This document shows positions 1-64,000 of a stretch of DNA of 64,000 bases, in pieces. How positions within the stretch are numbered: position 1 is the first letter of the stretch; the number at the start of each line of letters is the position of its first letter. The DNA is taken from the NCBI GenBank assembly GCA_002299555.1, contig DBOL01000107.1:1310-65309 (forward strand), given 5' to 3'. The DNA is from Candidatus Aminicenantes bacterium UBA647 (GTDB lineage Bacteria; Acidobacteriota; Aminicenantia; UBA2199). The notes below the pieces were generated by a model, which saw nothing but the letters and a program-made list of their open reading frames with translations, was not told where the DNA came from and ran no database searches. The position numbers and the translations under genes were made by a program.

Positions 1-586
1 AAATATTTTCTCTTTCTATTTTTTCCCCATCTATTTCCAGGAAAACCTTATAGCTCCTGAGAAATATAATTTTATCGATCACGCCGATTGTATATGAAAG
101 ATTTCCAAAAATTTTCAACTTTTGAGCAAGCTTATTCACATCTGCTACAAATCCCAGTCCGATGATGTTCAGATAATAATAAATTTTCTCACCTGTCCTG
201 AATTTGCCAACATCAACTTTCCTGGTTTTGTTACCAGCGATCAAATTGATAGCGGACCTCCAGTCTCCTGACTTCAGACCAATATCTTTCACAAATGCAT
301 TACCAGTCCCAATGGGAAGTATCCCGAAAGGAGGTTTTACTTTACCCGTATTCAAATAATATCCATTAAGGGACTCAAACATCGTTCCATCACCTCCGGC
401 CGAGACAACTCCGTCATATTCGGAAAGATCTGCATCCTTCACAAGATCAACTGCATTACCGGGGCTGGATGTTTTTAAAAGATCAACTGAAATTTTCCTC
501 TCATTAAATTCATTTTTGATCTTAGAGAGAAGTTTGTCGGCTTTGCCATTCCCTGCGGTCGGATTATAAACAAGTAAAATCTTCAT
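1..586 (-). CDS. Diacylglycerol/lipid kinase family protein (YegS/BmrU-like), N-terminal ~195 aa; 3' end lies beyond the window start
   Basis: Absent from the ORF track because no stop lies in the window. The reverse strand from ATG at 586-584 reads MKILLVYNPTAGNGKADKL...YDGVVSAGGDGTMFESLNG...FGILPIGTGNAFVKDIG. These are the DAGK catalytic-domain GGDGT and PxGTGN motifs. The frame stays open to position 1. Confidence 0.8.
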   Translation of the reverse strand, partial: MKILLVYNPTAGNGKADKLLSKIKNEFNERKISVDLLKTSSPGNAVDLVKDADLSEYDGVVSAGGDGTMFESLNGYYLNTGKVKPPFGILPIGTGNAFVKDIGLKSGDWRSAINLIAGNKTRKVDVGKFRTGEKIYYYLNIIGLGFVADVNKLAQKLKIFGNLSYTIGVIDKIIFLRSYKVFLEIDGEKIERENI

Positions 587-749
587 TTTAAATTCCTTTT
601 TGAAATTATTTTTACTACTATTTCTGATCACAAAATAAAACAATCATCAAGAATAATTTAATATTAACAAAAAGGATATAATGAAATAGGAATTTTTTCA
701 ACTCCCGGATATCATCAACCTTTTATGGTCCCTTCCAGGAAATATTTTT

Positions 750-2558
750 TTATTTTTTTATCCCAAGACGTTTCATTTTCTTATGAAGGCCCTGATAAGT
801 TATTCCAATCTCTGCCGCAGTTCTGGATTTATTCCAACTATTCTTCCCTAAAAGATGGATTATGTAATCCTTTTCAGTCCCATATTTCCCATAAATACCC
901 GTGTTTAGAATTTCCGTCCCCTCATTTATCACTTTTCCTCTTATTATTTCATCAGACAGCAATTCGAAATAGATACTCTCTCCATCCTCTACCAGATTTA
1001 CAAGCCTCCTGATCTCATTCTCCAATTGTCTTATGTTCCCCGGCCATGAATAACCTTCCATTGCTTTGAATACCTGGACAGTATATCCTCCGATGTTTTT
1101 CCCCAGCTCTTCTGAGAACTTTCCTGTAAAATAATTTATCAGAGATGAAATATCCTCTCTCCTATCCCTGAGAGGAGGAATGCTGATCCTGTGATGAACA
1201 AGTCTATAATAAAGATCTTCTCTGAAATTGCCGTCAGTAATAAGCGTTTTCAAATTTTTATTGGTCAATGAAACAATTCTGAGATCGACTTTGATTGGAG
1301 TTGTTCCCCCGACACTGTAAAATTCATGCTCCTGCAGAACCCGCAAAATTTTCGCCTGCAGCGAGAGAGGCATATCACCAATTTCATCAAGAATAAGAGT
1401 TCCTCCTGAGGCCATTTCAAGTTTCCCCTTCTTCTTTACATGAGCTCCAGTGAATGATCCTTTCTCATGTCCAAATAATTCCGATTCAAGAAGAGTCTCC
1501 GGGATAGCGGCACAATTTATTGCTACGAAAGGCCCCCTGCTCCTTCTCGAGTGTTCGTGAAGCAATCTGGCAAATAATTCCTTCCCGGTTCCGGATTCAC
1601 CATCTATCAGAACGAAAACATCACTTTTGGCAATTTTAATAGTTTGCTTTATTAAGCTCTTCACTTCAGGATTCAATGCCACAATCGATATTTTTTCAGG
1701 AACCTGACCTTCATCGTGTTCTTCTAAAACTTTTTCCCTGTCAATATTCAATAAAATTCTAGCCAGCACAGATATCTCTTTTGCAAGCAGGTCCAGGAAT
1801 TCAAGAACAATATCTCCTTCAGCGATGGAAGGATTTACGGGAACATAAATCATAACAGCTTTGATATCCCTTAATTCTACCGGGAAAGAATAGAATCTTA
1901 ATTTTGTATCAGGAAAAGTAACATCACTCCTGGATACTTTAAAGAGCTCCTTATCCTTTTCAGCAAGATTGTTAACCATATTTACAAGATCATCTATTTT
2001 TTCTATTGTGAAATAAATATTATGACCTCCGTTCTCCTGTGATAATAATGCGACCGAACCGAAATTCTGCAACTGGGACAGGTAATCTGACAGATCATGA
2101 ATGAAATGATTGAAACTTCGTTTCCTGAATCCTGTTTTTGCAATATATTGAAGTATATCTGCAAAAATATCATTTAAGAATCTGGTTTCCTCCTCTTCCT
2201 TTACCGGAGTCGGTGATGAAGAATTAATTCCATTAAATATCGGTCTTAGCTCTTCTGCTGTTTCAAACTCGTCAAGGTCCCCTTCTCTCAGAAAGAATTC
2301 CAGCCCTCCGATATTGAAGGACTCCCCAATCTCAAGCCTGGATTCTTCGATCTTAACATTTCTCACATAGGTCCCGTTTGTCGAGTCGAGGTCCCGGATA
2401 GTGATATCATTTCCAATCAGGATCTTGATATGCTTCCTGGATATGGAGTCAAGGTCGAGGACGAGGTCACAATCCTTTTTTCTTCCAATACAAACTTCAC
2501 TTCCCCTGAGTGGAAATTTCCTTATAAAGCCATCTATATAGTAAAGAAGATATCTCAT
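750..2558 (-). CDS. Sigma-54-dependent transcriptional activator (bEBP) with N-terminal FHA domain
   Basis: ORF track gives 750..2618 from a TTG; I trim to ATG 2558 (MRYLLYYIDGF...). FHA signature: CIGRKKDCDLVLDLDSISRKHIKI...DLDSTNGTYVRN. AAA+ sigma-54 interaction module: Walker A GESGTGKE, GSFTGA (GAFTGA variant), GGTLILDEIGDM. C-terminal Fis-type HTH: SRTAAEIGITYQGLHKKMKRLGI. Confidence 0.9.
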   Translation of the reverse strand: MRYLLYYIDGFIRKFPLRGSEVCIGRKKDCDLVLDLDSISRKHIKILIGNDITIRDLDSTNGTYVRNVKIEESRLEIGESFNIGGLEFFLREGDLDEFETAEELRPIFNGINSSSPTPVKEEEETRFLNDIFADILQYIAKTGFRKRSFNHFIHDLSDYLSQLQNFGSVALLSQENGGHNIYFTIEKIDDLVNMVNNLAEKDKELFKVSRSDVTFPDTKLRFYSFPVELRDIKAVMIYVPVNPSIAEGDIVLEFLDLLAKEISVLARILLNIDREKVLEEHDEGQVPEKISIVALNPEVKSLIKQTIKIAKSDVFVLIDGESGTGKELFARLLHEHSRRSRGPFVAINCAAIPETLLESELFGHEKGSFTGAHVKKKGKLEMASGGTLILDEIGDMPLSLQAKILRVLQEHEFYSVGGTTPIKVDLRIVSLTNKNLKTLITDGNFREDLYYRLVHHRISIPPLRDRREDISSLINYFTGKFSEELGKNIGGYTVQVFKAMEGYSWPGNIRQLENEIRRLVNLVEDGESIYFELLSDEIIRGKVINEGTEILNTGIYGKYGTEKDYIIHLLGKNSWNKSRTAAEIGITYQGLHKKMKRLGIKK

Positions 2559-2610
2559 CCGAATATTATATTTGTTATGGACTGTAATATCAACTTTTTT
2601 GATCAAGTTT

Positions 2611-2647
2611 ATAAACAAAGTTTATAGTCGCTATAAACTTTGTTTAT
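2611..2647. promoter_or_regulatory. Tandem palindromic operator / putative bEBP upstream activating sequence
   Basis: ATAAACAAAGTTTATAG-tcg-CTATAAACTTTGTTTAT is a perfect 17-bp inverted repeat with a 3-bp spacer. It also reads as two copies of ATAAAC-N3-GTTTAT (2611-2625, 2633-2647), 22 bp centre to centre. It sits 53 bp upstream of the bEBP start codon and about 104 bp upstream of the -24 element at 2751. Confidence 0.55.
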
Positions 2648-2750
2648 ACTGCTCAGATATCACATAATGCCCCGATCAAATATGATTGAATTTGTCTATT
2701 ACTATAGGGCGTTTTCAAAATTCTTATATTTTTTCTCGAAAACAGAATTT

Positions 2751-2766
2751 TGGCATACATATTGCT
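2751..2766 (+). promoter_or_regulatory. Sigma-54 (-24/-12) promoter
   Basis: TGGCATacataTTGCT matches TGGCAC-N5-TTGCW with exact GG-N10-GC spacing. It is intergenic, divergent from the bEBP gene, and has a palindromic UAS at the canonical distance upstream. It was the only correctly spaced match in my by-eye scan of TGGCA/TGCCA occurrences on both strands. Confidence 0.6.
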
Positions 2767-2858
2767 TTGTAATATCAACTCCTGATAACAGGGATTTTGG
2801 AAGGGATTGTTTACAAAGGAGATTTGTGAGGGGGAGAGAGTTGGAAAGGATTCTATAT

Positions 2859-5432
2859 TTACTCCTTTACAGTGAAGTCAAAGTTCTCTCCTTTGTATTC
2901 GATCTTTATTATTGAAGAGTTATCTATTTCTCCTGCTAAGATCATATTTGATAATTTGTCCTGTATCTCTTTCTGGATCACTCTCTTCAGTGGCCTTGCT
3001 CCAAGTACGGGATTAAATCCGAGTTCTGCAAGTTTATCTAATGCAATTTCGCTAATTTCGGTTTTGATCCCTGCGGATTCAAGTTGTGCCTGCAACTTTG
3101 ATATCTCTAATACTGCAATCTTTTTTATCATTTCCCTGTCCAGAGGCCTGAATGTTATAATTTCATCTATCCTGTTAAGGAATTCAGGTTTGAAATATTT
3201 GAAAAGGAGATCATCTATTTCATTTTTGATCTCTTCATATCCTGACTTTCCCTGAATAATATCAGATCCAAGATTTGAGGTCATGATGATTATAGTATTT
3301 GAAAAATTTACGGTTTTCCCTTTTCCATCAGTAAGACGCCCATCGTCCAGCAATTGTAATAAAACATTAAAAACATCAGGATGGGCTTTTTCTATCTCAT
3401 CAAGAAGGACCAGTGAATAGGGCCTCCTCTTCACTGCCTCTGTAAGCTGCCCACCCTCATCATAACCGATATATCCCGGAGGGGCACCGATAAGGCGGGA
3501 GATCGAATGTTTTTCCATATATTCAGACATGTCGATCCTTATCATAGTTTTATCATTATTGAACATGAATTCACTTAAAGCTCTGGCAAGCTCTGTTTTC
3601 CCTACTCCGGTAGGTCCTAAGAAAATAAATGATCCTATCGGTTTCCCCTGTTCATTCAATCCGGCTTTTGATCTACGGATTACATTTGCAATCGCCGTGA
3701 CAGCTTCATCCTGCCCTACCACCCTTCTTTTAATTATCTCCTCCATCCGCAACAACTTCTCTCTTTCACCGCTCAGGAGTTTTGAAACGGGGATACCTGT
3801 CCATTTTGATACAACATCCGCGATATCCTCTTCGGTCACCAATTCAGTAAGGATCTTCTTCTCGGACTGCAATTCATTCAACTCAGCCTGAATATTATCG
3901 ATCTCATTTCTAATCTCAGGAATATTGCCATATTGTATCTGAGAGGCAGTTTCATAATCATTATTCCGCTCTGCATCCTGCTTCTTTATCTTAAGATTAT
4001 CAATCTCCTCTTTTTTGTCCCTGAGTTTCCCTATTAATGATTTCTCACTATTCCAATGCTCTCTGATCTTGTCTCTTGATAACTTCAAGTCCTCAAGATC
4101 GTCAACAAGATTTTTCATTTTTTCTCTGGCATCTTTACTATTCTCTTTTTTCAAAGCCTGCTTCTCGATCTCCATCTGCATGATCTTTCTTTCAAGTTCA
4201 TCCAGCTCTTCCGGCATGGAGTCAATTTCTATCCTCAGTTTTGAAGAAGCCTCATCTATAAGGTCTATAGCTTTATCAGGCTGGAACCGATCAGAGATAT
4301 ATCTTTCCGAAAGTGTAGCTGCAGATATTAGCGCAGCATCCAAAATTTTGATCCCATGATGGATTTCATACTTCTCTTTTATTCCCCGTAGTATGGAAAT
4401 AGTCTCTTCCACCGAAGGCTGCTTAACAAAGATCGGTTGAAACCTCCTTTCAAGTGCAGGATCCTTCTCTATATACTTTTTATATTCATTGAGTGTTGTT
4501 GCTCCGATAGATCTCAACTCTCCTCTTGCCAAAGGAGGCTTAAGCATATTGGATGCATCTAAGGAGCCTTCAGATGCTCCGGCTCCGACTATAGTATGCA
4601 GTTCATCCATAAAAAGAATTATCTGCCCGTCAGATTCGACAACTTCATTTATAACTGCCTTTAACCTCTCTTCAAATTCTCCTCTAAACTTTGCACCGGC
4701 CAGAAGACTTCCAAGATCAAGCGATACAACCCTTTTGTCTTTAAGTATTTCGGGAATATCACCCTGTACTATCCTTATTGCAAGTCCCTCTACGATCGCA
4801 GTCTTTCCAACACCGGCATCACCGATAAGGAGAGGATTGTTCTTTTTTCTCCTTACCAGAACCTGCATAACTCTTCTTATCTCCTCATCTCTGCCTATCA
4901 CAGGGTCAAGTTTCCCTTCTCTCGCCATTTCAACAAGATCCTTCCCGTATTTCAGGAGGGGCTGCATTTTATCCTCCGGATTCTGATCCGTAACCCTCTG
5001 ATTCCCCCTCAGGTCCATAAGAACCTTCAGGAAAGTATCTTCATTAATTCCATACTTTTTGAGAATTGCTGCCGGATCGTTTCCGGAACGAATAATAGAA
5101 ATAAATATATGCTCGGTTGAAACATAATCATCCTTGAAATTTTTAGCAATATTGATAGAATTATCAAGAGTTTTCTTCAGCTCTTTCCCTATGAACCTGT
5201 CAGCTCCATGTACTTTAGGCAGTTTCGATACCACATCTTCGAGATCTGAAAGTATTCTTCCTGTGTCTACTCCTGTCTTCTTAAGAACTTCAGGTACTAT
5301 ATTCTCATTGTCCCTGATGATCGAGTAACCCAGATGGGCGTCTGTAACTTCCTGATTCCCATTTTCACCCGCATACCGGATACTCTCTTCAATAACCTTA
5401 TTTCCCTTTAATGTAAATTTATCCATGTTCAT
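2859..5432 (-). CDS. clpB: ATP-dependent chaperone/disaggregase ClpB
   Basis: ORF 2859..5477; I trim to ATG 5432 ([17 protein letters not shown]), preceded by GGGAG. Two AAA+ modules: [15 protein letters not shown] and [15 protein letters not shown] long coiled-coil middle domain and an ~857 aa length are typical of ClpB rather than ClpA/C. Confidence 0.95.
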
Positions 5433-5511
5433 ATTAACTCCCGGGACTCTCAATATATTTAACTGAATTTGAAGCAAACATAATTCTCATAGCCCTATTT
5501 TATTAATTATT

Positions 5512-6645
5512 ATGTTGATATTATATTACTTTTCACCAATAATTCAACTATGCTTATCTGTGATCTCAAAAAGGGAAATCGCAATTGTGAGTAACAATAT
5601 TGATCCTGACAAACTCTACTACGATAACTTGCAGAGAGTTCTGAGAAGAGGCCTGACCTTTATCCCGCCTGTTAGCCTCGTTAACGAAACAGGAGAGATA
5701 TATTCCAAAAAGAATACATTGAACTTCACATTAGCCGAGCCATATTCAGCAATTTCCAGATATTTTCTTGAAATGAGATATGAGGATATAATACCGGTTG
5801 ACTCAGAATCGGGATTGTTCCTCCCCCGGATATCAATTTCACCTAGAACTTCCAACACAGACCTGATAAAGATCGCCGGGAAAGCAGGGGCCGTTATTCC
5901 ATCAGATGGAACTGTCGTAACGGGCAGCAGCGAGGGGACGGAAAGCCTTTTCACACTTTTCAGCATTGTATGTTTTTCAATCTTCGTAAAATTTTTTCAT
6001 ACCATCCTGAAGAGAAAAAACAACCATACTATCACTCTCAGGGATTATGATTACCTTGATCTTGTAAGAACTTACGAGCACAAATATTCACCTTTACCTG
6101 AGCCGCGGAAAGATAAAAATGAAGAAAATATCCTGACAAAAATAGTTTCAGCCGGAAGTTCTATAGTCTCAAGGAGATTGGTTGACTCGATATTCGGGAA
6201 TATATCTCTAAGAGATGGAGAACATCTCTTTATTAGTGAGTCCGGTTCTTTCCTTGATGATCTTAATGATAGAATAGTTAAAGTCCCTTTGACCGGTAGT
6301 TCCGGATCTTCCCGAAAACCATCAAGTGAAATTGAAGTTCACCGGAATATTTATAAGGAAACTGAAGAAACATCTTTAATCCACGGACATCCAATGTTCA
6401 CAATAATACTTTCACTGGACTGCACTAATGAGTGCTCTGTCATTGGTGAGATTCCGGTAGTTTCAGATGAAAACGGGCCCGGTCTGGAATACTCAATACC
6501 GGAAGTGATCAGCAAAAATGGAAATGTAATCGCAAAAGGGCACGGGATATTTTGTTCCGGGAGCGGTGATCTCAATCAATCCCTGAACCGGATGGCAGAG
6601 ATCGAAAATTATTGCAGAGAAGAGTATTTCAGAAGGTTGCTTTGA
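5512..6645 (+). CDS. Class II aldolase/adducin-domain protein with uncharacterised ~200-aa N-terminal region
   Basis: The C-terminal half carries the class II aldolase pattern: FGNISLRDGEHLFISESGSFLDDL...KPSSEIEVHRNIYKE...SLIHGHPMFTIILS...KGHGIFCSG. I did not recognise the N-terminal half. The start codon is uncertain. Confidence 0.5.
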   Translation: MLILYYFSPIIQLCLSVISKREIAIVSNNIDPDKLYYDNLQRVLRRGLTFIPPVSLVNETGEIYSKKNTLNFTLAEPYSAISRYFLEMRYEDIIPVDSESGLFLPRISISPRTSNTDLIKIAGKAGAVIPSDGTVVTGSSEGTESLFTLFSIVCFSIFVKFFHTILKRKNNHTITLRDYDYLDLVRTYEHKYSPLPEPRKDKNEENILTKIVSAGSSIVSRRLVDSIFGNISLRDGEHLFISESGSFLDDLNDRIVKVPLTGSSGSSRKPSSEIEVHRNIYKETEETSLIHGHPMFTIILSLDCTNECSVIGEIPVVSDENGPGLEYSIPEVISKNGNVIAKGHGIFCSGSGDLNQSLNRMAEIENYCREEYFRRLL

Positions 6646-6876
6646 TCAGGCTAGTCTCACTTCATTGATCTCCGGAATCTCAGCTCTTATTGTTTGCTCA
6701 ACATATCCTTTGATAGTCATAGTGCTCATGGGGCAGCCGTTGCATGCACCGGTCAAATTAACAAGGACAACGCCTTCATCTTCAAGGACATCAACAAGTT
6801 CGATCCCACCACCATCAGCCTGAAGAGCCGGCCTTACCTTATCTATAATATTGTCTACTTTTTCTTTAAGTGTCAT
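6646..6876 (-). CDS. NifU-like (Nfu-type) Fe-S cluster assembly domain protein
   Basis: 76 aa. VRPALQADGGGIELVDV...VLVNLTGACNGCPMSTMTIKGYVEQ is the NifU C-terminal domain with its CxxC pair. Confidence 0.85.
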   Translation of the reverse strand: MTLKEKVDNIIDKVRPALQADGGGIELVDVLEDEGVVLVNLTGACNGCPMSTMTIKGYVEQTIRAEIPEINEVRLA

Positions 6877-6890
6877 TTCATTCTCCTGAA

Positions 6891-7796
6891 CTATACATAT
6901 TTTAACATCTCATTAAGAGATCTCAAAGCTTTTTTAGATATCTCCTCATCTATCTCTATCTCATACCTCTCATTTTTCAGAGAGAGATATACATCTTTAA
7001 TAGTTGTCCTTTTCATGTTCTGGCAAACCTTAGGCCTCAAAGCCGGATAGAATTTCTTCCCCGGATTCTCACGTCTCATCCTGTCCAAAAGCCCTTCCTC
7101 AGTTGCAATTATAAACTCACTTGCAGGAGAAGTTGAAGCATATCTCAATATCCCGCTCGTAGACAAAACTTCATCCGCAAGATCCACGACCTCACTTCTC
7201 ACCTCAGGATGAACAATAATTTTTGCTTCAGGATGGAGCCTCTTCATATCTATGATCTCTTCTTTCCTGATCCGATTGTGAACATAACAATAACCCTCAA
7301 AAAGAATTATTTTTTTGTCCGGTACCTGAGATTGAACATAACTTCCAAGATTACGATCCGGAACAAAGATGATCTTGTCTGAATCAATATTCGCAACAAC
7401 TTTCGCTGCATTCGAAGATGTACAGCATGCATCACTTTCAGCTTTTATATCAGCACCTGAATTTACATAAGTTACAACTTTCGCTCCGGGATGCTGCTCC
7501 TTAAGATATCTCAGTTCCTCAACTGTGATCATATCTGCCATGGGACATCCGGCATCAAGTCTGGGCAGCAATACTTTCTTCTCAGGAGAAAGTATCTTAG
7601 CTGTCTCAGCCATAAATTTAACTCCGGCAAAAACGATCACACTATTTTTAACATCTGCAGCAAGCCTGCTTAGTTCAAGTGAATCTCCGAGGTGATCAGC
7701 TAACACTTGAACTTCACTTATCTGATAGTTATGTGCTAGTAAGACTGCATCCTTTTCAACTAATAATTTCTTTATCTGTATTGTCAGATCATCCAT
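6891..7796 (-). CDS. nadA: Quinolinate synthase NadA
   Basis: 301 aa. AVLLAHNYQ, VFAGVKFMAETAKILSPEKKVLLP, DAGCPMADM and VTYVNSGADIKA are the characteristic NadA blocks. Confidence 0.9.
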   Translation of the reverse strand: MDDLTIQIKKLLVEKDAVLLAHNYQISEVQVLADHLGDSLELSRLAADVKNSVIVFAGVKFMAETAKILSPEKKVLLPRLDAGCPMADMITVEELRYLKEQHPGAKVVTYVNSGADIKAESDACCTSSNAAKVVANIDSDKIIFVPDRNLGSYVQSQVPDKKIILFEGYCYVHNRIRKEEIIDMKRLHPEAKIIVHPEVRSEVVDLADEVLSTSGILRYASTSPASEFIIATEEGLLDRMRRENPGKKFYPALRPKVCQNMKRTTIKDVYLSLKNERYEIEIDEEISKKALRSLNEMLKYV

Positions 7797-8001
7797 TTTT
7801 CCGCCTCAATCCATTTTAGTACAGATTCCCATATGCGTCAAACTTCCTCCTTAAGGAAAAGAAATGCAGGTTATGATAGATGTCAGGCAAAATTACCCCG
7901 ATTTTCAATTTCATTAAGCCGACTATTGCATACAAAGATGAAGTAAAATAGAATTAATGTTTTCCAGGACCAGGGATGTTATTTTTTTGGGAGGAATTTT
8001 A

Positions 8002-10683
8002 ATGAAACGAATAACTATCATTACAACAATGCTGTTGATCTTGTCAATTTGCCCGATCATGGAGTTTCCCGGGGAAAGCCCATCAAACAGAGAAGAACTT
8101 TTTAAAGAGTTCACATTCAGGAATCTCGGCCCTTTTCGTGCCGGATCATGGATATCGGATATTGCAGTGCCGATAAATCCCAAAAAAGAGGACAGGTTTA
8201 CCTTCTATGTTGCTGCCAGGAATGGCGGTGTTTGGAAAACAGTGAATAAAGGTACAACCTTCTTCCCTATCTTCGATAACTATGGAGTTAATTCGATCGG
8301 CTCTGTCGAAGTGGCGCCCTCGAACAGCAGTATAGTCTGGGTTGGAACCGGTGATGATTCCAATGCAAGATCTGCATATTATGGTAATGGTATATATAAA
8401 TCCATCGATGGGGGTATAACCTTTACCAATATGGGTTTGAAAGAATCACATCACATCGGGAAAATAATCATACACCCGGAAGATCCGGATATCGTCTACG
8501 TTGCTGTTATGGGTCATCTTTTCTCATTTAATGAAGAGAGAGGCGTATTTAAGACGATCGACGGCGGGAAGTCCTGGACAAAGATCCTGTATATAGATGA
8601 CAGAACAGGTGCCGCTGATATTTGTATGAACTCAAAAGATCCCGACACTCTGTTTGCTGCATCTTACAACATGCAAAGGTACCCCTGGCATTTCGAAGCA
8701 GGTGGAGAAAACAGCAGAATATACAGAACCGGAGATGGCGGAAAGAACTGGAAAAAACTTGAGTCAGGCCTCCCCGTTGGAAAACTTGGACGGATAGGTA
8801 TCGATATCTGCCGTGCTGTCCCTGACACAATTTATGCAGTTATTCAGAATTTGAATCCAAAGCCGGATTTGAATAAAAATTCAAAAAAAAAGTTTGATGC
8901 TTTTACCGATCACTCATATGATGAACTCATCGGCGGAGAGGTTTACCGTTCGGATGACAATGGGGATAATTGGAGAAAAGTAAGCCTCCCGGGCATAGAT
9001 GTGAGCGGAAAAGCTGCTTACTCTTTTAATGAGATCACAGTCGATCCTGAAGATCCGGAAAAGGTCTATATAATAGCCGTACAGATGCTCTATTCCAAAG
9101 ATGGTGGAAAGAACTGGCCGGGATGGAAAAACTGGAGGGAGAGGAAACTCTTCAGAAAAAATTTCGGGGATGTGAGGACATTCTGGATAGATCCTGAAGA
9201 TCCGGATCATATGATGCTGGGAAGTGATGGAGGCTTATATTCTTCATGGGACGGAGGGAAAACAACTTTCCATTATTACAACATACCGCTGGGTGAGATC
9301 TACGATGTCGAGACTGATAATAGCGAGCCTTATAATATTTATGCAGGCCTTCAGGACCATGAGACATGGAAAAGTCCTGTAAATGGATGGTCAGGATCTA
9401 TAGGATTGGAAGACTGGGTTATCACAGGAATGTGGGACGGGATGTATACTTCAGTAGATCCGGAAGATAACAGATGGCTCTATTTTACAACCCAGTTCGG
9501 CAAGCATCACAGAGTAGACCAGCTGAGAGGTGAAAGATCTGAGATCACCCCGGTGAATATAAAGGAAAGGCCTCCATACAGATACACATGGACAACGCCT
9601 GTCGTCCTGTCTCCTCACGACAGCAAAGTAGTTTATACGGGAGGGCAGATGCTCCTTCGATCAATGAACAGAGGACAAACATGGGAAGAGATAAGTCCGG
9701 ATCTTACGGATAACGATCCGGTTAAGATCGCAGGAAAAGGGCATATCATGTATTGCACGATCACGACAATATCCGAGTCCCCTTTGAAGAGAGGAATTAT
9801 CTGGGTTGGAACAGATGACGGGAAAGTACAAATGACATCAAGCAACGGCCTGATCTGGAAAGACAGAACACCTGAACTTAAAAAGGCCGGAGCACCCGGA
9901 AATAAATGGGTGAGCAGGATCTTTTCATCAAATCACGATCCATATTCTTCATATGTAACTTTTTCAGGGTATAGAGAAGATGATTTTAAAACATATATCT
10001 ACAAAACAGATAATCTTGGCAAATCCTGGACAGATATAAGTGGAGATATGCCCGACTCTCCGGTTTCTTTAGTTATTGAGGACAAAGATAATGGATCTTT
10101 ATTATTTGCAGGAACTGATTCCGGGATCTATTTCTCATTTAATGGAGGGATGAACTGGACAAAACTAAGGAACAATATGCCTCCTGTACCGGTAAGGGAC
10201 ATCCTTATCCAGGAACCGACCGGAGATCTTGTGGCCGGAACTTACGGAAGAGGAGTATGGATAACAAACATAGCACCGTTAAAAGAACTATCCGGAAAGA
10301 TCTTAAAAAAAGATATTCATCTTTTCAAAATAAGATCGAGGCCGGTGATGATATCTTCACAGAGAGCCTGGTGGGGGAACTATCACATGACGGGCGATGC
10401 CCATCTCAGAACAGAAAATGAGAAACCGGGATTAAACATCTATTATTACCTTGGAAGAAATTATTTTTACCCCCCGGAAATGATCGTTTCTGACCCGGAT
10501 GGAAGAGAATTACAAAAGATCAAACTAAAAACTTTAAAAGGGATATATAAACTCAATTGGAACTCCCCGGACAAAAAGCCAGGGAAATTCAATTTCACAA
10601 TTACTTCAGGTAAGGAAAAAACAACAAGATCAGGGGTTCTTAAGCCTTCAATTCTATGGCCTGTTAAAGAGATCCACAAGTAG
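8002..10683 (+). CDS. Exported BNR/Asp-box (sortilin/VPS10-like) beta-propeller repeat protein
   Basis: ORF 7957..10683; likely start is ATG 8002 (MKRITIITTMLLILSICP signal peptide) after GGGAGGA. Repeated Asp-box motifs: SIDGGITF, TIDGGKSW, TGDGGKNW, SDDNGDNW, SKDGGKNW, SWDGGKT, SMNRGQTW, TDNLGKSW, SFNGGMNW. Confidence 0.8.
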   Translation: MKRITIITTMLLILSICPIMEFPGESPSNREELFKEFTFRNLGPFRAGSWISDIAVPINPKKEDRFTFYVAARNGGVWKTVNKGTTFFPIFDNYGVNSIGSVEVAPSNSSIVWVGTGDDSNARSAYYGNGIYKSIDGGITFTNMGLKESHHIGKIIIHPEDPDIVYVAVMGHLFSFNEERGVFKTIDGGKSWTKILYIDDRTGAADICMNSKDPDTLFAASYNMQRYPWHFEAGGENSRIYRTGDGGKNWKKLESGLPVGKLGRIGIDICRAVPDTIYAVIQNLNPKPDLNKNSKKKFDAFTDHSYDELIGGEVYRSDDNGDNWRKVSLPGIDVSGKAAYSFNEITVDPEDPEKVYIIAVQMLYSKDGGKNWPGWKNWRERKLFRKNFGDVRTFWIDPEDPDHMMLGSDGGLYSSWDGGKTTFHYYNIPLGEIYDVETDNSEPYNIYAGLQDHETWKSPVNGWSGSIGLEDWVITGMWDGMYTSVDPEDNRWLYFTTQFGKHHRVDQLRGERSEITPVNIKERPPYRYTWTTPVVLSPHDSKVVYTGGQMLLRSMNRGQTWEEISPDLTDNDPVKIAGKGHIMYCTITTISESPLKRGIIWVGTDDGKVQMTSSNGLIWKDRTPELKKAGAPGNKWVSRIFSSNHDPYSSYVTFSGYREDDFKTYIYKTDNLGKSWTDISGDMPDSPVSLVIEDKDNGSLLFAGTDSGIYFSFNGGMNWTKLRNNMPPVPVRDILIQEPTGDLVAGTYGRGVWITNIAPLKELSGKILKKDIHLFKIRSRPVMISSQRAWWGNYHMTGDAHLRTENEKPGLNIYYYLGRNYFYPPEMIVSDPDGRELQKIKLKTLKGIYKLNWNSPDKKPGKFNFTITSGKEKTTRSGVLKPSILWPVKEIHK

Positions 10684-10826
10684 AACTAATACTATTTACT
10701 GAAAAACCGGGGCTATATCCTCCGTATATTTTAATTGTCAAAGATTAAGATAAAATTTTTATTCTTAATACATTCCATTGAAACCGGAATTTCTATTTGG
10801 TATTTTTTAAAGTTAACGGAGGAACA

Positions 10827-13800
10827 ATGAAAATATCCAGATCGTATATCGTATTTTTAAGCATGGTTATTGCAATATTTATTTCCATCCCATCATTCGG
10901 AAGTGAAACTTCCGAACCCGGGCACATCTTCAGATATCCGGACATCCATAAAGATACAATTGTTTTTACTTATGGAGGAGATATCTGGAAGGGAAAAACT
11001 ACCGGTGGCCCTGCAGAAAGGCTGACAATTAATGATGGAGAGGAGAAGTCCCCGAAAATATCAAATGATGGAAAAATGATCGCTTTCTCCGGTCAATACG
11101 ACGGAAATACTGATATTTATACGATGAACATGTTTGGAGGAGAGATAACGAGGGTAACTTATCATCCGGGTTCTGATTCAGTTAAGGGATGGGATCCGGT
11201 AAAGAATAAGATCATTTTTTCATCCACTCGTAATAGCTATGGAAGATATACTAATCTTTATCTGATAAATCCGGATGGAACTGACCTTGAAAAATTGATA
11301 ATGCATGAAGCTGCATGGGGAAGCTTTTCCTCCGACGGATCTAAAATAGCTTACAATAAGGTCGCAAGAGAACATAGAACCTGGAAGCGATATAAAGGCG
11401 GACTGGCTCAGGATATTTTTATATATGATCTTAGAGCAAATGTCGAAAAGAGGATAACAGAGTTCAGAGGAACAGACAGATCTCCGATCTGGATGGGAAA
11501 CGAGATATATTTCACTTCAGATAGAAGCGGCACTCTTAATCTTTATTCGTACAATACTGAAACCGGAAAAATAATCCGGAAAACTTCACATAAAAAATTT
11601 GATGTCAGAAGAGCCTCCTCCGATCAGGGGCAGATCATCTATGAATATGGGGGAACCCTTAAAATATATGATACGGTTAGAAACATCTCTTTCGATCCCG
11701 GTATAAAAATCCTTGCAGATGCACCTGAATCAAGACCGTACATCAAGAATGTAAAAAACTTCATAACCGGTTTTGATTGCTCACCTTCGGGAAAACGTGC
11801 TCTCATTACAGCAAGAGGTGAAATATTCACAGTGCCTGAGAAAGAGGGACCTACAAGAAATATCTCTTCCGATTGCGGATCAAATGATAAAGACGGGATC
11901 TGGTCACCCGACGGGAAGAAGATAGCATTTATTTCTGACAGGTCCGGGGAACACGAGTTGTATCTTGTTGATTCGCTGGGAAACAACAAACCTACAAAAC
12001 TCACTGAGAATAAGGATGGATACAGGCAGAACCTGTTGTGGTCACCTGATGGAAAGATGCTCATATATGCAGATCAGACACTCGCATTTTACATTATTGA
12101 TATATCTACAAAAAAAGTAACAAAAGTAGACAAAGCAAATTATGAGAATGTTGATATAGATCTAAAAAACAAACCGATCTATGATTATTCATGGTCTCCT
12201 GACAGCAGGTTCATTGCCTATTCTAAGATGGATTCTGATCTTGTCACAAAGATATATATCTACTCCCTTAAAGATGATATGATCAAATGTGTTTCAAACG
12301 GCACTTTCAATGATTTTCAACCGGTTTTCTCAAAAGATGGTAAGCATTTGATCTTTGTCTCCCACAGATATTTCAAACCTGTTTACGGAGATTTTGACTG
12401 GGAGATGGTCTACAAAAACTCATCGGAACTATATTCTGTCTCACTCACCAAAAATGCCCCCCCTCTCCTCCCTTTCATAAGTGATGAGTCCGGCGAAACA
12501 AAACAAGAAAAAAAAACCACATCAAAAATAATTACAAAAATAGACTTTGACAGGATTTCAGAAAGGATTGAGAAATTACCTCTTCCCCCATCCAATTACA
12601 GACATCTTGCTGTAAACTCTGATAATATTTTTTACTTAAATTCTGATAAGGGTGACTATAACAGATTCCAGTACAGGAGCCTTGGCCCCAGGGACCTTTG
12701 TGCATTCTCCCTGAAAACAAGAAAAGAGAAGATCCTTATTAAAGGAGTTAGTGGCTATAAATTATCTTCAAAAGGGACTCATCTCATTTTTAAAAAAGGG
12801 AGATCTATAGGGATAATCAAAGCATCGAAACCGGAAAAAGAAAAAGTGCTTAACCTAAGCAAACTTAAGATGAAGATCGATCCGAAAAGGGAGTGGAAGC
12901 AGTTATACAACGAAACATGGAGACTTGAAAGAGATTTCTACTATGACCCGGCAATGAAAGGAAATGACTGGAAAGAGATAGGAAATAAATATGGAGAACT
13001 CCTCAAATCTGCTTCATACAGGGGAGATGTCGGCTACCTTATCGGTGAAATGATTGGGGAACTTAACACTTCCCACACCTATGTGTTCGGTGGCGATAAA
13101 AAAAGGAGAGCTGACAGAACAGGGACCGGGATGCTCGGTGTTGACTGGGATATAGATGAGAAGAACGGTTTATACAGATTCGGGAAGATCTACAAAACTC
13201 CTGACTGGACAAGAAATGTTATACCTCCTTTAACAGGTCCCGGGAAAAATGTTGAAGAGGGAGATTACCTTCTTAAAATTAACGGGAAAGAGGTCAGTGC
13301 CAAACAGAACATCTATATGTATTTCGAGGATAAAGCTAATGAAGTGATCACGATAACAACAAACTCAAAACCGATATTAACAGGATCAAAACAGATAAAA
13401 GTAAAAACTATTAACAGTGAAAATGTCCTTCGCTATCAGGATTGGGTTGAACAAAACAGAAAAAAAGTTGAAAAAGCGTCCGGCGGAAAAATAGGGTATA
13501 TACATTTCCCTGACACTTTTAACGGTACCGCCAGGGAATTCCCGAAATATTTTCTTTCACAGCTTACGAAAAAGGGATTGGTCATAGATGGTAGATATAA
13601 TGGAGGAGGGCTTGACCCGAGTATCTTCCTCAGAAGACTTAACAGAAAGATCCATTCTTATTGGACAAGAAGATATTCTGCAGATCAGATCAGCCCTCCG
13701 AATGCAATAAATGCACACATGGTTCTTCTTACGAACAAACAGGCCGGGTCGGGTGGAGATGAGCTTCCATTTGTATTCCAAACTCTGAAGATGGGGCCGG

Positions 13801-14090
13801 TGATCGGAACCAGAACCTGGGGGGGACTGGTAGGAGTATCCATGTTCATGAAATTAATGGATGGTGGGGGGATTACGGCACCTGACTACAGAATTTATGA
13901 TACTAAAGGAAGATGGATAATTGAGAATTATGGCGTTGATCCGGATATCCCGATAGATAACGATGCACTAAAAATGTCCAGAGGGATCGATTCCCAACTG
14001 GAAACCGGGATCGAATATATTTTAAAGAAACTGAAGAAAGAACCGATCGAAAAGCCTGATCACAAAGCATTTATTATTGAAAAAAGATAA
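10827..14090 (+). CDS. Tricorn-protease-like S41 peptidase (beta-propellers + PDZ + S41 catalytic domain), exported
   Basis: ORF 10797..14090; likely start is ATG 10827 after AACGGAGGA. N-terminus is MKISRSYIVFLSMVIAIF followed by FRYPDIHKDTIVFTYGGDIWK, the typical tricorn N-terminus. TolB-like WSPDG repeats are present. The C-terminal S41 block is IDGRYNGGG...TNKQAGSGGDELP. Confidence 0.85.
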   Translation: MKISRSYIVFLSMVIAIFISIPSFGSETSEPGHIFRYPDIHKDTIVFTYGGDIWKGKTTGGPAERLTINDGEEKSPKISNDGKMIAFSGQYDGNTDIYTMNMFGGEITRVTYHPGSDSVKGWDPVKNKIIFSSTRNSYGRYTNLYLINPDGTDLEKLIMHEAAWGSFSSDGSKIAYNKVAREHRTWKRYKGGLAQDIFIYDLRANVEKRITEFRGTDRSPIWMGNEIYFTSDRSGTLNLYSYNTETGKIIRKTSHKKFDVRRASSDQGQIIYEYGGTLKIYDTVRNISFDPGIKILADAPESRPYIKNVKNFITGFDCSPSGKRALITARGEIFTVPEKEGPTRNISSDCGSNDKDGIWSPDGKKIAFISDRSGEHELYLVDSLGNNKPTKLTENKDGYRQNLLWSPDGKMLIYADQTLAFYIIDISTKKVTKVDKANYENVDIDLKNKPIYDYSWSPDSRFIAYSKMDSDLVTKIYIYSLKDDMIKCVSNGTFNDFQPVFSKDGKHLIFVSHRYFKPVYGDFDWEMVYKNSSELYSVSLTKNAPPLLPFISDESGETKQEKKTTSKIITKIDFDRISERIEKLPLPPSNYRHLAVNSDNIFYLNSDKGDYNRFQYRSLGPRDLCAFSLKTRKEKILIKGVSGYKLSSKGTHLIFKKGRSIGIIKASKPEKEKVLNLSKLKMKIDPKREWKQLYNETWRLERDFYYDPAMKGNDWKEIGNKYGELLKSASYRGDVGYLIGEMIGELNTSHTYVFGGDKKRRADRTGTGMLGVDWDIDEKNGLYRFGKIYKTPDWTRNVIPPLTGPGKNVEEGDYLLKINGKEVSAKQNIYMYFEDKANEVITITTNSKPILTGSKQIKVKTINSENVLRYQDWVEQNRKKVEKASGGKIGYIHFPDTFNGTAREFPKYFLSQLTKKGLVIDGRYNGGGLDPSIFLRRLNRKIHSYWTRRYSADQISPPNAINAHMVLLTNKQAGSGGDELPFVFQTLKMGPVIGTRTWGGLVGVSMFMKLMDGGGITAPDYRIYDTKGRWIIENYGVDPDIPIDNDALKMSRGIDSQLETGIEYILKKLKKEPIEKPDHKAFIIEKR

Positions 14091-14099
14091 TTTAACAGG

Positions 14100-14120
14100 C
14101 AGGGGAACCCCGTTCCCCTG
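14100..14120. terminator. Hairpin between convergent genes (putative bidirectional intrinsic terminator)
   Basis: CAGGGGAAC-ccc-GTTCCCCTG is a perfect 9-bp GC-rich stem. It lies 10 nt after the tricorn-like stop and 27 nt before the SDR stop. T-rich sequence (cattatttat) follows on the + strand. Confidence 0.55.
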
Positions 14121-14146
14121 CATTATTTATATGATTTTAAATAGAT

Positions 14147-14983
14147 CTATAATTTTTTCTTCTCAACTTTCAGAACGGTCTGCGCCAGATACCATCTTAA
14201 AAGAGGCCCGAATACTTTAGATGCAAAGTTTGTCATCTTTCCTGAAAATGTGGGAATTACCTGAAACTTATTTTTTTGTATCCCTTTGATCAAGCACTTT
14301 GCAACATAATTCGCGGAAACAGGTTTTATTGCACCGGCAATTGCTTTGGTTGCATCAGGTTTGAACTTATTTTCATAAGCCAGTTGAGGTGTATCCGTGT
14401 CAGGAGGGAAGATAACAGTGACAGGGATATCATATGGTTTTAACTCCTGAAGCAGCACTTCACCAAAACCCCTCACTCCGAATTTCGCAGCCCCGTATGC
14501 CGAATATCCGTATACACCCAACAATCCTGCAACAGAACTGATCAATGCTATATGAGAACCCCCTCCCCTCTTTATCATTCCGGGCAAAACAGCTCTGCAC
14601 GCATAAATAGTACCCATCAGATCAATATCTATGGTTCTTTTAATAATGTCAAGATCCATTTCAAAAAATGCTCCCGGGTGAGCAATACCTGCCGAAGTTA
14701 TAAGAAGGTCAACCGGGTTCCCCCTTTCCTCCATATCTTCAACAGCTCGTATAATTGACCCGAAATCAGTAACATCACCTTCATTCGCTTCACAACTTAC
14801 ACTCTTCTCCTCAGCTAATACTTTCAGCTTTTCTAATGCAATCTTTATCGCTTCCGGATTACAGTCAAAGATAGTAATATTAGCTCCTTTACGGATTAAT
14901 TCTTCCGCAGTTGCAAGTCCGATACCGCTGGCTCCACCTGTAATAAGAACATTTTTTCCTGAAAAATCATGCATCTGATTCAC
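14147..14983 (-). CDS. SDR family NAD(P)-dependent oxidoreductase
   Basis: 278 aa. Cofactor motif ITGGASGIGLA, catalytic YSAYGAAK (YxxxK), and NAG-like SAGIA. Confidence 0.85.
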   Translation of the reverse strand: MNQMHDFSGKNVLITGGASGIGLATAEELIRKGANITIFDCNPEAIKIALEKLKVLAEEKSVSCEANEGDVTDFGSIIRAVEDMEERGNPVDLLITSAGIAHPGAFFEMDLDIIKRTIDIDLMGTIYACRAVLPGMIKRGGGSHIALISSVAGLLGVYGYSAYGAAKFGVRGFGEVLLQELKPYDIPVTVIFPPDTDTPQLAYENKFKPDATKAIAGAIKPVSANYVAKCLIKGIQKNKFQVIPTFSGKMTNFASKVFGPLLRWYLAQTVLKVEKKKL

Positions 14984-15038
14984 CTCCCGTCAATCTGCAT
15001 TTACCATAAATGCTTATTGTTACAAACTTTGTATTAAA

Positions 15039-15551
15039 CTAAACATATTTATTATGCTTCTCTTCTGAACGGGCCATGACGAATAAAAGATCGGATAACC
15101 TGTTTGCAAATTTCATTAAAAACTCATTGATTTTTTCCTCTTTTGAAAGTGATATTATTCTCCGCTCCCCTCTCCGGGATACAGATCTGCAAATATCAAT
15201 TTTCGCGGATCCCGGACTATTCCCGGGAATTACAAATCCTTTCAGGTTCATCATTTTTTCTATATTTTTCAGATCTTCCGTCAATCTATCTACATCATTG
15301 CTATTCACAGGATCCTTTACCATGCCTGAAGTTGAAGCCAGCTCCGCACAAACTCTGAAAAGATCTTTTTGAATACCCTCAATCATTTCAAAAGACCCCT
15401 TCGTCTTCACAAAATGTTTAGCATCACCGAGAAAGGAATTTAGTTCATCCATAGTTCCATATGCTTCAACTCTTATATTATCTTTGCTTACTCTCTCTCC
15501 GGAGAACAGAGAGGTCATCCCCTTATCTCCTGTTTTCGTTGCTATGCTCAA
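15039..15551 (-). CDS. PduO-type ATP:cob(I)alamin adenosyltransferase
   Basis: 170 aa. TKTGDKGMTSLFSGERVSKDNIRVEAYGTMDELNSFLG is the hallmark N-terminus of the PduO/MMAB family. Confidence 0.85.
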   Translation of the reverse strand: MSIATKTGDKGMTSLFSGERVSKDNIRVEAYGTMDELNSFLGDAKHFVKTKGSFEMIEGIQKDLFRVCAELASTSGMVKDPVNSNDVDRLTEDLKNIEKMMNLKGFVIPGNSPGSAKIDICRSVSRRGERRIISLSKEEKINEFLMKFANRLSDLLFVMARSEEKHNKYV

Positions 15552-15569
15552 TTAAGTCTCCCTTCTTAA

Positions 15570-15896
15570 TTATTTAATTAAGATACTATCCTCTATTTTA
15601 TAATTATCTACAAGATCGATCACACTTATCTTTATCTTCAAACCTCTCTGTCTCTTTACGGGAAACGGGATTTTCAGTTGAAGGTCTTTTACCGGCGATC
15701 TTAGAGTGTTTTCCTTCTGATAAAGTAAATCACCTGCCTTTGAAAAAATTTCAAGTTTAACCTTTAACAACCCTACACCCTGTATTATAACCGGAAGGGA
15801 TATTACCCTGTTTTTCTCCTGCCCGAACTGGAGGAAATTCAGGAACAAAAAAATCAGAAGAAATAATTGGGTAAACCTTCTGGTTATAGCTGTCAT
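15570..15896 (-). CDS. Hypothetical small exported protein
   Basis: 108 aa with a hydrophobic N-terminal signal-like segment (LFLLIFLFLNFLQF). It lies 18 nt upstream of, and co-oriented with, the adenosyltransferase gene. No motif recognised. Confidence 0.4.
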   Translation of the reverse strand: MTAITRRFTQLFLLIFLFLNFLQFGQEKNRVISLPVIIQGVGLLKVKLEIFSKAGDLLYQKENTLRSPVKDLQLKIPFPVKRQRGLKIKISVIDLVDNYKIEDSILIK

Positions 15897-16042
15897 AAAA
15901 AAAATTTACTTTAAAGTTGAAAAAAAATCAAATGTATCACTTGTAAGAAAAAAAAAATTTCCTTAATATACTTTGAGAGAGAAAAAATCAAAGGAGGGTC
16001 CGGGGTTTCAATATTTGCAATCATACCCCTTATGATCGACCA

Positions 16043-16429
16043 ATGAATAGTGACAGAATAGTCAGGTTGAATGAATTGTTAACAGCATTAAGATCAGAGG
16101 TCCCCGGAACACGAGCATCTTTCATTGTTACTATTGATGGATTTATGATCGCATCAGATCATGGCGCAGATATTGATCAATATGAGATCGGGAAACTTAT
16201 CTCATCTATGGAACAAAAGGGGGAGGATTTTGCAGAGAATATTCTTAAATCTCCAGGGACGAGATTTTCGATATGGTCTGAAAAAGGTGACATTCAATTG
16301 TTTCCATTGGCGAATTCATCAATTCTATTTGTCCTTTCTGATTCTGACTCAAGACCAGGTTTGCTACAATTGAGAGTTGCAAAAATGATAGAAATAATTG
16401 ATCTAGTTATAAATAATGAGGAGATATAG
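16043..16429 (+). CDS. Roadblock/LC7 (MglB-like) domain protein
   Basis: 128 aa. LNELLTALRSEVPGTRASFIVTIDGFMIASDH fits the Roadblock/LC7 N-terminal pattern. Confidence 0.65.
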   Translation: MNSDRIVRLNELLTALRSEVPGTRASFIVTIDGFMIASDHGADIDQYEIGKLISSMEQKGEDFAENILKSPGTRFSIWSEKGDIQLFPLANSSILFVLSDSDSRPGLLQLRVAKMIEIIDLVINNEEI

Positions 16430-16961
16430 AAAAAAATATCTTATGGACAACTTAAACAAAAATAAAGGCAAAAACTATTGTTTTCAACTTTCGGAATATC
16501 TCCAGGTGGCATGCAATGGGATGCACTCAGTGAAACTGAACATTACAGAAAATGATATATTGACAGGAAATATTACCATTGAAAATGGCGTTCTTCTTAA
16601 TGCTACAGATAATGAGGGTGAAGGAGAAGATGCTTTCAAAAGATTAGTGCTAAATAAAAATATTGAAATAGAGATGAAACAATTGGCCCGGGATGATAAG
16701 AAGAAGATCATCAGTTCTAAATGTGAGGAATTGATATTCCGGATATTCACGACAAAAGATAAGGAAAAAGCCATCCTCGAACTATCAAAAAAAGCGAAAA
16801 TGGAATTATCTCCTCTTGATATAAAAAAAAATGAAGGGCTTAACCTTCTGCTGGAGAAGGACTACAAAAAAGCACACCCGATTTTCAAGGAGATAGAAAA
16901 AGAATTCCCGGAGGACAAACATGTCCGGTCTATTCTTAAAAGATTGGATGAACTACTCTGA
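16416..16961 (+). CDS. DUF4388-like (PATAN-type) domain protein with helical C-terminal tail
   Basis: LSEYLQVACNGMHSVKLNITENDILTGNITIENGVLLNATDNEGEGEDAFKRLV resembles the DUF4388 pattern. It overlaps the Roadblock gene by 14 nt; an alternative ATG lies at 16443. Confidence 0.45.
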   Translation: MRRYRKKYLMDNLNKNKGKNYCFQLSEYLQVACNGMHSVKLNITENDILTGNITIENGVLLNATDNEGEGEDAFKRLVLNKNIEIEMKQLARDDKKKIISSKCEELIFRIFTTKDKEKAILELSKKAKMELSPLDIKKNEGLNLLLEKDYKKAHPIFKEIEKEFPEDKHVRSILKRLDELL

Positions 16962-16973
16962 ACAACCTCCAGG

Positions 16974-18692
16974 TCATATAAATTTTGCCCCTGAAGTAAC
17001 CTCGGAAATATTAAAAGATTCAGATCTCAATCCGTCAAGATAGTTGTGTAAATCCATGATCTGCAAAATAGGCACATCACAGATCATCTCCTTCTCTAAA
17101 CGACTAAACAGCATTTTCTTTGATTCTTTTATCTGCTTTTTTATCCTTCTGTTTATTACCTGCGCTCTGTTCAGCAAATTCTCTCCACTTCCATATTTTG
17201 CAAATGAGGAGAATGACTCTTTGAAGAATTCGACATTTGCATCTAAAATATCAAGAATTGAAAGTTTCATTTCTTCCTTGATGACCAGTTTTTTTCTATT
17301 CATTTTATCTGAGATCAATGCAATGTGTTCAAGATTATCTCCGAATTTTTCCAGATTGTGGGTTAGTGTCAGAAGATCGCCAATATAATGTGAATCTTTC
17401 TCTGAGAGGGAATGGGAAGATAGTGTTACCAGGAATTCAGTTATATGCTTCTTGTAACTATCCAGATGTTTCTCAATGTTAAGAACTTCATCGCAGATCT
17501 CCGATGAATTATTTTCTTTCTCTACAAGATCTCTTACATGATCGGCACTGGAACAGATAAGTTCATACATTCTGTCTATCTTTTTTTCAGTTTCTGCTAT
17601 TCCTATTGTGGGTGTATCTACAACGTGGGCCTCAATGTGAGTGAAATCATGAATTTCCATAGATTTCAAACCTTCAGGTTCAGGAATTATTTTTTCACAT
17701 ACTTTTACCAGAACAGGTATCAGGAAAGTGAAAAATATTACATTTGAAACATTGAAGATCGAATGGGCAGCTGCAATATGTGAACCTATGAAAGGTTTAA
17801 CTCCTATTCCCACCCCATATTTTATCGCATCACTGCTGTTGCTTACCGTAAAGTTTGCTAATCCCGGTATGACCTTTTCCACAAAACTTACAAAAGGGAA
17901 GAATGCAACTATCATGATCATAACACCGAGTACGTTGACCAGCGTATGAGCAATTGCAGCTCTTTTAGCATTGTAGTTTGCACCAATACTTGCAAGGAGG
18001 GCTGTAATTGTTGTCCCGATATTTTCACCGAGGATAAGTGAAACAGCACCTTCAAAACCGATGAGGCCTTGAGACGCAAGAGCAATAGTGATCCCTATGG
18101 TTGCTGAACTGGATTGGACTATCAATGTAGTAACTGCACCTATAATAATTCCTGAAAAAATAGAAAAATAGCTCATTCCGTCAACTTTCATGAACAGATT
18201 TATAAACTCTTCAGATTCTCTCAATGGTGCAAATCCGATTTTCATTGTCTGCATCCCCAGAAACAACAGACCAAAACCGAAAATAATTTCACCCACATGC
18301 TTCCAGGTATCATTCTTGCTGAAAAACCTGATAAACACTCCTACCCCGATCAAAGGCATAGAATATTTCACTACTTTCAATGTTACAAGCCATCCTGTGA
18401 TCGTAGTTCCTATATTTGCTCCCAGAATCACACCTATTGCCTGCTGAAGTCCCATTAAAGATGCATTGACAAAACCAACTACCATCACCGTTGTTGCACT
18501 GCTTGACTGAATTACGGTTGTAACAAGAAGCCCCACAGTTATTGCAAAAAATCTGTTGGATGTGATCAGATTCAGGGTATTTCGAAGTTTATCTCCAGCG
18601 GTCTTTTGCATTCCTTCAGACATAAGCTTCATCCCCATAAGAAATAATCCGAGTCCACCAAAAGCCTGAAAAAAAATACTCATCCAATCCAT
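16974..18692 (-). CDS. Na/Pi cotransporter family protein with PhoU-like C-terminal domain
   Basis: 572 aa. FGGLGLFLMGMKLMSEGMQKTAGDKLR and the duplicated QSSSATT/QSSSATI blocks are diagnostic of the NptA/YjbB family. Confidence 0.85.
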   Translation of the reverse strand: MDWMSIFFQAFGGLGLFLMGMKLMSEGMQKTAGDKLRNTLNLITSNRFFAITVGLLVTTVIQSSSATTVMVVGFVNASLMGLQQAIGVILGANIGTTITGWLVTLKVVKYSMPLIGVGVFIRFFSKNDTWKHVGEIIFGFGLLFLGMQTMKIGFAPLRESEEFINLFMKVDGMSYFSIFSGIIIGAVTTLIVQSSSATIGITIALASQGLIGFEGAVSLILGENIGTTITALLASIGANYNAKRAAIAHTLVNVLGVMIMIVAFFPFVSFVEKVIPGLANFTVSNSSDAIKYGVGIGVKPFIGSHIAAAHSIFNVSNVIFFTFLIPVLVKVCEKIIPEPEGLKSMEIHDFTHIEAHVVDTPTIGIAETEKKIDRMYELICSSADHVRDLVEKENNSSEICDEVLNIEKHLDSYKKHITEFLVTLSSHSLSEKDSHYIGDLLTLTHNLEKFGDNLEHIALISDKMNRKKLVIKEEMKLSILDILDANVEFFKESFSSFAKYGSGENLLNRAQVINRRIKKQIKESKKMLFSRLEKEMICDVPILQIMDLHNYLDGLRSESFNISEVTSGAKFI

Positions 18693-18789
18693 TCAATTCA
18701 CCTCAAAAATTTCGCAAATTTATTTTATTAAAAAAGAGAAAATCATATTCGAATATCAAAATTGATTGTATAAAAAAAGTTAAGAAATA

Positions 18790-20007
18790 TCAATATGTTT
18801 TCGGAGCAATGTATTCTTTCCCGGGATCAAGGATCTGTCCATATCCTGAATTCCAGAGCTCTTCAAATAAGGAATCAAGTATTGATGCAACCTTCTTAAG
18901 TTTTATTACAACTTCCACATTCCTTGAATCATAAAAATACCCTTTCCCCCAATTGCTGGTCCCTACCCACGAAATATGATCATCCACTCTCATTACTTTG
19001 GAATGGATCACCCTTGAATAAGGTATGAACCCCTTACTGTATTCAGGTATCGTAAAAACCTTTACAACTACCCCCCTGATCTTTGCAAGAGCTTTTATCG
19101 ATCCAATACCGGGTTTTTTCAGGTTCCAGTCAGCTACTGCAAACCTTATCTGAACTCCCCGGCCGGCAGCTTTTGCAATTACCTCATAAAGTTCTGTAAA
19201 TTCTTTTTTACTTTTATATATCTGCGTTTTATAATTCAATAATTGTATTGTAATACTGCTTTTTGCCCCATTGATTAATTTTTTCAACATTTTCAAAGAG
19301 CTTCCTACACCCGGAGGGTTGAATCTCTCAGGACTTGCTGTAAGGATCAAATTATCATCTCTGCTTTTCTCCGGATCTCCACCTTGAAATGAGTATGCTG
19401 TTTTATCACCACTATTATACTTCCAATCTGCTTCAAAGATCCTCTTCAGGTCAGAAACAATACCGGGTTCACTGATCCTCAGGCCCGTCTCATGAATATG
19501 TTTTAATGCACGCCAATCAAAATTCTGGCTTCCAATGAAAACCTCTCTATCATCTACAATAAAATATTTAGCATGAATTATTCCTCCATTCAGTCCCCCC
19601 CAATCAAAAATGGTAATAGAGATATTTGGTATTGTTTCAAGTCTTGTTTTAAGGGGTTCGGAATTATTGAGCATTTTTTTGTCAATAAGAAACCTGACAG
19701 CAACACCTCTGGCAGAAGCCTTTTTCAATGACTCGATCACAAGCTCAAGAGGCTCATTTTTTTCTGTAACAAGATAGAATTCGGCGAAATCGATAGTTCT
19801 TTCTGCACTATTGATCATTTCCACCCAGACTTCAGAAGCTCTCCTGGTACCCTTACCGGTCAAAGAGGTCTCGACAGGGATCGAAGTTACAACCTCTACA
19901 TTCCGAACAACCTCTGAAGCTGAGATATGCAGGCTCAAGGAATTGGAAAAGAATATAAGAACAATTATTATTAATACTTTTTTTGTAATCAGATCAGTTC
20001 TGCTCAT
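18790..20007 (-). CDS. Exported phospholipase D-family protein (two HKD motifs)
   Basis: 405 aa with a signal-like N-terminus. HKD motifs: HAKYFIVDDREVFIGSQNFDWRAL and HSKVMRVDDHISWVGTSNWGKGYF. Confidence 0.8.
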   Translation of the reverse strand: MSRTDLITKKVLIIIVLIFFSNSLSLHISASEVVRNVEVVTSIPVETSLTGKGTRRASEVWVEMINSAERTIDFAEFYLVTEKNEPLELVIESLKKASARGVAVRFLIDKKMLNNSEPLKTRLETIPNISITIFDWGGLNGGIIHAKYFIVDDREVFIGSQNFDWRALKHIHETGLRISEPGIVSDLKRIFEADWKYNSGDKTAYSFQGGDPEKSRDDNLILTASPERFNPPGVGSSLKMLKKLINGAKSSITIQLLNYKTQIYKSKKEFTELYEVIAKAAGRGVQIRFAVADWNLKKPGIGSIKALAKIRGVVVKVFTIPEYSKGFIPYSRVIHSKVMRVDDHISWVGTSNWGKGYFYDSRNVEVVIKLKKVASILDSLFEELWNSGYGQILDPGKEYIAPKTY

Positions 20008-20091
20008 GAGATTGAATATATCAAAATTGGACCGGTTTTTAAAGGATTATAATAATTGAACAAAAAAATTGTTTGTGATATAAGGAAGATT

Positions 20092-21825
20092 ATGCTGATC
20101 TCTGCAATCAGAAAATTTTTCAGGGAACTTTCAAAAGCACCAATCATAAATGGCAATTTCGTAAAAGATACATCTGAAGAAATTTATATACTGAAAAATA
20201 TTGCAATACTAAAATTTATGGCCTCATTCATGATTTTTCTACTCACTTTCTACGGCCTTTTTTCAATATACAATAAAAACTACGTTAACGGCATCGTGGA
20301 CCTGTCTGCCGCATTTATTATGCTCTTCATACTTATCCTCCTTATAAAGATACAGAATTATGCTTTTGCTTCAAAAGCGATAATTATTTATATGCTGGTT
20401 CTTACATTGTATTTTTTCCATTTCGATGAACCCGGTCGAGGATTATATCTATGGTCACTTTGTGCACCTCTTTTCTTAATATTTTTTTTGAGGATACGAG
20501 AGGGGACAATTATATCAGTTATATTTCTGACCCTCAATATTTCTTTGACCCAGTTAAATATATTCCCATCAGTATACTCAGGAAAATTCCTTATACGATA
20601 TGCAGGTGTTTACATTACAATTATATTGATGTCACATATATATGGAAGAATTCAGGAGCATAACAGGAGGGGACTTGAATCTACAAATCTTACTTTGAAT
20701 GATATGATCAACACACTATCAACCACAAAGAAGGACCTTCAACAAAGCGAAGAAAGATACAGAGCACTTGTAGAGAATAGTAACGATGGTATCGGGATAT
20801 TAAGAAATTTCCATTTTATATATTCAAACACAAAATTAACCGAAATGTCAGGATTTTCCAGAGAAGAACTTTTAACAAAACCTCTGTCAAAAATACTTAA
20901 ATCTAATAGTCAGGAAATTTCACAAAAGATCTTTGACAACGAGACCTGGTCCGGATTGCCCCGCGACAAGGTTGCCTTGACACTGAAGACAAAAGAGGGA
21001 GAGATTATTGAAGTTGAAATAGGAACAAATACGATAGAATATGAGGATGAACAATCCCAACTTATATTCATTAAAGATATAAGGGATAGAAACCTGGTGG
21101 AAAAAGAGCGGACAAAGATCTCCAACCTTGAATCATTCCGGATGGTTGCAAACGGGGTTACACATGATTTCAATAATATTCTTACAATAATCATGGGAAA
21201 TCTTGAACTTATAAAATTCAACACTGAAGGAAATGAAAAGCTGGCAAAACCTCTCAAAAAGATAGAAGAAGCTTCGGGAAGAGCATCCGACCTTCTTGAT
21301 GATCTCTACATTTTCTCTACCAGTTCCATAAAGGAAGAAAGCCGCGAGAAAATTGCAGAATTAATAGAAGCAATTCTCGAACCCCTTCAGGCCGAGTACT
21401 CAGATGCGGAGTTTAATATGGAATTCGATGATGATCTGTGGTTTCTCAGATGTGACAGGAAACAGATATGTATAGCGATGAAAAACATACTACTGAATTC
21501 TCTTGATGCAACGGAAGGGAAAGCATATATTGATATCTCCGTATCCAATTTTCTCAATCAGAATAGAGTTGTCCCGTCTCTGAAGAGCAAAAAATTTCTG
21601 AAGATCTCTATAAAAGATTTAGGCAAGGGTATTCCGGAGGAGAATCTGGAAAGAATATTTGACCCTTACTTTTCAACCAAGGGAAATGTTACCAAAAAGG
21701 GGATCGGGCTGGGCCTTGCAATAGCCAATAAGATCATACTGGACCATCATGGATTGATAAAAGTACAATCAAAAACCGGCTCCGGTACGACCTTCGAAAT
21801 ATTTCTCCCCGCCGAGATAAATTGA
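20092..21825 (+). CDS. Membrane-bound PAS sensor histidine kinase
   Basis: ORF 20056 (TTG)..21825; first ATG is at 20092. Multi-pass hydrophobic N-terminus, then a PAS region (ERYRALVENSNDGIGIL). H-box-like THDFNNILTIIMGNLELI. HATPase_c G-boxes DLGKGIP and GIGLGLA. Confidence 0.8.
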   Translation: MLISAIRKFFRELSKAPIINGNFVKDTSEEIYILKNIAILKFMASFMIFLLTFYGLFSIYNKNYVNGIVDLSAAFIMLFILILLIKIQNYAFASKAIIIYMLVLTLYFFHFDEPGRGLYLWSLCAPLFLIFFLRIREGTIISVIFLTLNISLTQLNIFPSVYSGKFLIRYAGVYITIILMSHIYGRIQEHNRRGLESTNLTLNDMINTLSTTKKDLQQSEERYRALVENSNDGIGILRNFHFIYSNTKLTEMSGFSREELLTKPLSKILKSNSQEISQKIFDNETWSGLPRDKVALTLKTKEGEIIEVEIGTNTIEYEDEQSQLIFIKDIRDRNLVEKERTKISNLESFRMVANGVTHDFNNILTIIMGNLELIKFNTEGNEKLAKPLKKIEEASGRASDLLDDLYIFSTSSIKEESREKIAELIEAILEPLQAEYSDAEFNMEFDDDLWFLRCDRKQICIAMKNILLNSLDATEGKAYIDISVSNFLNQNRVVPSLKSKKFLKISIKDLGKGIPEENLERIFDPYFSTKGNVTKKGIGLGLAIANKIILDHHGLIKVQSKTGSGTTFEIFLPAEIN

Positions 21826-21925
21826 CCCACTTATAATCGTTATATATTTTAATTTAATTGCTCCAAATCCTTGACCGGTATCATCTCAAACAATATAATC
21901 ATACATCCAATTCAAAGGAGGCAAA

Positions 21926-23119
21926 ATGAAAATATCCGCCAGGGGCGAATCGATTCAGGATTCACCAATAAGAAAACTATCACCTGTTGCTATCAAAACA
22001 AAAGAAGCAGGGAAAAAAGTATATCATCTTAATATCGGACAACCGGATATCCCAACCCCTCCGGAGTTTTTTGAAGCTATCAGATCCTACTCAGAGAAAG
22101 TTTTGTCCTACGGTCCATCAGATGGAATAAATGAACTCAAAGATGCAATGATCAATTACTTCAAAAGGTATGACATTGATCTTATGAGAGAGAACCTTAC
22201 AATTACATATGGTGGAAGTGAAGCTGTATCATTTGCCTTCAATATAATCGGAGATCCCGGGGATGAAATAATCATTCCTGAGCCCTTTTATACTAATTAT
22301 AACGGATATGCAACAATGTCAGACCTGAAGATCGTTCCGGTACCGACAATGGCTGAGACTGGATTTCATCTTCCTGATATTTCTGAGATCGAAAAAAAGA
22401 TTACCAGCCGTACCAAGGCTATCCTTATTTGCTCTCCTAACAACCCTACAGGCACTGTATTCAGCGAGGAAGAGATACGTAGTCTGGGAGAAGTTGCTAA
22501 AAAGCACGATCTTTTCCTTATTGCTGATGAAGTGTACAAAGAATTCACCTATGACGGAATCAGACATTTCAGTGTTCTTGAGATAGATGAACTGAGAGAG
22601 AACGTAATTGTTGTAGATTCGATCTCAAAAAGGTATTCCTCCTGCGGAGCAAGGATCGGCGCTATGATCACAAGGAACAAAGATGTAATGGTATCTGTCC
22701 TTAAATTTGCACAAGCAAGACTTTGCCCCCCTACTCTTGAACAATTGGGCGCTGCTGCTACATACAAACTTCCCCATTCATATTTTGAGGATATCAAGAA
22801 AGAGTATCAGCTGAGGCGCGATACTCTTTATGAAGTTCTTACAGCCAACAAAGATATTGTCCTTAGAAAACCTGAAGGTGCTTTTTATTTAATGGCAAAA
22901 CTGCCTGTTGACGATTCTGACGATTTTGCAAAATGGATGCTTGAAAGTTTTGATGTCGACGGTGAAACGGTAATGGTTGCTCCCGGAGGAGGGTTTTATT
23001 CCGCCGAAGGAGAAAGGACAGACGAAATAAGAATTGCATATGTTCTGGATTCATCAAAACTTAAAATTGCAGGAAAAATAATTCTCGAAGCGATCCGGGA
23101 ATATAACAAAAAATCATAA
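21926..23119 (+). CDS. Class I/II PLP-dependent aminotransferase (aspartate/aromatic type)
   Basis: 397 aa. NIGQPDIPTP, CSPNNPTG and the PLP-lysine block DSISKRYSSCGARIG. Confidence 0.85.
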   Translation: MKISARGESIQDSPIRKLSPVAIKTKEAGKKVYHLNIGQPDIPTPPEFFEAIRSYSEKVLSYGPSDGINELKDAMINYFKRYDIDLMRENLTITYGGSEAVSFAFNIIGDPGDEIIIPEPFYTNYNGYATMSDLKIVPVPTMAETGFHLPDISEIEKKITSRTKAILICSPNNPTGTVFSEEEIRSLGEVAKKHDLFLIADEVYKEFTYDGIRHFSVLEIDELRENVIVVDSISKRYSSCGARIGAMITRNKDVMVSVLKFAQARLCPPTLEQLGAAATYKLPHSYFEDIKKEYQLRRDTLYEVLTANKDIVLRKPEGAFYLMAKLPVDDSDDFAKWMLESFDVDGETVMVAPGGGFYSAEGERTDEIRIAYVLDSSKLKIAGKIILEAIREYNKKS

Positions 23120-23156
23120 AATTCTTTTTTTCCTGTCATTCTGATATAATCTGCCT

Positions 23157-23546
23157 ATGAAAAAGGGTTTTACACTGGTCGAGGTTCTAATTGTAATGAC
23201 AATAATCGGTATATTATTGTCGATTGTGATCCCTCAATATCAAAATTCGATAATAAAAGCAAAGGAAGCTGTATTAAAGGAGAACCTTTTTCAGATAAGG
23301 GATTCCATTTCAAAGTATTACAGAGATAAAAACAAATACCCTGTTTCTCTTGAAGACCTTGTGGTTGCCAGGTATTTCAGGAGTGTCCCGGTTGATCCCT
23401 TCTCAAATGAATCGAATTGGGAATTGATAAGAAATGAGCCGATCGATTTTGAAGACTTCGACATGGAAGATGCAGAAGGGATAGTCGATGTTAAGAGTAT
23501 TTCTAATAATCCGAGAGAGGAAGGGAAAAGTTATAGTGAATGGTAA
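23157..23546 (+). CDS. GspG-like type II secretion pseudopilin (prepilin-type N-terminal methylation domain)
   Basis: MKKGFTLVEVLIVMTIIGILLSIVIP has the G/FTLVE cleavage-methylation motif with Glu+5. The DP-containing C-terminal region is typical of GspG. Confidence 0.75.
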   Translation: MKKGFTLVEVLIVMTIIGILLSIVIPQYQNSIIKAKEAVLKENLFQIRDSISKYYRDKNKYPVSLEDLVVARYFRSVPVDPFSNESNWELIRNEPIDFEDFDMEDAEGIVDVKSISNNPREEGKSYSEW

Positions 23547-24036
23547 GAATGGCTACGCTCTTATAACTGTAATTATTGCTGTTAATATATTTGCTGTATT
23601 TTCACTCATGGCCGCGTCCATGTGGCAAAGAGAGATCGGAAGAGAAAACGAGAAGGAATTGATCTTCAGAGGGAATCAGTATGTCAAAGCTATTGAAAAC
23701 TTCAGAAGGAAATATCCAAATACATTCCCCAAGGATATAGAACTGCTGGAAAAAGAAAGATTTATAAGAAAACTATATGAAGATCCGATAAGCGATTCAG
23801 GCAAGTGGAATTATGTTATGAAAAGTAGTAACGTAAACAATAAAGTATTCTTGATAATTCCACCAGAATTCCTCTCAAAATATATAAAATCCTACAATTT
23901 GATCGGAGTGTCCTGCGGATCTGTAGATGAGAGCTATATGATATACAGAGGAAAGAACAGATATGACGAATGGGCATTTTATCTTGGACAGAAGGTTGAT
24001 CAGGAGATGCCTAATCTCAAGTTCATAAACAATTAA
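23539..24036 (+). CDS. Pseudopilin-like protein with non-canonical N-terminus
   Basis: ORF 23488..24036; the plausible start is GTG 23539 (VNGKNGYALITVIIAVNIFAVFSLMAA), overlapping the upstream stop. A hydrophobic prepilin-like helix is present but Thr replaces Glu+5. The later block (YPNTFPKDIELLEK...YEDPISDSGKW) resembles GspG-type globular domains. Confidence 0.45.
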   Translation, partial: NGKNGYALITVIIAVNIFAVFSLMAASMWQREIGRENEKELIFRGNQYVKAIENFRRKYPNTFPKDIELLEKERFIRKLYEDPISDSGKWNYVMKSSNVNNKVFLIIPPEFLSKYIKSYNLIGVSCGSVDESYMIYRGKNRYDEWAFYLGQKVDQEMPNLKFINN

Positions 24037-25178
24037 TGAAAAATATTCTGATAGTAGCTGCAGAAAATTCGGCGGAAAATTATGGTTCAAAAATTATTGA
24101 TCAGTTTAATCTAAGTGATCGTAAAGTATCATTTTTTGGAGCCGGAGGTGACAAACTCAGGGGGAAAGGGGTAGAACTGATCGTTCACAGCAGAGAGTTG
24201 TCGATAGTAGGAATTGTTGAGGTCATCTCTAGTATCTTAAGACTCAAGAAGATCATGAACAATATTCTTGATTCCTGTAGAAAAAAAAGAGCCGCTGGCG
24301 CAATATTGATAGATTATCCCGATTTTAACCTGAGACTGGCAAAGAAACTTAAAAAAGCCGGTATCCCCGTTTACTATTATATCAGCCCTACAGTATGGGC
24401 GTGGAGATATTCGAGGATAAAGATCATCAGAAAATATGTTGATCATATGTTTGTGATTTTCCCATTTGAGCAGGATATCTATGATAAAGAAAAAATACCT
24501 TATACATATACCGGGCATCCGCTTATCCCTTCTATCAGGATAAACAAAGAGAGAGACGTGTTTAGAAAAGGGCTGAATATCAGAGATGAGGAAAAAATAC
24601 TTTTACTTCTTCCCGGAAGCAGACTATCTGAAATAGAGTCATTACTCCCTGAGATGTTGAGTACTGTAAAAAAATTAAGATCACAGAACAAATTTAAAGC
24701 AATTATCCTGAAAGCTGACAATATCAATGATGAGATATTTAAGAAGATAATTGATAGTTCCGAAGTTGAAGTGGATATTATAAACCAGGATAACAGATAC
24801 GATCTGTTCAATGCCTCCGATGTCGCTCTTGCAAGTTGTGGAACCTCAAATCTTGAATTAGCTGTATCCGGACTCCCCTTTGTTGCTGTTTATAAAGTTA
24901 ATAAATTATCTTACCTCCTCGGGAAAGGATTCCTCAAGATCTCACTTTATTCTATTGTCAACATTCTTCTTAAAAAACAAGTAGTGAACGAGTTTATCCA
25001 GAAAGAATTTACAGCAAAAAATTGCGCTAAAGCTGTCAGCACTCTCCTTAATGATCAGGATAAAGCTGATGAACAGAGGAGGGAATTTCTCGGGCTGAAG
25101 GCAATGCTATCGCTTAAATCTCAACCATCTGAGATCATATCCGGCAAGTTGATTTCTCTTATATTTGGAAACAAATAA
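24036..25178 (+). CDS. lpxB: Lipid-A-disaccharide synthase LpxB
   Basis: 380 aa. MKNILIVAAENSAENYGSKII, LIDYPDFNLRLAKKLKKAGIPVYYYISPTVWAWR and GTSNLELA are GT19 LpxB blocks. The ATG overlaps the upstream TAA by 1 nt. Confidence 0.9.
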   Translation: MKNILIVAAENSAENYGSKIIDQFNLSDRKVSFFGAGGDKLRGKGVELIVHSRELSIVGIVEVISSILRLKKIMNNILDSCRKKRAAGAILIDYPDFNLRLAKKLKKAGIPVYYYISPTVWAWRYSRIKIIRKYVDHMFVIFPFEQDIYDKEKIPYTYTGHPLIPSIRINKERDVFRKGLNIRDEEKILLLLPGSRLSEIESLLPEMLSTVKKLRSQNKFKAIILKADNINDEIFKKIIDSSEVEVDIINQDNRYDLFNASDVALASCGTSNLELAVSGLPFVAVYKVNKLSYLLGKGFLKISLYSIVNILLKKQVVNEFIQKEFTAKNCAKAVSTLLNDQDKADEQRREFLGLKAMLSLKSQPSEIISGKLISLIFGNK

Positions 25179-25241
25179 TTCACTAAATAATTATATTGAC
25201 TTTTTGTTCTACTTGACCAAAAATTACCTTTGGAGGAAATA

Positions 25242-26456
25242 ATGGATGACAATTCTGGAAGCTTTGATATTGCCGTGATCGGAGGTGGAATAGTAGGAAT
25301 GGCAACAGCTCTTGCTCTGTCAGAAACATGCAAGGGGAAGATAGTCGTACTTGAGAAAGAGGACAAACTAGCCAAACATCAAACCGGTCATAATAGCGGA
25401 GTTATTCATTCCGGCCTTTATTACAAACCCGGTTCATTAAAAGCATTAAATTGTGAAAAAGGGAGAGAGATGCTCTACACTTTTCTGAAAAAAGAAAATA
25501 TTCCTCATGATAGGTGCGGTAAGCTTGTTGTTGCCACTAATGATGAAGAGATCCCCTATCTTATGAAATTAATGGAGAGAGGAAAAGAGAACGGTCTCAA
25601 AGGGTTAAAACTTTTAACTGAAGCAGAGATCAAGGAATATGAACCTCATGTTTCCGGAGTGAAAGGTATGCTGGTCCGTGAAACAGGGATAGTTGATTAT
25701 AAAGTAGTTACTGATAAATTCGGAGAAATATTTGAAAAAAATGGCGGAGTAATAAAGTTGAATTCAAAAGTAAAAAAGATCTCCCGTAATGGTGGTGAGA
25801 TAATTTTACATACTCCAAAAAGTAAAATAAAATGCAGATCACTGATTAATTGTGCTGGACTATTTTCTGATAGAATAGCCAAAATGGCAGGAATTGATCC
25901 GGGTTTGAAAATTATACCTTTCAGAGGTGAATACTATGAGGTTAAAGAGAGTCATCATCATCTTGTGAAGAATCTTATTTATCCTGTGCCCGATCCAAAG
26001 TTTCCATTCCTCGGAGTCCACTTTACCAGGATGATCGGCGGAGGTGTTGAGGCCGGTCCGAATGCTGTCACAGCATTTAAAAGGGAAGGATACAAAAAAT
26101 TGGATATTTCTATTCGTGACATGCTTGATTTTGCTTTATACGGTGGTTTCTGGAAAATGGCTAAAAAAAACTGGAGGATCTCAATTGATGAATATAAGAG
26201 ATCATTTTTTAAACCTTTATTTGTTAAATCACTTCAGAAACTAATCCCGGAGATAAAAGGGGAACACCTGGAGAGCAGCCCTGCAGGAGTCAGAGCTCAA
26301 GCCCTGGAACCTGACGGATCCCTTGTCGATGATTTCCGGATAGTTGAGGCGGAGCATATGGTTCATGTACTTAATGCTCCCTCTCCTGCAGCAACAGCAT
26401 CTCTGAGTATCGGAGAATCAATTGCAGAATTAGCAAAAAAGAATTTCGGGTGTTAA
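25242..26456 (+). CDS. lhgO: L-2-hydroxyglutarate oxidase (FAD-dependent)
   Basis: ORF from TTG 25230; ATG 25242 follows GGAGGA. FDIAVIGGGIVGMATA, HQTGHNSGVIHSGLYYKPGSLKA, PFRGEYY, FLGVHFTRMIGG and NAPSPAATAS closely track E. coli LhgO/YgaF as I remember it. Confidence 0.85.
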   Translation: MDDNSGSFDIAVIGGGIVGMATALALSETCKGKIVVLEKEDKLAKHQTGHNSGVIHSGLYYKPGSLKALNCEKGREMLYTFLKKENIPHDRCGKLVVATNDEEIPYLMKLMERGKENGLKGLKLLTEAEIKEYEPHVSGVKGMLVRETGIVDYKVVTDKFGEIFEKNGGVIKLNSKVKKISRNGGEIILHTPKSKIKCRSLINCAGLFSDRIAKMAGIDPGLKIIPFRGEYYEVKESHHHLVKNLIYPVPDPKFPFLGVHFTRMIGGGVEAGPNAVTAFKREGYKKLDISIRDMLDFALYGGFWKMAKKNWRISIDEYKRSFFKPLFVKSLQKLIPEIKGEHLESSPAGVRAQALEPDGSLVDDFRIVEAEHMVHVLNAPSPAATASLSIGESIAELAKKNFGC

Positions 26457-26468
26457 GACAGCGGAATT

Positions 26469-27248
26469 CTACCTGTTAACAGATCCGAACACCCGTTTTA
26501 ATAATGCAGTAGTTCTGGCTAGCGGACTTTCCCTTATCTTTTTCTCTTCTCCACTGAGTTTAAGAAATAGTGCATCGAGAGCCCTTCCTGTAACATATTC
26601 ATCCAATTTGTGATGAAGAGGTTTTATTCCGGTAAGTTTTCCTGCTATTGATCTTGCAACACTATTATATTTGTTTGTAAATAACTCCCAGGAGCGGTTG
26701 GTTGAAAGGTTCCCGACTAGCTTCTTATCCAGCGATTTCCTGACTTCCGGTTGAAAAAGATTGTAAAGACTGCCATGTGTCTTTCCATGAAGATATTGAG
26801 TTGCCGCATTGTCATTACCACCCAGGATATCAAATGCATCTCGTATTGTCAGAGATGTAATAGCATCAACAAATATAGGAACTGCTTTTGTTACAGCAAA
26901 TTCGGCCGCCCGGTTTAATCTGAGAACCAGATCATCGATAAGTTTTCTTCCCGCCGGTATCTTTATGATCAGTTTAACTGCCTTCGCTGCTTCTGATGGC
27001 AGAATGATCTTTACTGCATCGTCCAGCAAAAACCCGTTCTCTGTTGAGAGTCCTGATACCGCAATCTTTGTCCCTATTGTAAGCGCCTCTTTCAGTCCCA
27101 TAGAAACTTCAGAAGAACTCAAGGGGCCGGAACCTAATGATCTCTCCAGAATCTCACCCATTTGCGCACATGAAACAAGAAGAACCAAAGCTATTACCAG
27201 TATAACGATCTTAATTATTATTCCATTTTTCATCCATATCTCCTTCAA
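26469..27248 (-). CDS. DUF4197-family lipoprotein
   Basis: Lipobox LLVSC. GLKEALTIGTKIAVSGLSTENGFLLDDAVKIILP is typical of DUF4197. An alternative start lies at 27233 (MKNGIII). Confidence 0.6.
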   Translation of the reverse strand: MKEIWMKNGIIIKIVILVIALVLLVSCAQMGEILERSLGSGPLSSSEVSMGLKEALTIGTKIAVSGLSTENGFLLDDAVKIILPSEAAKAVKLIIKIPAGRKLIDDLVLRLNRAAEFAVTKAVPIFVDAITSLTIRDAFDILGGNDNAATQYLHGKTHGSLYNLFQPEVRKSLDKKLVGNLSTNRSWELFTNKYNSVARSIAGKLTGIKPLHHKLDEYVTGRALDALFLKLSGEEKKIRESPLARTTALLKRVFGSVNR

Positions 27249-27352
27249 TGGATTTTAGAAGATCAGAATAAATTATTCAATTGATAAGTGCAAGACTGTT
27301 TTCCCTTGACATATAGCGGATAAAAAAATATATTAGTCGATTGAGGATTAAT

Positions 27353-29323
27353 ATGTATAAAAGGATCAACGGAAAAAAAAATACTGGCATTACAAAAAAA
27401 AAAATCGGCTTTGTTACTCTCAAGGAAGCAACACCTGATATCTATGAAGATCTAGGTTTTAAATGTGGACTGGAAGTTCATCAGCAGCTTTTAACCGAGC
27501 AAAAATTGTTCTGCAGATGCCCAGCAGGGAAATATCAGAAAGGTGATGATTTTCAAGCAGAGATCGTTCGTCATATGAGACCTACCCTCAGCGAGCTGGG
27601 AGAATACGATGGCACGGCATTGATGGAATTCAAAACCAGAAAAAATATTACTTACAGACTGAAAAATGAAAATGCCTGTACATATGAGATAGATGATACG
27701 CCCCCATTTCCTCTGAATAGGGAAGCATTGGGGATATCCATTGAGATCGCCCTTCTATTAAAAACCTCTATAGTAGGAGAATTACACATCACAAGAAAGC
27801 AATATCTTGACGGCAGCATCCCTACAGGTTTTCAGAGAACAGCGATCGTGGGGATCGAAGGTCTGATCCCAATAAGAAATAAAAAGATCCGGATAATTCA
27901 GATGAGCATTGAAGAAGATTCCTGCAGGGAGATATCGGACATCGGGCATGAAAGAATATACTCAACAGACAGACTTGGGGTCCCGTTAATAGAAACTGTA
28001 ACATATCCTGACATGAAAACACCTGCCGAGGCCGCAGAAGCCGGGCAATACATCCGTTTCCTGGCCAGGAGTACCGGGAAAGTGAGAACCGGGATAGGAG
28101 CCGGGAGGGAAGATGTCAATGTAAGTATCAAAGGCGGAACAAGGGTTGAGATCAAAGGAGTATCCAGAATTAAGTGGATACCTCCATTAACCCATGTGGA
28201 AGCTTTCAGACAGAAAGCACTTCTTGAAATAAAAAAGATATTAGAGGAGAGAACGAAAAATGTACCTGAATGGGAAATAAGGTCAACACCTGTTGATAAC
28301 TCCATTCTGATCAAAGCAGGATTGCCATTAAAGAAGGAGTACAAAGCATCAGGGATAAGATTGCCCGGATTCAGAGCCATCCTCTCCTTTTTTACACAAC
28401 CTGAAAAAACATTTGCAGATGAGTTGAGTGAAAGGGTAAAAGTAATTGCCTGCATTGAGAAACCAAATATTGTTCATGATGAAGATTCTTCTTCAAAAAT
28501 ACCGGATGAGGTTTTTAGCGATATTTACACAAAAACCGGTGGAGATGAGAAAGATGCATTTTTAGTTGTTTTCGGCCCAGCCGGAGATATTGCAATGGCA
28601 GAGGAGACGATCCGGGAAAGGTGCCTCCTTGCATTTCAAGGAGTCCCGAATGAAACCAGGAAAGCTGTTAACAGAGAAGGTACAACTATATTTGAACGGG
28701 TTCTCCCCGGACCGAACAGGATGTATCCCGATACTGATTCTGCCCCGATCGCAATAGATGACGGCTATATAAGTAAATTGGGGAGTGACCTCCCGTCAGA
28801 TATTTATGATAGAGAAAAAATCATGAAAAACTGGAATATCCCCGAAGATACGTTCCCCTACATCCATGTAAGAAATATTTTCCCGGTCATTAAAAAAATA
28901 TCCGAGGAACTTTCATATTCCCCTTCATTTGTAGGAACAATCGTTGGACACCGCATAAAGAATGTCGACGGGAAAAATGCAATATCCCCCGGTTTTGATC
29001 ATTCAAGATTATTTGATATTTTTGAATTTTGTGAAAAAAAGAAATTAGACAGCGAACTGGTTAAGCTTATGATACCTGTTCTCCTGATCCATCCTAATAT
29101 GGACCCCGAGTCGATCTTATCTACCATCAAATTCAAAAAAAGGGATAAAAAAGAGATAATTTCAAATATCCCTCTCCTCGATAAACAATTCAATACTATT
29201 TCTAAAAAAAATGATCCCGGTGCAAAAAAGAGATGGATAATGGGACAATTGAGGCCGATAGCCGTTGGGAACATCTCCTTAAGAGAGCTGAGCAATACAA
29301 TAAACGGAGGCGGCAATGGATGA
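27353..29323 (+). CDS. gatE: Glutamyl-tRNA(Gln) amidotransferase subunit E (archaeal-type GatE)
   Basis: ORF from TTG 27341; ATG at 27353. GFKCGLEVHQQL..KLFCRCP, RHMRPTLSELGEYD, DDTPPFPLNREAL, ITRKQYLDGSIPTGFQRTAIV, DRLGVPLIETVTYPD and REDVNVSIKGGTRVEIKGV align block for block with archaeal GatE as I recall it. The ~656 aa length fits GatE, not the ~480-aa GatB. Confidence 0.85.
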   Translation: MYKRINGKKNTGITKKKIGFVTLKEATPDIYEDLGFKCGLEVHQQLLTEQKLFCRCPAGKYQKGDDFQAEIVRHMRPTLSELGEYDGTALMEFKTRKNITYRLKNENACTYEIDDTPPFPLNREALGISIEIALLLKTSIVGELHITRKQYLDGSIPTGFQRTAIVGIEGLIPIRNKKIRIIQMSIEEDSCREISDIGHERIYSTDRLGVPLIETVTYPDMKTPAEAAEAGQYIRFLARSTGKVRTGIGAGREDVNVSIKGGTRVEIKGVSRIKWIPPLTHVEAFRQKALLEIKKILEERTKNVPEWEIRSTPVDNSILIKAGLPLKKEYKASGIRLPGFRAILSFFTQPEKTFADELSERVKVIACIEKPNIVHDEDSSSKIPDEVFSDIYTKTGGDEKDAFLVVFGPAGDIAMAEETIRERCLLAFQGVPNETRKAVNREGTTIFERVLPGPNRMYPDTDSAPIAIDDGYISKLGSDLPSDIYDREKIMKNWNIPEDTFPYIHVRNIFPVIKKISEELSYSPSFVGTIVGHRIKNVDGKNAISPGFDHSRLFDIFEFCEKKKLDSELVKLMIPVLLIHPNMDPESILSTIKFKKRDKKEIISNIPLLDKQFNTISKKNDPGAKKRWIMGQLRPIAVGNISLRELSNTINGGGNG

Positions 29324-30698
29324 TCTGTTCAAAGGATATAAAGGCGAAACATTAAAGTTATTGAAGAAATTTAATGTCAGGGTATGGAGTGAAGTAGATA
29401 TAAAAAGTTCCAGAGGAGAATTCTCAGGGATAATATTGCCCAGATCAGAAAATGATGATGAAACTCATCTGGTAATAAAACTTGTCACCGGATATAACAT
29501 AGGACTTGAAACCGGAACAATAAAAAATATTATAGAAAAAGGATTCAAAGAGGCAAATTATAAAATTCCCGAGAAAGAATTCCCTTATTCAGAGGGAAAA
29601 CCAAACCTGAAACTTTTCGGTACCGGAGGAACAATAGCCTCACGTCTCGACTATAGAACCGGTGCAGTTATCCCTGCATTTTCTCCCGGTGAGTTGTATG
29701 GAGCAGTTCCGGAACTTGCCGATATATGTAATTTATCCACAGAAAAGCTATTTGCGGTTTTCAGTGAGAATATGGGCCCGGAACAATATATAGTCCTTGC
29801 AAAAGCTATTGGGGAACAGATCAGAAATGGAATAGACGGAATAATAATCGGACATGGAACAGATACAATGCATCATACGGCATCAGCTCTCTCCTTCATG
29901 GTCCAGAACTCCCCTGTGCCGATCGTAATGGTAGGCTCACAAAGATCTTCGGACAGACCTTCCTCAGATGCGGCACTTAACCTTATCCATGCGGCTACAA
30001 CAGCAGCAATTTCTGATATTGCAGAGGTTTCTGTATGCATGTTCGGCCCAACTTCAGATGATTACGGACTTATACACAGGGGAACAAGGGTGAGGAAAAT
30101 GCACTCATCCTATCGGTCCGCTTTCAGGACGATCGGAGATGTCCCTATCGCAACAGTGGTAAGAGACAAAGTTACTAAGATCAGGAACGACTACAACAAA
30201 AGAAGGAATGACAAAGATGTAAATATTCTCCCGTATTTTGAGGAAAAAATAGCATTAATATACTATTATCCGAATATGCAGCCGGATATGATCGATTCTC
30301 TGATAGAGAAGGGATATAAAGGGATCGTAATTGCAGGGACAGGACTTGGGCATGTGAACAAGCCTCTCTATCCTGCACTGGAAAGAGCCCAGAAAGCAGG
30401 CGTTGCTGTTTATATGACCGTTCAGACATTGTGGGGATTTGTACATATGTTCGTTTATGATACAGGAAGAGACATGATGAGCAAAGGTGTTATCCCTTCA
30501 GAGAATATGCTGCCTGAAGTCGCATATATAAAACTGGGATGGGCTTTGGGGCAGACAGATGATCTTGAAAAAGTGAAAGATATCATGCTCACACCCATTG
30601 CAGGCGAGATCACCAGCAGAGAACCTTACAACGGATATCTTATATATCAGGGCGGGATCCCTGAAGTCGAAGAACTGCTGAAAAAATACCATAAATAA
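29316..30698 (+). CDS. gatD: Glutamyl-tRNA(Gln) amidotransferase subunit D (archaeal-type GatD, asparaginase fold)
   Basis: 460 aa. GatD-specific N-terminal domain: GEFSGIILPRSENDDETHLVIKLVTGYNIG. L-asparaginase core: LFGTGGTIASRLDYRTGAV, IIGHGTDTMHHTA. The start overlaps the gatE stop by 8 nt (ATGGATGA) and GGAGG lies upstream. Confidence 0.85.
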   Translation: MDDLFKGYKGETLKLLKKFNVRVWSEVDIKSSRGEFSGIILPRSENDDETHLVIKLVTGYNIGLETGTIKNIIEKGFKEANYKIPEKEFPYSEGKPNLKLFGTGGTIASRLDYRTGAVIPAFSPGELYGAVPELADICNLSTEKLFAVFSENMGPEQYIVLAKAIGEQIRNGIDGIIIGHGTDTMHHTASALSFMVQNSPVPIVMVGSQRSSDRPSSDAALNLIHAATTAAISDIAEVSVCMFGPTSDDYGLIHRGTRVRKMHSSYRSAFRTIGDVPIATVVRDKVTKIRNDYNKRRNDKDVNILPYFEEKIALIYYYPNMQPDMIDSLIEKGYKGIVIAGTGLGHVNKPLYPALERAQKAGVAVYMTVQTLWGFVHMFVYDTGRDMMSKGVIPSENMLPEVAYIKLGWALGQTDDLEKVKDIMLTPIAGEITSREPYNGYLIYQGGIPEVEELLKKYHK

Positions 30699-30699
30699 T

Positions 30700-32190
30700 T
30701 TGAAACAGAAAAAGAAGATCTTTTCATCCCCTTATCTTTGGGCCTTCACAACATATTTCCAGGAGGGATTCCCTTATTCTATAATAAGAACAGTATCGGG
30801 GGTATTTTTCAGAGATATGAAAGTTTCTCTCGAATCTATCGGACTGACTCCCCTGTTCGGACTACCATGGATATTAAAATTTCTATGGAGTCCGCAGGTA
30901 GACAATTATAGTTCTAAAAAAAGATGGATGGTGATCTCTCAGGGGCTGATCGTAATAATGCTCCTGCTTGCTGCAATATTTGCACCTCTTGAAAACAACA
31001 TTTCTCTTATCGCCGGACTTTTCTTCCTCGGAGCCTTTGTAGCTGCAACCAATGATATTGCTATAGACGGCTACTATATGGAAGCGCTTGATGAAGAGGG
31101 ACAGTCAAAATTTGTCGGATACAGAGTGATGGCTTACAGGATCGCCTGGATGACAGGACCAGGAGTGATCGCAACTATAGGAACCACTATAAGTTGGTTC
31201 CTTGCATTTCTTACAGGTGCCGCTATCTATCTGGTTTTTACTGTTTATCATCTGTTTTTCCTTGCCGAGGCCGGCAAGAAGGGTGAAAGTTTTATATTCA
31301 TGTTCAAGCGGATGATAAAGGTAAGAACATTTGTTTTTCTGATATCAACAATTTCAATTATAGTCGGGATCAGACTTTTTTTCAGTTCGCCATTCTATTC
31401 AGAACTGAAAGAAAGTATTCCGATACTTAAGAAATTTTACTTCTCACACTGGATAGCATTAATATTACTTTTTGCTCTCATCCTTCTGGCCATTTTCAGA
31501 AAAAGTTTAAAATCCAAACTTATAGGGAACAGAGATTCCAACTATGGCAAAGCATTCTACTATTTCATGGAGAGAGAAAAAATTTCATTAATACTTGCCT
31601 TCCTGATCCTGCTGAGGGCGGGTGAATGGGCTGTTACAGTAATGGTTGCTCCATTAATAGTTGATATAGGTATCAAGTCACACTATGGGTGGATAAGCGG
31701 AGGGATCGGACTCCCGTCATCTATTGTCGGAGCTATGCTTGGTGGATGGATGATATCACGCTATTCACTGAAAAGAGTGATCTGGCCATTCATATTACTT
31801 CAGAATCTTACAAACCTTGTATATATGACTCTGGCGATCCACCTGAGTTCTTTCATCAGGATAAACACAGGTGCAGATACTGTCGTCCCTATCGGTACCA
31901 TGAATCTCATATTTACTGCTGCAGTCCACTCTTTTGATCAGTTTGCCAGCGGATTAGGGACAGCAGTGCTCATGACCTACCTTATGAGGATATGCCATGC
32001 TGAATTCAAGGCTACCCACTATGCCATTGGAACCGGTTTGATGAACCTCAGCGGCCTTTTTGCAGGTATCTCAAGCGGTTTCATTGCAGGATGGCTCGGA
32101 TATGCCTGGCTCTTCGGGATAAGCTTTGCATTCTCAATTCCCGCAATGGTCATGATTCCTTTTCTCCCCTATCTTACCCGAAGAAAATAA
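30700..32190 (+). CDS. AmpG-family MFS transporter (muropeptide permease-like)
   Basis: 496 aa (TTG start), polytopic. GLPWILKFLWSPQVD and ATNDIAIDGYY match the AmpG FKFLWSPLMD / ASQDIVFDAW blocks. Confidence 0.75.
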   Translation: MKQKKKIFSSPYLWAFTTYFQEGFPYSIIRTVSGVFFRDMKVSLESIGLTPLFGLPWILKFLWSPQVDNYSSKKRWMVISQGLIVIMLLLAAIFAPLENNISLIAGLFFLGAFVAATNDIAIDGYYMEALDEEGQSKFVGYRVMAYRIAWMTGPGVIATIGTTISWFLAFLTGAAIYLVFTVYHLFFLAEAGKKGESFIFMFKRMIKVRTFVFLISTISIIVGIRLFFSSPFYSELKESIPILKKFYFSHWIALILLFALILLAIFRKSLKSKLIGNRDSNYGKAFYYFMEREKISLILAFLILLRAGEWAVTVMVAPLIVDIGIKSHYGWISGGIGLPSSIVGAMLGGWMISRYSLKRVIWPFILLQNLTNLVYMTLAIHLSSFIRINTGADTVVPIGTMNLIFTAAVHSFDQFASGLGTAVLMTYLMRICHAEFKATHYAIGTGLMNLSGLFAGISSGFIAGWLGYAWLFGISFAFSIPAMVMIPFLPYLTRRK

Positions 32191-32338
32191 AAGCGAAACT
32201 TTTTCGGTACCTCAAACGTCTAATAAGTGTGAATACAGTTTTTTTGTAATTCCTCCTGGGAATTTAAAGATATAAGGAAGGGGCATTGCCCGGTGTCCCT
32301 TCCGGTTCCCGGTCAACCAATCATCACTTTAACTAGTT

Positions 32339-32367
32339 TTGCACTTTTCTCTTTGAAATTGTATATA
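32339..32367 (+). promoter_or_regulatory. Putative sigma-70 promoter for the hybrid kinase gene
   Basis: TTGCAC, a 17-nt spacer, then TATATA (overlapping TATAAT), ending 25 nt upstream of ATG 32392. Confidence 0.35.
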
Positions 32368-32391
32368 TAATATAAGTACTCAGGGAAAAAC

Positions 32392-34425
32392 ATGAAAAAC
32401 TCCGAGAATATCAAAGAACTGAATAAAGAAATTTCCAATCTGAAGAAAGAGTTGGATAAAATAAGGAAGGACATCAGCAATCAGAAAATAATTGAAAGAC
32501 GATTAAAAGATCGAGAGGATGAGTTACTTTCGATTACCGACTCAAGCATTGATACTATTTTCATTGTCAATAAAAAGGGTGTTTTTGAATTTATAAGTAA
32601 AGGGATCACCGATAGTTCCGGATTCCTGCCGGAAGAATTGGTTGGAAGATCATTTGCACAGTTTGTCCCCGGGCAAGAGGTCCCAAAATATCTGAAAATA
32701 CTTAAAGATGTCTTCATGGGAAAAAAGATCAAAAGTTTCGAAACCTTTGTTCATGACAAAGAGAAGAATTTGATCCCCGTTGAGATCACGGGACAGATGT
32801 TTAAAAGAGGGAAAAAACTCGTTGGAGTAGGAAGCATAAGAGATATTCGTACTAGAATAAACACACAAAAAAAACTGGAAGAATCTGTAGAAAGTTACAA
32901 AGAATTATTTAACAATGCCATTGACTCGATCTACATACAGGATGAGAACGGGATATTCCTTGATGTTAACCAGGGAGCAGTTGAAATGTATGGATACACC
33001 AAAGAGTTCCTTATCGGAAAGACTCCTGAGATCCTCTCTGCACCGGGTAAAAATGATATGGAAATGGTAAAGAACTCTCTGAAGAAGACATTAAAAGGGG
33101 AACCTCAGCAATTCGAATTCTGGGGGAAAAGAAAAAATGGAGAAATATTCCCGAAGATCGTAAGGTTAAGTAAGGGGAAATTCTTCGGGAAAAAAGTAGT
33201 ATTTGCTTTCTCTCTTGACATCACTGAAAGAAAAAAAGCAGAAGAAGAGAGGTTTGCAATTGAATCTCAGATCAGGCATACCCAAAAACTGGAAAGTCTT
33301 GGAATACTTGCAGGAGGAATAGCTCATGATTTCAACAATCTCCTGACCGGTATCCTGGGAAATGCAGGACTGGCAAGAATGGCTGCACCCCCCGGGAATC
33401 AGGTGTTGAATAGTATTAAGCACATAGAGACAACAGCAGTAAGGGCAGCAGATCTTTGTAATCAGCTACTTGCATATTCAGGTAAAGGTAAATTTCTTAT
33501 CCTTCCTATCAATATTAACAACGTTATTAAAGAGATGACAAAACTATTAGAGGCATCTCTGCCGAAAAAGATCAGTATCAAATATGAGTTTTCAAAAGAA
33601 CTACCTGTTATTGAAGTTGATGTATCACAGATAAGACAGATCATAATGAACCTGATACTTAATGCTTCTGATTCTATTGGAAGCAATAAGGGGATGATAA
33701 CAATAAGTACCGGGATTTCGGATGAACTATCAATGAAAAAAAACGCAAGTTTTTTCCTTACAGAAAATATAAAACGCGGTAAATATGTTCACTTTGAAAT
33801 ATCAGATAACGGGAAAGGGATTGATCACAAATTAAAAGAGAAGATCTTTGACCCGTTCTTCACAACCAAATCAAAAGGCAAGGGACTCGGCCTGTCAGCA
33901 GTAATTGGAATTGTAAAAAGCCATGGAGGACTGATCAGCATAAAAAGTAAAATCAATGAAGGGACAGAATTCCGGATCTGCTTCCCCGAGTCAGTAAAAA
34001 CTCCCATAGATGATGGCATTGAATCCAGATCTTCCGGAAAATTAGAAGGTGAAGGGACTATACTCGTTGCAGATGATGAGAGATCGATCAGATCATTGTG
34101 CAGCGATATTCTGGAAAGATCCGGGTTCAAGGTTATCACTGCAATCAATGGTAATGATGCAATAAAAAAATTTACTGATCATTCCCAAGAAATAGTTCTT
34201 GCCCTTATCGATATGACGATGCCTGAAAAGAACGGAATTGAGGTTATGCAGGAGATCAGTTCAATAAGACCCGGTGTTAAAGCGATCCTTTCAAGTGGCT
34301 ATACCAAGAATGAATCTATAGAAAACTTTTCAAGGCTTGGATTTCGCGCATTTCTTCCTAAACCGTATTCTCCAGAGAAACTTATTAAAATAGTAGTAAA
34401 TGTACTCAATGAAAAGGAAAAATAA
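32392..34425 (+). CDS. Hybrid sensor histidine kinase/response regulator (coiled coil, 2x PAS, HisKA-like, HATPase_c, REC)
   Basis: 677 aa, soluble. Two PAS blocks (the second ends ...SLDITERKKAEEE). H-box AHDFNNLLTGILGN. G-boxes DNGKGID and GKGLGLS. C-terminal receiver ILVADDERSIR...LIDMTMPEKNG...KPY. Confidence 0.85.
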   Translation: MKNSENIKELNKEISNLKKELDKIRKDISNQKIIERRLKDREDELLSITDSSIDTIFIVNKKGVFEFISKGITDSSGFLPEELVGRSFAQFVPGQEVPKYLKILKDVFMGKKIKSFETFVHDKEKNLIPVEITGQMFKRGKKLVGVGSIRDIRTRINTQKKLEESVESYKELFNNAIDSIYIQDENGIFLDVNQGAVEMYGYTKEFLIGKTPEILSAPGKNDMEMVKNSLKKTLKGEPQQFEFWGKRKNGEIFPKIVRLSKGKFFGKKVVFAFSLDITERKKAEEERFAIESQIRHTQKLESLGILAGGIAHDFNNLLTGILGNAGLARMAAPPGNQVLNSIKHIETTAVRAADLCNQLLAYSGKGKFLILPININNVIKEMTKLLEASLPKKISIKYEFSKELPVIEVDVSQIRQIIMNLILNASDSIGSNKGMITISTGISDELSMKKNASFFLTENIKRGKYVHFEISDNGKGIDHKLKEKIFDPFFTTKSKGKGLGLSAVIGIVKSHGGLISIKSKINEGTEFRICFPESVKTPIDDGIESRSSGKLEGEGTILVADDERSIRSLCSDILERSGFKVITAINGNDAIKKFTDHSQEIVLALIDMTMPEKNGIEVMQEISSIRPGVKAILSSGYTKNESIENFSRLGFRAFLPKPYSPEKLIKIVVNVLNEKEK

Positions 34426-34501
34426 ACCCTTAAAATGGGGTTGACTGCCCCCGCAAAATTTACGCCATTGTGTAGGCTATATTGCTATAGGATATAAATG
34501 A

Positions 34502-35704
34502 TCAGAGATTTACAGAATTGATAAATTTTTCACCTAACTCTGATGGATCGATCCTGTTGAGTGTCGTATTTATTTTTAGAAAATAAGATTTGCTGAATTT
34601 ATCCACTGCCGGGATGTGAACATTCATTTTGTATAATTTTTCTCTAAAAATCGGGGATTGTGATAATGAAATTAATGGCTTGAGGATAAAAACATTTGTA
34701 CCGTCCCTGAAAGTCTCTATTTTGAACTTTCTGCTTTCTTCAAGTATTTTTTTGAATTTTTTAAAATTTTTCAGAGCAGATCTGTATTCAGTTAAAAATC
34801 CTCTTGAATAATAATGAGCAACAGATGCAAAAGGCCAAACCTGAGGCATCCCGCCGCCAAACATTCTCCTCTCATGGTAAAGGCCATTGATAAAACTTTT
34901 ATCTCCCAGTAGAACAGCGCCTGAAGCAGCATTGAAATTCTTATAGAGGGATATGTATATAGTATCAAACAGGGAACAGATCTCAGAAACATCTACTCCG
35001 GAGTGAACAGAAACATTGAACAATCGTGCTCCATCAAGATGCATCTTTATTCCATTTGATCTTGCAAATTCAGATATCTTCCTTATCTCACCCATATCGA
35101 ACATCCTGTTCATCTGTCTCCTTACAGGTGATTCGATAACAATGCATCCGACACCCCTTTTCACTCTACTGTCCCCGGCCCATTTAAGAACTTTTTTGAC
35201 ATCATCCAGAGTAAACCCCACTGCGCCATGGTTTAAGGGGATCAGATTTATTCCACTAAGATCTTGAACGCAGTCACCCGAATCGTTATAGATATGGCTC
35301 TCTCCCTGAACGATAACCCTTTTTTTTTTCGCCGTCAGGGTTTTTATGGCAATATGATTCGCCAGAGTCCCGGTTGGAACGAACATGCCATCTTCTTTCC
35401 CGGTCATCTCTGCGAAGATTTTTTCAAGTTTCCCGACATCACCCTCTCTGGAATAATTATCAACTTCCACTTCCCCTTTGGATGACAACTTATATAATAA
35501 TGAGGAATATTCCAGGGGTGACAGATCCAACCCGTCACGGGTAAACTTTATTGCAGACCTGTCCCTTGCAAGTTGGTCAGATTCTTTATTGGAACTTGAT
35601 ATCTGCCCTGATCGTAATAATGCTCCACCTGAAAATATAGATAAACCTCCAACCTTAATAAAATTTCTCCTTCCAAACTTTGTGGCAGTTTTTTCTTTAA
35701 ACAT
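34502..35704 (-). CDS. Tat-signal-bearing PLP-dependent threonine aldolase / beta-eliminating lyase family protein
   Basis: ORF from TTG 35728; ATG at 35704 (MFKEKTATKFGRRNFIKVGGLSIFSGGALL is a twin-arginine motif). The mature part has the threonine-aldolase pattern: FVPTGTLANHIAI, HLDGARLFN, YISLYKNFNAASG (PLP-Lys). Confidence 0.7.
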   Translation of the reverse strand: MFKEKTATKFGRRNFIKVGGLSIFSGGALLRSGQISSSNKESDQLARDRSAIKFTRDGLDLSPLEYSSLLYKLSSKGEVEVDNYSREGDVGKLEKIFAEMTGKEDGMFVPTGTLANHIAIKTLTAKKKRVIVQGESHIYNDSGDCVQDLSGINLIPLNHGAVGFTLDDVKKVLKWAGDSRVKRGVGCIVIESPVRRQMNRMFDMGEIRKISEFARSNGIKMHLDGARLFNVSVHSGVDVSEICSLFDTIYISLYKNFNAASGAVLLGDKSFINGLYHERRMFGGGMPQVWPFASVAHYYSRGFLTEYRSALKNFKKFKKILEESRKFKIETFRDGTNVFILKPLISLSQSPIFREKLYKMNVHIPAVDKFSKSYFLKINTTLNRIDPSELGEKFINSVNL

Positions 35705-35708
35705 TTTA

Positions 35709-37961
35709 TTATCTCCCGTGAGGAACAAGTGAGGGCGGTATTTCTCCCCGCTTCAAATATTTGTCGAACCATTCTATTACCATTTTATCAACTTCTGCTG
35801 AATACTCAGTCAACCCGTGATCACCACCTTCAAACAAAACCAATCGGAAGGGGACTCTCTCTTTCAGTAACAGATCAGACAGCTTCATACTTTGCAGTGG
35901 ACTTACTCTCCAGTCACCTGTTCCATGTAACAAAAGTAGAGGGGTTTTCTTAGGAAACTTTTTTACAAGATTAATTGCGGATCTGTCGAAAAGGAGCTTT
36001 TCCTTATTCTCAACATAAGACGGCATTAGCTCCTGAAATACAAATTTCTCCATATCAGGTCTGTTCTTTTTCATCATCACAAGATCTGAAACTCCTCCCC
36101 CCACAACAACTGCTTTGAAAAAAGAGGTCCTGGTATGTGCAAGGTATGTCATCATTCCGCCTCTGCTCCAACCATATATTCCTATCCTGGAAGAATCTGC
36201 ACTTTTTATTTTTTTCAGGAGAGGGATCAAATTTATAATATCATTTACATCTTTCCCGCCGAATTCCTCTATCCCCTCGCCCCCATCATTACCTCTGTAT
36301 TGACTCCCGATAACAACATACCCATTTGATGCAAGTTTTGCCATGATAAAAGCGATCTTAAAATAGTTCAGTGATCCGAACTCACGGTTCCCCCCCCTGT
36401 TGTATATGACACATGGATATTTCCCTTCAACAACCGGTTGAACAAGATAGGCAGTTACTCTCAAACCATCACTGAAATAAGATATCTTTTCTGCTTTTAT
36501 CTTTTCCAGGTATTTGAATTTATTGATTAGCTTCTTATTCTTTTGAACTTTATTTAATATTTTTTGATCACCGAGAATATTCACTACCTCTCTTTTTTCA
36601 ATTTTTCCATTCTCAGGAAGTTTCAGCAAAGCCTCCCTGTCAACAATCTTCCCATCCTTTATTAGTAAATGGATATCCTTAAGATTTTCAATATCTGAAA
36701 CAGGATCAGAGTTAAGAATAATGAGGTCGGCTGCGAAACCTTTTTCCAATTTCCCCAATTTCCATCCGAATGCCTCACTGAAATTAGATGTGGCAGAGGC
36801 AATTACTTCTCGATTTGTAAGTCCTATCTTGTTCAACAACTCCAGCTCTGTATGCAGTGAGATCCCGGGCATCGTCCCCCAGACATCAGTTGCACTCCCC
36901 GCCAGATATTTTGCACCTGCTTTGTAGTACATACTTTCAAGGACCCTCTCGTTCAGTATCAGTTTTGTGTAAGCATCTTGTAATTCTTTAACATAAGTAT
37001 GTTTCCCGGTGACCTTATCAGCAGGATTATTAATATCATCACTGCTAATTATTGCTGACACCGGCTCCATCCACGGATTTTTACTCCCCGGTATATCCAG
37101 ATAAGATAAACTTTGGGTCGGCATTATGAATGTTCCTGAAGCACCCAATACAGATGAATGATCTACCAATTTTGCATCTCCCTTTTTTATATTCGCAAGA
37201 AACTTATAATATTTCCATTTCGGGCTTTCCAGATCATCACTGAATGGATTATCTGCAACTGCAGCAGCCATCTCCGCAGGTGCAATGTCAAGAGAATATC
37301 TGGTAGTGTGAACGAACGCTCCAACTCCCATTCCTGATGCTTCTTTATAACTGGTATGCCCGAATTCACCGATCGTTCCCATTCCAAGTTCATGTGCCCT
37401 CTTAACCAAGCCCCTGACCTGATTCGGATTTAATGCATATTTTAAAAGTGCTATTTTATATCCTTTTTTATGAAGCAACTCAAGGTCTTTTAAGTGATCG
37501 TTAAGACTCTTTTTGTCATCTCCAACCGATTCGAGCCTTAAAGCCCGGGGGCCCTGATCAGCACTATCGAAAAATGGGCCTCTCCTACCACCATCAACAG
37601 CAATTATAGTTGTTACACCCATATATAGGTAAGCATTGGCATAAGCCTGGTTATTAATAGCAGCAAATCCATCGATCAATCCCGGGAGCACATACTTCCC
37701 TCTCCCGTCAATCTTATCTACCTTGCCCTCAATTTCAGGTATATTTGTCAGATCTCCGACTTGCTCTATCAGGCCATTCCTGATCAGGATAAATCCTTTA
37801 ATAACATCATTATTATTTCTCCCGAGATTGGAGAGATCCGTAATTGCGACCCCCGTGATCAACATTCGGGAATCTCCTGAAGCGTGTGACGATATTGTTA
37901 AACAGAGTAAACATACAATAAAAAGAAACTTACGGAAAACCCTTGCCGGAATCTTGTTCAT
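35709..37961 (-). CDS. Exported fusion protein: amidohydrolase-like domain + S9 (prolyl oligopeptidase family) serine peptidase/esterase domain
   Basis: 750 aa with a signal peptide (LFIVCLLCLTISSHASG). The N-terminal half has an amidohydrolase-like fold with the characteristic tail GFAADLIILNSDP...IKDGKIV, but PGLIDGFAAI replaces the usual PGLIDxHxH. The C-terminal half has S9 nucleophile GWSRGGMM, GTGDWRV and GGDHGL, giving a Ser-Asp-His triad. Confidence 0.75.
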   Translation of the reverse strand: MNKIPARVFRKFLFIVCLLCLTISSHASGDSRMLITGVAITDLSNLGRNNNDVIKGFILIRNGLIEQVGDLTNIPEIEGKVDKIDGRGKYVLPGLIDGFAAINNQAYANAYLYMGVTTIIAVDGGRRGPFFDSADQGPRALRLESVGDDKKSLNDHLKDLELLHKKGYKIALLKYALNPNQVRGLVKRAHELGMGTIGEFGHTSYKEASGMGVGAFVHTTRYSLDIAPAEMAAAVADNPFSDDLESPKWKYYKFLANIKKGDAKLVDHSSVLGASGTFIMPTQSLSYLDIPGSKNPWMEPVSAIISSDDINNPADKVTGKHTYVKELQDAYTKLILNERVLESMYYKAGAKYLAGSATDVWGTMPGISLHTELELLNKIGLTNREVIASATSNFSEAFGWKLGKLEKGFAADLIILNSDPVSDIENLKDIHLLIKDGKIVDREALLKLPENGKIEKREVVNILGDQKILNKVQKNKKLINKFKYLEKIKAEKISYFSDGLRVTAYLVQPVVEGKYPCVIYNRGGNREFGSLNYFKIAFIMAKLASNGYVVIGSQYRGNDGGEGIEEFGGKDVNDIINLIPLLKKIKSADSSRIGIYGWSRGGMMTYLAHTRTSFFKAVVVGGGVSDLVMMKKNRPDMEKFVFQELMPSYVENKEKLLFDRSAINLVKKFPKKTPLLLLHGTGDWRVSPLQSMKLSDLLLKERVPFRLVLFEGGDHGLTEYSAEVDKMVIEWFDKYLKRGEIPPSLVPHGR

Positions 37962-38065
37962 TTCATTTCTCCATGTTCAATGTATTATTAAAATACTATA
38001 AAAACAAGCTTTATTTTTCAATATCCCATTGTTATTTCCATGAAAAAAAACATACAATATATTAT

Positions 38066-38503
38066 ATGGAATTCATAATGATAACCTTCGGATCTGAATT
38101 GTATAAAGAGGAGATAAAACTGAGAGATGATGTCCTCCGTGCACCTCTCGGACTGGAGTATAAAAAAGAAGATCTTGAGGCCGAGGCAGATGAACTCAGA
38201 TATGGACTTTTAGACAGTGATGGAGTGCTTGTTGCCTGCCTTCTCATCAGGATATTGGACAACACTTCTGCAAAAATAAGGCAAATGGCAGTAAAAGAGG
38301 AATTGAGAGGAAAAGGGATCGGCAGAGAGCTTATGAACAAAGTGGAATCAGAACTTAAGAAAAAGAAATTCAAAAAGATCGAACTTCATGCCAGAATGTA
38401 TGCGAAAAATTTTTATGACAAACTCGGATATCGGCCGGTCGGGAAAGAATTCACAGAGATCGGAATTCCTCATATCAAAATGGTTAAAAAAATTGCTACA
38501 TGA
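38066..38503 (+). CDS. GNAT family N-acetyltransferase
   Basis: ORF 37943..38503; I trim to ATG 38066. The acetyl-CoA motif A is IRQMAVKEELRGKGIGRELM, followed by ...YAKNFYDKLGY. Confidence 0.8.
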   Translation: MEFIMITFGSELYKEEIKLRDDVLRAPLGLEYKKEDLEAEADELRYGLLDSDGVLVACLLIRILDNTSAKIRQMAVKEELRGKGIGRELMNKVESELKKKKFKKIELHARMYAKNFYDKLGYRPVGKEFTEIGIPHIKMVKKIAT

Positions 38504-38511
38504 ATCCCGAA

Positions 38512-39984
38512 TTACTGATATTTTATTCTGATATTTTCAGGCGGGGTCATATCAACTTTGTGGTAATCTCTGCCATTGGTTTCTGAAGCTGAGTAATAGA
38601 CTCTGGCCCCGCTATATAACCAATTGATCATCCTCTCTTCAAAATCAATTCCTGAAAATTCTAAAATATAGTCAATAAGTTCAAATGTATTAAATGGGGA
38701 AAAAATATAGTTTGAATAAATGTGACTTAAAAAATCTATGAAAATTTCCCGTCCACCCATCTCAGAAGCAATAGATTCGATAACCCTTGCTCCGTCGTTA
38801 TAGGCCCTGTCATCAAAACCTACGGAAACCGGTGTCCTTCCGCTTACAATATTTGAAGAAAAACTCTGGATAACGGGAGAAGAAGATCCGGCCGCACTAT
38901 ATTCATACCACATATTTATAGCTTCATCCCACCATGAGTCCCTGTATGTTTTGGCAACAACACTGCATCCGAAGTACATATGGAAAACCTCATGCTCTAA
39001 TGCACTTAGAGAAGTAATTGTTGCTCCGAAATATTCCATCCCGCCGCCTCCCTGAGTGAGGAAAACATCCAACCCCCTCTCCATGGGGAACACACCGATA
39101 TTTGTCCTGAGTTCCGGCAGCCACGACTCAAGAATTTCAAAAGCACTATCGATAGAAACACTCTCCTTATAGGTCATTATTCTGACATCGACTCCGTCTA
39201 TGACCCTTTCTTCAAAATCGATATCCTCTTCCGGGACCAGCATCCACATAACCGTATATGAAGCGACTTCTCTTTCAGTATCTAAGATCCATTTCAGATT
39301 ATTATTATTTTCTATTTCTGTAACTTTCCCCGACCCTATAAATGAATAAGACCTGTCACTTACGACAGAAAAAGTTATCCTGTGTGTAGATAGATCTGAT
39401 GGGCAGTTAATAGAAGGGAAAACAGCTTCATTCCCCACTCCATAAATATCGTTCACATCAGAATAGAATGATCCATAGCCATTTGAATACCCGATCCTGT
39501 ATTTGATGATAAGGATATTGACCTCATCGTTCCCGCATTCTCTCAATAATTCGATCCCTTCCTGTGTCGTTTCCTCAAATGTGATCATTTTAATATCTGA
39601 AGGATCATTGATATCCAGATCTTCTCCATTCAGGTTGATATTCCCGATGGTGTCACTTCCGGCAGGGTCAAAGTGTATCAGGGGGATCATTTGCCCCGGA
39701 CGCATACTGAACTCAATTATTGACTCGCCAATTAGAACATCTTCATCAGGAATGTATTCAAGTTTTACATCCATGTTTTGAATATCTATCCTCAGAATGC
39801 TGTCCATAAGATCATTCTCATCTACGGGATCCGGTTGGGGTATCTCCTCCGGAATTGTGATTGCCTCTTCCGTAACACAACCACCTGTTATCAAAGGCAG
39901 AGTAAGTAAAACCAACAGTATAAAGATGTATTCGATACTATTTTTGTTTTTGTTAAAAAATATAATACGGAGTGAACTTTTCAT
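38512..39984 (-). CDS. M1-like gluzincin metallopeptidase lipoprotein
   Basis: 490 aa. Lipobox LITGGC. The zinc site LEHEVFHMYFG (HExxH) is followed 18 residues later by WWDEA, which is the M1 spacing. Confidence 0.6.
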   Translation of the reverse strand: MKSSLRIIFFNKNKNSIEYIFILLVLLTLPLITGGCVTEEAITIPEEIPQPDPVDENDLMDSILRIDIQNMDVKLEYIPDEDVLIGESIIEFSMRPGQMIPLIHFDPAGSDTIGNINLNGEDLDINDPSDIKMITFEETTQEGIELLRECGNDEVNILIIKYRIGYSNGYGSFYSDVNDIYGVGNEAVFPSINCPSDLSTHRITFSVVSDRSYSFIGSGKVTEIENNNNLKWILDTEREVASYTVMWMLVPEEDIDFEERVIDGVDVRIMTYKESVSIDSAFEILESWLPELRTNIGVFPMERGLDVFLTQGGGGMEYFGATITSLSALEHEVFHMYFGCSVVAKTYRDSWWDEAINMWYEYSAAGSSSPVIQSFSSNIVSGRTPVSVGFDDRAYNDGARVIESIASEMGGREIFIDFLSHIYSNYIFSPFNTFELIDYILEFSGIDFEERMINWLYSGARVYYSASETNGRDYHKVDMTPPENIRIKYQ

Positions 39985-40068
39985 TGATCAATTATACAAT
40001 ATATTCATCTTTATACTAAAAAAATAACTTGAAATCATGTCTCTCTTATGATAATTTTTTAACTCTAA

Positions 40069-41082
<1,014 letters not shown>

Positions 41083-41083
41083 A

Positions 41084-42274
41084 ATGTATAAAAAATTTAT
41101 TGAAAACACAGATATCAGAGATAAATTCGTTTTTATCAGAAATGATTTCAATGTGCCTCTCAGTAGTGATGGCGACATAACGGATGAGACGAGAATAACC
41201 GAATCCCTGAGAACTATCAATTATGCCCTTGATAAGAATGCAAAAGTGGTATGTGCCTCCCATCTCGGAAGGCCCAATGGGCAAAAAGATGAAAAATTAA
41301 GTTTAAAACAAGTTGCCGAAAGATTATCAAGCCTGATCGGGAAAAAAGTGATCTTCAATGGGGAGTCTACAGGCCCTTCGATAGATAAGATAAAAAATGA
41401 GATGAAGGCAGGTGATATACTGCTTCTCGAGAACCTCCGATTCAACCCCGGTGAAAAAGCCAATAGTGAGGATCTATCCGCAGAACTGGCCAGGAACATC
41501 GAAGTTTATGTTAATGATGCTTTCGGAACATCCCACCGTGCACACGCTTCAATAGTGGGAATTACAAAACATGTCCCCATATCTGTAATGGGTTACCTTC
41601 TTAAAAAAGAGAAAGAGTTTCTGGAAATGGCACTCAACAACCCTCCTGAAAAATTCACCATAATTCTTGGTGGCACAAAGGTGTCAGAAAAGATCGGAGT
41701 GATTGAGAACCTGCTCGGGAAGGCAAAAACAATTATTATCGGCGGAGCAATGGCCTACACTTTCCTTAAAGCAAAAGGTGAGGAGGTCGGAGCGTCCATG
41801 GTAGAAAATGAATTTCTTGAATTCTGCAAAAACATAATGGAAACAGCAAAGGATAAAGGTGTGAAGATCCTCTTACCGGTAGACCATATTGCTGCTAACA
41901 AGATCGAGCGTAATATTACTATCAGAATGATAAAACCGGGAGAAGGGATTCCCCCGGATATGTTAGGGCTGGATCTGGGATTCAATACGGTCAGCATATT
42001 CAGAAAAGAGATATTGGAATCCCAAATGATATTCTGGAACGGACCAATGGGTGTTTTTGAAGTTGAAGATTTTTCAGGAGGAACCATGGCAGTCGCAGAA
42101 GCGGTGGCCGAATCACCTGCGATTTCTATTGCCGGTGGTGGAGATACAATAGCAGCTATCAAACTGGCCGGAGTAAAAGGAAATATATCTCATATTTCAA
42201 CCGGTGGAGGTGCTTCTCTTGAACTTATGTCCGGGATCTCTCTTCCAGGAATTGAAAGCCTTACGGAGGATTAA
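41084..42274 (+). CDS. pgk: Phosphoglycerate kinase
   Basis: ORF from 41018; ATG 41084 (MYKKFIENTDIRDKFVFIRNDFNVPL) lies 1 nt after the gap stop. Blocks SHLGRPNG, NDAFGTSHRAHAS and STGGGASLE. Confidence 0.95.
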   Translation: MYKKFIENTDIRDKFVFIRNDFNVPLSSDGDITDETRITESLRTINYALDKNAKVVCASHLGRPNGQKDEKLSLKQVAERLSSLIGKKVIFNGESTGPSIDKIKNEMKAGDILLLENLRFNPGEKANSEDLSAELARNIEVYVNDAFGTSHRAHASIVGITKHVPISVMGYLLKKEKEFLEMALNNPPEKFTIILGGTKVSEKIGVIENLLGKAKTIIIGGAMAYTFLKAKGEEVGASMVENEFLEFCKNIMETAKDKGVKILLPVDHIAANKIERNITIRMIKPGEGIPPDMLGLDLGFNTVSIFRKEILESQMIFWNGPMGVFEVEDFSGGTMAVAEAVAESPAISIAGGGDTIAAIKLAGVKGNISHISTGGGASLELMSGISLPGIESLTED

Positions 42275-43041
42275 TGAAAGATCTGATAATTGCAGCAAAC
42301 TGGAAAATGAACAAAACCGTCCCTCAGAGTATTTCATTCATATCGGATCTTGACATCAGAATAAGTCAATGGAAATTAAATCCAAAACTGAACAAATTGG
42401 AAATACTTATATTCCCGCCGGCTATATCTCTATATCCAATGAATGGAAGATCAGAGTTTATTTCACTTGGATGTCAAAATATTTATTTTGAGGAGAGTGG
42501 CGCTTATACCGGAGAGATAGCGGTTGATATGATCAGAGAATATTCGAAATATGCTCTTATCGGCCATTCTGAGAGGAGAGAGGTTTTCTCTGAAACAGAT
42601 GAAGAGATTAATAAAAAAATTAAAACTTCACTAAGTGCAGGCCTAACTCCACTTTTATGCGTCGGGGAAACACTGGATGAAAGAGAAGCAGGAAATACTT
42701 TTACAAAGATCAATGCCCAATTGAAAAATGATCTCTCCGGACTTTCTTCAGAAGAGATAGAAAAGATTGTTTTTGCATACGAACCTGTGTGGGCTATAGG
42801 AACAGGAAAAACTGCAACTCCTGAACAAGCTCAGGAAGTTCATGAGTTTATCACTAATGAAATAAACAAAATATCAGGTAAAGAAAACAAGAGGATGATC
42901 TTGTATGGAGGATCTGTTAAACCTGAAAACAGTAAAGAACTCCTTACAAAAAAGGATATAAATGGTGCTCTTATCGGTGGAGCATCCTTGAATGTTGATT
43001 CATTTTTTGCTATAATCGAAAAATCCCTTGAACTTGTTTGA
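42274..43041 (+). CDS. tpiA: Triose-phosphate isomerase
   Basis: 255 aa. AANWKMN, IGHSERR, YEPVWAIGTG and GGASL. The ATG overlaps the pgk TAA by 1 nt. Confidence 0.95.
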   Translation: MKDLIIAANWKMNKTVPQSISFISDLDIRISQWKLNPKLNKLEILIFPPAISLYPMNGRSEFISLGCQNIYFEESGAYTGEIAVDMIREYSKYALIGHSERREVFSETDEEINKKIKTSLSAGLTPLLCVGETLDEREAGNTFTKINAQLKNDLSGLSSEEIEKIVFAYEPVWAIGTGKTATPEQAQEVHEFITNEINKISGKENKRMILYGGSVKPENSKELLTKKDINGALIGGASLNVDSFFAIIEKSLELV

Positions 43042-43057
43042 AGAATAGGAGGACATT

Positions 43058-43444
43058 GTGGAAGGATTGTTATTGTTTATACATATTGTAGTTTCACTAC
43101 TGCTTGTTATTATTGTTTTACTTCAAAGTGGAAAAAGTGCCGACCTTGCAGGAGCATTCGGCGGCGGCGGTACACAGTCCAGTTTCGGTCCCAGAGGAAC
43201 TGCATCAATTTTATCTAAGTTTACAACAATATTGGCTGTTTCCTTCATGGTCACATCCCTACTTCTTTATATCGTTGCTACAAACAGGACCGATTCAGAT
43301 ACTGTTCTAACTAAGAGCGATACTGAAACAGCTCAAAAACTTCCTGCAGCAGGAGAAGGCGAAAAACCTGTTACGGATGTTAATAATACCGAAGAGAAAA
43401 AAGATACAGAAAATAAAGATACTTCAGATAGTAATCAACAATAG
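43058..43444 (+). CDS. secG: Preprotein translocase subunit SecG (with extended acidic/Lys-rich tail)
   Basis: GTG start. LLLVIIVLLQSGKSADLAGAFGGGGTQSSFGPRG is the SecG signature. It is followed directly by tRNA-Leu(GAG), the same secG-leuU order seen in E. coli. Confidence 0.85.
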   Translation: MEGLLLFIHIVVSLLLVIIVLLQSGKSADLAGAFGGGGTQSSFGPRGTASILSKFTTILAVSFMVTSLLLYIVATNRTDSDTVLTKSDTETAQKLPAAGEGEKPVTDVNNTEEKKDTENKDTSDSNQQ

Positions 43445-43450
43445 TAAAAA

Positions 43451-43534
43451 GCCGAGGTGGTGGAACTGGTAGACACGCAAGCTTGAGGTGCTTGTGGCTG
43501 TAAGGCTGTAGGGGTTCGAGTCCCCTCCTCGGCA
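43451..43534 (+). tRNA. tRNA-Leu (anticodon GAG)
   Basis: Manual fold. Acceptor GCCGAGG/CCTCGGC with discriminator A. Anticodon stem CAAGC/GCTTG with loop TTGAGGT. Long variable arm (class II). T-arm AGGGG-TTCGAGT-CCCCT. No encoded CCA. Confidence 0.9.
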
Positions 43535-43546
43535 TTCCCAGCAACT

Positions 43547-43634
43547 GGAGAGGTGCGAGAGTGGTTGAATCGGGTTGCCTGCTAAGCAACTGTTCTGGTT
43601 AACGGAACCGTGGGTTCGAATCCCACCCTCTCCG
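43547..43634 (+). tRNA. tRNA-Ser (anticodon GCU)
   Basis: Manual fold. Acceptor GGAGAGG/CCTCTCC with discriminator G. Anticodon stem GTTGC/GCAAC with loop CTGCTAA. Long variable arm. T-arm GTGGG-TTCGAAT-CCCAC. No encoded CCA. Confidence 0.9.
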
Positions 43635-43703
43635 TTTCACAAAAAAATAAACTTCAGTTTGTTTTTTTGGGGAACTTATCTGTGACATTCGAAATAATAC
43701 TCT

Positions 43704-43811
43704 CGTGGGTTTGAACGATTCGCCTTAAAGCGAATCCTCATGAACTGAGCAAAGCGAAGGAACCGAAGGCATCCGAGTGATGAATGAGGATGTAATCCCA
43801 CCCTCTCCGTT
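43704..43811 (+). pseudogene. Relic of tRNA-Ser 3' portion (T-arm + acceptor 3' strand) interrupted by a ~78-nt structured insert
   Basis: CGTGGGTTtGAA (43704-43715) repeats the 5' T-arm of the upstream tRNA-Ser with one mismatch. AATCCCACCCTCTCCGTT (43794-43811) is an exact 18-nt copy of 43619-43636. The intervening DNA contains hairpins GATTCGC-cttaaa-GCGAATC and CCTCAT...ATGAGG. No matching 5' acceptor strand lies upstream, so this is not a functional tRNA. Confidence 0.6.
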
Positions 43812-43850
43812 CTGCTTCGCCAAAAGTAAACCAATGTGGGTATAGTTTAT

Positions 43851-43879
43851 TTGACATTAATATTTTATCCCTTTAAAAT
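43851..43879 (+). promoter_or_regulatory. Putative sigma-70 promoter for the cheR-PAS-kinase cluster
   Basis: TTGACA, a 17-nt spacer, then TAAAAT, ending about 95 nt upstream of the cheR ATG. Confidence 0.4.
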
Positions 43880-43974
43880 TTAATTAATAAGAAGAAGGGG
43901 CTTTAATAAGAAGGGTTCTCACAATGTTTACGAGTAATTATTTCTGTTTTTGAGATCTTAATTGAGAATGCTAA

Positions 43975-44844
43975 ATGAACAAAAACATTGAATCGTCTTT
44001 GATCTTTCAAGATCATACAACTGATAAGACCATAGAGCAGATCCTGAATTTTCTTCATGAACAGAGAGGATTTGATTTCAGCGGAAACAGGGCTTCAATG
44101 GTAAAAAGGAGGATCGCAAAACGTATCTCAGCAGTTCAGGTGATCGATCCAAAAGAATATCTGAAATACATTCAGAAAGATCTGTCAGAGTTGGATGAGC
44201 TTATCAATGTCCTTACTATCAGTGTAAGTAGTTTTTTCCGGGATCCGATCCTGTTCGAATCTCATTCAAGCTGGCTGGATGATATCATATTAAGGAAACA
44301 AACATCTCAGGAAAAGGATATCCGAATCTGGTCAGCAGGATGTTCTACAGGTGAAGAACCATATTCTGTTGCAATTTTACTCAATGAGCAATTGCAGAAT
44401 GAGACAATTTCTTCCGATTTTCATATTTTTGCAACTGATATTGACAGAGAAGCATTGAGGAGTGGTGAAGAAGGTGTTTACTCTCTTGGAGATGTCCAAA
44501 ATGTAAAACTCGGATTATTAGGGAAGTATTTTTCAGTGGAAAAAAACATTTACCGGATAAATGAACAAATTAAAGAGAAAGTTTCCTTCTCTTTTTTTGA
44601 CCTGCTGCATAAGAGGAGTTTTTCCCCTGCAGAAAGTATTTTCGGAGGCTTTGATATAGTATTGTGCCGAAATGTATTGATCTATTTTAATTTTGATTTT
44701 CAGAAAATTATTTTTAAAAAATTATATCGCTCTTTGAACTCAGGAGGGTGCCTGATACTTGGCGAATCTGAAACAGCGGTCGAAAAATATAAAAGTAAAT
44801 TTAATAAGGTTAACAATTGCTGCAAAATTTACAGGAAAAAATAA
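43975..44844 (+). CDS. cheR: CheR-type protein-glutamate O-methyltransferase
   Basis: 289 aa. N-terminal CheR helical domain (FDFSGNRASMVKRRIAKRI). SAM-binding IRIWSAGCSTGEEPYSVAILL, then FDIVLCRNVLIYFN. Confidence 0.85.
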   Translation: MNKNIESSLIFQDHTTDKTIEQILNFLHEQRGFDFSGNRASMVKRRIAKRISAVQVIDPKEYLKYIQKDLSELDELINVLTISVSSFFRDPILFESHSSWLDDIILRKQTSQEKDIRIWSAGCSTGEEPYSVAILLNEQLQNETISSDFHIFATDIDREALRSGEEGVYSLGDVQNVKLGLLGKYFSVEKNIYRINEQIKEKVSFSFFDLLHKRSFSPAESIFGGFDIVLCRNVLIYFNFDFQKIIFKKLYRSLNSGGCLILGESETAVEKYKSKFNKVNNCCKIYRKK

Positions 44845-44845
44845 A

Positions 44846-45892
44846 ATGAAAAATTCTGAAAAAACAAAAGAACAGCTTATAACAGAGATAAAACAATTGG
44901 AATCTAAAGTTATAAAACTGGAAGAATCAAAAAATAAACATAAAATGACAGAAGAAACTGCGGAAGAGAGTGAACAGAAATTCAAGAACATGGTAATGAA
45001 TCTAATGGAGGGTTTTTATAGTGTAACATTGGATGGGAAACTTTTGGAATACAACAATGAATTCGTTAATATATTAGGACTTGATCCGGAAAAGGATTAC
45101 ATCGGATTAAAGGTGCCAGATTTCTGGCAGGATCCGTCAGATAGAAAAGTCTACCTGGATAAATTTTTAAAGAATGGAATTGTAAAGAACTACATAATTA
45201 ATGCCAAAAAATCAAATGGAGATAAGATCTTAACAATGGCGAATGCCCGTCTGATAAAAGATAAGAGAGGGGAACCATTAAGAATTGAAGGGACTTTCCT
45301 GGACGTCACTGAGCGTAAAAAATCAGAGGAAAAAATACGTGCTGCTGAAAAATCTGCAAAAATAAATGAAGAATACTACAGAAACATCATTAACAAAATG
45401 GGTGATCCTGTTTTTGTTAAGGACAACCAAAGCCGGTTTCTTCTGGTTAATGATGCTTTTTGCAAAATGTTAGGCTTAACCAGAAATGACATAATCAACA
45501 AAACACTAGCCGAACATTTATCTCCGGAAGAAATGAAACACTTTTTGAAAGTTGACGAGCAAGTGCTAATTGACGGAAAAGATAATGTAATTGAGGAGCC
45601 ACTTACTACAGGAAATAACAAAACACTAACAATTTCAACAAGAAAGACAAGGTTTATAGATGACAATGACAAAAGATTTCTAGTTGGTGTAATTCGGGAT
45701 GTTACCGAACGCAAGCAAGCGGAAGAGGAGCTTGCAAAACACAGGGATAAGCTGGAAGAGCTTGTGAAAGAAAGGACGGCGAAACTTGAAGAAAAGAATA
45801 AAGAACTCGATACGACATTAAAAGTATTTGTAGGAAGAGAACTCAAGATCAAAGAATTAGAAACTAAGATCAATGCCATGCGAGGTGAATAG
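44846..45892 (+). CDS. Tandem-PAS domain protein ending in a coiled coil (no kinase core)
   Basis: ORF from 44759; ATG 44846 lies 1 nt after the cheR stop. Two PAS blocks each end in the ...DVTERKKSEE / ...DVTERKQAEEE linker. The C-terminal helix is LEEKNKELDTTLKVFVGRELKIKELETKINAM. Confidence 0.75.
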   Translation: MKNSEKTKEQLITEIKQLESKVIKLEESKNKHKMTEETAEESEQKFKNMVMNLMEGFYSVTLDGKLLEYNNEFVNILGLDPEKDYIGLKVPDFWQDPSDRKVYLDKFLKNGIVKNYIINAKKSNGDKILTMANARLIKDKRGEPLRIEGTFLDVTERKKSEEKIRAAEKSAKINEEYYRNIINKMGDPVFVKDNQSRFLLVNDAFCKMLGLTRNDIINKTLAEHLSPEEMKHFLKVDEQVLIDGKDNVIEEPLTTGNNKTLTISTRKTRFIDDNDKRFLVGVIRDVTERKQAEEELAKHRDKLEELVKERTAKLEEKNKELDTTLKVFVGRELKIKELETKINAMRGE

Positions 45893-45940
45893 GGTGAAAT
45901 ACAATTTAAATAAATTCAAATACAAGAAGGAGACAGGATC

Positions 45941-48900
45941 ATGAACTGGTTTCGATTTAAAAGTATCCGGACAAAAATGACATTCTGGTTTTTCGTCATT
46001 GCATCAATACCATTAATAATCATATCGTTCACTTCTTATTCCCAGAGGGTTAATACAATAGAATTACAAACCTTTGAAAAACTTTCGGCAATTCGTGATC
46101 TCAAAGTTGAACAAGTTAAGGCCTGGGTAACTGAGAGGATAGGTGATACACAAACAATGTCAGGAGATTTCGAGATCCGGGGACTCAAATATTCATTAAA
46201 TAAAAGATCAAGATCTCCTGAAGATAAGAAAAAAATAGAGATTGCCACACAACTTTTGAAGAGAAACTTGAAGAATTTCTCTGATTATGAAGAAATATTT
46301 ATTGTAGGAGTTGAATCCGGAACAGTTGAGATATCAACAAACCGGGTTTCTATAGGAAAAAATAAATCCCGGGATCTGTATTATACAACTCCACTTCAAA
46401 CCGGAGAAGTATTCATAAAAGATATATATCGTTCAGTAACCGCTTCCCGCCCTCAAATGACGATCTCTATTCCGGTTTTCTCTCTGGAACATGAATCCGA
46501 TATTATAGGGATCCTTGTAGTCCGGATCGATCTTTCCAATTCACTTTATAAGTTATTACTTAACAGGGTCGGCCTGGGTGAGACCGGCGAGACATTGATC
46601 GTAAACAAAGATATTCTGGCATTGAACCAACTCCGTTGGTATGATAATGCCCCGCTGAATCTTCATATATCGGCAATACCTGCTATAAATGCATCACAGG
46701 GGAAAACAGGCGTTATCAATTCAAATGATTACAGAGATATAATGGTCTTGGCAGCCTACACTTTCATCCCGGAAACAGGCTGGGGATTTGTTTGCAAGCA
46801 GGATCTGTATGAATTAAATGAACCTATACGAGGAATGATCAGGGATTATATAATTACAGCTGTTATTTCATTTCTTATTTTATTTTTAATTTCACTCTTT
46901 GTCAGTGGGACCATATCAAAACCGATTTTAGAAGCAAAAAAAGTAACTTCAGGAATTATAGCTGGAGATCTTTCCCTTAGAAATGTTATCTCCAGTAGTG
47001 ATGAAATTGGCTCATTAGCATCTGCAATAAACGAAATGACTGAAACGATAGAATCACGGATCAATATTCAGGACGAGGTTGGAAAGATTAACACTTTAAT
47101 GGTCGGTCTTTCCTATATGAAGGAATTTGCTTCAGGACTGCTCGAACACTTAATGGGAACCACAAAAGCTAATATAGGGACATTTTATATTTTGAATGAG
47201 GTGACCTCTGAATATGAACATTTTGTTTCCGTTGGAGCAAGCAAAAAATTATTTAATCCCTTTAATGCTGATGAACCGGAAGGTGAATTCGGTTATCCGA
47301 TCACATATAAACAAATTTCGTATCTCCGGGATATTCCCGAAGAATCTATCTTCAAATTTCCTACAATAGCCGGGGACATAAAACCAAAAGAGATAATAAC
47401 CATCCCGATATTGATTGAGGATCAGGTCATTGCTCTAATCTCTCTTGCAAATATCCATAGATTCGATAAAATCAGTTATGATATTCTGAAAGAATCATGG
47501 ATGAATATCAATTCATCTTATTCAAGTATACTTGTAAATCAAAGGACACAGATCCTGGCAGAAAATCTATCAAGGACCAACCAGCAGCTTGAAGCTCAGG
47601 CGGAAGAATTACAGGAGCAGACTGAGGAGATGCAGTCTCAAGCAGAAGAGTTGCATATAACTACTAAAGAATTACATGAACAAAATCTGGAACTTGATAT
47701 GCAGAAAAATGAGGTCGAGGAAGCAAACAGGTTAAAGAGTCAATTTCTCTCAAATATGAGTCATGAATTGAGGACCCCCCTTAATTCGATCATGGCCCTT
47801 TCGCACGTACTGATCCAGCAGGCAGGAGAAAAATTGAGCGAAGAGGAAAATAGTTACCTTGAGATTGTTGAGCGTAACGGCAAGATACTCTTAACTCTTA
47901 TTAATGATATTCTCGATCTGTCAAAGATCGAAGCGGGAAAGATAGATATAAAACCGGCCTTTATTTCTCTTAGAGAGCTCCTGGAAAGTGACATAGAAAA
48001 TTTATCTCCTCTAGCAGAGAAAAAAGATCTGACCATAAATCTTCTTATCCCGGATGACTTGCCGGAAGTTGAGACTGATAGAGACAAATATTCTCAGGTA
48101 TTACTGAATATTATCGGTAATTCAATTAAATTTACAGAAAAAGGTGAAGTGAATATTAGAGCAAGCCATGATCCTTTATACGTTTATATCGATATAGAAG
48201 ATACTGGAATAGGTATTTCAGAAGAGAATCTTCAAATTATATTTGAAGAATTCAGGCAGGTTGACGGATCTTCAAAAAGGAATTATGAAGGGACAGGATT
48301 GGGTCTTGCAATTTCCTCAAAATTGATGAAATTACTTGGCGGAACAATTTCTGTAAAAAGTGAGGCTGGAAAAGGTTCCATATTCACTTTAGCATTACCG
48401 ATAAAGTGGCAGGGTGAATCAATGGCCGGGAAAGGAGACTCGTTATTGACCTATGATGATCCTGATAAAACAGGAAATATCTCCGGATCCGTAAAAGATT
48501 TCAGAGAAATATCCGGTCAACGCATTCTGATTGTTGAAGACAATGAGATTGCGATCCTTCAAGTAAAGAAAATGCTGGAAAGTGAAGGATATCTGGTCGA
48601 TGTTGCAGTCGGAGGAGCACAGGCACTAGAGTATATGGAACACTCAATTCCGGACGGAATAATTATGGATCTGATGATGCCGGGGATAGATGGATTTGAA
48701 GTGCTGGAAAAGATCAGAAGCAAAAAGAGCACAAAAAATATACCTGTTTTGATACTCACGGCCAAAGATCTCAACAAGAAAGATCTGGCAAAACTAAGTT
48801 CAAATAATATTCATCACCTGATCAATAAAGGCGATGTGGATAGAGATGAGTTCCTATCGAAAATAGCGATAATGCTGAATATAAATGATAAAAGAGCAGA

Positions 48901-49342
48901 TAAAACTGAAAAAAAAGTAAATAAAGTTAAAAATGTTGTCACAAAAGGAAGAAGCAATATGATCATTTCTAAAACTCCGGGACTGCCAACAATCCTGATC
49001 ATTGAAGACAATCCTGACAATATGGTAACTATCAATGCAATTTTGAAAAACAATTACAATACTCTGGAAGCTTATGATGGGGAAGAGGGATTAGTTCTTG
49101 TCAATTCTCAAAACCCTGACCTTATATTACTGGATATATCATTGCCGGGAATGGATGGTATAGAAGTTTTGAGTTCATTAAAGAGTTCTGTGGAAACTTC
49201 AGGGATCCCGGTTATCGCAATAACAGCACGTGTTATGCAGGAAGATCTGGAATTATTATCCGAGTCAGGGTTTAATGATTTTATTTCAAAACCGGTAGAT
49301 CCGGATGAAGTTTTAAAAAAGCTGAAAATATGGATAAAATAA
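45941..49342 (+). CDS. Large hybrid sensor histidine kinase (Cache-like periplasmic domain, HAMP, GAF-like, Q/E-rich coiled coil, HisKA, HATPase_c, 2x REC)
   Basis: 1133 aa. Two TM segments flank a ~290-aa extracytoplasmic region. HAMP: SKPILEAKKVTSGIIAGDL...EIGSLASAINEMT. Repeated AEELQEQTEEMQSQAEEL coiled coil. H-box SHELRTPLNSI. G-boxes DTGIGIS and GTGLGLA. Receivers ILIVEDNEIA...DLMMPGIDG and ILIIEDNPDN...DISLPGMDG. Confidence 0.9.
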   Translation: MNWFRFKSIRTKMTFWFFVIASIPLIIISFTSYSQRVNTIELQTFEKLSAIRDLKVEQVKAWVTERIGDTQTMSGDFEIRGLKYSLNKRSRSPEDKKKIEIATQLLKRNLKNFSDYEEIFIVGVESGTVEISTNRVSIGKNKSRDLYYTTPLQTGEVFIKDIYRSVTASRPQMTISIPVFSLEHESDIIGILVVRIDLSNSLYKLLLNRVGLGETGETLIVNKDILALNQLRWYDNAPLNLHISAIPAINASQGKTGVINSNDYRDIMVLAAYTFIPETGWGFVCKQDLYELNEPIRGMIRDYIITAVISFLILFLISLFVSGTISKPILEAKKVTSGIIAGDLSLRNVISSSDEIGSLASAINEMTETIESRINIQDEVGKINTLMVGLSYMKEFASGLLEHLMGTTKANIGTFYILNEVTSEYEHFVSVGASKKLFNPFNADEPEGEFGYPITYKQISYLRDIPEESIFKFPTIAGDIKPKEIITIPILIEDQVIALISLANIHRFDKISYDILKESWMNINSSYSSILVNQRTQILAENLSRTNQQLEAQAEELQEQTEEMQSQAEELHITTKELHEQNLELDMQKNEVEEANRLKSQFLSNMSHELRTPLNSIMALSHVLIQQAGEKLSEEENSYLEIVERNGKILLTLINDILDLSKIEAGKIDIKPAFISLRELLESDIENLSPLAEKKDLTINLLIPDDLPEVETDRDKYSQVLLNIIGNSIKFTEKGEVNIRASHDPLYVYIDIEDTGIGISEENLQIIFEEFRQVDGSSKRNYEGTGLGLAISSKLMKLLGGTISVKSEAGKGSIFTLALPIKWQGESMAGKGDSLLTYDDPDKTGNISGSVKDFREISGQRILIVEDNEIAILQVKKMLESEGYLVDVAVGGAQALEYMEHSIPDGIIMDLMMPGIDGFEVLEKIRSKKSTKNIPVLILTAKDLNKKDLAKLSSNNIHHLINKGDVDRDEFLSKIAIMLNINDKRADKTEKKVNKVKNVVTKGRSNMIISKTPGLPTILIIEDNPDNMVTINAILKNNYNTLEAYDGEEGLVLVNSQNPDLILLDISLPGMDGIEVLSSLKSSVETSGIPVIAITARVMQEDLELLSESGFNDFISKPVDPDEVLKKLKIWIK

Positions 49343-49383
49343 AAAAGAAAATATGAATATCGATGAGCTTACAAGGAGGCTAG

Positions 49384-49920
49384 ATGAGTAAAATCTTAAT
49401 AATTGATGACATTAAGGATAACCTTATTTCTATTAAAGCATTGCTATTGAACTTGAGACCCGAAACAGAGGTACTTACAGCTCAATCGGGGACTGCAGGG
49501 ATCGAGATAGCAAAAAAAGAGAGCCCCGATACTATCCTTCTCGATATTATAATGCCGAAGATGGATGGCTATGAAGTTTGTAAGTTACTCAAAGAGGATG
49601 AAGTTACTGCAAATATTCCGGTAATAATGCTAACTGCCGTTAACACCGATATACAGAGCAAGATAAAAGGGTTGGAAGTAGGTGCAGATGCCTTTTTCTC
49701 GAAACCCATGGACCCTGAAGAACTTTCCGCCCAGATCAGTGTTATGCTGAGAATTAAGAAAGCTGAGGACAAACTCAGACACGATAAAAAAGAACTCGAG
49801 GTGAAGAATAAAGATCTGGAACGTTTCTTTAACGCAACAATAGAACGGGAATTCAGGATCAAAGAGTTAAATGATCAAATAGATGTATTAAATGCTAAGA
49901 TCAAAGAATTGGAGAAATAG
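49384..49920 (+). CDS. Response regulator: receiver domain + C-terminal coiled coil, no recognised output domain
   Basis: 178 aa. ILIIDDIKDN...LLDIIMPKMDG...MLTA...KP is the REC fold. The tail is LEVKNKDLERFFNATIEREFRIKELNDQIDVLNAKIKELEK. Confidence 0.85.
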   Translation: MSKILIIDDIKDNLISIKALLLNLRPETEVLTAQSGTAGIEIAKKESPDTILLDIIMPKMDGYEVCKLLKEDEVTANIPVIMLTAVNTDIQSKIKGLEVGADAFFSKPMDPEELSAQISVMLRIKKAEDKLRHDKKELEVKNKDLERFFNATIEREFRIKELNDQIDVLNAKIKELEK

Positions 49921-50079
49921 TTAAGATTCAAATCTTAGTTTTATGACCTGCCCCCCGAAACCACTGGCCAGGAATACAAGAAGCAAAGAAAAAATAGTCA
50001 ATGACTTTTTGACCATTATATAAATTAGTACGAAATAATAGATCATTTGCTTTTCTTCAAAAGGAAATCAAAATAGAAA

Positions 50080-50108
50080 TTGACTAATTCTCCTGTTTTT
50101 CTTAATAT
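50080..50108 (+). promoter_or_regulatory. Putative sigma-70 promoter for the rdhA operon
   Basis: TTGACT, a 17-nt spacer, then TAATAT, ending about 100 nt upstream of ATG 50207. Confidence 0.35.
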
Positions 50109-50206
50109 AATATATGTCTTGTTGGAATCACTTTTTTTGTTTTTTTATCAATAATAAAAAGATTTGTTACCAGTTAATCTTAAATTTCGAACAATAGGAG
50201 ACAGTT

Positions 50207-51622
50207 ATGGACAGAAGGAAGTTCTTGAAGGCGTCAGGTGTAGCAGGTGCTGTCGTTGGAGGTGCCGGTTTAGGGTTTTTCGGATACGAAGCAGGGAGAG
50301 ACCCGGACAGCTATACAGGATGGAAAAACCGTGAAGGTGGATTCCAAACTTTCAACAGGATCAAATGGGCCGTTGATAAACCGACATATGAAAAATTGGG
50401 GCCTTCCCGAAGAGTTGATGCAAGGACCGAAGTCGTATTTTCAAGAATGGGCCCGTTATTCAGGAACTGGAAAGAAGAGGAAGGGACAAAAAGCCTCCCG
50501 GAATATCTGAAGAAATATTATGATGCAAACCCTGAAATTCTTGAACTTGACCTTAAAGTGAAAAATGAATTATTCCCGAAATTACGAAAGGACAGGGACA
50601 AGTACGGTGATAAGTTCATTCTTGCTGAAGCGTGGTCGGATGCAATGGGCGCTGTATGGCCTGAACATTCAAAAGAACCTCCTGAGATAGCTGACTTCCC
50701 CGAGAGAAAAGACAGGAAACAATTGAAAATGAAAAGTCCGGAAAAAACGTCAAAATTGATAAAAAAGATAGCACACCAGTTTGGTTCCACTCTTGTCGGA
50801 ATAACAAAATTGAATCCCGACTGGGTCTATTCTCATCCGATGAGAAGGAGAGGGCTGGATACAGATAAACCTTTTGAAGTTCCTAAGCACTGGCAGTATG
50901 CGATCGTTGTCGGTGTTCCGATGTCCTGGGATCCGATGTTTGCAAACCCGAACTACGGGACATCCCATGATGCATATGCCATATCAAGGATAATTTCGGT
51001 CCGCCTCTCCACTTTCATTAAACAATTAGGATATGCCGCCAGGCCCCACACACCGGGAACAGAATATGATCTTATGGTCCCGCCCATATTAGTTGATGCA
51101 GGGATCGGGGAACAGGGCAGACACTCAATTGTAGTAACTCCTGAACTTGGCAGTAATTTCAGACCTGCAATTATTACAACGAACATCCCTTTAAAGCCTG
51201 ACAAGCCTATTGATTTCGGAGTACAGGATTTTTGTAAAAGCTGCAAAGTATGTGCTGAACAATGCCCGAGCGGATCTATTACAAAAGGTGACAAAGTGGA
51301 GATCAGAGGATATAAAAGATATCCTTTCAGCCCTGCAAGCTGTCACAATTTCTGGTACTCAAAACTGGGCAATATGGGTTGCAGAATATGTATTTCGGTC
51401 TGCCCGTATACCCGGAAAGCAAACTGGGTTCACAAAGCTGCATTTAATGTTTCGGCCTATGACCCAACCGGTCTGGCCGATAAAGCTCTGACAGCAATGC
51501 AGAAGATATTTTATCCCGGACCAGATCCACAGGACTATTTTATACCTTCCCTGGGCGGGAAGAATGCATCTTACAGAAAGCCGCCATGGTGGCTCAAAAC
51601 TGAAGACTTTATAGATCTTTGA
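50207..51622 (+). CDS. rdhA: Reductive dehalogenase-like protein (RdhA homologue), Tat-exported, corrinoid/2x[4Fe-4S] type
   Basis: 471 aa. Tat motif MDRRKFLKASGVAGAVVGGAG. Central blocks VGITKLNPDWVYSH, AIVVGVPMSWD and VDAGIGEQGRHSIVVTPELGSNFRPAIITTNIPLKPDKPIDFGVQDFC. Fe-S motifs CKSCKVCAEQCP and C-x12-CRICISVCP, the characteristic RdhA pair. Confidence 0.8.
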   Translation: MDRRKFLKASGVAGAVVGGAGLGFFGYEAGRDPDSYTGWKNREGGFQTFNRIKWAVDKPTYEKLGPSRRVDARTEVVFSRMGPLFRNWKEEEGTKSLPEYLKKYYDANPEILELDLKVKNELFPKLRKDRDKYGDKFILAEAWSDAMGAVWPEHSKEPPEIADFPERKDRKQLKMKSPEKTSKLIKKIAHQFGSTLVGITKLNPDWVYSHPMRRRGLDTDKPFEVPKHWQYAIVVGVPMSWDPMFANPNYGTSHDAYAISRIISVRLSTFIKQLGYAARPHTPGTEYDLMVPPILVDAGIGEQGRHSIVVTPELGSNFRPAIITTNIPLKPDKPIDFGVQDFCKSCKVCAEQCPSGSITKGDKVEIRGYKRYPFSPASCHNFWYSKLGNMGCRICISVCPYTRKANWVHKAAFNVSAYDPTGLADKALTAMQKIFYPGPDPQDYFIPSLGGKNASYRKPPWWLKTEDFIDL

Positions 51623-51633
51623 GGAGGTATTCC

Positions 51634-51921
51634 ATGTCATTTTTTACAAGCGGTTTATTCTGGTTTATTCAGGGTATTTTAACAACGGTTATAATAATGG
51701 CTTTCAGAGCCTGGATGGAAGACCGGAATGTAATAATGTTCTGGTGGAAGTGGTTCCTGTTCGGAATATGGATCATCCTGGCTGGATTCACTATCGCATT
51801 CATATTTACCAGTCTCGGTGAAGGAGAATCCGTTGCAGCTATAAAAGGGGGAATTATATTCTCTCTTATTACAACCATCTCAGGTGTCGGTATATGGAGA
51901 TTGATAAACAAAAAGAATTAA
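51634..51921 (+). CDS. rdhB: RdhB-like small membrane anchor (3 predicted TM helices)
   Basis: ORF from TTG 51619; ATG 51634 follows GAGGAGG. About 95 aa with three hydrophobic helices. The TM2-TM3 linker/tail SLGEGESVAAIKGGIIFSLITTISGVGIWRLINK resembles PceB ...FSEREYQAIGMGFIFFGG...ITYRLANH as I recall it. It lies immediately 3' of rdhA. Confidence 0.65.
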   Translation: MSFFTSGLFWFIQGILTTVIIMAFRAWMEDRNVIMFWWKWFLFGIWIILAGFTIAFIFTSLGEGESVAAIKGGIIFSLITTISGVGIWRLINKKN

Positions 51922-51979
51922 TATTATATATTAATATATTGAAGGAAGAATTCAACTTAGAACAGAAGAGGAGAGAGAA

Positions 51980-53824
51980 ATGATATCAAAAGAAGCAGCA
52001 GGAATTGCAGCGCAATGCAGACATTATGCCATGTGCAAGATCGATTTTTTGCAAACCGGGTTATGCCCTCCGGGGGAAAACAATCATTATGTAAGTTATT
52101 ATCCACAGGGAAGGATGGATCTGTACGATGCTCTGGCAAAGGGACTTATCCCTGTAACCGAAAGACTTGTAGATATTGCAGATACCTGCACTTTGTGTGG
52201 AATATGCGATAAACAATGCCACTTCGTAACCGAACTCAGGCCAATGAAAGTAATGAGAGCACTTAAGGAATACGTTGACTCCCATCTGGCAGAGAATAAA
52301 AAAGTAGTTAAAATAGAGGAAGACGATATTCTCCGGCAATTTAAAAAAATTGTAGGCGAAAAAAATGCCACGAACGACCCCGCAATTCTTGTTACATATT
52401 CAAATGACCCGGCTCCCATGGCAAAACCACAAATGCCTCAATATATAGTACTCCCGTCAAATAGAGATGAAGTAAAAGATATTGTATCTATATGCAATAA
52501 ATTTAAGATCCCTTTTGCAGTGAGAGGGAACGGAAGCAGTGTATTCGGGATCGTAATGAGTGAAGGTGTTGTTCTTGATATGGGGAGAGATAAAGAGATC
52601 ACAATTGATCGGGATAACTGGAAAGTTAATACAGGTGCCGGAGTATCGGCATTTGATCTTCAACAGGAAGCTGAGAAGAACGGCTTCAGAGTGAACTCAG
52701 CAGAACCATCTGCTATAGTGTGCTCCAATATAATGTGTTCAGGTATATTATCCACATTTTCGAACACTTACGGGACCGGAGCAGACAACTATGTGGATGC
52801 AGAATTTGTCAGTAATAAGGGGGAAGCATTTGACCTGAATGACAAGATCGGCCCGAATCTCTTCGGCTTTGACAAACAGGGTTCCCCTTCTCCGGGGATC
52901 TGTACCGGAGCATCCATAAAACTACACAAAGTTACCGAAGATGAGGAGGGTATCGGGATCCCTTTTTCTTCATTCGATGAAGCTGCGATCTTCTGTAGAG
53001 ATCTCAGCCACAGAAGGATCGGTATCTCTATTGCAATGCTTGGTGGAGAATATATTTCCACATTTATTTCTCCTACATCCGATCTTGCAGAGAAAGTAAA
53101 AACACTCTTTATAGAAACGTTGGGAATCAAATTTCTGGTGGTTGTGATCGGAGATAAATATGCTGTAGAAACAATAAAAAAAATGACCCCCGTTACGATA
53201 GATGACAAATTATTCCGATTAATGATGCTTAGCCTTCCCCAAATGGTAGAGGGTGAGTGGATAGAAATGCTGGGAGATATAGAGACAGATGTGAATCTAT
53301 TTGAACTATTTTGTAAAGAAGAGATGTATCCATTATTGGAGACAGTATTAGATCCCTCCCCGGAATCAATCGGAGCAATAGTTCCGGAAGACCTGAGAGA
53401 TTTTTATACTCAACTCTATTCACGACCGGAGATGACAAATTTGGCATGGTTAAGTACTTTCCGTATCCTGAGTTCCCGCATGGGAAGATTCAAACATGTT
53501 GTTGCTTTTATCGGATATGCTCCTCTGGACAAGTTGGAAGTTATAAAACAAATGATCGGGGAATTCAAAAGAATTGGAGACAAATACGAGCTTAAACATG
53601 ATTATGGTTTCATAACACCTGTTGATCTGGGAAAACGCGCTATCCTGGAATATGATTTCTATATCGATCATACAGATCCTGCAGAGATACAGCAGATGCT
53701 CAGAGCAATGGGTGAAGCAGGCCCGATGATCGGAGAATTAAGCCAGAAGCACAAAGGGATCCAATGGATCAATACTATCCTTTTTCAGGGATTCTCCCGT
53801 AAAGAAAATTTTTTATACCGATAA
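51980..53824 (+). CDS. Fusion oxidoreductase: N-terminal Cys-rich (Fe-S-type) module + FAD_binding_4 (PCMH-type) domain + uncharacterised C-terminal half
   Basis: 614 aa. Cys clusters CRHYAMCKIDFLQTGLCP and CTLCGICDKQCHF. FAD-binding block PQYIVLPSNRDEVKDIVSICNKFKIPFAVRGNGSSVFG. I did not recognise the last ~300 aa as the usual FAD-oxidase C domain. Confidence 0.65.
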   Translation: MISKEAAGIAAQCRHYAMCKIDFLQTGLCPPGENNHYVSYYPQGRMDLYDALAKGLIPVTERLVDIADTCTLCGICDKQCHFVTELRPMKVMRALKEYVDSHLAENKKVVKIEEDDILRQFKKIVGEKNATNDPAILVTYSNDPAPMAKPQMPQYIVLPSNRDEVKDIVSICNKFKIPFAVRGNGSSVFGIVMSEGVVLDMGRDKEITIDRDNWKVNTGAGVSAFDLQQEAEKNGFRVNSAEPSAIVCSNIMCSGILSTFSNTYGTGADNYVDAEFVSNKGEAFDLNDKIGPNLFGFDKQGSPSPGICTGASIKLHKVTEDEEGIGIPFSSFDEAAIFCRDLSHRRIGISIAMLGGEYISTFISPTSDLAEKVKTLFIETLGIKFLVVVIGDKYAVETIKKMTPVTIDDKLFRLMMLSLPQMVEGEWIEMLGDIETDVNLFELFCKEEMYPLLETVLDPSPESIGAIVPEDLRDFYTQLYSRPEMTNLAWLSTFRILSSRMGRFKHVVAFIGYAPLDKLEVIKQMIGEFKRIGDKYELKHDYGFITPVDLGKRAILEYDFYIDHTDPAEIQQMLRAMGEAGPMIGELSQKHKGIQWINTILFQGFSRKENFLYR

Positions 53825-53843
53825 CATGTAGCAGAAACGTGTA

Positions 53844-55064
53844 ATGAAAATATCGGCTCAGGAACTAAAAAGGAAAAGGGATAACAGAGAAAGCGTTTTC
53901 CTTATAACCGGAGGCACTGGCTTCATCGGGAGTCATACTGCCGTTGCCCTTTTAGAACGTGGATACCGGGTAATATTATTATGCCGGCCAGGCCGCAAGA
54001 TCTCAGCCCGGGAAAGAGTGGACAAGCTACTTGACTGGTTTCAAATTAAAGGGAGAAAAGGACTTTCCCGGCTTGAGGTGGTGGAAGGCTTCATCGACAA
54101 ACCAAACCTTGGATTGTCTGATAAGTCATATGAAAATCTTTCCGGGAAGTTCAATGAGATCATCCACTGCGCTGCAGTCACCTCCTTTTCAGAAAAGAAA
54201 AGAGAGGAGTTGGAAACAGCCAATATAAGAAACCTGAGCAACCTGTTAAAACTGGCTGATTCAAAAAATAGTAAATGCTACTATTTTCACCATATCAGCA
54301 CTGTTTATACCGCGGGAAAACATACCGGGACATTTGAAGAGACCTTGATAAAAACTGAAAATTTCAATAATGTTTATGAAGAGACAAAATACCATGGTGA
54401 GCATTATGTGTCTGAAGCATTTGAAAAAGAAGGAATAATGGTCAATATCTACCGATCTTCCATTGTCTACGGCAATTCTGAGACAGGAAGAAGCTCACGG
54501 TTCAATGCACTCTATTATCCGGTAAAGATGGCCCTTTTTCTAAAAGATACCTACAAAAATGATATAACCCGGAATGGTGGCAGGAGAGCCATCCAAATGG
54601 GAGTTCGATTGGAAGAAGACGGGACTGTTTTCCTGCCTATAAGAATGGAGAATAAGAGAGGTGGTTCCATGAACCTGATTCCCATCGATTATTATACTAC
54701 CGCTTTTATTGCTCTGCTGGAAGAAAGTATGGAAAGTAGTATTTTTCATATCGTGAGTGATTCCCCGAAAACTCTGGATGATATCATTCACTACTTTCGG
54801 GAATTGTTCAGGATCAGGGGATTCCGGACTGCTTCCAAAGAGAATTTCAACGAGATCCCAGCCAACGCATTGGAGATATTGTTCAACAAATATCTTGAAA
54901 CGTACGGGCCATATATCCGTGATACCCGTCAGTTTGACTTTCGTAAAGCTGAAAAGATACTGAAGGAAAAAAACATTAAATGCCCTGAGTTTGACCAGGA
55001 GGTTTTTTCCAGATGTATGAATTATGCAATTTCAGTAAACTGGAAAAACCCCTGGGATAACTGA
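53844..55064 (+). CDS. Thioester-reductase-type SDR (NAD_binding_4 / fatty acyl-CoA reductase-like)
   Basis: 406 aa. VFLITGGTGFIGSH...VILLCRPG..ARERV...VEGFIDKPNLGLS...IIHCAAVTSF...NIRNLSNLL...HISTVYTAG...YEETKYHGE. This is the extended-SDR terminal reductase pattern with YxxxK. Confidence 0.7.
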   Translation: MKISAQELKRKRDNRESVFLITGGTGFIGSHTAVALLERGYRVILLCRPGRKISARERVDKLLDWFQIKGRKGLSRLEVVEGFIDKPNLGLSDKSYENLSGKFNEIIHCAAVTSFSEKKREELETANIRNLSNLLKLADSKNSKCYYFHHISTVYTAGKHTGTFEETLIKTENFNNVYEETKYHGEHYVSEAFEKEGIMVNIYRSSIVYGNSETGRSSRFNALYYPVKMALFLKDTYKNDITRNGGRRAIQMGVRLEEDGTVFLPIRMENKRGGSMNLIPIDYYTTAFIALLEESMESSIFHIVSDSPKTLDDIIHYFRELFRIRGFRTASKENFNEIPANALEILFNKYLETYGPYIRDTRQFDFRKAEKILKEKNIKCPEFDQEVFSRCMNYAISVNWKNPWDN

Positions 55065-55105
55065 TCAGACTTTTCTTCCGGCCTGATCAGAGGTGAATTT
55101 TTCAA
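55061..55105 (+). terminator. Putative intrinsic terminator between convergent operons
   Basis: CTGATCAG (55061-55068) and CTGATCAG (55083-55090) can form an 8-bp stem with a 14-nt loop. GAATTTTTC lies a few nt downstream. The first arm overlaps the TGA stop. Confidence 0.35.
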
Positions 55106-55110
55106 ATTAA

Positions 55111-58100
55111 TTAATCAGGTTTTACAGTTATATCACCCTCCTTCCTGTCACTGAACCACTTGTAAAGAACCGGGATCAGTATTAAAGTAAGGAATGTGGA
55201 TGAGATAAGTCCGTTCACAACAACTACTGCCAGCGGACGCTGCACCTCTGCACCGATCCCCTGAGAAAGGAGAAGAGGGATAAGTCCGAGAACAGTGGTT
55301 AATGCTGTCATTAATACCGGCCTCAGCCTTACTATACCTCCATGAATAATTGCTGCATCCATATCCATCCCTTCACTGATCAGTTTGTTTATATAAGATA
55401 CAAGAACTACTCCATTCTGAACTGCAACACCAAACAATGCTATAAATCCTATAGATGCAGGAACTGAGAGATATTCTCCGAAAATGAATAGTCCGAATAT
55501 CCCTCCGATCAGCCCCAGCGGTATATTCAGAATTATCAGGAGAGAATTTTTGATCGATCCGAACGTCAGGTAGAGAAGAAAGAGAATCAATATAATTGAG
55601 ATCGGGACAATAATTTTTAACTTTGCCATCGCCCTTTCCTGATTTTCGAACTGTCCTCCGATCTCTACATAGTATCCCGGAGGAAATTCAATACTATCCT
55701 TAATGATACTTTTTATATCTGAGACCACTCCTCCGAGATCCCGCCCCCTGACATTAGCCTGAATGACCCACCTTCTCATATTTTTTTCTCTGTTGATCTG
55801 AATAGGGCCCGTCACCTTTTTCACTTCTGCCAATTGCGAAAGTTTCAGAAGTTCCCCACTGCTACCTTTGATAATAAGATCCCTGATAGAATCCGGATCC
55901 TTTCTGAATTGTTCTTTATACCTTAAATTTATATCAAACCTTCTGGTATTAAGGTATACCTGGTCGATCGACTTTCCTCCGATCGCTATCTCCACTATCT
56001 CAAGAAGTTCTGAAACATTCACTCCATATCTGGAACAAGCGGATCTGTCAACTATCACCTGAAGTTGAGGTTGTCCGAAGCTTTGTTCAAGAGAGAGATC
56101 AACAAGACCATCAACTTTATCTATTTTATTTTTTATTTCTGTCGCCTTCTCTTCAAGGACCTTCAAATCCTCACCGAATACTTTTATCGCCAATTCTGTT
56201 TTTGTCCCTGACAAAAGCTCATCAAAAGCATTCTGGATAGGTTGTGAAAAATTAAGCTGGATCCCGGGGAAATTTGAAAGCCCTGCCTCCATAGATTCGA
56301 TCAAAGAAACCTTCTCCTTGAACCTTACCCATTCAGACCTCGGAAGGAGTTCAATATGGACCTCTGCATAGTTAACAGGATGGGGATGAGATCCGGTCTC
56401 CGGCCTCCCGATCCTGGATATTATCTGTTTTACTTCTTTATATTTTATAAGTTGCTTCTCAACCTTCATGATCGTTTCCGTAGCCTTTTCCAGGGAAATA
56501 GAAGGTGCCATGGTTACTCCGATCAGGATAGAGCCCTCTTCCAATGTGGGAATGAACTCCGTTCCCAGATGAGGTATGAGTAAAATACTGATCAGGAAAC
56601 TGATGGAAATGAATGTGATAACAGTTTTTTTGAATTTGAGAGCAATTTTTAAAGTCGATTCATAGAGTGATCTTATAGCCTTAAAAATAAAGAATTCCCT
56701 GCTATTTCCGGGCTTAAGCAGATATACGGAAAGTGCCGGCGCCATTATTAATGCAGCAGCGATCGATCCGATCAATGCAAATGAAATTGTGAAAGCAAGT
56801 GGAGAGAACATTTTACCCTCAACTCCCTGCAGGGTAAATATAGGTAAAAAAACAATGATCACTATAGCTATAGAGAATACTATCGGCCTGCCAACACCTC
56901 TCGCAGCCTCCCCTATAAGTTTTATCCTCTCTTTATCCCTGCTGGACGGATCTGATAATATCCTGAAAATATTTTCAACCATAACTATTGCCCCATCCCC
57001 CAGCATTCCGATCCCGATCGCAATACCGCCAAGAGACATGAGATTTGCTGACAAGCCTGTAAATCCCATAAAGATCACAGAAATAAATGCACAAAAAGGG
57101 AGGGCCAGTAAAACTATAAAAGCACTTCTCATATTTCCCAGAAATACCATTAGCACAAGGAGAACAAGTATAACTCCAAAGAGGAGAGCATTTTTTACAG
57201 TTCCGATCGCTTTTTTGATCAGTTCTGCCTGCTCATAATAAGGTATAAGTGTCACTCCTTTCGGAAGAAGTTTTTGAACTTCAGGAATTTTCTCATATAA
57301 CCTCTCAATTACTTCAGAAGTATTCTCTCCGAACAATTGATAGACTATACCTGATACAACTTCCTCTTCCCCATTTCTGGTAACAACTCCTCTCCTGATC
57401 TCATTCCCATATTTTACTTTTGCAACATCAGATATCATTACAGGAGTTCCATCGATAGTTTTTAAGTGAATATTCCTTATGTCTTCCAGAGTTTGTACAA
57501 GCCCTATACCACGGACAAGATATTCCTCGGAATTTATAACCAGAAATTGTGCACCCACATTCCGGTTGTTACCTTTTACAGCGGAGATCATATCCTCCAG
57601 TTCCAGTTTGTATTTTAATAATGCATAAGGATCTATTTCTATCTGATATTGCAATACATGTCCACCTATAGATAGTATCTCTGTTACTCCGGGTACCGCT
57701 TGAAGATGAAATTTTATCAGCCAGTCATTGATCTCCCTCAAATATGTATTCTTATCTTTCCCTCCGGTATCAACATTATCATCAATTGTAAGATAATAGA
57801 TAAATATCTGTCCCAGTCCTGTTGATATCGGCCCCAAAGAAGGAGCTTCATCCATTTCCGGGAGAGAAGCAGAAACGCTCTGAAGCCGTTCACTGACTAT
57901 CTGCCTTGCAAAATATATATCAACACTATCCTTAAAATATACATAGATCACAGCCATCCCAAAAGCCGATGTTGACTTGACGAGAGTTACATCAGGCAGT
58001 CCATTCATTGCTGATTCAATAGGGAAAGTTATCAGTCTTTCTATTTCCTCTGGTGCCATTCCGTGGGCTTCGGCAAATACCGGTACCATGATCGGGGATA

Positions 58101-58224
58101 TGTCCGGAAATGCATCAACCGGCAATTCCTTATACTGAAAAACTCCTGCAACAAAAACACCTATCACCAAAATGATAACGATCAGCCTATGTTTTAATGA
58201 GATATCAATTAGCCTGTTAATCAT
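55111..58224 (-). CDS. CusA/CzcA-family heavy-metal efflux RND permease
   Basis: 1037 aa with 12-TM RND architecture. N-terminus MINRLIDISLKHRLIVIIL. The TM4 block SLGGIAIGIGMLGDGAIVMVEN resembles the HME-RND signature, closer to CusA than to CzcA. Confidence 0.9.
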   Translation of the reverse strand: MINRLIDISLKHRLIVIILVIGVFVAGVFQYKELPVDAFPDISPIMVPVFAEAHGMAPEEIERLITFPIESAMNGLPDVTLVKSTSAFGMAVIYVYFKDSVDIYFARQIVSERLQSVSASLPEMDEAPSLGPISTGLGQIFIYYLTIDDNVDTGGKDKNTYLREINDWLIKFHLQAVPGVTEILSIGGHVLQYQIEIDPYALLKYKLELEDMISAVKGNNRNVGAQFLVINSEEYLVRGIGLVQTLEDIRNIHLKTIDGTPVMISDVAKVKYGNEIRRGVVTRNGEEEVVSGIVYQLFGENTSEVIERLYEKIPEVQKLLPKGVTLIPYYEQAELIKKAIGTVKNALLFGVILVLLVLMVFLGNMRSAFIVLLALPFCAFISVIFMGFTGLSANLMSLGGIAIGIGMLGDGAIVMVENIFRILSDPSSRDKERIKLIGEAARGVGRPIVFSIAIVIIVFLPIFTLQGVEGKMFSPLAFTISFALIGSIAAALIMAPALSVYLLKPGNSREFFIFKAIRSLYESTLKIALKFKKTVITFISISFLISILLIPHLGTEFIPTLEEGSILIGVTMAPSISLEKATETIMKVEKQLIKYKEVKQIISRIGRPETGSHPHPVNYAEVHIELLPRSEWVRFKEKVSLIESMEAGLSNFPGIQLNFSQPIQNAFDELLSGTKTELAIKVFGEDLKVLEEKATEIKNKIDKVDGLVDLSLEQSFGQPQLQVIVDRSACSRYGVNVSELLEIVEIAIGGKSIDQVYLNTRRFDINLRYKEQFRKDPDSIRDLIIKGSSGELLKLSQLAEVKKVTGPIQINREKNMRRWVIQANVRGRDLGGVVSDIKSIIKDSIEFPPGYYVEIGGQFENQERAMAKLKIIVPISIILILFLLYLTFGSIKNSLLIILNIPLGLIGGIFGLFIFGEYLSVPASIGFIALFGVAVQNGVVLVSYINKLISEGMDMDAAIIHGGIVRLRPVLMTALTTVLGLIPLLLSQGIGAEVQRPLAVVVVNGLISSTFLTLILIPVLYKWFSDRKEGDITVKPD

Positions 58225-58236
58225 ATTTACCTCTGC

Positions 58237-59247
58237 TTAGTGTCCATGCCCGGCATGGCTATCCATTGTGCTGGTTACGATCCTGGCCTTTAGTTCGAAA
58301 GATCCTTTTCTGACATATTCACTCCCATACTCAAGACCACTTAACAACTCGGTAAAGACCCCGCTTTTCCGCCCTATAACAACATGTACAATATGAAACT
58401 CATTTCCCTCTTCGGGTACGAATAGTACCGGTTCATCATTCAGGAACTGGATCGCCTCTGAATAAACGACCGGAACTTTTGAAATTGATAATATATTGAT
58501 CTCACCTTTAATAAATTCGCCGGGGAGCCATATATTCTCACCATTCTTCAGCAGAGCTTTAACCGTCATATTTCTTGTCTCTCTGTCCACAACGGGAATA
58601 ATGGATAATACTTTGCATATTGCCGATCTTTCCCCATCAATCGAGAACAGTGTTACATCCATCCCTTTTTTAAAATTTGAAATACTATCGGGGAAAACAT
58701 TAAGATGGACCCATAATGTAGACAGGTCAGCTATCTCAAGGATGATACGGCCTTCACCTGCAAATTCCCCTTCTGCAATATCTCTTTTAGTAACGATCCC
58801 GGAAATTTCAGAAATTAAGTTATAATTTGTTAAACTTTCATTACTCTGAATCTTCGCAAGAATTTCGCCTTTGCTAACGGTATCCCCTTCGCTTTTATAT
58901 ATTTTTTTTACAACACCGGGGAACCTTGGAATCACTCTGCGGTGCTTCTCTTCATTAAAACATACTTCTCCGGGAAAAATTTCTTTTTTATCGATCTGCC
59001 CCATAGCAACTTGTTCAATAGTTATTCCGACAAGTTTTATAGCCTCTTTTGTGAGGATAACATGATCTTCTTCACCTTCATGACCCTGATCATCAGGGAT
59101 ACTCCCTTCTTCTTTATGTGTAGTGACACTACCCTGATCTTTGGTCCCGCTCTCCTTATTCGTTGAGCAATTTATTGTTATTAATACAAGAACTCCCACC
59201 AGAATCATTATGCCTGCAACATTTTTTATATTATTTCTCATTTTCAC
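58237..59247 (-). CDS. Efflux RND periplasmic adaptor (membrane fusion protein) with His-rich termini
   Basis: 336 aa. Lipoyl/beta-barrel MFP blocks (GDTVSKGEILAKIQS, ISGIVTKRDIAEGE). His/acidic N-terminal stretch HKEEGSIPDDQGHEGEEDH and C-terminal MDSHAGHGH. It overlaps the upstream OMF gene by 17 nt. Confidence 0.85.
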   Translation of the reverse strand: MKMRNNIKNVAGIMILVGVLVLITINCSTNKESGTKDQGSVTTHKEEGSIPDDQGHEGEEDHVILTKEAIKLVGITIEQVAMGQIDKKEIFPGEVCFNEEKHRRVIPRFPGVVKKIYKSEGDTVSKGEILAKIQSNESLTNYNLISEISGIVTKRDIAEGEFAGEGRIILEIADLSTLWVHLNVFPDSISNFKKGMDVTLFSIDGERSAICKVLSIIPVVDRETRNMTVKALLKNGENIWLPGEFIKGEINILSISKVPVVYSEAIQFLNDEPVLFVPEEGNEFHIVHVVIGRKSGVFTELLSGLEYGSEYVRKGSFELKARIVTSTMDSHAGHGH

Positions 59248-60529
59248 TCCTGTTAACCATAATATTTAGTATTCCCCCGTTGAGCCTTTCAATTTCAGCC
59301 ATTTCTATCCTCCGGTCACGAATACTCCTGATATATTCTTCCTTGATCTCATACACAGAATCGTAAACATCAATTACTTCAAGATAGTCAGATCTGCCCA
59401 TAGAATAAGCTTCCGATATTATTTTTAATGTGTTCTCTGACTCGGGAATTATCTTATTCTTAAACACTCTTAAATTCCCCAATTCTGTCCTTAAAGTTCT
59501 GAATTTTTCTTTTAGTTCAGATTTCAGTCTCAGTTCCTCTGCTTTAAATTCAGAATCAGCTTTGCTTACAAGATATCCTGCTGTTGAGACTCCCCCTTTA
59601 TTAGTGTTGAACACCGGAACCGGTATGGATATCCCTGCTGTGAAGGCTGTTAATCCTGTTTCAAAATGTCTCTTTACTCCACCTGATAAAGTTATATCCG
59701 GAACTCTCACTGCTTTCTCAAGGCTGAGTTGAGCTTCCTTCTGTCTGACCACACTCTTTAAGACGATAAGATCGGGATTGCTATTTGATATTTCGCTTAT
59801 CTCTTCACTAATATGGAACTTTTCCCAACCTGTGTCCATTGAACTGACTGATCTGTAGGGGAATTTATTTTCACCCCAGAGAGTAGCCAGATGTATACCA
59901 TTTGAATAGAATTCAGATAATATGGATCTAAGCTCCGCCCTACTCCTCAACAGGTTTATTTTTATACGGGATAATTCTACAGGTAAAGTTTTCCCTGCAC
60001 TTACCCTTTTCAGTATCTGCAGCTTAAAGCTCTCTATCTGATCTACACGTCTCTTTTTTAAAGATATCTTTTCCTGAAGAAAATAAAGTTCATAAAACTT
60101 AATTGTTGCATTAAGCAAAAGGTCAGCTGCCTTTCTATTGAAATTCAGTTCTGATATTGATTTTTCTCCTTTGGCTATCGCTTCAGCCAAAGACCTTTTG
60201 CCGGCGGTGGGGATTTTCTGACTCAAAGTTGCCGCAAATTCAGACCTGCCGAATCCGCCAAGTTCTCCGCTCCCTGCAAAATTATCAAGTCCGAATTCAA
60301 ATTCAGGATTAGCTAATCTTGACTGCTGATAAATTTGACCATCCTTTGATCTCACCTCATATCTAAATGCAGCAAGATCTGAATTTCCTTTGAGCACTTT
60401 TACTAGTATTGAATTTAAGGTCAGATCATTATTATCTTCCTTAAAATCAGAATGTAGAAAAAATGATATTAAAAATATTACTAACGCGATCCGGGTAATA
60501 CTAAAATTTTTATTTGACTTGCCAGACAT
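59231..60529 (-). CDS. TolC-family outer-membrane efflux protein (CzcC/CusC-like)
   Basis: 432 aa with a signal-like N-terminus and two OEP repeats with long helical segments. It is the first large gene of the OMF-MFP-RND order. Confidence 0.8.
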   Translation of the reverse strand: MSGKSNKNFSITRIALVIFLISFFLHSDFKEDNNDLTLNSILVKVLKGNSDLAAFRYEVRSKDGQIYQQSRLANPEFEFGLDNFAGSGELGGFGRSEFAATLSQKIPTAGKRSLAEAIAKGEKSISELNFNRKAADLLLNATIKFYELYFLQEKISLKKRRVDQIESFKLQILKRVSAGKTLPVELSRIKINLLRSRAELRSILSEFYSNGIHLATLWGENKFPYRSVSSMDTGWEKFHISEEISEISNSNPDLIVLKSVVRQKEAQLSLEKAVRVPDITLSGGVKRHFETGLTAFTAGISIPVPVFNTNKGGVSTAGYLVSKADSEFKAEELRLKSELKEKFRTLRTELGNLRVFKNKIIPESENTLKIISEAYSMGRSDYLEVIDVYDSVYEIKEEYIRSIRDRRIEMAEIERLNGGILNIMVNRSENEK

Positions 60530-60586
60530 ATTCTCCTCCTGATTTAGTTTTTAGTGGTCTCTATCCTGAACAAACAGGGAGAGATA

Positions 60587-60997
60587 TCAGATAAGGAGGA
60601 CTACTTTTGAAAAGGTTTTGCGTTCAGGAAGGGGTGGGGATTTGTCTGAGAATCTCCCGGAAACAACTGGGATCAAACTAACCCTGTTCATTCCTGAACC
60701 GAAGGAGGAGACGATATCGATCGTCTCTTTAAATGACCTTCTTGAAACTAGAATTGTTATATTCTTGATCTGAATTGGAATATCAATACAGGTATGACAA
60801 TCTTCTACTTCATGGATAGAACATGATCCCTCAGTATGGGAGAGATCCCTGCCATGAAATGAATCATGAAATTCCCCTGTAACAAGACTTGTATTTCCGT
60901 TTTCATGATGACAAAGGACAAGATCAGAATATGAGTTCATCCCGGTTATAAGGACAAAAATAATTGCAACATATCTGATCAGGATATTATTTTTCAT
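60587..60997 (-). CDS. Small exported His/Cys-rich protein, putative metal-binding accessory of the efflux operon
   Basis: 136 aa with a signal-like N-terminus. Mature N-terminal region LCHHENGNTSLVTGEFHDSFHGRDLSHTEGSCSIHEVEDCHTC is dense in His/Cys/acidic ligands. It lies 57 nt upstream of, and co-oriented with, the OMF gene. Confidence 0.45.
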   Translation of the reverse strand: MKNNILIRYVAIIFVLITGMNSYSDLVLCHHENGNTSLVTGEFHDSFHGRDLSHTEGSCSIHEVEDCHTCIDIPIQIKNITILVSRRSFKETIDIVSSFGSGMNRVSLIPVVSGRFSDKSPPLPERKTFSKVVLLI

Positions 60998-61262
60998 TTT
61001 CAGAGTTATTATATATCACATAAAGAGAGAAATGTTAACTATCCTTAAATACTGAAGATTAAAAAAATCTTCTCACAAAACTTTAGTCCGGGAATATTAG
61101 TAATTCATAGAATTCAATTTGTTTTTTATGTTAATCGTACTAAGTTGATATATAATTAGTAAAGTGACAGCAGGAGCAATACCTGTCAAATTTCAAATTT
61201 GAAGAAATCATTAAAAATGATTAATAACAGACAAATGTTCATTGTTGAAAAAGGAGAAATAA

Positions 61263-62168
61263 ATGAAGAAGAACAAATGGGATATTGAAAATATATCTGA
61301 TCAGAATGGAAAGACTATAATTGTTACAGGATCAAGCAGCGGGATTGGTTTCGAGGCCGCCCGGGTTCTCGCATTGAAAAATGCAGAAGTGATCATTGCA
61401 GTAAGAAATAGTATAAAAGGAGAGAAAGCTTTAGAAAAAATTATTTCAGAAAAAAAAGATGCAAAAGTTAAAGTAATGCATCTGGATCTGGCTGATCTGA
61501 AATCTGTAGGAATATTCGCAGATGAATTTAAAAAGAAAAATACAAAACTGGATATCCTGATCAATAATGCAGGTGTAATGGTTCCTCCCTATTCCAAAAC
61601 CTCAGATGGATTTGAACTACAGATGGGAACAAATCACTTTGGACACTTTGCTCTGACACTGCAACTTCTGGATATCCTCAATAATACAAAGGGTTCCAGA
61701 ATAGTAAATGTGTCAAGTATGGCTCATAAATATGGCAATATTGATTTTGATGATCTTAATTGGGAGAAACGGAAATATAAACCCATGAGATCATATGGTG
61801 ACAGTAAAATTGCCAACCTTTATTTCACTTCAGAACTGAGCAAAAAGCTTAAGGAAAAGGGGACAGACACCAAAGTAACCTCTGCCCATCCGGGATGGAC
61901 AGCTACCGATCTGCAGAGACATAACAGCGCAGCTGAGTTTCTTAACGGCTTCTTTGCTCAAAAAGTTAATATGGGAGCACTCCCTACCCTGTATGCAGCT
62001 ATAGGAGAAGATGCTGAAAGCGGAGATTTCTTCGGTCCGTCTGGATTTATGGAAATAAAAGGATATCCAAAAAAAGTATCGCCGAACAAACTATCCCGCG
62101 ATAAAATTATAGCAAAAAAATTATGGGAAGTTTCAGAAAAAGTTACAGGAGTAAAATACAAGGCCTGA
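61263..62168 (+). CDS. SDR family oxidoreductase (retinol dehydrogenase/WWOX-like subgroup)
   Basis: 301 aa. VTGSSSGIGFEAA, NNAGVM and YGDSKIANLYF (YxxxK). Confidence 0.85.
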   Translation: MKKNKWDIENISDQNGKTIIVTGSSSGIGFEAARVLALKNAEVIIAVRNSIKGEKALEKIISEKKDAKVKVMHLDLADLKSVGIFADEFKKKNTKLDILINNAGVMVPPYSKTSDGFELQMGTNHFGHFALTLQLLDILNNTKGSRIVNVSSMAHKYGNIDFDDLNWEKRKYKPMRSYGDSKIANLYFTSELSKKLKEKGTDTKVTSAHPGWTATDLQRHNSAAEFLNGFFAQKVNMGALPTLYAAIGEDAESGDFFGPSGFMEIKGYPKKVSPNKLSRDKIIAKKLWEVSEKVTGVKYKA

Positions 62169-62179
62169 GCGATCTGAAC

Positions 62180-62209
62180 AAAAAATGGGTGAGCAGGGTA
62201 CTCCTGCTC
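62180..62209 (-). terminator. Intrinsic terminator of the enolase-superfamily gene
   Basis: GAGCAGG-gtact-CCTGCTC (62191-62209) is a 7-bp GC-rich stem, 5 nt past the stop at 62215. On the minus strand it is followed by a T6 tract (A-run 62180-62185 on +). Confidence 0.6.
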
Positions 62210-62214
62210 GACCC

Positions 62215-63336
62215 CTACCTCTTCATTATCTTTCTGAATACAAGAAACTTATCGATCTTATCCTGATCTACTTCAATTCCTGTTCCATTTCCATCAGGAA
62301 TGTTTATAAAACCCTCATTGTCAAGACAAACAGATTCTTTAATAATATCTTCTTTAAAATAGCGGGATGTCTCAGAAGTATCTCCGGGAAGATCAAAGCC
62401 ATCCATGATCTGAAGGTGAAGATTGAAGATCCGCCCTATTCCTGTCTCAAGCATTCCTCCACAAAATACTTTCATTCCGTTTTCCTTACAAATATCCTTA
62501 AGTTCAAGAGATCTTTTCATCCCGCCTAATCTACCCTGTTTAATACAAACAACTTTACAGCTTTGAAATTTTATGGCTGATTCTACAGAATGGATCCCGG
62601 ATATCGATTCATCAAGGCAAATGGGAGTATTTATCTCTTTCTGTAAGTGTGAATGGCCTGAAAAATCATCTTCCCCGAAAGGTTGCTCGATCATTTTAAG
62701 ATCAAAATTATCCATCATTCTTAAAATCCCGATATCCTCTTCACCATATCCTCCATTTGCATCAACGGTAAGATTCATATAAGGAAAAGCTGACCTGATC
62801 TCTGAGATGACATTCACATCATATCCTTTCTTTATCTTAACCTTGACCCGGTGATATTTTTTGTTGACCGCTTCATTTATCTGTTCAAGTAAACGGCCAA
62901 CATCTTCAGAAATACCAAGACTGATTCCTGATTTGATCCTTTTTTTGATTCCCCCCAGGATCTCATAAAGAGGTTTCCCGTTAATCTTTGCGTAAAGATC
63001 AAGAACAGCATTTTCGATCATTGCTTTGGACATATTGTGCCCTTTGATCCCATTAAAAATATCTGAGATCAAGTCGGCTTTTATTTCATGTGCTTTAAAA
63101 ATTTGCGGGATTAGATAGTTCACAGCAATATGAAGAGATGTATCAATGGTCTCATAATGATACCAGGGATCTCTGAAGCTGGCACACTCACTCCATCCGA
63201 CATGGCCACTTGAAGTTAGTTTCAGCAGCAATGATTCCCTGCTTTTCACAACACCATAGCCTGTTACAAAGGGAGTCACAAGAGGAAGCTTCACTATATA
63301 TAACTCAGCTTTATCCAGTTGCTTAATATTTTTCAT
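62215..63336 (-). CDS. menC: Enolase-superfamily enzyme, o-succinylbenzoate synthase / N-acylamino-acid racemase-like (MR/MLE subgroup)
   Basis: 373 aa. YIVKLPLVTPFVTGYGVVKSRESLLLKL...GWSECASFRDPWYHYET, KVKIKKGYD, LTVDANGGY, MIEQPF, CLDESI and VCIKQGRLGG give the KxK and D-E-D metal ligands of the OSBS/NAAAR family. No other men genes are nearby, so the OSBS versus racemase assignment is open. Confidence 0.65.
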   Translation of the reverse strand: MKNIKQLDKAELYIVKLPLVTPFVTGYGVVKSRESLLLKLTSSGHVGWSECASFRDPWYHYETIDTSLHIAVNYLIPQIFKAHEIKADLISDIFNGIKGHNMSKAMIENAVLDLYAKINGKPLYEILGGIKKRIKSGISLGISEDVGRLLEQINEAVNKKYHRVKVKIKKGYDVNVISEIRSAFPYMNLTVDANGGYGEEDIGILRMMDNFDLKMIEQPFGEDDFSGHSHLQKEINTPICLDESISGIHSVESAIKFQSCKVVCIKQGRLGGMKRSLELKDICKENGMKVFCGGMLETGIGRIFNLHLQIMDGFDLPGDTSETSRYFKEDIIKESVCLDNEGFINIPDGNGTGIEVDQDKIDKFLVFRKIMKR

Positions 63337-63369
63337 GTCGTTGCGGAACCGGTAATAACCCGAAATACA

Positions 63370-64000
63370 CTAATCCTTATTTTTCTCCTTATACTCTTTT
63401 TCAGAGATTATCTTCAGGACTCCCGCTTTATAATTGACAAGAAATCTGTTTATCTTAACCATATCTTTCTTTATAAATGACTCAAATCCCGCTTCTATCT
63501 CAGCTAATTGGGTTTGCATGGTCTTTATATATGTAAGTTGTGAATCCGTCGGCTTTCCTCCATACATACTGACAGCAGAGTAGATCTGGATCATTTTACC
63601 CTGGAGCATCTCACTGGAATATATCGAACCCTTCTCATCAATGATCTTACTCTTGATAAGTTTGGCTTTATTTATCCCTCTCCTTAAGATCTTTTTCACT
63701 CCATTGGGAAGTTTTTCAATTGTAAGTTTTTTATCCAAGGCCTTAACAACATCACTCAACGTATCTGAAAAATAGGCCATATGCTCAAGCATATTGTAAA
63801 TTTCCCAGACCTTCTCTTGTCTCAGATTTGTATCTTCAACACTATGTTTTGTATAGTGATTAGCTTTAAGGAGGATAGTGGACTCGTATACTTTTTTGTT
63901 TTTTGTAAGTTTGATCTTATATTCACCGGGATCTACCATAGGCCCGCCAAACACAAATCCGGTCAATCCCGGAGCTCTTCCTGCCTTGGGTGCCTTCAGT
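63370..64000 (-). CDS. C-terminal ~210 aa of a larger protein (start beyond window end); possibly the tail of another BNR/sortilin-like repeat protein
   Basis: The ORF track starts at an internal TTG (63966), but the frame remains open to position 64000 (...LKAPKAGRAPGLTGFVFGGPMVDPGEYKIKL...). The PGEYKIKL beta-sandwich-like segment and helical tail resemble the C-termini of large exported BNR-repeat proteins, from memory only. Confidence 0.4.
   Translation of the reverse strand, partial: LKAPKAGRAPGLTGFVFGGPMVDPGEYKIKLTKNKKVYESTILLKANHYTKHSVEDTNLRQEKVWEIYNMLEHMAYFSDTLSDVVKALDKKLTIEKLPNGVKKILRRGINKAKLIKSKIIDEKGSIYSSEMLQGKMIQIYSAVSMYGGKPTDSQLTYIKTMQTQLAEIEAGFESFIKKDMVKINRFLVNYKAGVLKIISEKEYKEKNKD

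Follow-up and report, generated by a model that had tools for sequence, protein, structure and literature searches.

A predicted sigma-54-dependent non-coding RNA gene between clpB and an FHA-domain activator gene in Aminicenantes

In a 64-kb stretch of Candidatus Aminicenantes DNA (the window), the short region between clpB and a divergent activator gene probably contains a previously undescribed non-coding RNA gene that depends on sigma-54 and on this activator. We assign this reading a probability of about 0.7. From sequence comparisons we infer the existence of the transcript, its start site, its dependence on sigma-54 and on the activator, and the phospho-signal. The original prediction for this DNA, that a sigma-54 module yields a small RNA or an antisense RNA reaching into the 3' end of clpB, is supported by conservation in 28 of 28 loci, by a structure that forms on the plus strand only and by synonymous constraint in clpB. 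A literature search found no paper linking Aminicenantes with sigma-54 or CsrA.

Gene arrangement and regulatory elements

The activator gene (positions 750 to 2558, minus strand, with its ATG start codon at 2558) was recognized by Pfam matches and its translation. It encodes a bEBP of 602 amino acids with the Pfam domains FHA, Sigma54_activat, AAA_lid_14 and HTH_8; the FHA domain occupies residues 23-84, the AAA+ sigma-54 interaction domain residues 294-458 and the Fis-type HTH residues 562-598, and the region at residues ~95-290 carries no domain assignment. The translation contains GSFTGA and the Walker A and B motifs, and with its motifs and domains complete the protein should be able to act on sigma-54. 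The phosphothreonine-binding residues of the FHA domain (GR, SRKH and TNG) are all intact, which is consistent with an input from Ser/Thr phosphorylation; no kinase gene was seen among the annotated genes at 750-41082 of the window.

The neighbor on the other side, convergent with the predicted RNA, is the disaggregase gene clpB (2859-5477, minus strand; Pfam Clp_N, AAA, AAA_2 and ClpB_D2-small), whose TAA stop codon lies at 2859-2861 and whose true start is probably the ATG near 5432. Both genes were thus found where they had originally been placed. clpB is preceded by a sigma-70-like promoter of its own, and no sigma-54 site was found upstream of it. Activator orthologues in Aminicenantes MAGs are 46-87% identical and always have clpB upstream of them; the order clpB, RNA, activator is retained even where nadA/aldolase and all other synteny are gone.

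A sigma-70-type promoter of the activator gene (2565-2593, minus strand; 11 of 12 matches in a promoter scan) consists of TTGATA (2593-2588), a spacer of 17 nt and TATAAT (2570-2565), followed after 6 nt by the ATG at 2558. Both hexamers and the spacing to the ATG are conserved columns in an intergenic alignment of 17 sequences. Because TATAAT lies only 6 nt from the ATG, the activator mRNA, with its inferred transcription start, is probably leaderless.

On the plus strand, the predicted sigma-54 promoter TGGCAT-N5-TTGCT (TGGCATacataTTGCT, 2751-2766) has its GG (-24) at 2752-2753 and its GC (-12) at 2764-2765, and the position and exact spacing claimed for it could be read directly in the sequence. 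By itself the match is not significant, being within chance, and borderline at best, in an AT-rich window of 64 kb. A single exact TGGCA-N6-TTGC is present, against a chance expectation of 0.26, and 23 of 100 shuffles contained at least one. Scoring with a sigma-54 PWM had been proposed as a check; the PWM built for this analysis does rank the site first in the window (16.4 bits), but this score was reached in 2 of 30 shuffled windows. The element exceeds chance on account of its conservation in relatives, not of its match score. Alignment of 28 orthologous Aminicenantes loci, a second proposed check, showed the -24/-12 element, the dyads described below, their spacing and a purine-rich downstream RNA in all 28. 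GG-N10-GC is retained in every locus (the exact TGGCA-N6-TTGC in 22), with its orientation and its distance to the dyads unchanged throughout, in surrounding intergenic DNA that is unalignable.

Two candidate activator dyads lie upstream, a distal one (TATAAACAAAGTTTATA, 2610-2626) centered at about -159 from the predicted RNA start and a proximal one (TATAAACTTTGTTTATA, 2632-2648) centered at about -137. The two ATAAAC-N3-GTTTAT copies first noticed, at 2611-2625 and 2633-2647, stand at the positions and the 22-bp center-to-center spacing given for them and extend to TATAAAC-N3-GTTTATA, the 17-mer TATAAACNNNGTTTATA occurring at both sites. The pair forms a perfect inverted repeat with a 3-nt spacer, with arms of 18 nt (2610-2627 and 2631-2648) rather than the 17 described before. 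The window holds two dyads with at most one mismatch, for 0.30 expected by chance, and two or more occurred in 3 of 100 shuffles, in which adjacency was not demanded of the pairs. None of the 28 orthologous loci lacks such a dyad; loci of groups A and B carry a pair, 21-22 bp apart and at a nearly constant distance to the promoter (in group A, -137 to -141 and -158 to -163). The dyads are the putative binding sites of the activator. Their centers fall at about -60 and -82 relative to the probable leaderless sigma-70 promoter of the activator gene, and autoregulation through them is plausible.

The sole conserved block between dyads and promoter in the intergenic alignment is a TATAGG box (2703-2708), which precedes the -24 element by about 45-50 nt. 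On the minus strand it reads CCTATAGT or CCTATAAT and resembles a -10 element.

The predicted RNA and its fold

The predicted RNA (2777-2907, plus strand) would start 12 nt past the C of the -12 element, and its functional part would reach at least to the base of a long hairpin. It opens with the stem-loop UCCUG-AUAA-CAGGG (2780-2793), whose helix is 98-100% paired and shows U·G to C-G changes among relatives; a 5' hairpin right after the RNA start is also present in distant groups. Next come the invariant single-stranded linker AUUUUGGA (2794-2801) and a long hairpin with imperfect pairing (2802-2907). Its 5' arm (2802-2837) is intergenic and purine-rich, with a G-run at 2829-2833; this arm resembles a degenerate, sense-like version of the clpB 3' end, and its sequence shifts in step with the ClpB C-terminal codons in other lineages. 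The 3' arm (2858-2907) is antisense to the clpB stop codon and the last ~16 codons. Between the arms, the apical region (2838-2857), unpaired in the RNAalifold consensus fold, shows UUGGAAAGGA at 2841-2850, the second copy of a UUGGAARGGAU motif whose first copy is at 2797-2807. Ten of 12 core sequences share an identical TTGGAAAGGA.

The plus strand has a minimum free energy of -45.5 kcal/mol (z = -3.5), compared with -24.3 kcal/mol (z = -1.8) for its complement. Across an alignment of 12 sequences, pairing is seen in 97.3% of pair cells on the plus strand versus 71.8% on the minus strand. The former contains 104 G·U and no A·C cells, and on the latter 104 of 408 pair cells turn A·C, so the helix can be formed by plus-strand RNA only. 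The observed pairing or covariation score was reached in none of 500 shuffles of this alignment, which overstate significance, as the sequences are related. When 14 sequences were aligned to a covariance model, which finds exactly one copy per locus, 13 of 34 pairs had changes on both sides. The minimum free energy fold joins the intergenic and clpB parts by 15-40 pairs in groups A, B and C despite their differing ClpB C-termini. Cognate and non-cognate duplexes (-34.1 versus -29.2 kcal/mol) differ only modestly because the purine-rich and pyrimidine-rich arms pair promiscuously. An Rfam search with the RNA matched no family. No canonical intrinsic terminator was found 3' of the hairpin, where a U-rich tail is not conserved; the transcript may be a longer antisense RNA that continues past it.

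The clpB gene itself bears a trace of this structure. Under the 3' arm its synonymous divergence falls to 0.30 (gene mean, 0.50), the smallest value in any of 53 windows, and the last 16-24 codons (0.29-0.31) supply the nine lowest values among 843 sliding windows.

These data bear on the very unlikely case that there is no sigma-54 RNA, the -24/-12 element being a chance match or silent binding site, the hairpin-forming repeat a clpB terminator or 3' stabilizer, and the dyads regulators of the activator gene only. The promoter match alone would allow this, many E. coli sigma-54 sites bind holoenzyme without transcription (PMC4591121), and an inverted repeat over the clpB stop could in principle fold on clpB mRNA too. 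However, the fold on that strand is weak by both pairing and energy, GG-N10-GC is invariant in orientation and distance, and the purine motif of the RNA is kept where clpB does not adjoin.

That the transcript encodes a tiny hydrophobic protein is scarcely credible. Three frames exist in the window, GTG-2826 (29 codons), the nested TTG-2842 (24 codons) and TTG-2807 (22 codons), and the second is open in 8 of 14 relatives. The first had been offered as a possible product; its frame is there, as is AAAGGAG 4 nt ahead of it (at 2815-2821, one base from where it had been put), but it does not behave as conserved coding sequence. Of 13 aligned relatives, 8 have GTA or TTA in place of GTG, the preceding G-run ranges from 5 to 10 G in non-multiples of three, shifting the frame between close relatives, and the peptide differs even where GTG is kept. 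In addition, AAAGGAG sits in a covarying helix, in L019, L055, L004 and L052 the TTG-2842 frame runs into a stop or is shifted, and the TTG-2807 frame has no usable SD spacing and is disrupted by these G-run indels as well. The clpB codons on the opposite strand determine most of each peptide, and no conserved ORF within the RNA was found among aligned relatives. The 29-codon peptide was rejected as a gene product: it is a non-conserved reverse-strand reading of the ClpB C-terminus.

Conservation across loci and possible functions

The distance from the predicted start to the clpB stop is 72-93 nt in 19 loci. Groups A to C include 22 cargo-less loci in which the promoter and the dyads are retained together with ~80 nt of almost invariant RNA. 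Among the 27 loci whose sequence extends that far, 26 have a motif made of a G-run plus a GGAAAGG-like element, each as a single copy and nowhere but downstream of the sigma-54 promoter; L010 was not caught by the motif regex, and its purine stretch GGGGAGCAGGGAAAGG is visible by eye. In two pairs of loci, L010/L013 and L011/L015, one or two genes on the RNA strand separate the RNA from clpB, and the purine motif is kept. The intervening gene is a CheY-like receiver in L010/L013, and in L011/L015 an ORF for a 110-aa membrane protein begins 20-35 nt past the motif with no terminator between.

In these pairs the element could equally well be a 5' leader. It is unlikely that the same holds for the window's lineage, with the conserved stretch having been the leader of an ancestral small protein gene (the receiver or the membrane protein) whose cargo was since lost, leaving a leader plus terminator that shields clpB from antisense transcription. 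The gene arrangements just described favor this origin, as do paralogous FHA activators (L017, L018 and L051), which have secreted-protein genes directly behind a similar promoter. Against it, a vestige would decay, whereas the 22 cargo-less loci have kept the whole element and the RNA constrains clpB synonymous sites; moreover, the purine motif of L013 is separated from the receiver gene by a GC-rich hairpin followed by AUUUUC, which points to a discrete RNA in that locus as well.

For a discrete RNA, we propose the following working. The activator, produced from its own, probably leaderless, sigma-70 promoter, would oligomerize on the dyad pair at about -137 and -159; upon engagement of a phosphothreonine partner by the FHA domain, it would remodel the sigma-54 holoenzyme at TGGCAT-N5-TTGCT, and transcription would begin near 2777 on the plus strand. 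The RNA would then fold into the small 5' hairpin, the single-stranded linker and the long hairpin, with UUGGAAAGGA displayed at its apex. Our committed guess on function, held at somewhat less than even odds, is that it acts in cis on clpB: since the RNA and the 3' end of the convergent clpB transcript are fully complementary, promoter firing would trim or destabilize clpB mRNA, or clpB read-through that enters the activator gene. If so, a Ser/Thr phospho-signal would be coupled to disaggregase expression. Persistence of the purine motif in L010/L013 and L011/L015 speaks against a purely cis role.

A tentative alternative, almost as likely as cis action and able to coexist with it, is that the same RNA acts mainly in trans through its conserved exposed purine motifs (apical UUGGAAAGGA, linker UUGGAAGGGA and seven GGA triplets in 84 nt), with the clpB hairpin only a 3' structural or terminating module. 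Such an RNA might pair with pyrimidine-rich, CCUUUCC-like mRNA sites or act by titrating a CsrA/RsmA-type protein that binds GGA. The G-run and GGAAAGG sequence is kept in every group although its pairing partner varies (in groups A and B it is the clpB antisense, in C a C-run farther downstream and in D a CUCCUC upstream); GGAAAGG is unpaired in the consensus fold, and the motif survives where other genes part the RNA from clpB. However, trans action leaves the strict clpB adjacency and the stop distance unexplained, the Rfam CsrB/Rsm models do not match the RNA, and neither CsrA nor Hfq turned up in ~570 kb of scattered sequence, a small sample that carries little weight.

Known systems also favor trans action. 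GlmY and CrcZ are sigma-54 sRNAs adjacent to their activators that act in trans, and to our knowledge this mode is common to all characterized RNAs of this type. Qrr and Pxr are likewise activator-adjacent, trans-acting sigma-54 sRNAs (PMC13501541, PMC5568312). The Aminicenantes RNA would be of the Qrr/Pxr kind, a sigma-54 sRNA adjoining its activator gene.

Sigma-54 promoter elements between clpB and the activator gene

The ATG at 2558 on the - strand opens a gene (750-2558) for a 602-aa protein with FHA, Sigma54_activat, AAA_lid_14 and HTH_8 domains in Pfam. The Sigma54_activat match is strong (E = 4.6e-68), the motifs GSFTGA, GESGTGKE and LILDEIGD are present, and the Walker A and B motifs and the phosphothreonine-binding residues of the FHA domain are intact. 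The protein has the GAFTGA-type loop and ATPase motifs expected of a cognate sigma-54 activator. The clpB gene, whose stop codon lies at 2859-2861 (- strand), and the activator gene are arranged in tandem on the - strand, and the predicted sigma-54 promoter has the opposite orientation to both, pointing from the 300-nt spacer between them into the end of clpB. This promoter, TGGCATacataTTGCT (2751-2766, + strand), has GG at -24 and GC at -12 with exactly 10 nt between them, in a TGGCAC-N5-TTGCW-like context. Upstream of it are two TATAAAC-N3-GTTTATA dyads (2610-2626 and 2632-2648), 22 bp apart and centred at -159 and -137. Promoter, dyads, activator ATG and clpB end all read at the places assigned to them in the original prediction; the perfect inverted repeat that it derived from both dyads does have a 3-nt spacer, with a length of 18 nt instead of 17.

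Considered within the window alone, these elements are only marginally above chance. An exact TGGCA-N6-TTGC is expected 0.26 times by chance in 64 kb. With a sigma-54 position weight matrix (PWM) that we built, the promoter ranked first in the window, yet its score was reached by two of 30 windows after shuffling. Two dyads, counting those with up to one mismatch, were seen in 3 of 100 shuffles. Two other strong PWM hits, at 52016 (- strand) and 38952 (+ strand), are intragenic and lack dyads, and were taken as chance matches. Upstream of clpB itself we found no sigma-54 site, only sigma-70-like promoters.

The case against chance rests instead on comparison with relatives. The activator protein assigns the window to Candidatus Aminicenantes. 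We collected 28 orthologous loci from one genome per species, from metagenomes and from contigs reached via protein matches; a metagenome scan with the N-terminal 300 aa of the activator yielded three loci only, one of them a paralogue. Activator identity to the window's protein is 46-87%. In all 28 loci clpB precedes the activator gene in the same orientation, and this order is retained in distant groups in which nadA/aldolase and downstream synteny are lost; gene callers leave the spacer empty. As the original prediction would have it, the promoter is conserved: GG-N10-GC occurs in 28/28 loci, as an exact TGGCA-N6-TTGC in 22 of them and as TGGAA, TGGTA or ATGC variants in the rest, and the -24/-12 columns are invariant amid flanks that cannot be aligned. 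No locus lacks a near-perfect dyad. Groups A and B, two clades of these loci (the window belongs to group A), have two dyads spaced 21-22 bp, with positions of -137 to -141 and -158 to -163 relative to the predicted start. Being within 80-200 bp upstream and on the same helix face, they are predicted activator sites. An alignment of 17 spacers contains five conserved islands in otherwise unalignable DNA, namely sigma-70-type -10/-35 hexamers, the two dyads, a TATAGG box, the -24/-12 element and the transcribed region. Sigma-54 sites can be silent (PMC4591121), which would make this promoter a site without a product; we consider this explanation unlikely.

By analogy with established enhancer-binding proteins, the activator would bind the dyads; a phosphothreonine partner would engage its FHA domain, and the activator would then open the sigma-54 complex at the expense of ATP. 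Among the annotated genes at 750-41082 of the window, none encodes a Ser/Thr kinase or phosphatase. Between the FHA and AAA+ modules, approximately 200 residues (~95-290) match no Pfam family and may form an undescribed sensory or oligomerisation domain. The activator gene has its own sigma-70-type promoter (2558-2593, - strand; TTGATA-17-TATAAT-6-ATG), with both hexamers and their spacing kept in 16 of 17 aligned relatives. TATAAT ends 6 nt ahead of the ATG and no Shine-Dalgarno sequence precedes it, so that the activator mRNA seems to be leaderless.

Several further features of the spacer and its surroundings were observed. The TATAGG(N)G box (2700-2710), approximately 45-50 nt 5' of the -24 element, is the sole conserved block between dyads and promoter. 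On the - strand it resembles a -10 hexamer (CCTATAGT or CCTATAAT). Candidate roles are a bending-protein site, a site for a third regulator and a second promoter of the activator gene. After the activator gene come a DAGK_cat/YegS-type lipid kinase gene (1-749, - strand) and an OPT transporter gene, an order kept in group A only (L005, at 7959-8849, and L052-L057). Farther away, at 27341-30698 (+ strand), adjoining genes encode GatB_N (660 aa) and GatD_N plus asparaginase (460 aa) proteins, a GatE/GatD-like pair on bacterial DNA; Glu-tRNA(Gln) amidotransferase of the GatE/GatD type is usually regarded as archaeal. Aminicenantes-type loci also occur in metagenome-assembled genomes labelled "uncultured Clostridia bacterium" (L003, L006, L007, L009, L011 and L020), with activators 50-76% identical and the same synteny; these bin labels look wrong.

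Other loci differ in what follows the promoter. In two distant lineages, genes on the RNA's strand separate the RNA from clpB: a gene for a single-domain CheY-like receiver in L010 (5244-5620, - strand) and at the same position in L013, and genes for a 110-aa membrane protein and then a 97-aa protein in L015 (5275-5607 and 5004-5297, - strand) and L011. These genes may be co-transcribed cargo of the sigma-54 promoter. Three loci (L017, L018 and L051) encode paralogous FHA sigma-54 activators of 46-47% identity with a similar divergent -24/-12 promoter, directly followed by a Shine-Dalgarno sequence and a gene for a signal-peptide protein; the dyad of L051 differs (TATATGAACG..CGTTCATAT-like).

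A predicted strand-specific RNA structure

The + strand of 2777-2915 folds with a minimum free energy (MFE) of -45.5 kcal/mol (z = -3.5), against -24.3 kcal/mol (z = -1.8) for the opposite strand; the predicted start, 2777, is 12 nt past the C of the -12 element. In this fold a 5' hairpin (2780-2793) is joined by a linker, AUUUUGGA, to a long hairpin (2802-2907), whose apical region (2838-2857) forms the fourth part and displays UUGGAAAGGA. Along its 3' arm, the long hairpin is antisense to the clpB stop codon and approximately the last 16 codons. With the + strand helix using 2858-2907 and clpB ending at 2859, the predicted RNA would overlap the clpB transcript.

With 10 sequences as with 12, RNAalifold returned this structure. 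In the alignment of 12, paired cells make up 97.3% and five pairs are altered on both sides; neither the observed pairing nor the covariation score was reached by any of 500 shuffles, and shifting the partner by 1-3 columns lowered pairing to 48-64%. G·U cells number 104 and A·C cells 0, and the helix read on the - strand is only 71.8% paired. Because of this asymmetry, the structure belongs to the predicted sigma-54 transcript rather than to the clpB mRNA or to a palindrome in the DNA. The covariance model derived from the 12 sequences detected a single copy in each locus and no other in the window; beyond the seed, it also picked up two diverged members, L056 (E = 1e-7) and L003 (E = 1e-4). 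When these are included, 13 of 34 pairs have double changes among 14 sequences, in an alignment that is model-fitted and leans towards structure. Rfam 15 at gathering thresholds identified only two tRNAs in the whole window, and at E up to 10 it gave only spurious miRNA and snoRNA matches, and no credible family, in 2500-3050. Strict terminator scans of the window, L013 and L021 detected none on the RNA's strand, and the tail past the hairpin is not conserved.

A tiny protein had been offered as an alternative product, from a 29-codon ORF starting with GTG at 2826. Of 13 aligned relatives, 8 have GTA or TTA in place of this GTG, the G-run before the ORF varies from 5 to 10 G and leaves the frames different even in close relatives, and the hydrophobic peptide is a mirror reading of the ClpB C-terminus. 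Two further frames were also rejected: a nested one from TTG-2842 is stopped or shifted in L019, L055, L004 and L052, and one from TTG-2807 is disrupted by the same G-run indels. Across 14 relatives we found no ORF with a conserved start, frame or length. A tiny protein is therefore unlikely, and we regard the predicted RNA as non-coding. In its other main claim, a divergent module making a small or antisense RNA, the original prediction is borne out by the conserved enhancer and promoter and by the + strand-specific structure that overlaps clpB. We conclude that the feature is real and that only the ORF alternative was wrong.

The G-run (2829-2833; same position in L001-L058) belongs to a purine stretch, G(4-9)-AGRG-(U)GGAAAGG, that occurs once each in the 27 orthologous loci reaching it, 3' of the sigma-54 promoter and nowhere else; a regular expression catches it in 26 of the 27, the copy in L010, GGGGAGCAGGGAAAGG, falling outside the pattern and being recognised by eye. 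The G-run is always paired. Groups A and B use the clpB antisense as its partner, group C uses a C-run downstream and group D a CUCCUC upstream; the GGAAAGG part tends to be exposed. Close relatives differ between 5 and 10 G at this run, a change that the helix tolerates and that could reflect homopolymer slippage or assembly error.

The RNA has seven GGA triplets in 84 nt, two in the unpaired apical region, one in the linker and the others in helices. A small hairpin with GGA in its loop, ACAAA-GGAGA-UUUGU (2813-2827), was considered as a possible switch or CsrA site. In L057 and L052 this hairpin is disrupted, and the bases of its 3' half are taken up by the conserved long helix; it was rejected as a conserved structure. 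Searches with tblastn for CsrA, Hfq and RpoN gave no match in the window and collected loci, which represent a small part of any genome. The 5' arm sequence TTGTTTACAAA (2807-2817) is similar to the dyad half-site TTTATAAACAA (2608-2618), probably by coincidence.

Co-variation with clpB and candidate functions

The intergenic arm of the helix follows the coding end of clpB. In the window, TACAAAGGAGA faces clpB codons TAC AAA GGA GAG (Y K G E). Where the facing codon is AGA (R) or GAA (E), in L019, L006 and L052, the arm is altered to match or to form G·U, and in L007, L020 and L059, whose ClpB tail is DGKGF, the arm is GATGGGAAGGGTTTT and the helix has 15-20 bp. MFE folds in groups A, B and C pair the intergenic with the clpB part by 15-40 pairs, and in 19 loci the predicted start is kept 72-93 nt from the clpB stop. 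Duplex energies form clade blocks (A/A and B/B strong, A/B weak); the overall separation of cognate from non-cognate energies is modest, and we do not rely on it.

An arm that tracks clpB codons should leave a measurable dip in synonymous divergence of clpB. The mean pairwise synonymous difference among nine full-length group-A genes is 0.50. It falls to 0.30 in the last 16 codons, the lowest of 53 non-overlapping windows (others 0.39-0.63), and the nine lowest of 843 sliding windows are those beginning 16-24 codons from the end of clpB. The tail codons under the two helices are constrained, and those under the internal loop vary normally. Thus, a constraint unrelated to protein acts on exactly the clpB tail. 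Its fading approximately 24 codons in suggests a short functional RNA over a long antisense transcript. A vestigial leader, in which the RNA would be a relic, is unlikely beside a helix kept in this way.

As to function, we favor action in cis on clpB, with a probability of roughly 0.4. It is favored because adjacency, fixed distance and overlap are kept across deep divergence, and because the RNA is transcribed head-on to clpB and shows full complementarity to its 3' region. If so, Ser/Thr signalling would be linked to disaggregase expression. A search for 10-mer complementarity between the RNA and the window returned only its own clpB arm. A role in trans via the exposed purine motifs is nearly as probable; the purine sequence is conserved whatever its pairing partner, and in some lineages clpB is not the immediate neighbor. 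The two roles are compatible.

We also considered, as an improbable third possibility, that the RNA is a switch coupled to clpB rather than a plain antisense or trans-acting sRNA. Its 5' arm would be a degenerate copy, in the sense direction, of the 3' end of clpB (e.g., GTAAAGGAG -> GTGAGGGGGAG) that masks the antisense 3' arm. Abundant clpB mRNA would form a perfect duplex with the 3' arm, outcompete the G·U-rich hairpin and open it, and the freed purine-rich, Shine-Dalgarno-like and GGA-rich arm and loop would reach other targets or proteins. A cell with such a switch would read its chaperone mRNA load plus a Ser/Thr phospho-signal through sigma-54.

Relation to known systems

To our knowledge, regulatory RNAs are almost unknown beyond cultured model phyla. 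Literature searches returned no paper linking Aminicenantes with sigma-54 or CsrA, and no relevant paper for clpB antisense with RpoN. The RNA would be the first sRNA supported by comparative genomics in the uncultured Aminicenantes and the first assigned member of a sigma-54 regulon there. Its putative wiring diagram is complete and testable, from signal domain through activator, binding sites and promoter to RNA.

From its predicted features, the RNA is of the same kind as sigma-54-dependent sRNAs encoded next to their activators and is a member of none of the Qrr, Pxr, GlmY or CrcZ families. In Vibrio, qrr1 adjoins luxO and is divergent from it. The Qrr RNAs are small non-coding RNAs made from a -24/-12 promoter by sigma-54 and a signal-controlled AAA+ activator (PMC13501541). 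The likeness is that a signal-controlled sigma-54 activator is neighbored by a divergent small RNA gene. LuxO receives its signal from a His-Asp phosphorelay by way of a receiver domain, whereas the window's activator has FHA; the Qrr RNAs have a normal terminator, overlap no gene and come from another phylum, and there is no similarity to them in sequence or structure, the Rfam Qrr model giving no match.

The Pxr gene of Myxococcus and relatives is intergenic beside the gene of a sigma-54-dependent regulator and has a predicted sigma-54 promoter and enhancer site and stable stem-loops (PMC5568312), all of which it shares with the window. However, pxr is located downstream of nla19 rather than divergent from it, nor does it overlap the neighbor on its other side, whereas the window's RNA is divergent and overlaps clpB. 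In addition, Nla19 belongs to the response regulators, Pxr contains three stem-loops, and there is no Rfam match at the window's RNA.

GlmY/GlrR of Enterobacteria and CrcZ/CbrB of Pseudomonas are sigma-54-dependent sRNAs beside their activating two-component systems, and both RNAs serve as decoys for an RNA-binding protein via repeated short motifs. Decoy action of GlmY is described in PMC7073468. The activators of both RNAs are response regulators, their motifs differ from those of the window's RNA, being A-rich in CrcZ, and neither RNA is antisense to a neighboring gene.

Cis-antisense RNAs of convergent gene pairs are complementary to the neighbor's 3' end and allow duplex formation and polymerase collision. 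The window's RNA is similarly complementary to the 3' end of the convergent clpB, but its antisense part is pre-folded on a co-evolving, sense-like intergenic arm, and it has its own activator. It also resembles the Csr/Rsm sponges (CsrB, RsmY and RsmZ) in its dense GGA triplets, some in loop or single-stranded positions and in contexts such as CAGGGAU and AAGGAU. However, most of these triplets are helical in the consensus fold and no Rfam Csr/Rsm model matches; the known Csr/Rsm RNAs are driven by GacA/UvrY and transcribed with sigma-70.

For the activator, the closest parallel is the FHA enhancer-binding proteins of Myxococcus xanthus, reportedly described by Jelsbak, Givskov and Kaiser in PNAS in 2005. 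These have the same domain order (N-terminal FHA, AAA+ sigma-54 module, C-terminal HTH), which implies Ser/Thr kinase input, but they control developmental protein-coding genes, whereas the window's activator adjoins a non-coding RNA. We know of no FHA-type activator dedicated to an adjacent non-coding RNA. The system differs from Qrr, Pxr, GlmY and CrcZ in its FHA input, its phylum and the location of its main helix on the coding end of a neighboring gene. Its evolution would be unusual, one arm of the helix being the coding end of a chaperone gene and the other tracking its codons. Overall, the arrangement of an activator with an adjacent sRNA, found in Vibrio, Pseudomonas, enterobacteria and myxobacteria, would be extended to an FHA activator that reads phosphothreonine.

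Follow-up and report, generated by a model that had tools for sequence, protein, structure and literature searches.

Papers as recent as 2022 describe GatDE as an enzyme of archaea only (PMC8762117, PMC9499178). The stretch of DNA that we analyzed (the window, 64 kb) comes from a metagenome-assembled genome of the Aminicenantes/Acidobacteriota, a diderm bacterium, and it carries gatE followed directly by gatD. What is this gene pair, what would it do in a bacterium, and how did it come to be there? The relevant features are as follows.

27306..27334, plus strand: sigma-70-type promoter-like site, TTGACA-17 nt-TATATT (11/12 matches), separated by 19 nt from the ATG of gatE
27343..27347, plus strand: Shine-Dalgarno-like GAGGA of gatE, read in the sequence, 5 nt before the ATG at 27353
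27353..29323, plus strand: gatE, tRNA-binding kinase/amidotransferase subunit; ORF of 656 aa from ATG, alternative TTG start at 27341
27353..27436, plus strand: N-terminal extension of GatE, about 27 residues, Lys-rich, predicted to be helical, restricted to the "core" clade that includes the window
28265..28642, plus strand: GatE-specific AspRS-like insertion domain, about residues 305-430, delimited by Pfam spread, AF2, and Foldseek
28760..29305, plus strand: C-terminal helical and putatively YqeY-like tail of GatE, about residues 470-651
29306..29310, plus strand: GGAGG ribosome-binding site of gatD, inside the 3' end of gatE, read in the sequence
29316..30698, plus strand: gatD, glutaminase/asparaginase-type ammonia-donor subunit; ORF of 460 aa
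29382..29522, plus strand: GatD-specific N-terminal domain, residues 23-69 (PF18195 GatD_N, 42.5 bits versus a cut-off of 25.7)
29607..30587, plus strand: asparaginase-fold catalytic core of GatD (Pfam Asparaginase and Asparaginase_C)
30700..32190, plus strand: AmpG-family MFS transporter (TIGR00901, 213.8 bits, below the cut-off of 350; Pfam MFS_1)

The preliminary description of this DNA had reported a gatE ORF of about 656 aa and a gatD ORF that overlaps it by 8 nt and is preceded by GGAGG, and we recovered both at exactly the positions it gave. Public gene calls also start gatE at the ATG at 27353, and the public protein is 100% identical over 656 aa. The gatD ATG overlaps the gatE stop codon, with the 8-nt overlap reading ATGGATGA in the sequence. 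Upstream, TTGACA-17-TATATT was the best-scoring site of the region, but sites of this kind were no more numerous than in shuffled sequence; it may serve as the promoter of gatE. Using NCBIfam and Pfam, we identified lpxB, L-2-hydroxyglutarate oxidase, and DUF4197 genes upstream and the AmpG-family MFS gene downstream, and bacterial markers in the window or nearby included ClpB, LpxB, and a sigma-54 activator, as well as Ddl, MltG, and LptD. The flanks had been described in the same way for lpxB, DUF4197, and the transporter. The spacing of 1 nt between gatD and the transporter gene is uncertain, however, because the latter may start at 30817, as in the JGI gene call, and not at the TTG at 30700. 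A terminator scan of the region found no plus-strand terminator-like site after gatD, and the transporter gene may be cotranscribed with gatD. It lies outside the conserved unit and was not conserved next to the pair in other genomes.

We found that the first protein passed the GatE family cut-off of TIGR00134 (379.9 bits versus 319.55) and fell marginally under that of NF003107 (447.7 bits versus 456). All GatB models scored 128 bits or less against cut-offs of at least 315 (the best, 127.9 versus 338). The solved archaeal GatE chains matched the window protein at 273 bits (2d6f_C) and 249 bits (1zq1_C), compared to about 60 bits for GatB, and identity was 30 to 34% to the solved chains by structural alignment and 32 to 40% to archaeal cluster representatives. 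Universal positions were taken to be those with at least 95% conservation across 85 archaeal GatE sequences and the same residue in 3 GatB sequences; all 28 are kept. Among the positions at least 95% conserved in the 85 archaeal sequences, 61 of 68 are kept. The AF2 model (pLDDT, 81.7) gave 2d6f_D and 1zq1_C as top Foldseek matches (E of about 1e-42; TM, 0.77 to 0.78); matches to GatB were weaker than those to the GatE chains by about 20 orders of magnitude.

The domain structure of the protein is also that of GatE. The 277 profile positions of the Pfam GatB_N match are spread across residues 41 to 477, which implies that the match is interrupted by about 160 inserted aa. In the AF2 model, this region is a well-folded alpha/beta module, and Foldseek returned weak AspRS matches for it (e.g., 1c0a_A, E = 5e-3). 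The tail region is all helical (pLDDT of about 85 to 90), and the NCBIfam GatE models align up to profile positions 609/622 and 615/630. With the family cut-off passed, the catalytic positions kept, and a fold that matches solved archaeal GatE including the insertion domain, the earlier assignment of this ORF to GatE holds. Some features set the window protein and its relatives apart from archaeal GatE. The archaeal H-x-D-E motif of the insertion domain reads H-D-E-D at residues 375 to 378, and the bacterial-type clade differs from archaeal GatE at this motif and at 10 discriminating positions. In addition, 38 residues precede the first catalytic motif in 26/26 core-clade sequences, compared to median lengths of 11 residues for archaeal GatE and 9 for GatB; residues 1 to 40 were modeled with a pLDDT of 84 to 95.

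The second protein scored well above the GatD cut-offs of NF003217 (514.9 bits versus 310) and TIGR02153 (512.7 bits versus 324), as did its N-terminal domain above that of GatD_N, in agreement with the earlier reading of a GatD with a specific N-terminal domain and an asparaginase core. It matched the solved GatD chains 1zq1_A and 2d6f_A at 405 and 391 bits. The core carries the motifs GTGGTIAS (102 to 109), HGTDTM (180 to 185), and RKMH (260 to 263), and T106, T182, D183, and K261 are invariant in 82/82 sequences (77 bacterial type and 5 archaeal references). According to the literature, these residues provide the catalytic Thr nucleophile and the Thr-Lys-Asp triad. The GatD core also matches type I L-asparaginases (AnsA-like; TIGR00519, 389 bits), with the Thr and Thr-Asp/Lys residues kept. 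Unlike those enzymes, GatD has its own N-terminal domain and is always paired with gatE; its identity to free-standing asparaginases is only about 30%, and it formed a separate clade in 193/200 replicates.

The best sequence and fold matches of the pair are the archaeal GatDE enzymes of Methanothermobacter thermautotrophicus (2D6F) and Pyrococcus abyssi (1ZQ1). These have the same two subunits, with all catalytic positions conserved, and the same architecture: GatD_N plus an asparaginase core in one subunit and a cradle core, AspRS-like insertion, and helical, putatively YqeY-like tail in the other. Unlike them, the window pair lies in a diderm bacterium, with a sigma-70-type promoter-like site and Shine-Dalgarno sites. 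Bacterial GatCAB would share with it the overall reaction and the place in the indirect pathway. GatB and GatE are paralogues with a common catalytic cradle, including the 28 invariant positions; however, the GatE insertion is absent from GatB, an asparaginase-fold GatD replaces the amidase-fold GatA, and there is no GatC.

By analogy with the characterized archaeal enzyme, the predicted activity is the amidation of Glu-tRNA(Gln). In such a pathway, which runs where GlnRS is missing, tRNA(Gln) would be charged with glutamate by a non-discriminating GluRS. [quoted passage not shown] GatD would hydrolyze glutamine or asparagine at its Thr/Thr-Lys-Asp asparaginase site, and the ammonia would pass through an intramolecular tunnel to GatE, where the intermediate would be amidated to Gln-tRNA(Gln). 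Both genes needed for the putative alpha2-beta2 complex are present together. We found no gatCAB, glnS, or gltX in the 64-kb window, in about 20 kb flanking it, or in related loci totaling 1.08 Mb, and no tRNA(Gln) gene in the window or the related loci examined, results that are uninformative for the genome as a whole.

Archaeal GatDE recognizes archaeal tRNA(Gln) by its A1-U72 pair; in bacterial tRNA(Gln), the presumed substrate here, this pair is normally U1-A72. Therefore, either substrate recognition or the tRNA must differ. This raises the alternative that bacterial-type GatDE acts on Asp-tRNA(Asn) also or instead, as the sole amidotransferase, having displaced GatCAB. In bacteria, U1-A72 marks both tRNA(Gln) and tRNA(Asn), and GatCAB normally serves both. 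Archaeal GatDE tells Gln from Asn by the first base pair together with positions 19 and 20 of the D-loop, and an enzyme retuned to bacterial acceptor stems could lose this discrimination. The clade-specific changes also cluster in the tRNA-facing additions of GatE, namely, the insertion motif and the N-terminal extension. However, the insertion domain is kept, and modeling in the literature predicts a clash between this domain and class II AspRS within a transamidosome. We consider a role with Asp-tRNA(Asn) unlikely and favor Glu-tRNA(Gln) as the substrate.

How common is such a pair in bacteria? The window pair is one ordinary representative of a large, deep, long-established bacterial-type GatDE lineage, whose members come from Zixibacteria, Bacteroidales, Ignavibacteria, Cloacimonadota, Calditrichota, Acidobacteriota, WOR-3, Spirochaetes, and delta-proteobacteria. 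All of the best 80 genome loci were labeled as bacterial, complete chromosomes included. An archaeal signature protein is one confined to archaeal genomes, and GatDE is not so confined. The preliminary description had named a common occurrence of GatDE in this bacterial clade as a point against its own reading, and we found that GatDE is indeed already common there. In the searchable literature, we found no paper describing bacterial GatDE; databases do annotate members. The gatE-gatD pair is the only conserved synteny across the clade, and in essentially every related locus with both genes on the contig, they are adjacent and on the same strand. Together with the 8-nt overlap, this bears out the proposed tight coupling of the two genes. 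Deep branches also lie in bacterial contexts, one with a sigma-54 activator, HPr kinase, and PTS genes and another with MurC, MurD, Lnt, MraZ, and RsmH.

We built trees of both subunits by neighbor joining only, with distant outgroups (GatB for GatE and asparaginases for GatD). The bacterial-type GatE sequences (group I) were separated from canonical archaeal GatE with a bootstrap of 100/100, and group I was monophyletic in 55/60 and 38/40 replicates of the GatB-rooted trees. The archaeal sample was biased toward the closest matches of the query; with it, the sister of group I belonged to the Asgard set in 32/40 replicates. In the asparaginase-rooted GatD tree, which held five reference archaea only, bacteria and Asgard grouped in 185/200 and 188/200 replicates. 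We verified that the Asgard contigs are archaeal; on two of them, gatE and gatD follow each other in the same order as in the window, an arrangement seen in Thor- and Hodarchaeales. Outgroup rooting of both subunits thus locates the bacterial-type clade within the diversity of archaea, beside Asgard sequences.

An alternative is that the clade is a vertically inherited bacterial branch that was lost from most bacteria and owes nothing to archaeal transfer. Consistently with this, the clade is deep, with identity to the window GatE dropping to 43 to 51% and distances about as large as those among the sampled archaea. It also spans many phyla and is separated with full support from canonical archaeal GatE, and a LUCA scenario is present in the literature. 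In contrast, the rooting beside Asgard argues against this alternative. Of the replicates of the GatB-rooted GatE trees, only 1/60 and 1/40 recovered canonical archaea as monophyletic, and a clan of Asgard and Euryarchaeota appeared in 0/200 replicates for GatD. Moreover, the clade occurs patchily, mainly in anaerobic lineages of sediments and digesters. GatD in the core clade is 71 to 80% identical across phyla, compared to 62% for a pair of euryarchaeal orders aligned with them, and this lower divergence suggests later spread. Taken together, these data make a purely vertical bacterial origin improbable.

The preliminary description had offered two origins, transfer between domains into this lineage or an unrecognized bacterial GatDE clade. 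We found that the second is the better description. Transfer does not apply to this lineage in particular, but an interdomain origin does apply to the clade, because the clade nests within archaeal GatDE. Most likely, the gatE-gatD operon was an ancient acquisition from an archaeal relative of the present-day Asgard lineages, with both the direction and the source of the transfer suggested by the rooted trees. Vertical inheritance and exchange among anaerobic bacterial phyla probably followed. Some Thermoplasmatota-labeled sequences nest within the bacterial-type clade; therefore, a single archaea-to-bacteria transfer is too simple.

The strict pairing of gatE and gatD across the clade also bears on function, since it fits a tRNA-dependent enzyme. 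A role independent of tRNA, such as asparaginase- or glutaminase-coupled amidation of another substrate, is conceivable in that the asparaginase core of GatD is complete and two Pfam models went undetected by sequence in the window GatE. These are GAD (PF02938) for the insertion, which was detected in a Heimdall homologue, and GatB_Yqey for the tail that contacts the tRNA D-loop, a model that was undetected at an E of ≤1e-3 and was detected in some clade members. However, the full GatE architecture is kept, tail helices and insertion domain included, as are all the kinase/amidotransferase core residues common to GatB. We regard a tRNA-independent role as very unlikely.

Finally, we considered whether the pair entered this Aminicenantes genome recently, as the earlier picture of an archaeal gene pair embedded in a bacterial locus implied. 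The flanking genes vary between genomes, and the pair resembles a compact cassette that is complete in itself, as a recent acquisition might. In contrast, the composition of both genes is fully native. The codon-usage correlations were 0.92 for gatE and 0.93 for gatD (window median, 0.89), and GC3 was within 1 SD, so that the comparison with the neighboring genes came out in favor of native status. In at least four relatives, GatE identity (78, 68, 65, and 65%) declines alongside ClpB identity (84, 80, 75, and 75%), with both genes on contigs of identical length (1,132,594, 54,372, 145,875, and 48,496 bp). Family profiles revealed no mobile-element genes beside the pair. These findings contradict transfer into this particular lineage and leave a recent, lineage-specific acquisition highly improbable. 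An assembly or binning artefact joining an archaeal fragment to bacterial DNA, as might be suspected of a textbook-archaeal enzyme in a metagenome-assembled genome, is effectively refuted by the same gene order in NCBI contig DAOUTM010000003.1 (138,858 bp) and in JGI contigs of an independent assembly, by GC and codon usage that are continuous across both junctions, by the bacterial-type promoter-like and Shine-Dalgarno sites of gatE, and by homologous pairs in complete bacteria-labeled chromosomes (OY760907.1, Zixibacteria, 3.84 Mb; OY762964.1, Cloacimonadales, 3.10 Mb; OY782882.1, Bacteroidales, 4.86 Mb) and in dozens of other bacteria-labeled contigs.

We think it likely that the locus is a native, expressed gatE-gatD operon encoding a catalytically intact, GatDE-type heterodimeric amidotransferase, an ordinary member of the bacterial-type clade with an ancient Asgard-related origin. 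Precedents for supposedly domain-specific core machinery in bacterial metagenome lineages concern different genes. CPR bacteria have been described with archaeal-type TyrRS and TrpRS and the tRNA identities to match (PMC5370408), and archaeal-type lipid genes have been described in FCB-group bacteria (PMC6431249), which include several of the same phyla as the GatDE clade. In this case, GatDE, a textbook "archaea-only" enzyme, is present as an intact operon in an Aminicenantes-related bacterium.

We identified two open reading frames of the window as gatE and gatD. The preliminary description had placed an overlapping pair here, preceded at gatD by a GGAGG, and all three features are present:

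27353 to 29323, plus strand: gatE, an open reading frame of 656 amino acids read from ATG, with an in-frame TTG at 27341
29306 to 29310, plus strand: GGAGG upstream of gatD, read in the sequence
29316 to 30698, plus strand: gatD, an open reading frame of 460 amino acids

The gatD ATG overlaps the gatE stop codon in ATGGATGA. The ATG start of gatE is also the start used by the public gene call P0001. It is preceded by GAGGA at a distance of 5 nt and by a TTGACA-17-TATATT site (11 of 12 matches) that ends 19 nt upstream of the ATG. No terminator-like site was found on the plus strand after gatD.

We compared both products with family models. TIGR00134 scored 379.9 bits on the window GatE (cut-off, 319.55) and NF003107 scored 447.7 bits, slightly under its cut-off of 456; no GatB model exceeded 128 bits, and all GatB cut-offs are 315 or higher. 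Two GatD equivalog models gave 515 and 513 bits on the window GatD (cut-offs, 310 and 324), in which Pfam recognizes GatD_N and both asparaginase domains. In a structure-database search, the top matches of GatD were solved archaeal GatD chains (405 and 391 bits), with which its GTGGTIAS, HGTDTM, and RKMH motifs align. A Thr nucleophile and a Thr-Lys-Asp triad have been described for GatD, and the corresponding residues, T106, T182, D183, and K261, do not vary among 77 bacterial-type and 5 archaeal GatD sequences. Against the window GatE, the archaeal GatE chains of known structure scored 273 and 249 bits, and GatB scored about 60 bits. When aligned with 85 archaeal GatE and 3 GatB sequences, it keeps 28 of the 28 positions common to GatE and GatB and 61 of the 68 positions with a conservation of at least 95% among the archaeal GatE sequences.

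An AlphaFold2 model of the window GatE, built from 29 clade members (pLDDT, 81.7), returned GatE chains 2d6f_D and 1zq1_C as its top Foldseek matches (E about 1e-42; target TM, 0.78), and GatB chains were about 20 orders of magnitude weaker. Weak matches to AspRS fit the presence of the AspRS-like insertion domain, which sets GatE apart from GatB; the Pfam GAD and YqeY models had no sequence match in the window GatE. Family scores, domain architecture, and trees that include GatB and asparaginases rule out a GatB paralogue or an ordinary asparaginase and uphold the original identification. Homology and the intact chemistry make transamidation of Glu-tRNA(Gln) to Gln-tRNA(Gln) the most probable role for the window GatDE. 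Dual Gln/Asn specificity of the bacterial-type enzyme is a live alternative.

The flanks had been described as bacterial, and we found the same: lpxB, an L-2-hydroxyglutarate oxidase, and a DUF4197 protein lie upstream of the pair, and an AmpG-family MFS transporter lies downstream. Elsewhere the window encodes ClpB, a sigma-54 activator, NadA, and an RND efflux system, and Ddl, MltG/YceG, RuvX, and an LptD-like protein are encoded just outside its ends. Several further features of the window and contig are recorded here in their own right:

7957 to 10683: one of two large Sortilin/Vps10-BNR repeat proteins of the contig, the other being at 6866 to 9967 of locus L097, just past the right window end
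10797 to 14090: a protein of about 1090 residues carrying Tricorn protease domains, likewise of a family originally described in archaea; in locus L096 the same gene matches Pfam Tricorn_N, Tricorn_C1, PDZ_Tricorn, and Peptidase_S41
18790 to 20007: a two-domain phospholipase-D-family protein (DISARM DrmC model, 90 bits, below the cut-off of 133), near which no further defence genes were noticed
40081 to 41082: gap, immediately upstream of pgk-tpiA
41018 to 43041: pgk and tpiA, which abut, 42274 being both the pgk end and the tpiA start; both match a bifunctional PGK/TIM fusion model
43451 to 43635: tandem tRNA-Leu(GAG) and tRNA-Ser(GCT); no other RNA genes were found in the window
50207 to 51622: an open reading frame matching the reductive dehalogenase subfamily model TIGR02486 (179.6 bits; cut-off, 160.35), with a GC content of 0.448, the highest of the tabulated window genes

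GC content is flat at about 0.40 over gatE-gatD, and the GC3 of both genes lies within 1 SD. Their synonymous codon usage resembles that of their neighbors, with correlations to the rest of the window of r = 0.92 (gatE) and 0.93 (gatD) and a median of 0.89 over 35 genes. We found an identical gene order on NCBI contig DAOUTM010000003.1 (GCA_030626715.1; 138,858 bp) and on JGI contigs of metagenome 3300031920. An assembly chimera is ruled out, because the same context recurs in independent assemblies and complete chromosomes and composition is continuous over the junctions. The best named relatives of the window ClpB are from Aminicenantes and Acidobacteriota. Four ClpB relatives and GatE relatives lie on contigs of identical size (1,132,594, 54,372, 145,875, and 48,496 bp), across which identity to the window is 84, 80, 75, and 75% for ClpB and 78, 68, 65, and 65% for GatE. 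A parallel drop of this kind is what genes inherited vertically within the lineage show. Together with codon usage, it rules out recent lineage-specific horizontal transfer and with it one of the two alternatives in the preliminary description, import of the pair into this particular lineage.

We then asked how widely the pair occurs. A word-indexed protein search with the window GatE matched at least 8000 proteins; the best 120 clusters among the matches listed are 57 to 100% identical to it, and their named members are bacterial MAGs of Acidobacteriota/Aminicenantes, Calditrichota, Zixibacteria, and Bacteroidales. A GatD scan of one genome per GTDB species confirmed at least 584 related stretches, a number that may include archaeal GatD or asparaginases and so is not a count of bacterial GatDE. 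The best 80 of these loci are all labelled bacteria (71 to 80% identity), with labels including Zixibacteria, Ignavibacteria, Bacteroidales, Cloacimonadota, Aminicenantes, Holophagae, Neomarinimicrobiota, and Desulfatiglandaceae. They include the complete chromosome records OY760907.1, OY762964.1, and OY782882.1, and gatE lies directly 5' of gatD on the same strand. The pair has no conserved neighbor: each neighboring gene is common to at most 8 of 81 loci, tRNA(Gln), gltX, glnA, and gatC were not found as conserved neighbors in these 81 loci, and no tRNA(Gln) gene lay near the pair in the related loci. When 1.08 Mb of related loci was searched with GatA and GatB by tblastn, only gatE itself matched, and neither gatCAB nor glnS occurs in the annotated window or about 10 kb past each end (about 20 kb); this absence says nothing either way, since well under 1% of each genome was covered.

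Among 1.84 billion cluster representatives, which we searched exhaustively, 585 clusters were GatE-like at an E of ≤1e-30. They form three tiers: one cluster at 54% identity, about 30 at 43 to 51% (440 to 540 bits), and the remainder at 32 to 40% (about 300 bits), where the solved archaeal enzymes also score. In a neighbor-joining tree, the window's clade and the intermediate tier (group I, bacterial-type GatE) separated from canonical archaeal GatE (group II) with a bootstrap of 100/100. All group II names are archaeal (Heimdall-, Hod-, Thor-, and Odinarchaeota, Diapherotrites, and unclassified "archaeon"). The neighbors on the Thorarchaeota contig are unambiguously archaeal (RNase P Rpp14 and p30, ribosomal protein L15e, and PolD DP2), the Heimdall contig encodes a TFIIB-type zinc ribbon, and gene context on the Hodarchaeales contig is not diagnostic of domain. 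Deep group I branches carry the bacterial names Deltaproteobacteria, CSSED10-310, Thermoanaerobaculia, WOR-3, Spirochaetes, and Zixibacteria. The gene contexts of deep members are bacterial as well: P0123 adjoins a sigma-54 activator, HPr kinase, and PTS genes, and P0275 adjoins MurC, MurD, Lnt, MraZ, and RsmH.

We rooted GatE trees on three GatB sequences from plasmid-collection records. Group I formed a single clade in 55/60 replicates, and a larger taxon set gave the same result in 38/40; for canonical archaeal GatE, monophyly was recovered in just 1/60 and 1/40. Sister to group I is a small set of archaeal sequences, all of them Asgard where named, and in 32/40 replicates the sister group lay within this Asgard set. 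For GatD we built an independent tree with three asparaginases as the outgroup. It joined bacteria and Asgard in 185/200 replicates (188/200 after taxa were added), and an Asgard-plus-Euryarchaeota clan appeared in 0/200. The gatE-gatD order is also found in two of three Asgard contigs. All trees are neighbor joining with distant outgroups; the archaeal GatE sample is the 150 best-scoring representatives, and the GatD tree has only five reference archaea. The haloarchaeal reference GatE of Natrinema was left out because it is frameshifted in record CP031304.1. In that record (Natrinema thermotolerans, 987-kb replicon; locus L089, 3769 to 5850), the frameshifted gatE is unannotated, and gatD is not adjacent to it. 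The simplest reading of these sequence comparisons is that bacterial-type GatDE would have originated by an ancient transfer of the gatE-gatD operon from an Asgard-related archaeon.

A search from the deep group I member P0289 returned sequences with six Thermoplasmata or Thermoplasmatota labels, one of them on the 5.16-Mb complete record CP070751.1. The loci fetched for these sequences and for the P0289 branch are as follows:

L099 (ENA ERZ24794647 NODE_384, 153.7 kb), 9001 to 11061: gatE of the deep group I branch P0289/P0162, with gatD at 11058 to 12440
L100 (CP070751.1, labelled Thermoplasmata archaeon), 6732 to 11938: gatD and gatE with glnA (glutamine synthetase) between them
L101, 8394 to 11926: Thermoplasmata/Thermoplasmatota-labelled bacterial-type GatE and GatD, with gatD divergent from gatE

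In the Thermoplasmatota-labelled loci, gatD is divergent from gatE. Their GatE sequences fall inside group I, and their GatD partners are 74 to 79% identical to bacterial GatD. These GatD sequences nest among bacteria: the combined clade appeared in 200/200 replicates and bacteria alone were monophyletic in only 22/200, with bacterial-context sequences on the deepest branches of the combined clade. Secondary transfer from bacteria to archaea, a donor lineage, and mislabelling are all possibilities. TatC scored slightly better on the archaeal model and PFOR is of the single-chain type, and neighboring genes gave no decision on the domain of these contigs. At the P0289 locus, gatE and gatD neighbor archease, a PAS-DUF835 protein, ATP-PEPCK, and two sets of four-subunit 2-oxoacid:ferredoxin oxidoreductases; no gene there is diagnostic, and the archease and DUF835 protein suggest an archaeon.

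Group I differs from archaeal GatE at ten discriminating alignment columns, and the archaeal insertion-domain motif H-x-D-E (residues 375 to 378 of the window GatE) is not conserved in it. Unlike archaeal GatE and GatB, GatE of the core clade, the window's subclade of group I, has a fixed N-terminal extension of about 27 residues (window 27353 to 27436) that is Lys rich and confidently predicted as helical. The first catalytic motif is preceded by 38 residues in the core clade; the medians for archaeal GatE and for GatB are 11 and 9. The extension may, for example, contact tRNA. In archaea, GatDE recognizes tRNA(Gln) by A1-U72 and the D-loop; the bacterial enzyme GatCAB recognizes U1-A72. Because these recognition elements differ, we infer that the group I and core-clade differences are candidate adaptations to bacterial tRNA.

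The window locus is a bacterial member of a known enzyme kind and an ordinary member of the bacterial-type lineage; the interest is in the lineage, not the locus. Bacterial proteins are already named GatE and GatD by the NCBI and JGI pipelines and in that sense are known to databases. We found no description of bacterial GatDE in the searchable literature; subscription-only papers were outside its scope, and an earlier description is possible. GatDE is routinely cited as exclusive to Archaea (PMC8762117, PMC9499178) and as having coevolved with the unusual archaeal tRNA(Gln), which has been offered as the reason that archaea never acquired GlnRS. The rationale of the archaeal two-enzyme arrangement (GatDE and GatCAB) has been called an open question. 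A large, old bacterial GatDE lineage contradicts the claim of exclusivity.

A broader proposal, which we put forward tentatively and consider rather doubtful as a whole, is that GatDE is no archaeal signature: the bacterial-type enzyme would be a mainstream route to Gln-tRNA(Gln), and perhaps to Asn-tRNA(Asn), in many anaerobic bacterial lineages, retuned to bacterial tRNA identity and displacing GatCAB or GlnRS there. If this is true, the Asgard-adjacent position and the nested Thermoplasmatota-labelled sequences would mean repeated, two-way domain crossing by a core translation enzyme. The bacterial GatDE lineage is a natural experiment that sets tRNA(Gln) with A1-U72 against GatE retuned to U1-A72, and GatCAB kept against GatCAB replaced, in a lineage placed close to Asgard. 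In practice, these bacterial MAGs would be mis-scored wherever gatD and gatE count as archaeal markers in domain-level marker sets or contamination filters.

Follow-up and report, generated by a model that had tools for sequence, protein, structure and literature searches.

A predicted reductive dehalogenase pair of known type in a probable chance neighbourhood of an Aminicenantes-like lineage

Organisation of the locus

Four co-directional open reading frames (rdhA, rdhB, gene 3 and gene 4) occupy the centre of the locus, and their coordinates and the gaps of 11, 58 and 19 nt between them reproduced those of the original prediction. The features of this part of the window, by which is meant the whole 64-kb stretch of DNA that was analysed, are the following:

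43451-43635 (+), end of the conserved backbone: tRNA-Leu(gag) at 43451-43534 and tRNA-Ser(gct) at 43546-43635 (ARAGORN, Rfam)
43794-43811 (+), second copy, without mismatch, of the last 18 nt of tRNA-Ser, AATCCCACCCTCTCCGTT (first copy 43619-43636); att-like scar marking the left edge of the variable slot
43975-49920 (+), lineage-specific sensor block, consisting of the next four genes
43975-44844 (+), cheR
44759/44846-45892 (+), PAS protein
45941-49342 (+), dCache-HisKA-HATPase-2xREC hybrid kinase
49384-49920 (+), response regulator, REC plus coiled coil, no output domain
50207-51622 (+), rdhA, 471 aa, predicted Tat-exported corrinoid/2x[4Fe-4S] reductive dehalogenase homolog
51634-51921 (+), rdhB, 95 aa, three-helix membrane anchor, GGAGG ribosome-binding site
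51980-53824 (+), gene 3, 614-aa cytoplasmic flavoprotein with N-terminal helical Fe-S domain, FAD_binding_4 domain and cap
53844-55064 (+), gene 4, 406-aa extended SDR of the NAD_binding_4 (fatty-acyl-CoA/thioester-reductase-like) family
55061-55090 (+), hairpin where gene 4 and czcA converge: palindrome CTGATCAG, 14 nt, CTGATCAG
55111-60997 (-), CusA/CzcA-type RND efflux operon, a second lineage-specific block: permease 55111-58224, MFP 58237-59247, OMP 59231-60529, small ORF 60587-60997
61263-63336, continuation of the backbone: adh_short SDR (PRK06197-like) at 61263-62168 (+) and MenC at 62215-63336 (-)

A ribosome-binding site lies ahead of each gene at the rdhB, gene 3 and gene 4 junctions, and neither the terminator scan nor folding revealed a convincing terminator between rdhB and gene 3. 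Read-through may co-transcribe the four genes in the window lineage. This packing favours a lineage-specific four-gene operon, in which the periplasmic dehalogenase-like enzyme and the cytoplasmic FAD/Fe-S protein and SDR would act step by step on one substrate, perhaps a halogenated acyl or aromatic compound. Against such a pathway, the enzymes belong to different compartments: RdhA has a Tat leader, and the sequences and the model of the gene 3 and gene 4 products contain neither a signal peptide nor a transmembrane segment. The hairpin proposed to follow the fourth gene was not convincing as an intrinsic terminator. Its 8-bp stem and 14-nt loop (-11.8 kcal/mol) are no more stable when folded than shuffled sequence is (z = -0.21), there is no T-run beside it and the terminator scan gave no call there.

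The rdhA-rdhB pair

The rdhA product scored 179.6 bits against the curated RDH family model TIGR02486 (cutoff 160.35) and stayed far below the cutoff of the QueG model TIGR00276 (56.7 bits, cutoff 200). QueG belongs to the same superfamily (corrinoid plus 2x[4Fe-4S]), but it is cytoplasmic and has no RdhB. Searches of the PDB with RdhA returned PceA (1e-36) and NpRdhA (2e-34) as top relatives, and the match to QueG (E = 1e-11) was confined to residues 293-404. Foldseek comparison of an AF2 model of moderate quality (mean pLDDT 72.6, pTM 0.78) gave E values of 1e-16 to 1e-18 and TM scores of 0.5-0.59 with PceA, NpRdhA and 8q4h, against 1e-6 and about 0.3 with QueG. This gap indicates that the protein has the RdhA fold and not the QueG fold, and the placement with QueG that the original prediction had named as fatal to it was not borne out.

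The expected motifs were also found. The twin-arginine leader (R3R4 in RRKFLK) exceeded the TIGR01409 cutoff (20.5 bits, cutoff 16.7), with Pfam TAT_signal slightly under its own (20.8, cutoff 22.7). Both iron-sulfur motifs, C343xxC346xxC349xxxC353P (P354) and C379-x12-C392xxC395xxxC399P (P400), are invariant in 28 homologs, so that the leader and the motifs read earlier from the 471-aa ORF stand. The candidate catalytic residues Y257 and R319, whose presence the original prediction had proposed to check against PceA and NpRdhA and whose lack it had named as refuting, are likewise invariant in the 28 homologs. R319 aligns to PceA R305 and NpRdhA K488, and Y257 aligns exactly to NpRdhA Y426, with an offset of 2 residues from Y246 in the HMMER alignment to PceA. 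The catalytic Tyr and Arg of these enzymes serve halide-elimination chemistry.

The true start of rdhB is the ATG at 51634, preceded by GGAGG and situated 11 nt past the rdhA stop, and its 95-aa product has three hydrophobic segments, in agreement with the predicted RBS-coupled three-helix protein of about 95 aa. Conserved motifs are W38-K-W40 and G62-E63-G-E65, the EXE glutamates of the latter being at least 90% conserved among 67 homologs. A precomputed match to PF27193 (VcrB) exists for a protein identical to RdhB. The claim that the tail resembles PceB could be verified only weakly: the single sequence had no match in the PDB, and a profile of 16 clade RdhBs matched PceB (8q4h_C) and nothing else, with a marginal E of 0.12. 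The EXE motif is an RdhB hallmark, and a role for it and for menaquinol has been described in RdhAB (PMC10624902).

Reductive dehalogenases have been divided into prototypical respiratory, transmembrane and cytosolic types (PMC12219181). The marks of the first type, a Tat signal and an adjacent rdhB encoding a three-TMH EXE protein, are both present in the window. Judged by sequence, rdhAB has the exported, membrane-anchored architecture with the expected residues and belongs genuinely to the prototypical respiratory type of reductive dehalogenase, for which corrinoid binding and activity are predicted. The arrangement resembles PceA-PceB of Desulfitobacterium hafniense TCE1 (8q4h; PMC10624902) in the Tat-exported RdhA with two Fe-S motifs (Foldseek TM 0.59 to 8q4h_A) and in the small three-helix EXE RdhB encoded immediately downstream; it differs in that the window RdhA is only about 19% identical. 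Use of menaquinol as electron donor would follow by analogy, the MenC gene in the window being a circumstantial sign of it. Among solved structures, PceA of Sulfurospirillum multivorans (4uqu) is the best sequence match, sharing the Fe-S motifs, the PIDFG block and the arginine (R319/R305), although the N-terminal 215 residues of the window protein barely align. The corrinoid/Fe-S core of NpRdhA (4ras, 6zy1) aligns over RdhA residues 175-406, but NpRdhA is a catabolic cytoplasmic enzyme with a fused reductase module and without Tat leader or RdhB, whereas the window RdhA is of the exported, anchored type.

Some properties of the clade would fit a corrinoid/Fe-S reductase for a widespread non-halogenated natural substrate, which would still be a membrane-anchored respiratory terminal reductase. 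Full-length identity within the clade is 63-69% across KSB1, Latescibacterota and Aminicenantes, which is atypically high for substrate-diversifying RdhAs. The TIGR02486 match spans residues 220-435 only, the N-terminal 215 residues being clade-specific, and PF13486 (the Pfam N-terminal Dehalogenase domain), which is not a universal RdhA criterion, matched neither RdhA at E <= 0.01 nor its homologs. Identity to solved or characterised RdhAs is about 19-24%, and we know of no characterised member of the clade. This reading is nevertheless unlikely, given the passed RDH threshold, the invariant Tyr and Arg, the presence of the canonical partner RdhB, frequently joined by RdhC, and the clearly greater distance of QueG, the known non-dehalogenase relative.

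The FAD/Fe-S protein and its SDR partner

By domain threshold (PF01565, FAD_binding_4, 80.5 bits, cutoff 26.4) and predicted fold (AF2 model, pTM 0.86), gene 3 encodes a VAO/PCMH-type FAD-linked oxidoreductase. Its best Foldseek matches are eugenol/vanillyl-alcohol oxidase, PCMH and D-LDH (TM 0.5-0.6), and the FAD_binding_4 domain plus cap is common to eugenol/vanillyl-alcohol oxidase, p-cresol methylhydroxylase, GlcD/D-lactate dehydrogenase and alkyl-DHAP synthase. It departs from the VAO/PCMH enzymes in its 14-17% identity to them, in a unique N-terminal helical Fe-S domain with seven invariant cysteines (C13, C19, C29; C70, C73, C76, C80), in a C-terminal half without a sequence-level family and in its fixed NAD_binding_4 SDR partner; it also has no characterised member. 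As an equivalog of GlcD glycolate oxidase or D-lactate dehydrogenase it was rejected (TIGR00387, 40.6 bits, cutoff 567.9).

The gene 4 product matches PF07993 (NAD_binding_4) with 147.4 bits (cutoff 20.1) and carries the TGxxGxxG and YxxxK motifs. Its PDB relatives are MxaA and CAR R-domains, and it shares the NAD_binding_4 fold with terminal thioester-reductase (R) domains and fatty acyl-CoA reductases (MxaA, CAR, PRK07201/AcrA1-like). Unlike R domains, it stands alone, and neither a carrier-protein nor an adenylation partner is encoded close by. Membership of the thioester-reductase family TIGR01746 was not accepted (134 bits, cutoff 213.35).

Homologs of gene 3 occur in at least 309 species genomes, and 77 of 80 species-level loci, from several phyla, have the gene 4 SDR downstream. 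Carriers of the pair include Aminicenantes, Desulfobacterota, Nitrospirota, NC10, Marinilabiliaceae and Spirochaetes. The pair is, by its distribution and domains, a widely conserved core-genome module of putative redox enzymes, itself without a characterised member. A MenG/UbiE or UbiG quinone methyltransferase directly flanks it in 26 of the 80 loci, in at least three phyla, and no other men or mqn gene recurs beside it. A tentative reading, with about one chance in four, is that it forms an undescribed two-enzyme module of anaerobes for the biosynthesis or modification of a menaquinone-type quinone. Its chemistry could, for instance, combine an O2-independent step of PCMH type, in which a quinol intermediate is oxidised or hydroxylated, with an NAD(P)H-dependent reduction.

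Linkage between the two pairs

Co-occurrence of the four genes was examined in a census of about 160 loci, 80 taken from the 309 with gene 3 and 80 from an RdhA set that numbers at least 445, many of them on short contigs. From the gene 3 side, rdhAB was nearby in 1/80 species-level loci; from the RdhA side, the FAD gene was nearby in 2/41 loci with enough flank, both of the same lineage (91-92% identity). Recurrent co-localisation of the four genes across independent lineages was not found, all positives having at least 91% RdhA identity. The four-gene functional unit was not supported: in the loci inspected, the downstream genes show no conserved linkage to rdhAB, the outcome that had been named beforehand as refuting it.

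The census also defined the usual neighbourhood of rdhA. RdhB follows in 71 of 80 RdhA-clade loci, and RdhC, the FMN_bind/Fer4_5 membrane flavoprotein of PceABC-type clusters (PMC5928378), is present in 26 of the 50 loci with room for it. Members of the clade normally have rdhA-rdhB, joined by rdhC in about half of the loci; six contexts inspected singly agree with this, and the layout seen most often is rdhA-rdhB-rdhC. The window instead has the backbone gene 3 after rdhB, and no rdhC, pceC or pceT was found in the 64 kb. The absence of the usual third gene leaves the third position 'vacant', which lends the lineage-specific operon some support. That operon is still very unlikely: from both sides of the census its linkage is confined to one lineage, and the partners of the FAD-SDR pair elsewhere are quinone methyltransferases, not dehalogenases.

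A variable slot downstream of tRNA-Ser

Comparison with related contigs delimited a conserved backbone, gap-pgk-tpi-secG-tRNA-Leu-tRNA-Ser ... FAD-SDR ... adh_short-MenC, which is common to the rdh-free contigs L013 (FAD 87%), L015 and L016. The two tRNA genes recur at the corresponding place in these three, and the adh_short-MenC segment is syntenic in them. On sequence comparison, gene 3 is part of this backbone and lies outside the rdh cassette; in the rdh-free relatives the FAD-SDR pair keeps its place and has its own start of transcription, a further point against the four-gene operon.

The interval between tRNA-Ser and the pair is variable: it is empty in L013, contains rdhAB only in L093, and contains the sensor genes and rdhAB in the window. 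Two copies of AATCCCACCCTCTCCGTT are present in the window, against 0.07 expected by chance, and the tRNA-Ser 3' end is found in three copies in L013, two in L015 and two, with a 71-nt duplication, in L093. These duplicated 3' ends point to the slot being an insertion hotspot. No foreign-origin compositional signal, integrase or att repeat at the right-hand junction was found; it is comparative synteny that argues for insertion, so that loss in L013, L015 and L016 would be a conceivable alternative. The rdhAB-FAD junction is kept in all five same-lineage contigs (window, L004, L012/L093, L092) at about 10% protein divergence. Its retention across diverged contigs, which counts in favour of the four-gene operon, indicates a stable arrangement that could have gained lineage-specific co-regulation.

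The quinone connection offers another way in which the adjacency might be meaningful, namely that the FAD/Fe-S-SDR pair makes or modifies the quinone pool used by RdhAB and that selection kept both together after insertion. The methyltransferases beside the pair agree with this, as does MenC (o-succinylbenzoate synthase; TIGR01928, 337.9 bits, cutoff 200.65) on the same backbone, and RdhAB complexes of the PceA2B2 architecture are menaquinol:organohalide oxidoreductases (PMC10624902). Such a link is highly improbable, however, since no men or mqn neighbour other than the methyltransferase recurs, hundreds of genomes carry the pair without rdhAB, most RdhA-clade members have no pair nearby, and the slot, as a general hotspot for insertion, has also received sensor genes, and an efflux operon went in close by. 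If the quinone role were true, the siting beside a menaquinol-dependent RdhAB could exceed accident.

Two modules probably brought together by insertion

With a probability of about 0.8, the locus consists of two independent two-gene modules that became neighbours through insertion and do not form one pathway. It is not a new four-gene pathway because the FAD-SDR genes are an independent conserved pair beside which rdhAB landed in one lineage; the whole is a reductive dehalogenase pair of known type in a chance neighbourhood. No evidence for a common substrate of the four genes emerged from the locus and synteny comparison.

According to the proposed mechanism, RdhA would be loaded with its presumed cofactors, corrinoid and two [4Fe-4S] clusters, folded, exported by Tat and docked on RdhB on the outer side of the membrane. 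By analogy with PceA2B2, RdhB would bind menaquinol at a pocket containing the EXE glutamates E63 and E65, and electrons would travel from menaquinol via both Fe-S clusters to the cobalt, with Y257/R319 protonating the dehalogenated product. Some natural organohalide found in anoxic sediments is the probable substrate. The second module would combine the cytoplasmic FAD/Fe-S dehydrogenase with the NAD(P)-dependent thioester-reductase-like SDR as an ancient core-genome pair. In an Aminicenantes-like lineage, rdhAB would have entered the variable slot downstream of tRNA-Ser and upstream of FAD-SDR. The sensor block occupies that slot too, ahead of rdhAB, in the window sub-lineage. The FAD-SDR pair with its methyltransferase neighbours is a more interesting lead than the four-gene unit.

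Other genes of the window

The cheR-PAS-hybrid kinase-response regulator cluster is present upstream of rdhA as originally described, but its association with rdhAB is not a feature of the clade. In 35 RdhA-clade loci, the 3 kb ahead of rdhA never contained a kinase or receiver gene, the block is absent from L013 and also from the rdhAB-bearing L093, and the response regulator at 49384-49920 contains no DNA-binding domain. The RND efflux operon is found in L012 and is absent from L013, L015 and L016. Elsewhere in the window, the PduO corrinoid adenosyltransferase at 15039-15551 was confirmed (TIGR00636, 172.5 bits, cutoff 108).

Identity of the rdhA-rdhB pair

The original prediction had joined a reductive dehalogenase pair, rdhA-rdhB, a FAD/Fe-S flavoprotein gene (gene 3) and an NAD_binding_4 SDR gene (gene 4) into a single operon for organohalide processing. 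The four ORFs are present as described, with correct coordinates and gaps of 58 and 19 nt ahead of genes 3 and 4. No names for the four proteins were found in public sources.

The four genes of the proposed operon
50207-51622, plus strand: rdhA, 471-aa ORF
From the ATG at 51634, plus strand: rdhB, 95-aa product; in the DNA reading, GGAGG ahead of the start, which lies 11 nt past the rdhA stop
51980-53824, plus strand: gene 3, 614-aa ORF
53844-55064, plus strand: gene 4, 406-aa ORF

RdhA scores 179.6 bits with the NCBIfam model TIGR02486 (cutoff 160.35) and passes the Tat-signal model, whereas its 56.7 bits with the QueG model fall far below the cutoff of 200, which speaks against a QueG placement. 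The closest solved relatives are PceA (1e-36) and NpRdhA (2e-34), with QueG at 1e-11. With the AlphaFold model (pTM 0.78, mean pLDDT 72.6), E values are 1e-16 to 1e-18 and TM scores 0.5-0.59 for PceA, NpRdhA and the membrane RDH complex, against E ~1e-6 and TM ~0.3 for QueG. Comparison with PceA and NpRdhA also located the active-site tyrosine and arginine: Y257 aligns to NpRdhA Y426, and R319 aligns to PceA R305 and NpRdhA K488. HMMER places the tyrosine two positions off PceA Y246, in a region that contains an indel. Neither residue varies among 28 homologs, nor does any of the eight Fe-S cysteines.

The partner protein, RdhB, contains three hydrophobic helices. Across 67 homologs, conservation of the WKW and G-E-x-E motifs is 90% or higher. 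As a single sequence RdhB gave no match in the PDB or in local Pfam; a Pfam VcrB match is precomputed on an identical protein. A profile built from the RdhBs of the clade and run against the whole PDB returned PceB of the solved complex as its sole match, a weak one (E = 0.12), in a full-length alignment with the EXE motif aligned. The EXE glutamates are a hallmark of RdhB and are sited at the menaquinol pocket (PMC10624902). Judged by these comparisons, rdhA-rdhB is a genuine reductive-dehalogenase-type pair. Because it combines a Tat signal with an rdhB partner, it falls into the 'prototypical respiratory' type of a classification of marine RdhA proteins (PMC12219181). By analogy with PceA2B2, RdhB would oxidise menaquinol and the exported corrinoid RdhA would reduce an organohalide. 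A PduO-type adenosyltransferase is encoded at a distance from the rdh genes, as had been claimed, and an Rfam search of the window returned two tRNAs only, with no riboswitch (e.g. cobalamin) or further RNA.

The RdhA clade and its gene neighbourhood

RdhA is a member of a large clade; its 120 best matches share 63-92% full-length identity with it, and KSB1, Latescibacterota and Aminicenantes are among their sources. Proteins attributed to these three groups share 63-69% full-length identity, which makes the clade unusually conserved and points to a shared natural substrate, horizontal spread or both. The same conservation is a point in favour of a function other than dehalogenation; with Y257 and R319 invariant, such a function is considered unlikely.

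Six contexts of RdhA homologs were inspected. Four have the order rdhA-rdhB-rdhC, where rdhC encodes an FMN_bind/Fer4_5 protein, one has rdhA-rdhB alone, and the four-gene layout of the window was seen only in a 91% relative. A census of 80 metagenomic loci of the clade gave a similar picture: rdhB follows rdhA in 71 of the 80, rdhC occurs in 26 of the 50 loci having room for it, and the FAD gene in 2 of the 41 having room, both being 91-92% relatives. In uncultured sediment phyla (Aminicenantes, KSB1, Latescibacterota), the RdhAB(C) of this clade is well conserved, uncharacterised and of the respiratory type.

A probably separate FAD/Fe-S-SDR module

Relatives of gene 3 occur in at least 309 species-level genomes, from several phyla rich in anaerobes. 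The best 80 of these, from Aminicenantes, Desulfobacterota, Nitrospirota, NC10, Bacteroidales, Spirochaetes and Acidobacteria, formed the reciprocal census. The gene-4 SDR lies downstream of gene 3 on the same strand in 77/80 loci and adjoins it directly in essentially all; SDRs recorded at d = 2950 are second paralogs, in loci where the true partner adjoins gene 3. Both rdhA and rdhB were found within 10 kb of a gene-3 homolog at a single locus of the 80, that of the 91% relative L012; L013, with 87% identity in gene 3, lacks rdhA. Since both censuses find the pairing only in 91-92% relatives, conserved linkage of genes 3 and 4 to rdhAB is absent, and with counts of 1/80 and 2/41 the four-gene functional unit is not supported. 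The arrangement is best read, with a probability of about 0.8, as two independent modules, a respiratory RdhAB whose genes were inserted next to a FAD/Fe-S-SDR pair unrelated to it, and that pair itself. Their proximity is a chance neighbourhood, and nothing suggests a common substrate.

The N-terminal helical domain of gene 3 carries seven invariant cysteines (C13-x5-C19-x9-C29-P and C70xxC73xxC76xxxC80), a pattern possibly akin to that of SdhB- and GlpC-type domains, which combine 4Fe-4S with 3Fe-4S. The remainder consists of a FAD_binding_4 domain and a cap domain. Sequence-level matches cover the FAD domain only, and no curated equivalog threshold was reached. In structure (model pTM 0.86), the closest matches are 4-alkylphenol oxidases/hydroxylases (eugenol oxidase, vanillyl-alcohol oxidase, PCMH), followed by D-lactate dehydrogenase and then alkyl-DHAP synthase. 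The gene-4 product, an extended SDR of the NAD_binding_4 family, is similar to terminal thioester-reductase domains and scores below the TIGR01746 cutoff. An ether-lipid role for the two genes (AGPS-like plus FAR-like) was rated low because the AGPS structural match is weaker than those to the VAO/PCMH and D-LDH types, because an Fe-S domain is unexpected for AGPS chemistry, and because the gene conserved as third member alongside them encodes a quinone methyltransferase.

That third gene, a quinone-biosynthesis methyltransferase directly before or after the pair, was present in 26/80 loci (24 MenG/UbiE by TIGR01934 and 2 UbiG). It is the sole further gene that recurs beside the pair in the 80 loci; the remaining neighbours are heterogeneous and uninformative. 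The Aminicenantes backbone, that of the window included, also carries the gene for MenC. The pair is regarded as an uncharacterised, cytoplasmic, core-genome module that, from its gene neighbourhood with MenG/UbiE/UbiG and MenC, may be tied to quinone metabolism. A quinone pool could in principle connect it with rdhAB, whose RdhB would draw on menaquinol; given how rarely the two modules meet, a functional link of this kind is highly improbable. Literature searches brought up no account of the FAD/Fe-S-SDR(-MenG) module, which is a more novel lead than the dehalogenase pair. It can be tested in cultured carriers: Marinilabilia rubra, Geofilum rubicundum and Desulfobulbus alkaliphilus.

When the window was compared with loci L012, L013, L004 and L014, gene 3 was 87-89% identical in relatives whose gene-4 SDR was only 62-64% identical; in L014 the values were 78% and 74%. 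The mismatch hints that the SDR has recombined or that its allele was replaced.

The chromosomal slot

Features of the slot and its surroundings
43619-43636 and 43794-43811: 18-nt exact repeat of the tRNA-Ser(gct) 3' end, the downstream copy past the tRNA gene
45941-49342: hybrid kinase, 1133 aa, dCache/HisKA/HATPase/2xREC
49384-49920: response regulator, receiver domain and C-terminal coiled coil, no DNA-binding/output domain
55111-60997, minus strand: CusA/CzcA-type heavy-metal RND efflux operon (permease, MFP, OMP, small ORF)

Synteny by tblastn together with annotation revealed a backbone that the window has in common with the rdh-free relatives L013, L015 and L016: gap-pgk-tpi-secG-tRNA-Leu-tRNA-Ser-[variable]-FAD-SDR-[variable]-adh_short SDR-MenC(-)-ORF(-). 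The two tRNA genes occupy the same position in these loci and in the window. Three states of occupancy of this tRNA-Ser-linked insertion hotspot can be observed: empty in L013, where gene 3 starts ~450 nt past the tRNA; rdhAB only, lacking sensor genes, in the rdhAB-bearing relative L093; and sensors plus rdhAB in the window, where a cheR-PAS-kinase-regulator block precedes rdhAB. Copies of the tRNA-Ser 3' end number three in L013 (9537/9684/9874), and L093 has a 71-nt duplication of it (6193/6367). These repeats are putative att-like scars marking a recombination hotspot. No third copy was found at the right-hand junction, there is no integrase, and neither inserted block stands out as foreign DNA by its per-gene GC or GC3.

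Homology between L093 and the window ends at the second repeat, restarts 11 nt ahead of the rdhA start codon and then continues without a break across rdhA, rdhB and the spacer that follows, into gene 3. This pattern indicates that the rdhAB-to-FAD junction is ancestral to the sub-lineages and that the region upstream of rdhA was remodelled. The gain of rdhAB is favoured by parsimony, since it is missing from L013, L015 and L016, all of them more distant. In L093, the ~550 nt from the tRNA scar to rdhA (~6440-6990) are unrelated to the window and appear to contain a small, Cys-rich minus-strand ORF. The efflux operon is a second lineage-specific block that L012 has and L013, L015 and L016 lack; it parts the SDR from the adh_short-MenC stretch of the backbone.

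The regulators claimed upstream (cheR, a PAS protein, a hybrid kinase and a response regulator) are indeed there, but they show no clade-wide association with rdhA: no kinase or receiver homolog lies within 3 kb upstream in any of the 35 RdhA-clade loci having at least 2.5 kb of upstream sequence, and L093 is wholly devoid of two-component genes. By domain content, the sensor block resembles a phosphorelay more than a plain transcriptional switch.

Transcription of the four genes

The "terminator-like hairpin" said to close the operon past gene 4 was not supported. Its 8-bp palindromic stem closes a 14-nt loop, lacks an adjoining T-run and is no more stable than shuffled sequence (z = -0.21), and the terminator scan made no call. 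Consensus scans for promoters and terminators found as many matches as expected from shuffled sequence and are uninformative on co-transcription. When the sequence ahead of gene 3 was aligned between relatives with and without rdh genes, only the RBS and start proved conserved, and no common promoter was identified. Read-through transcription across the four genes is possible. A functional operon peculiar to this lineage would agree with the layout kept in the 91-92% relatives; set beside the two censuses, it is very unlikely. A dehalogenase operon with cytoplasmic redox enzymes would, if true, have been a sign of a new organohalide-processing pathway; the evidence indicates otherwise, and the case shows that short gaps and common orientation are insufficient for operon-level function.

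Other genes in the window

At 27341-30698, a GatE-like gene (GatB_N, 660 aa) adjoins a GatD-like gene (GatD_N plus asparaginase domains), an archaeal-type Glu-tRNA(Gln) amidotransferase in an apparently bacterial (Aminicenantes-like) genome. A phospholipase-D-family protein is encoded at 18790-20007 on the minus strand; its likeness to DrmC, a DISARM component, is sub-threshold (90 bits, cutoff 133).
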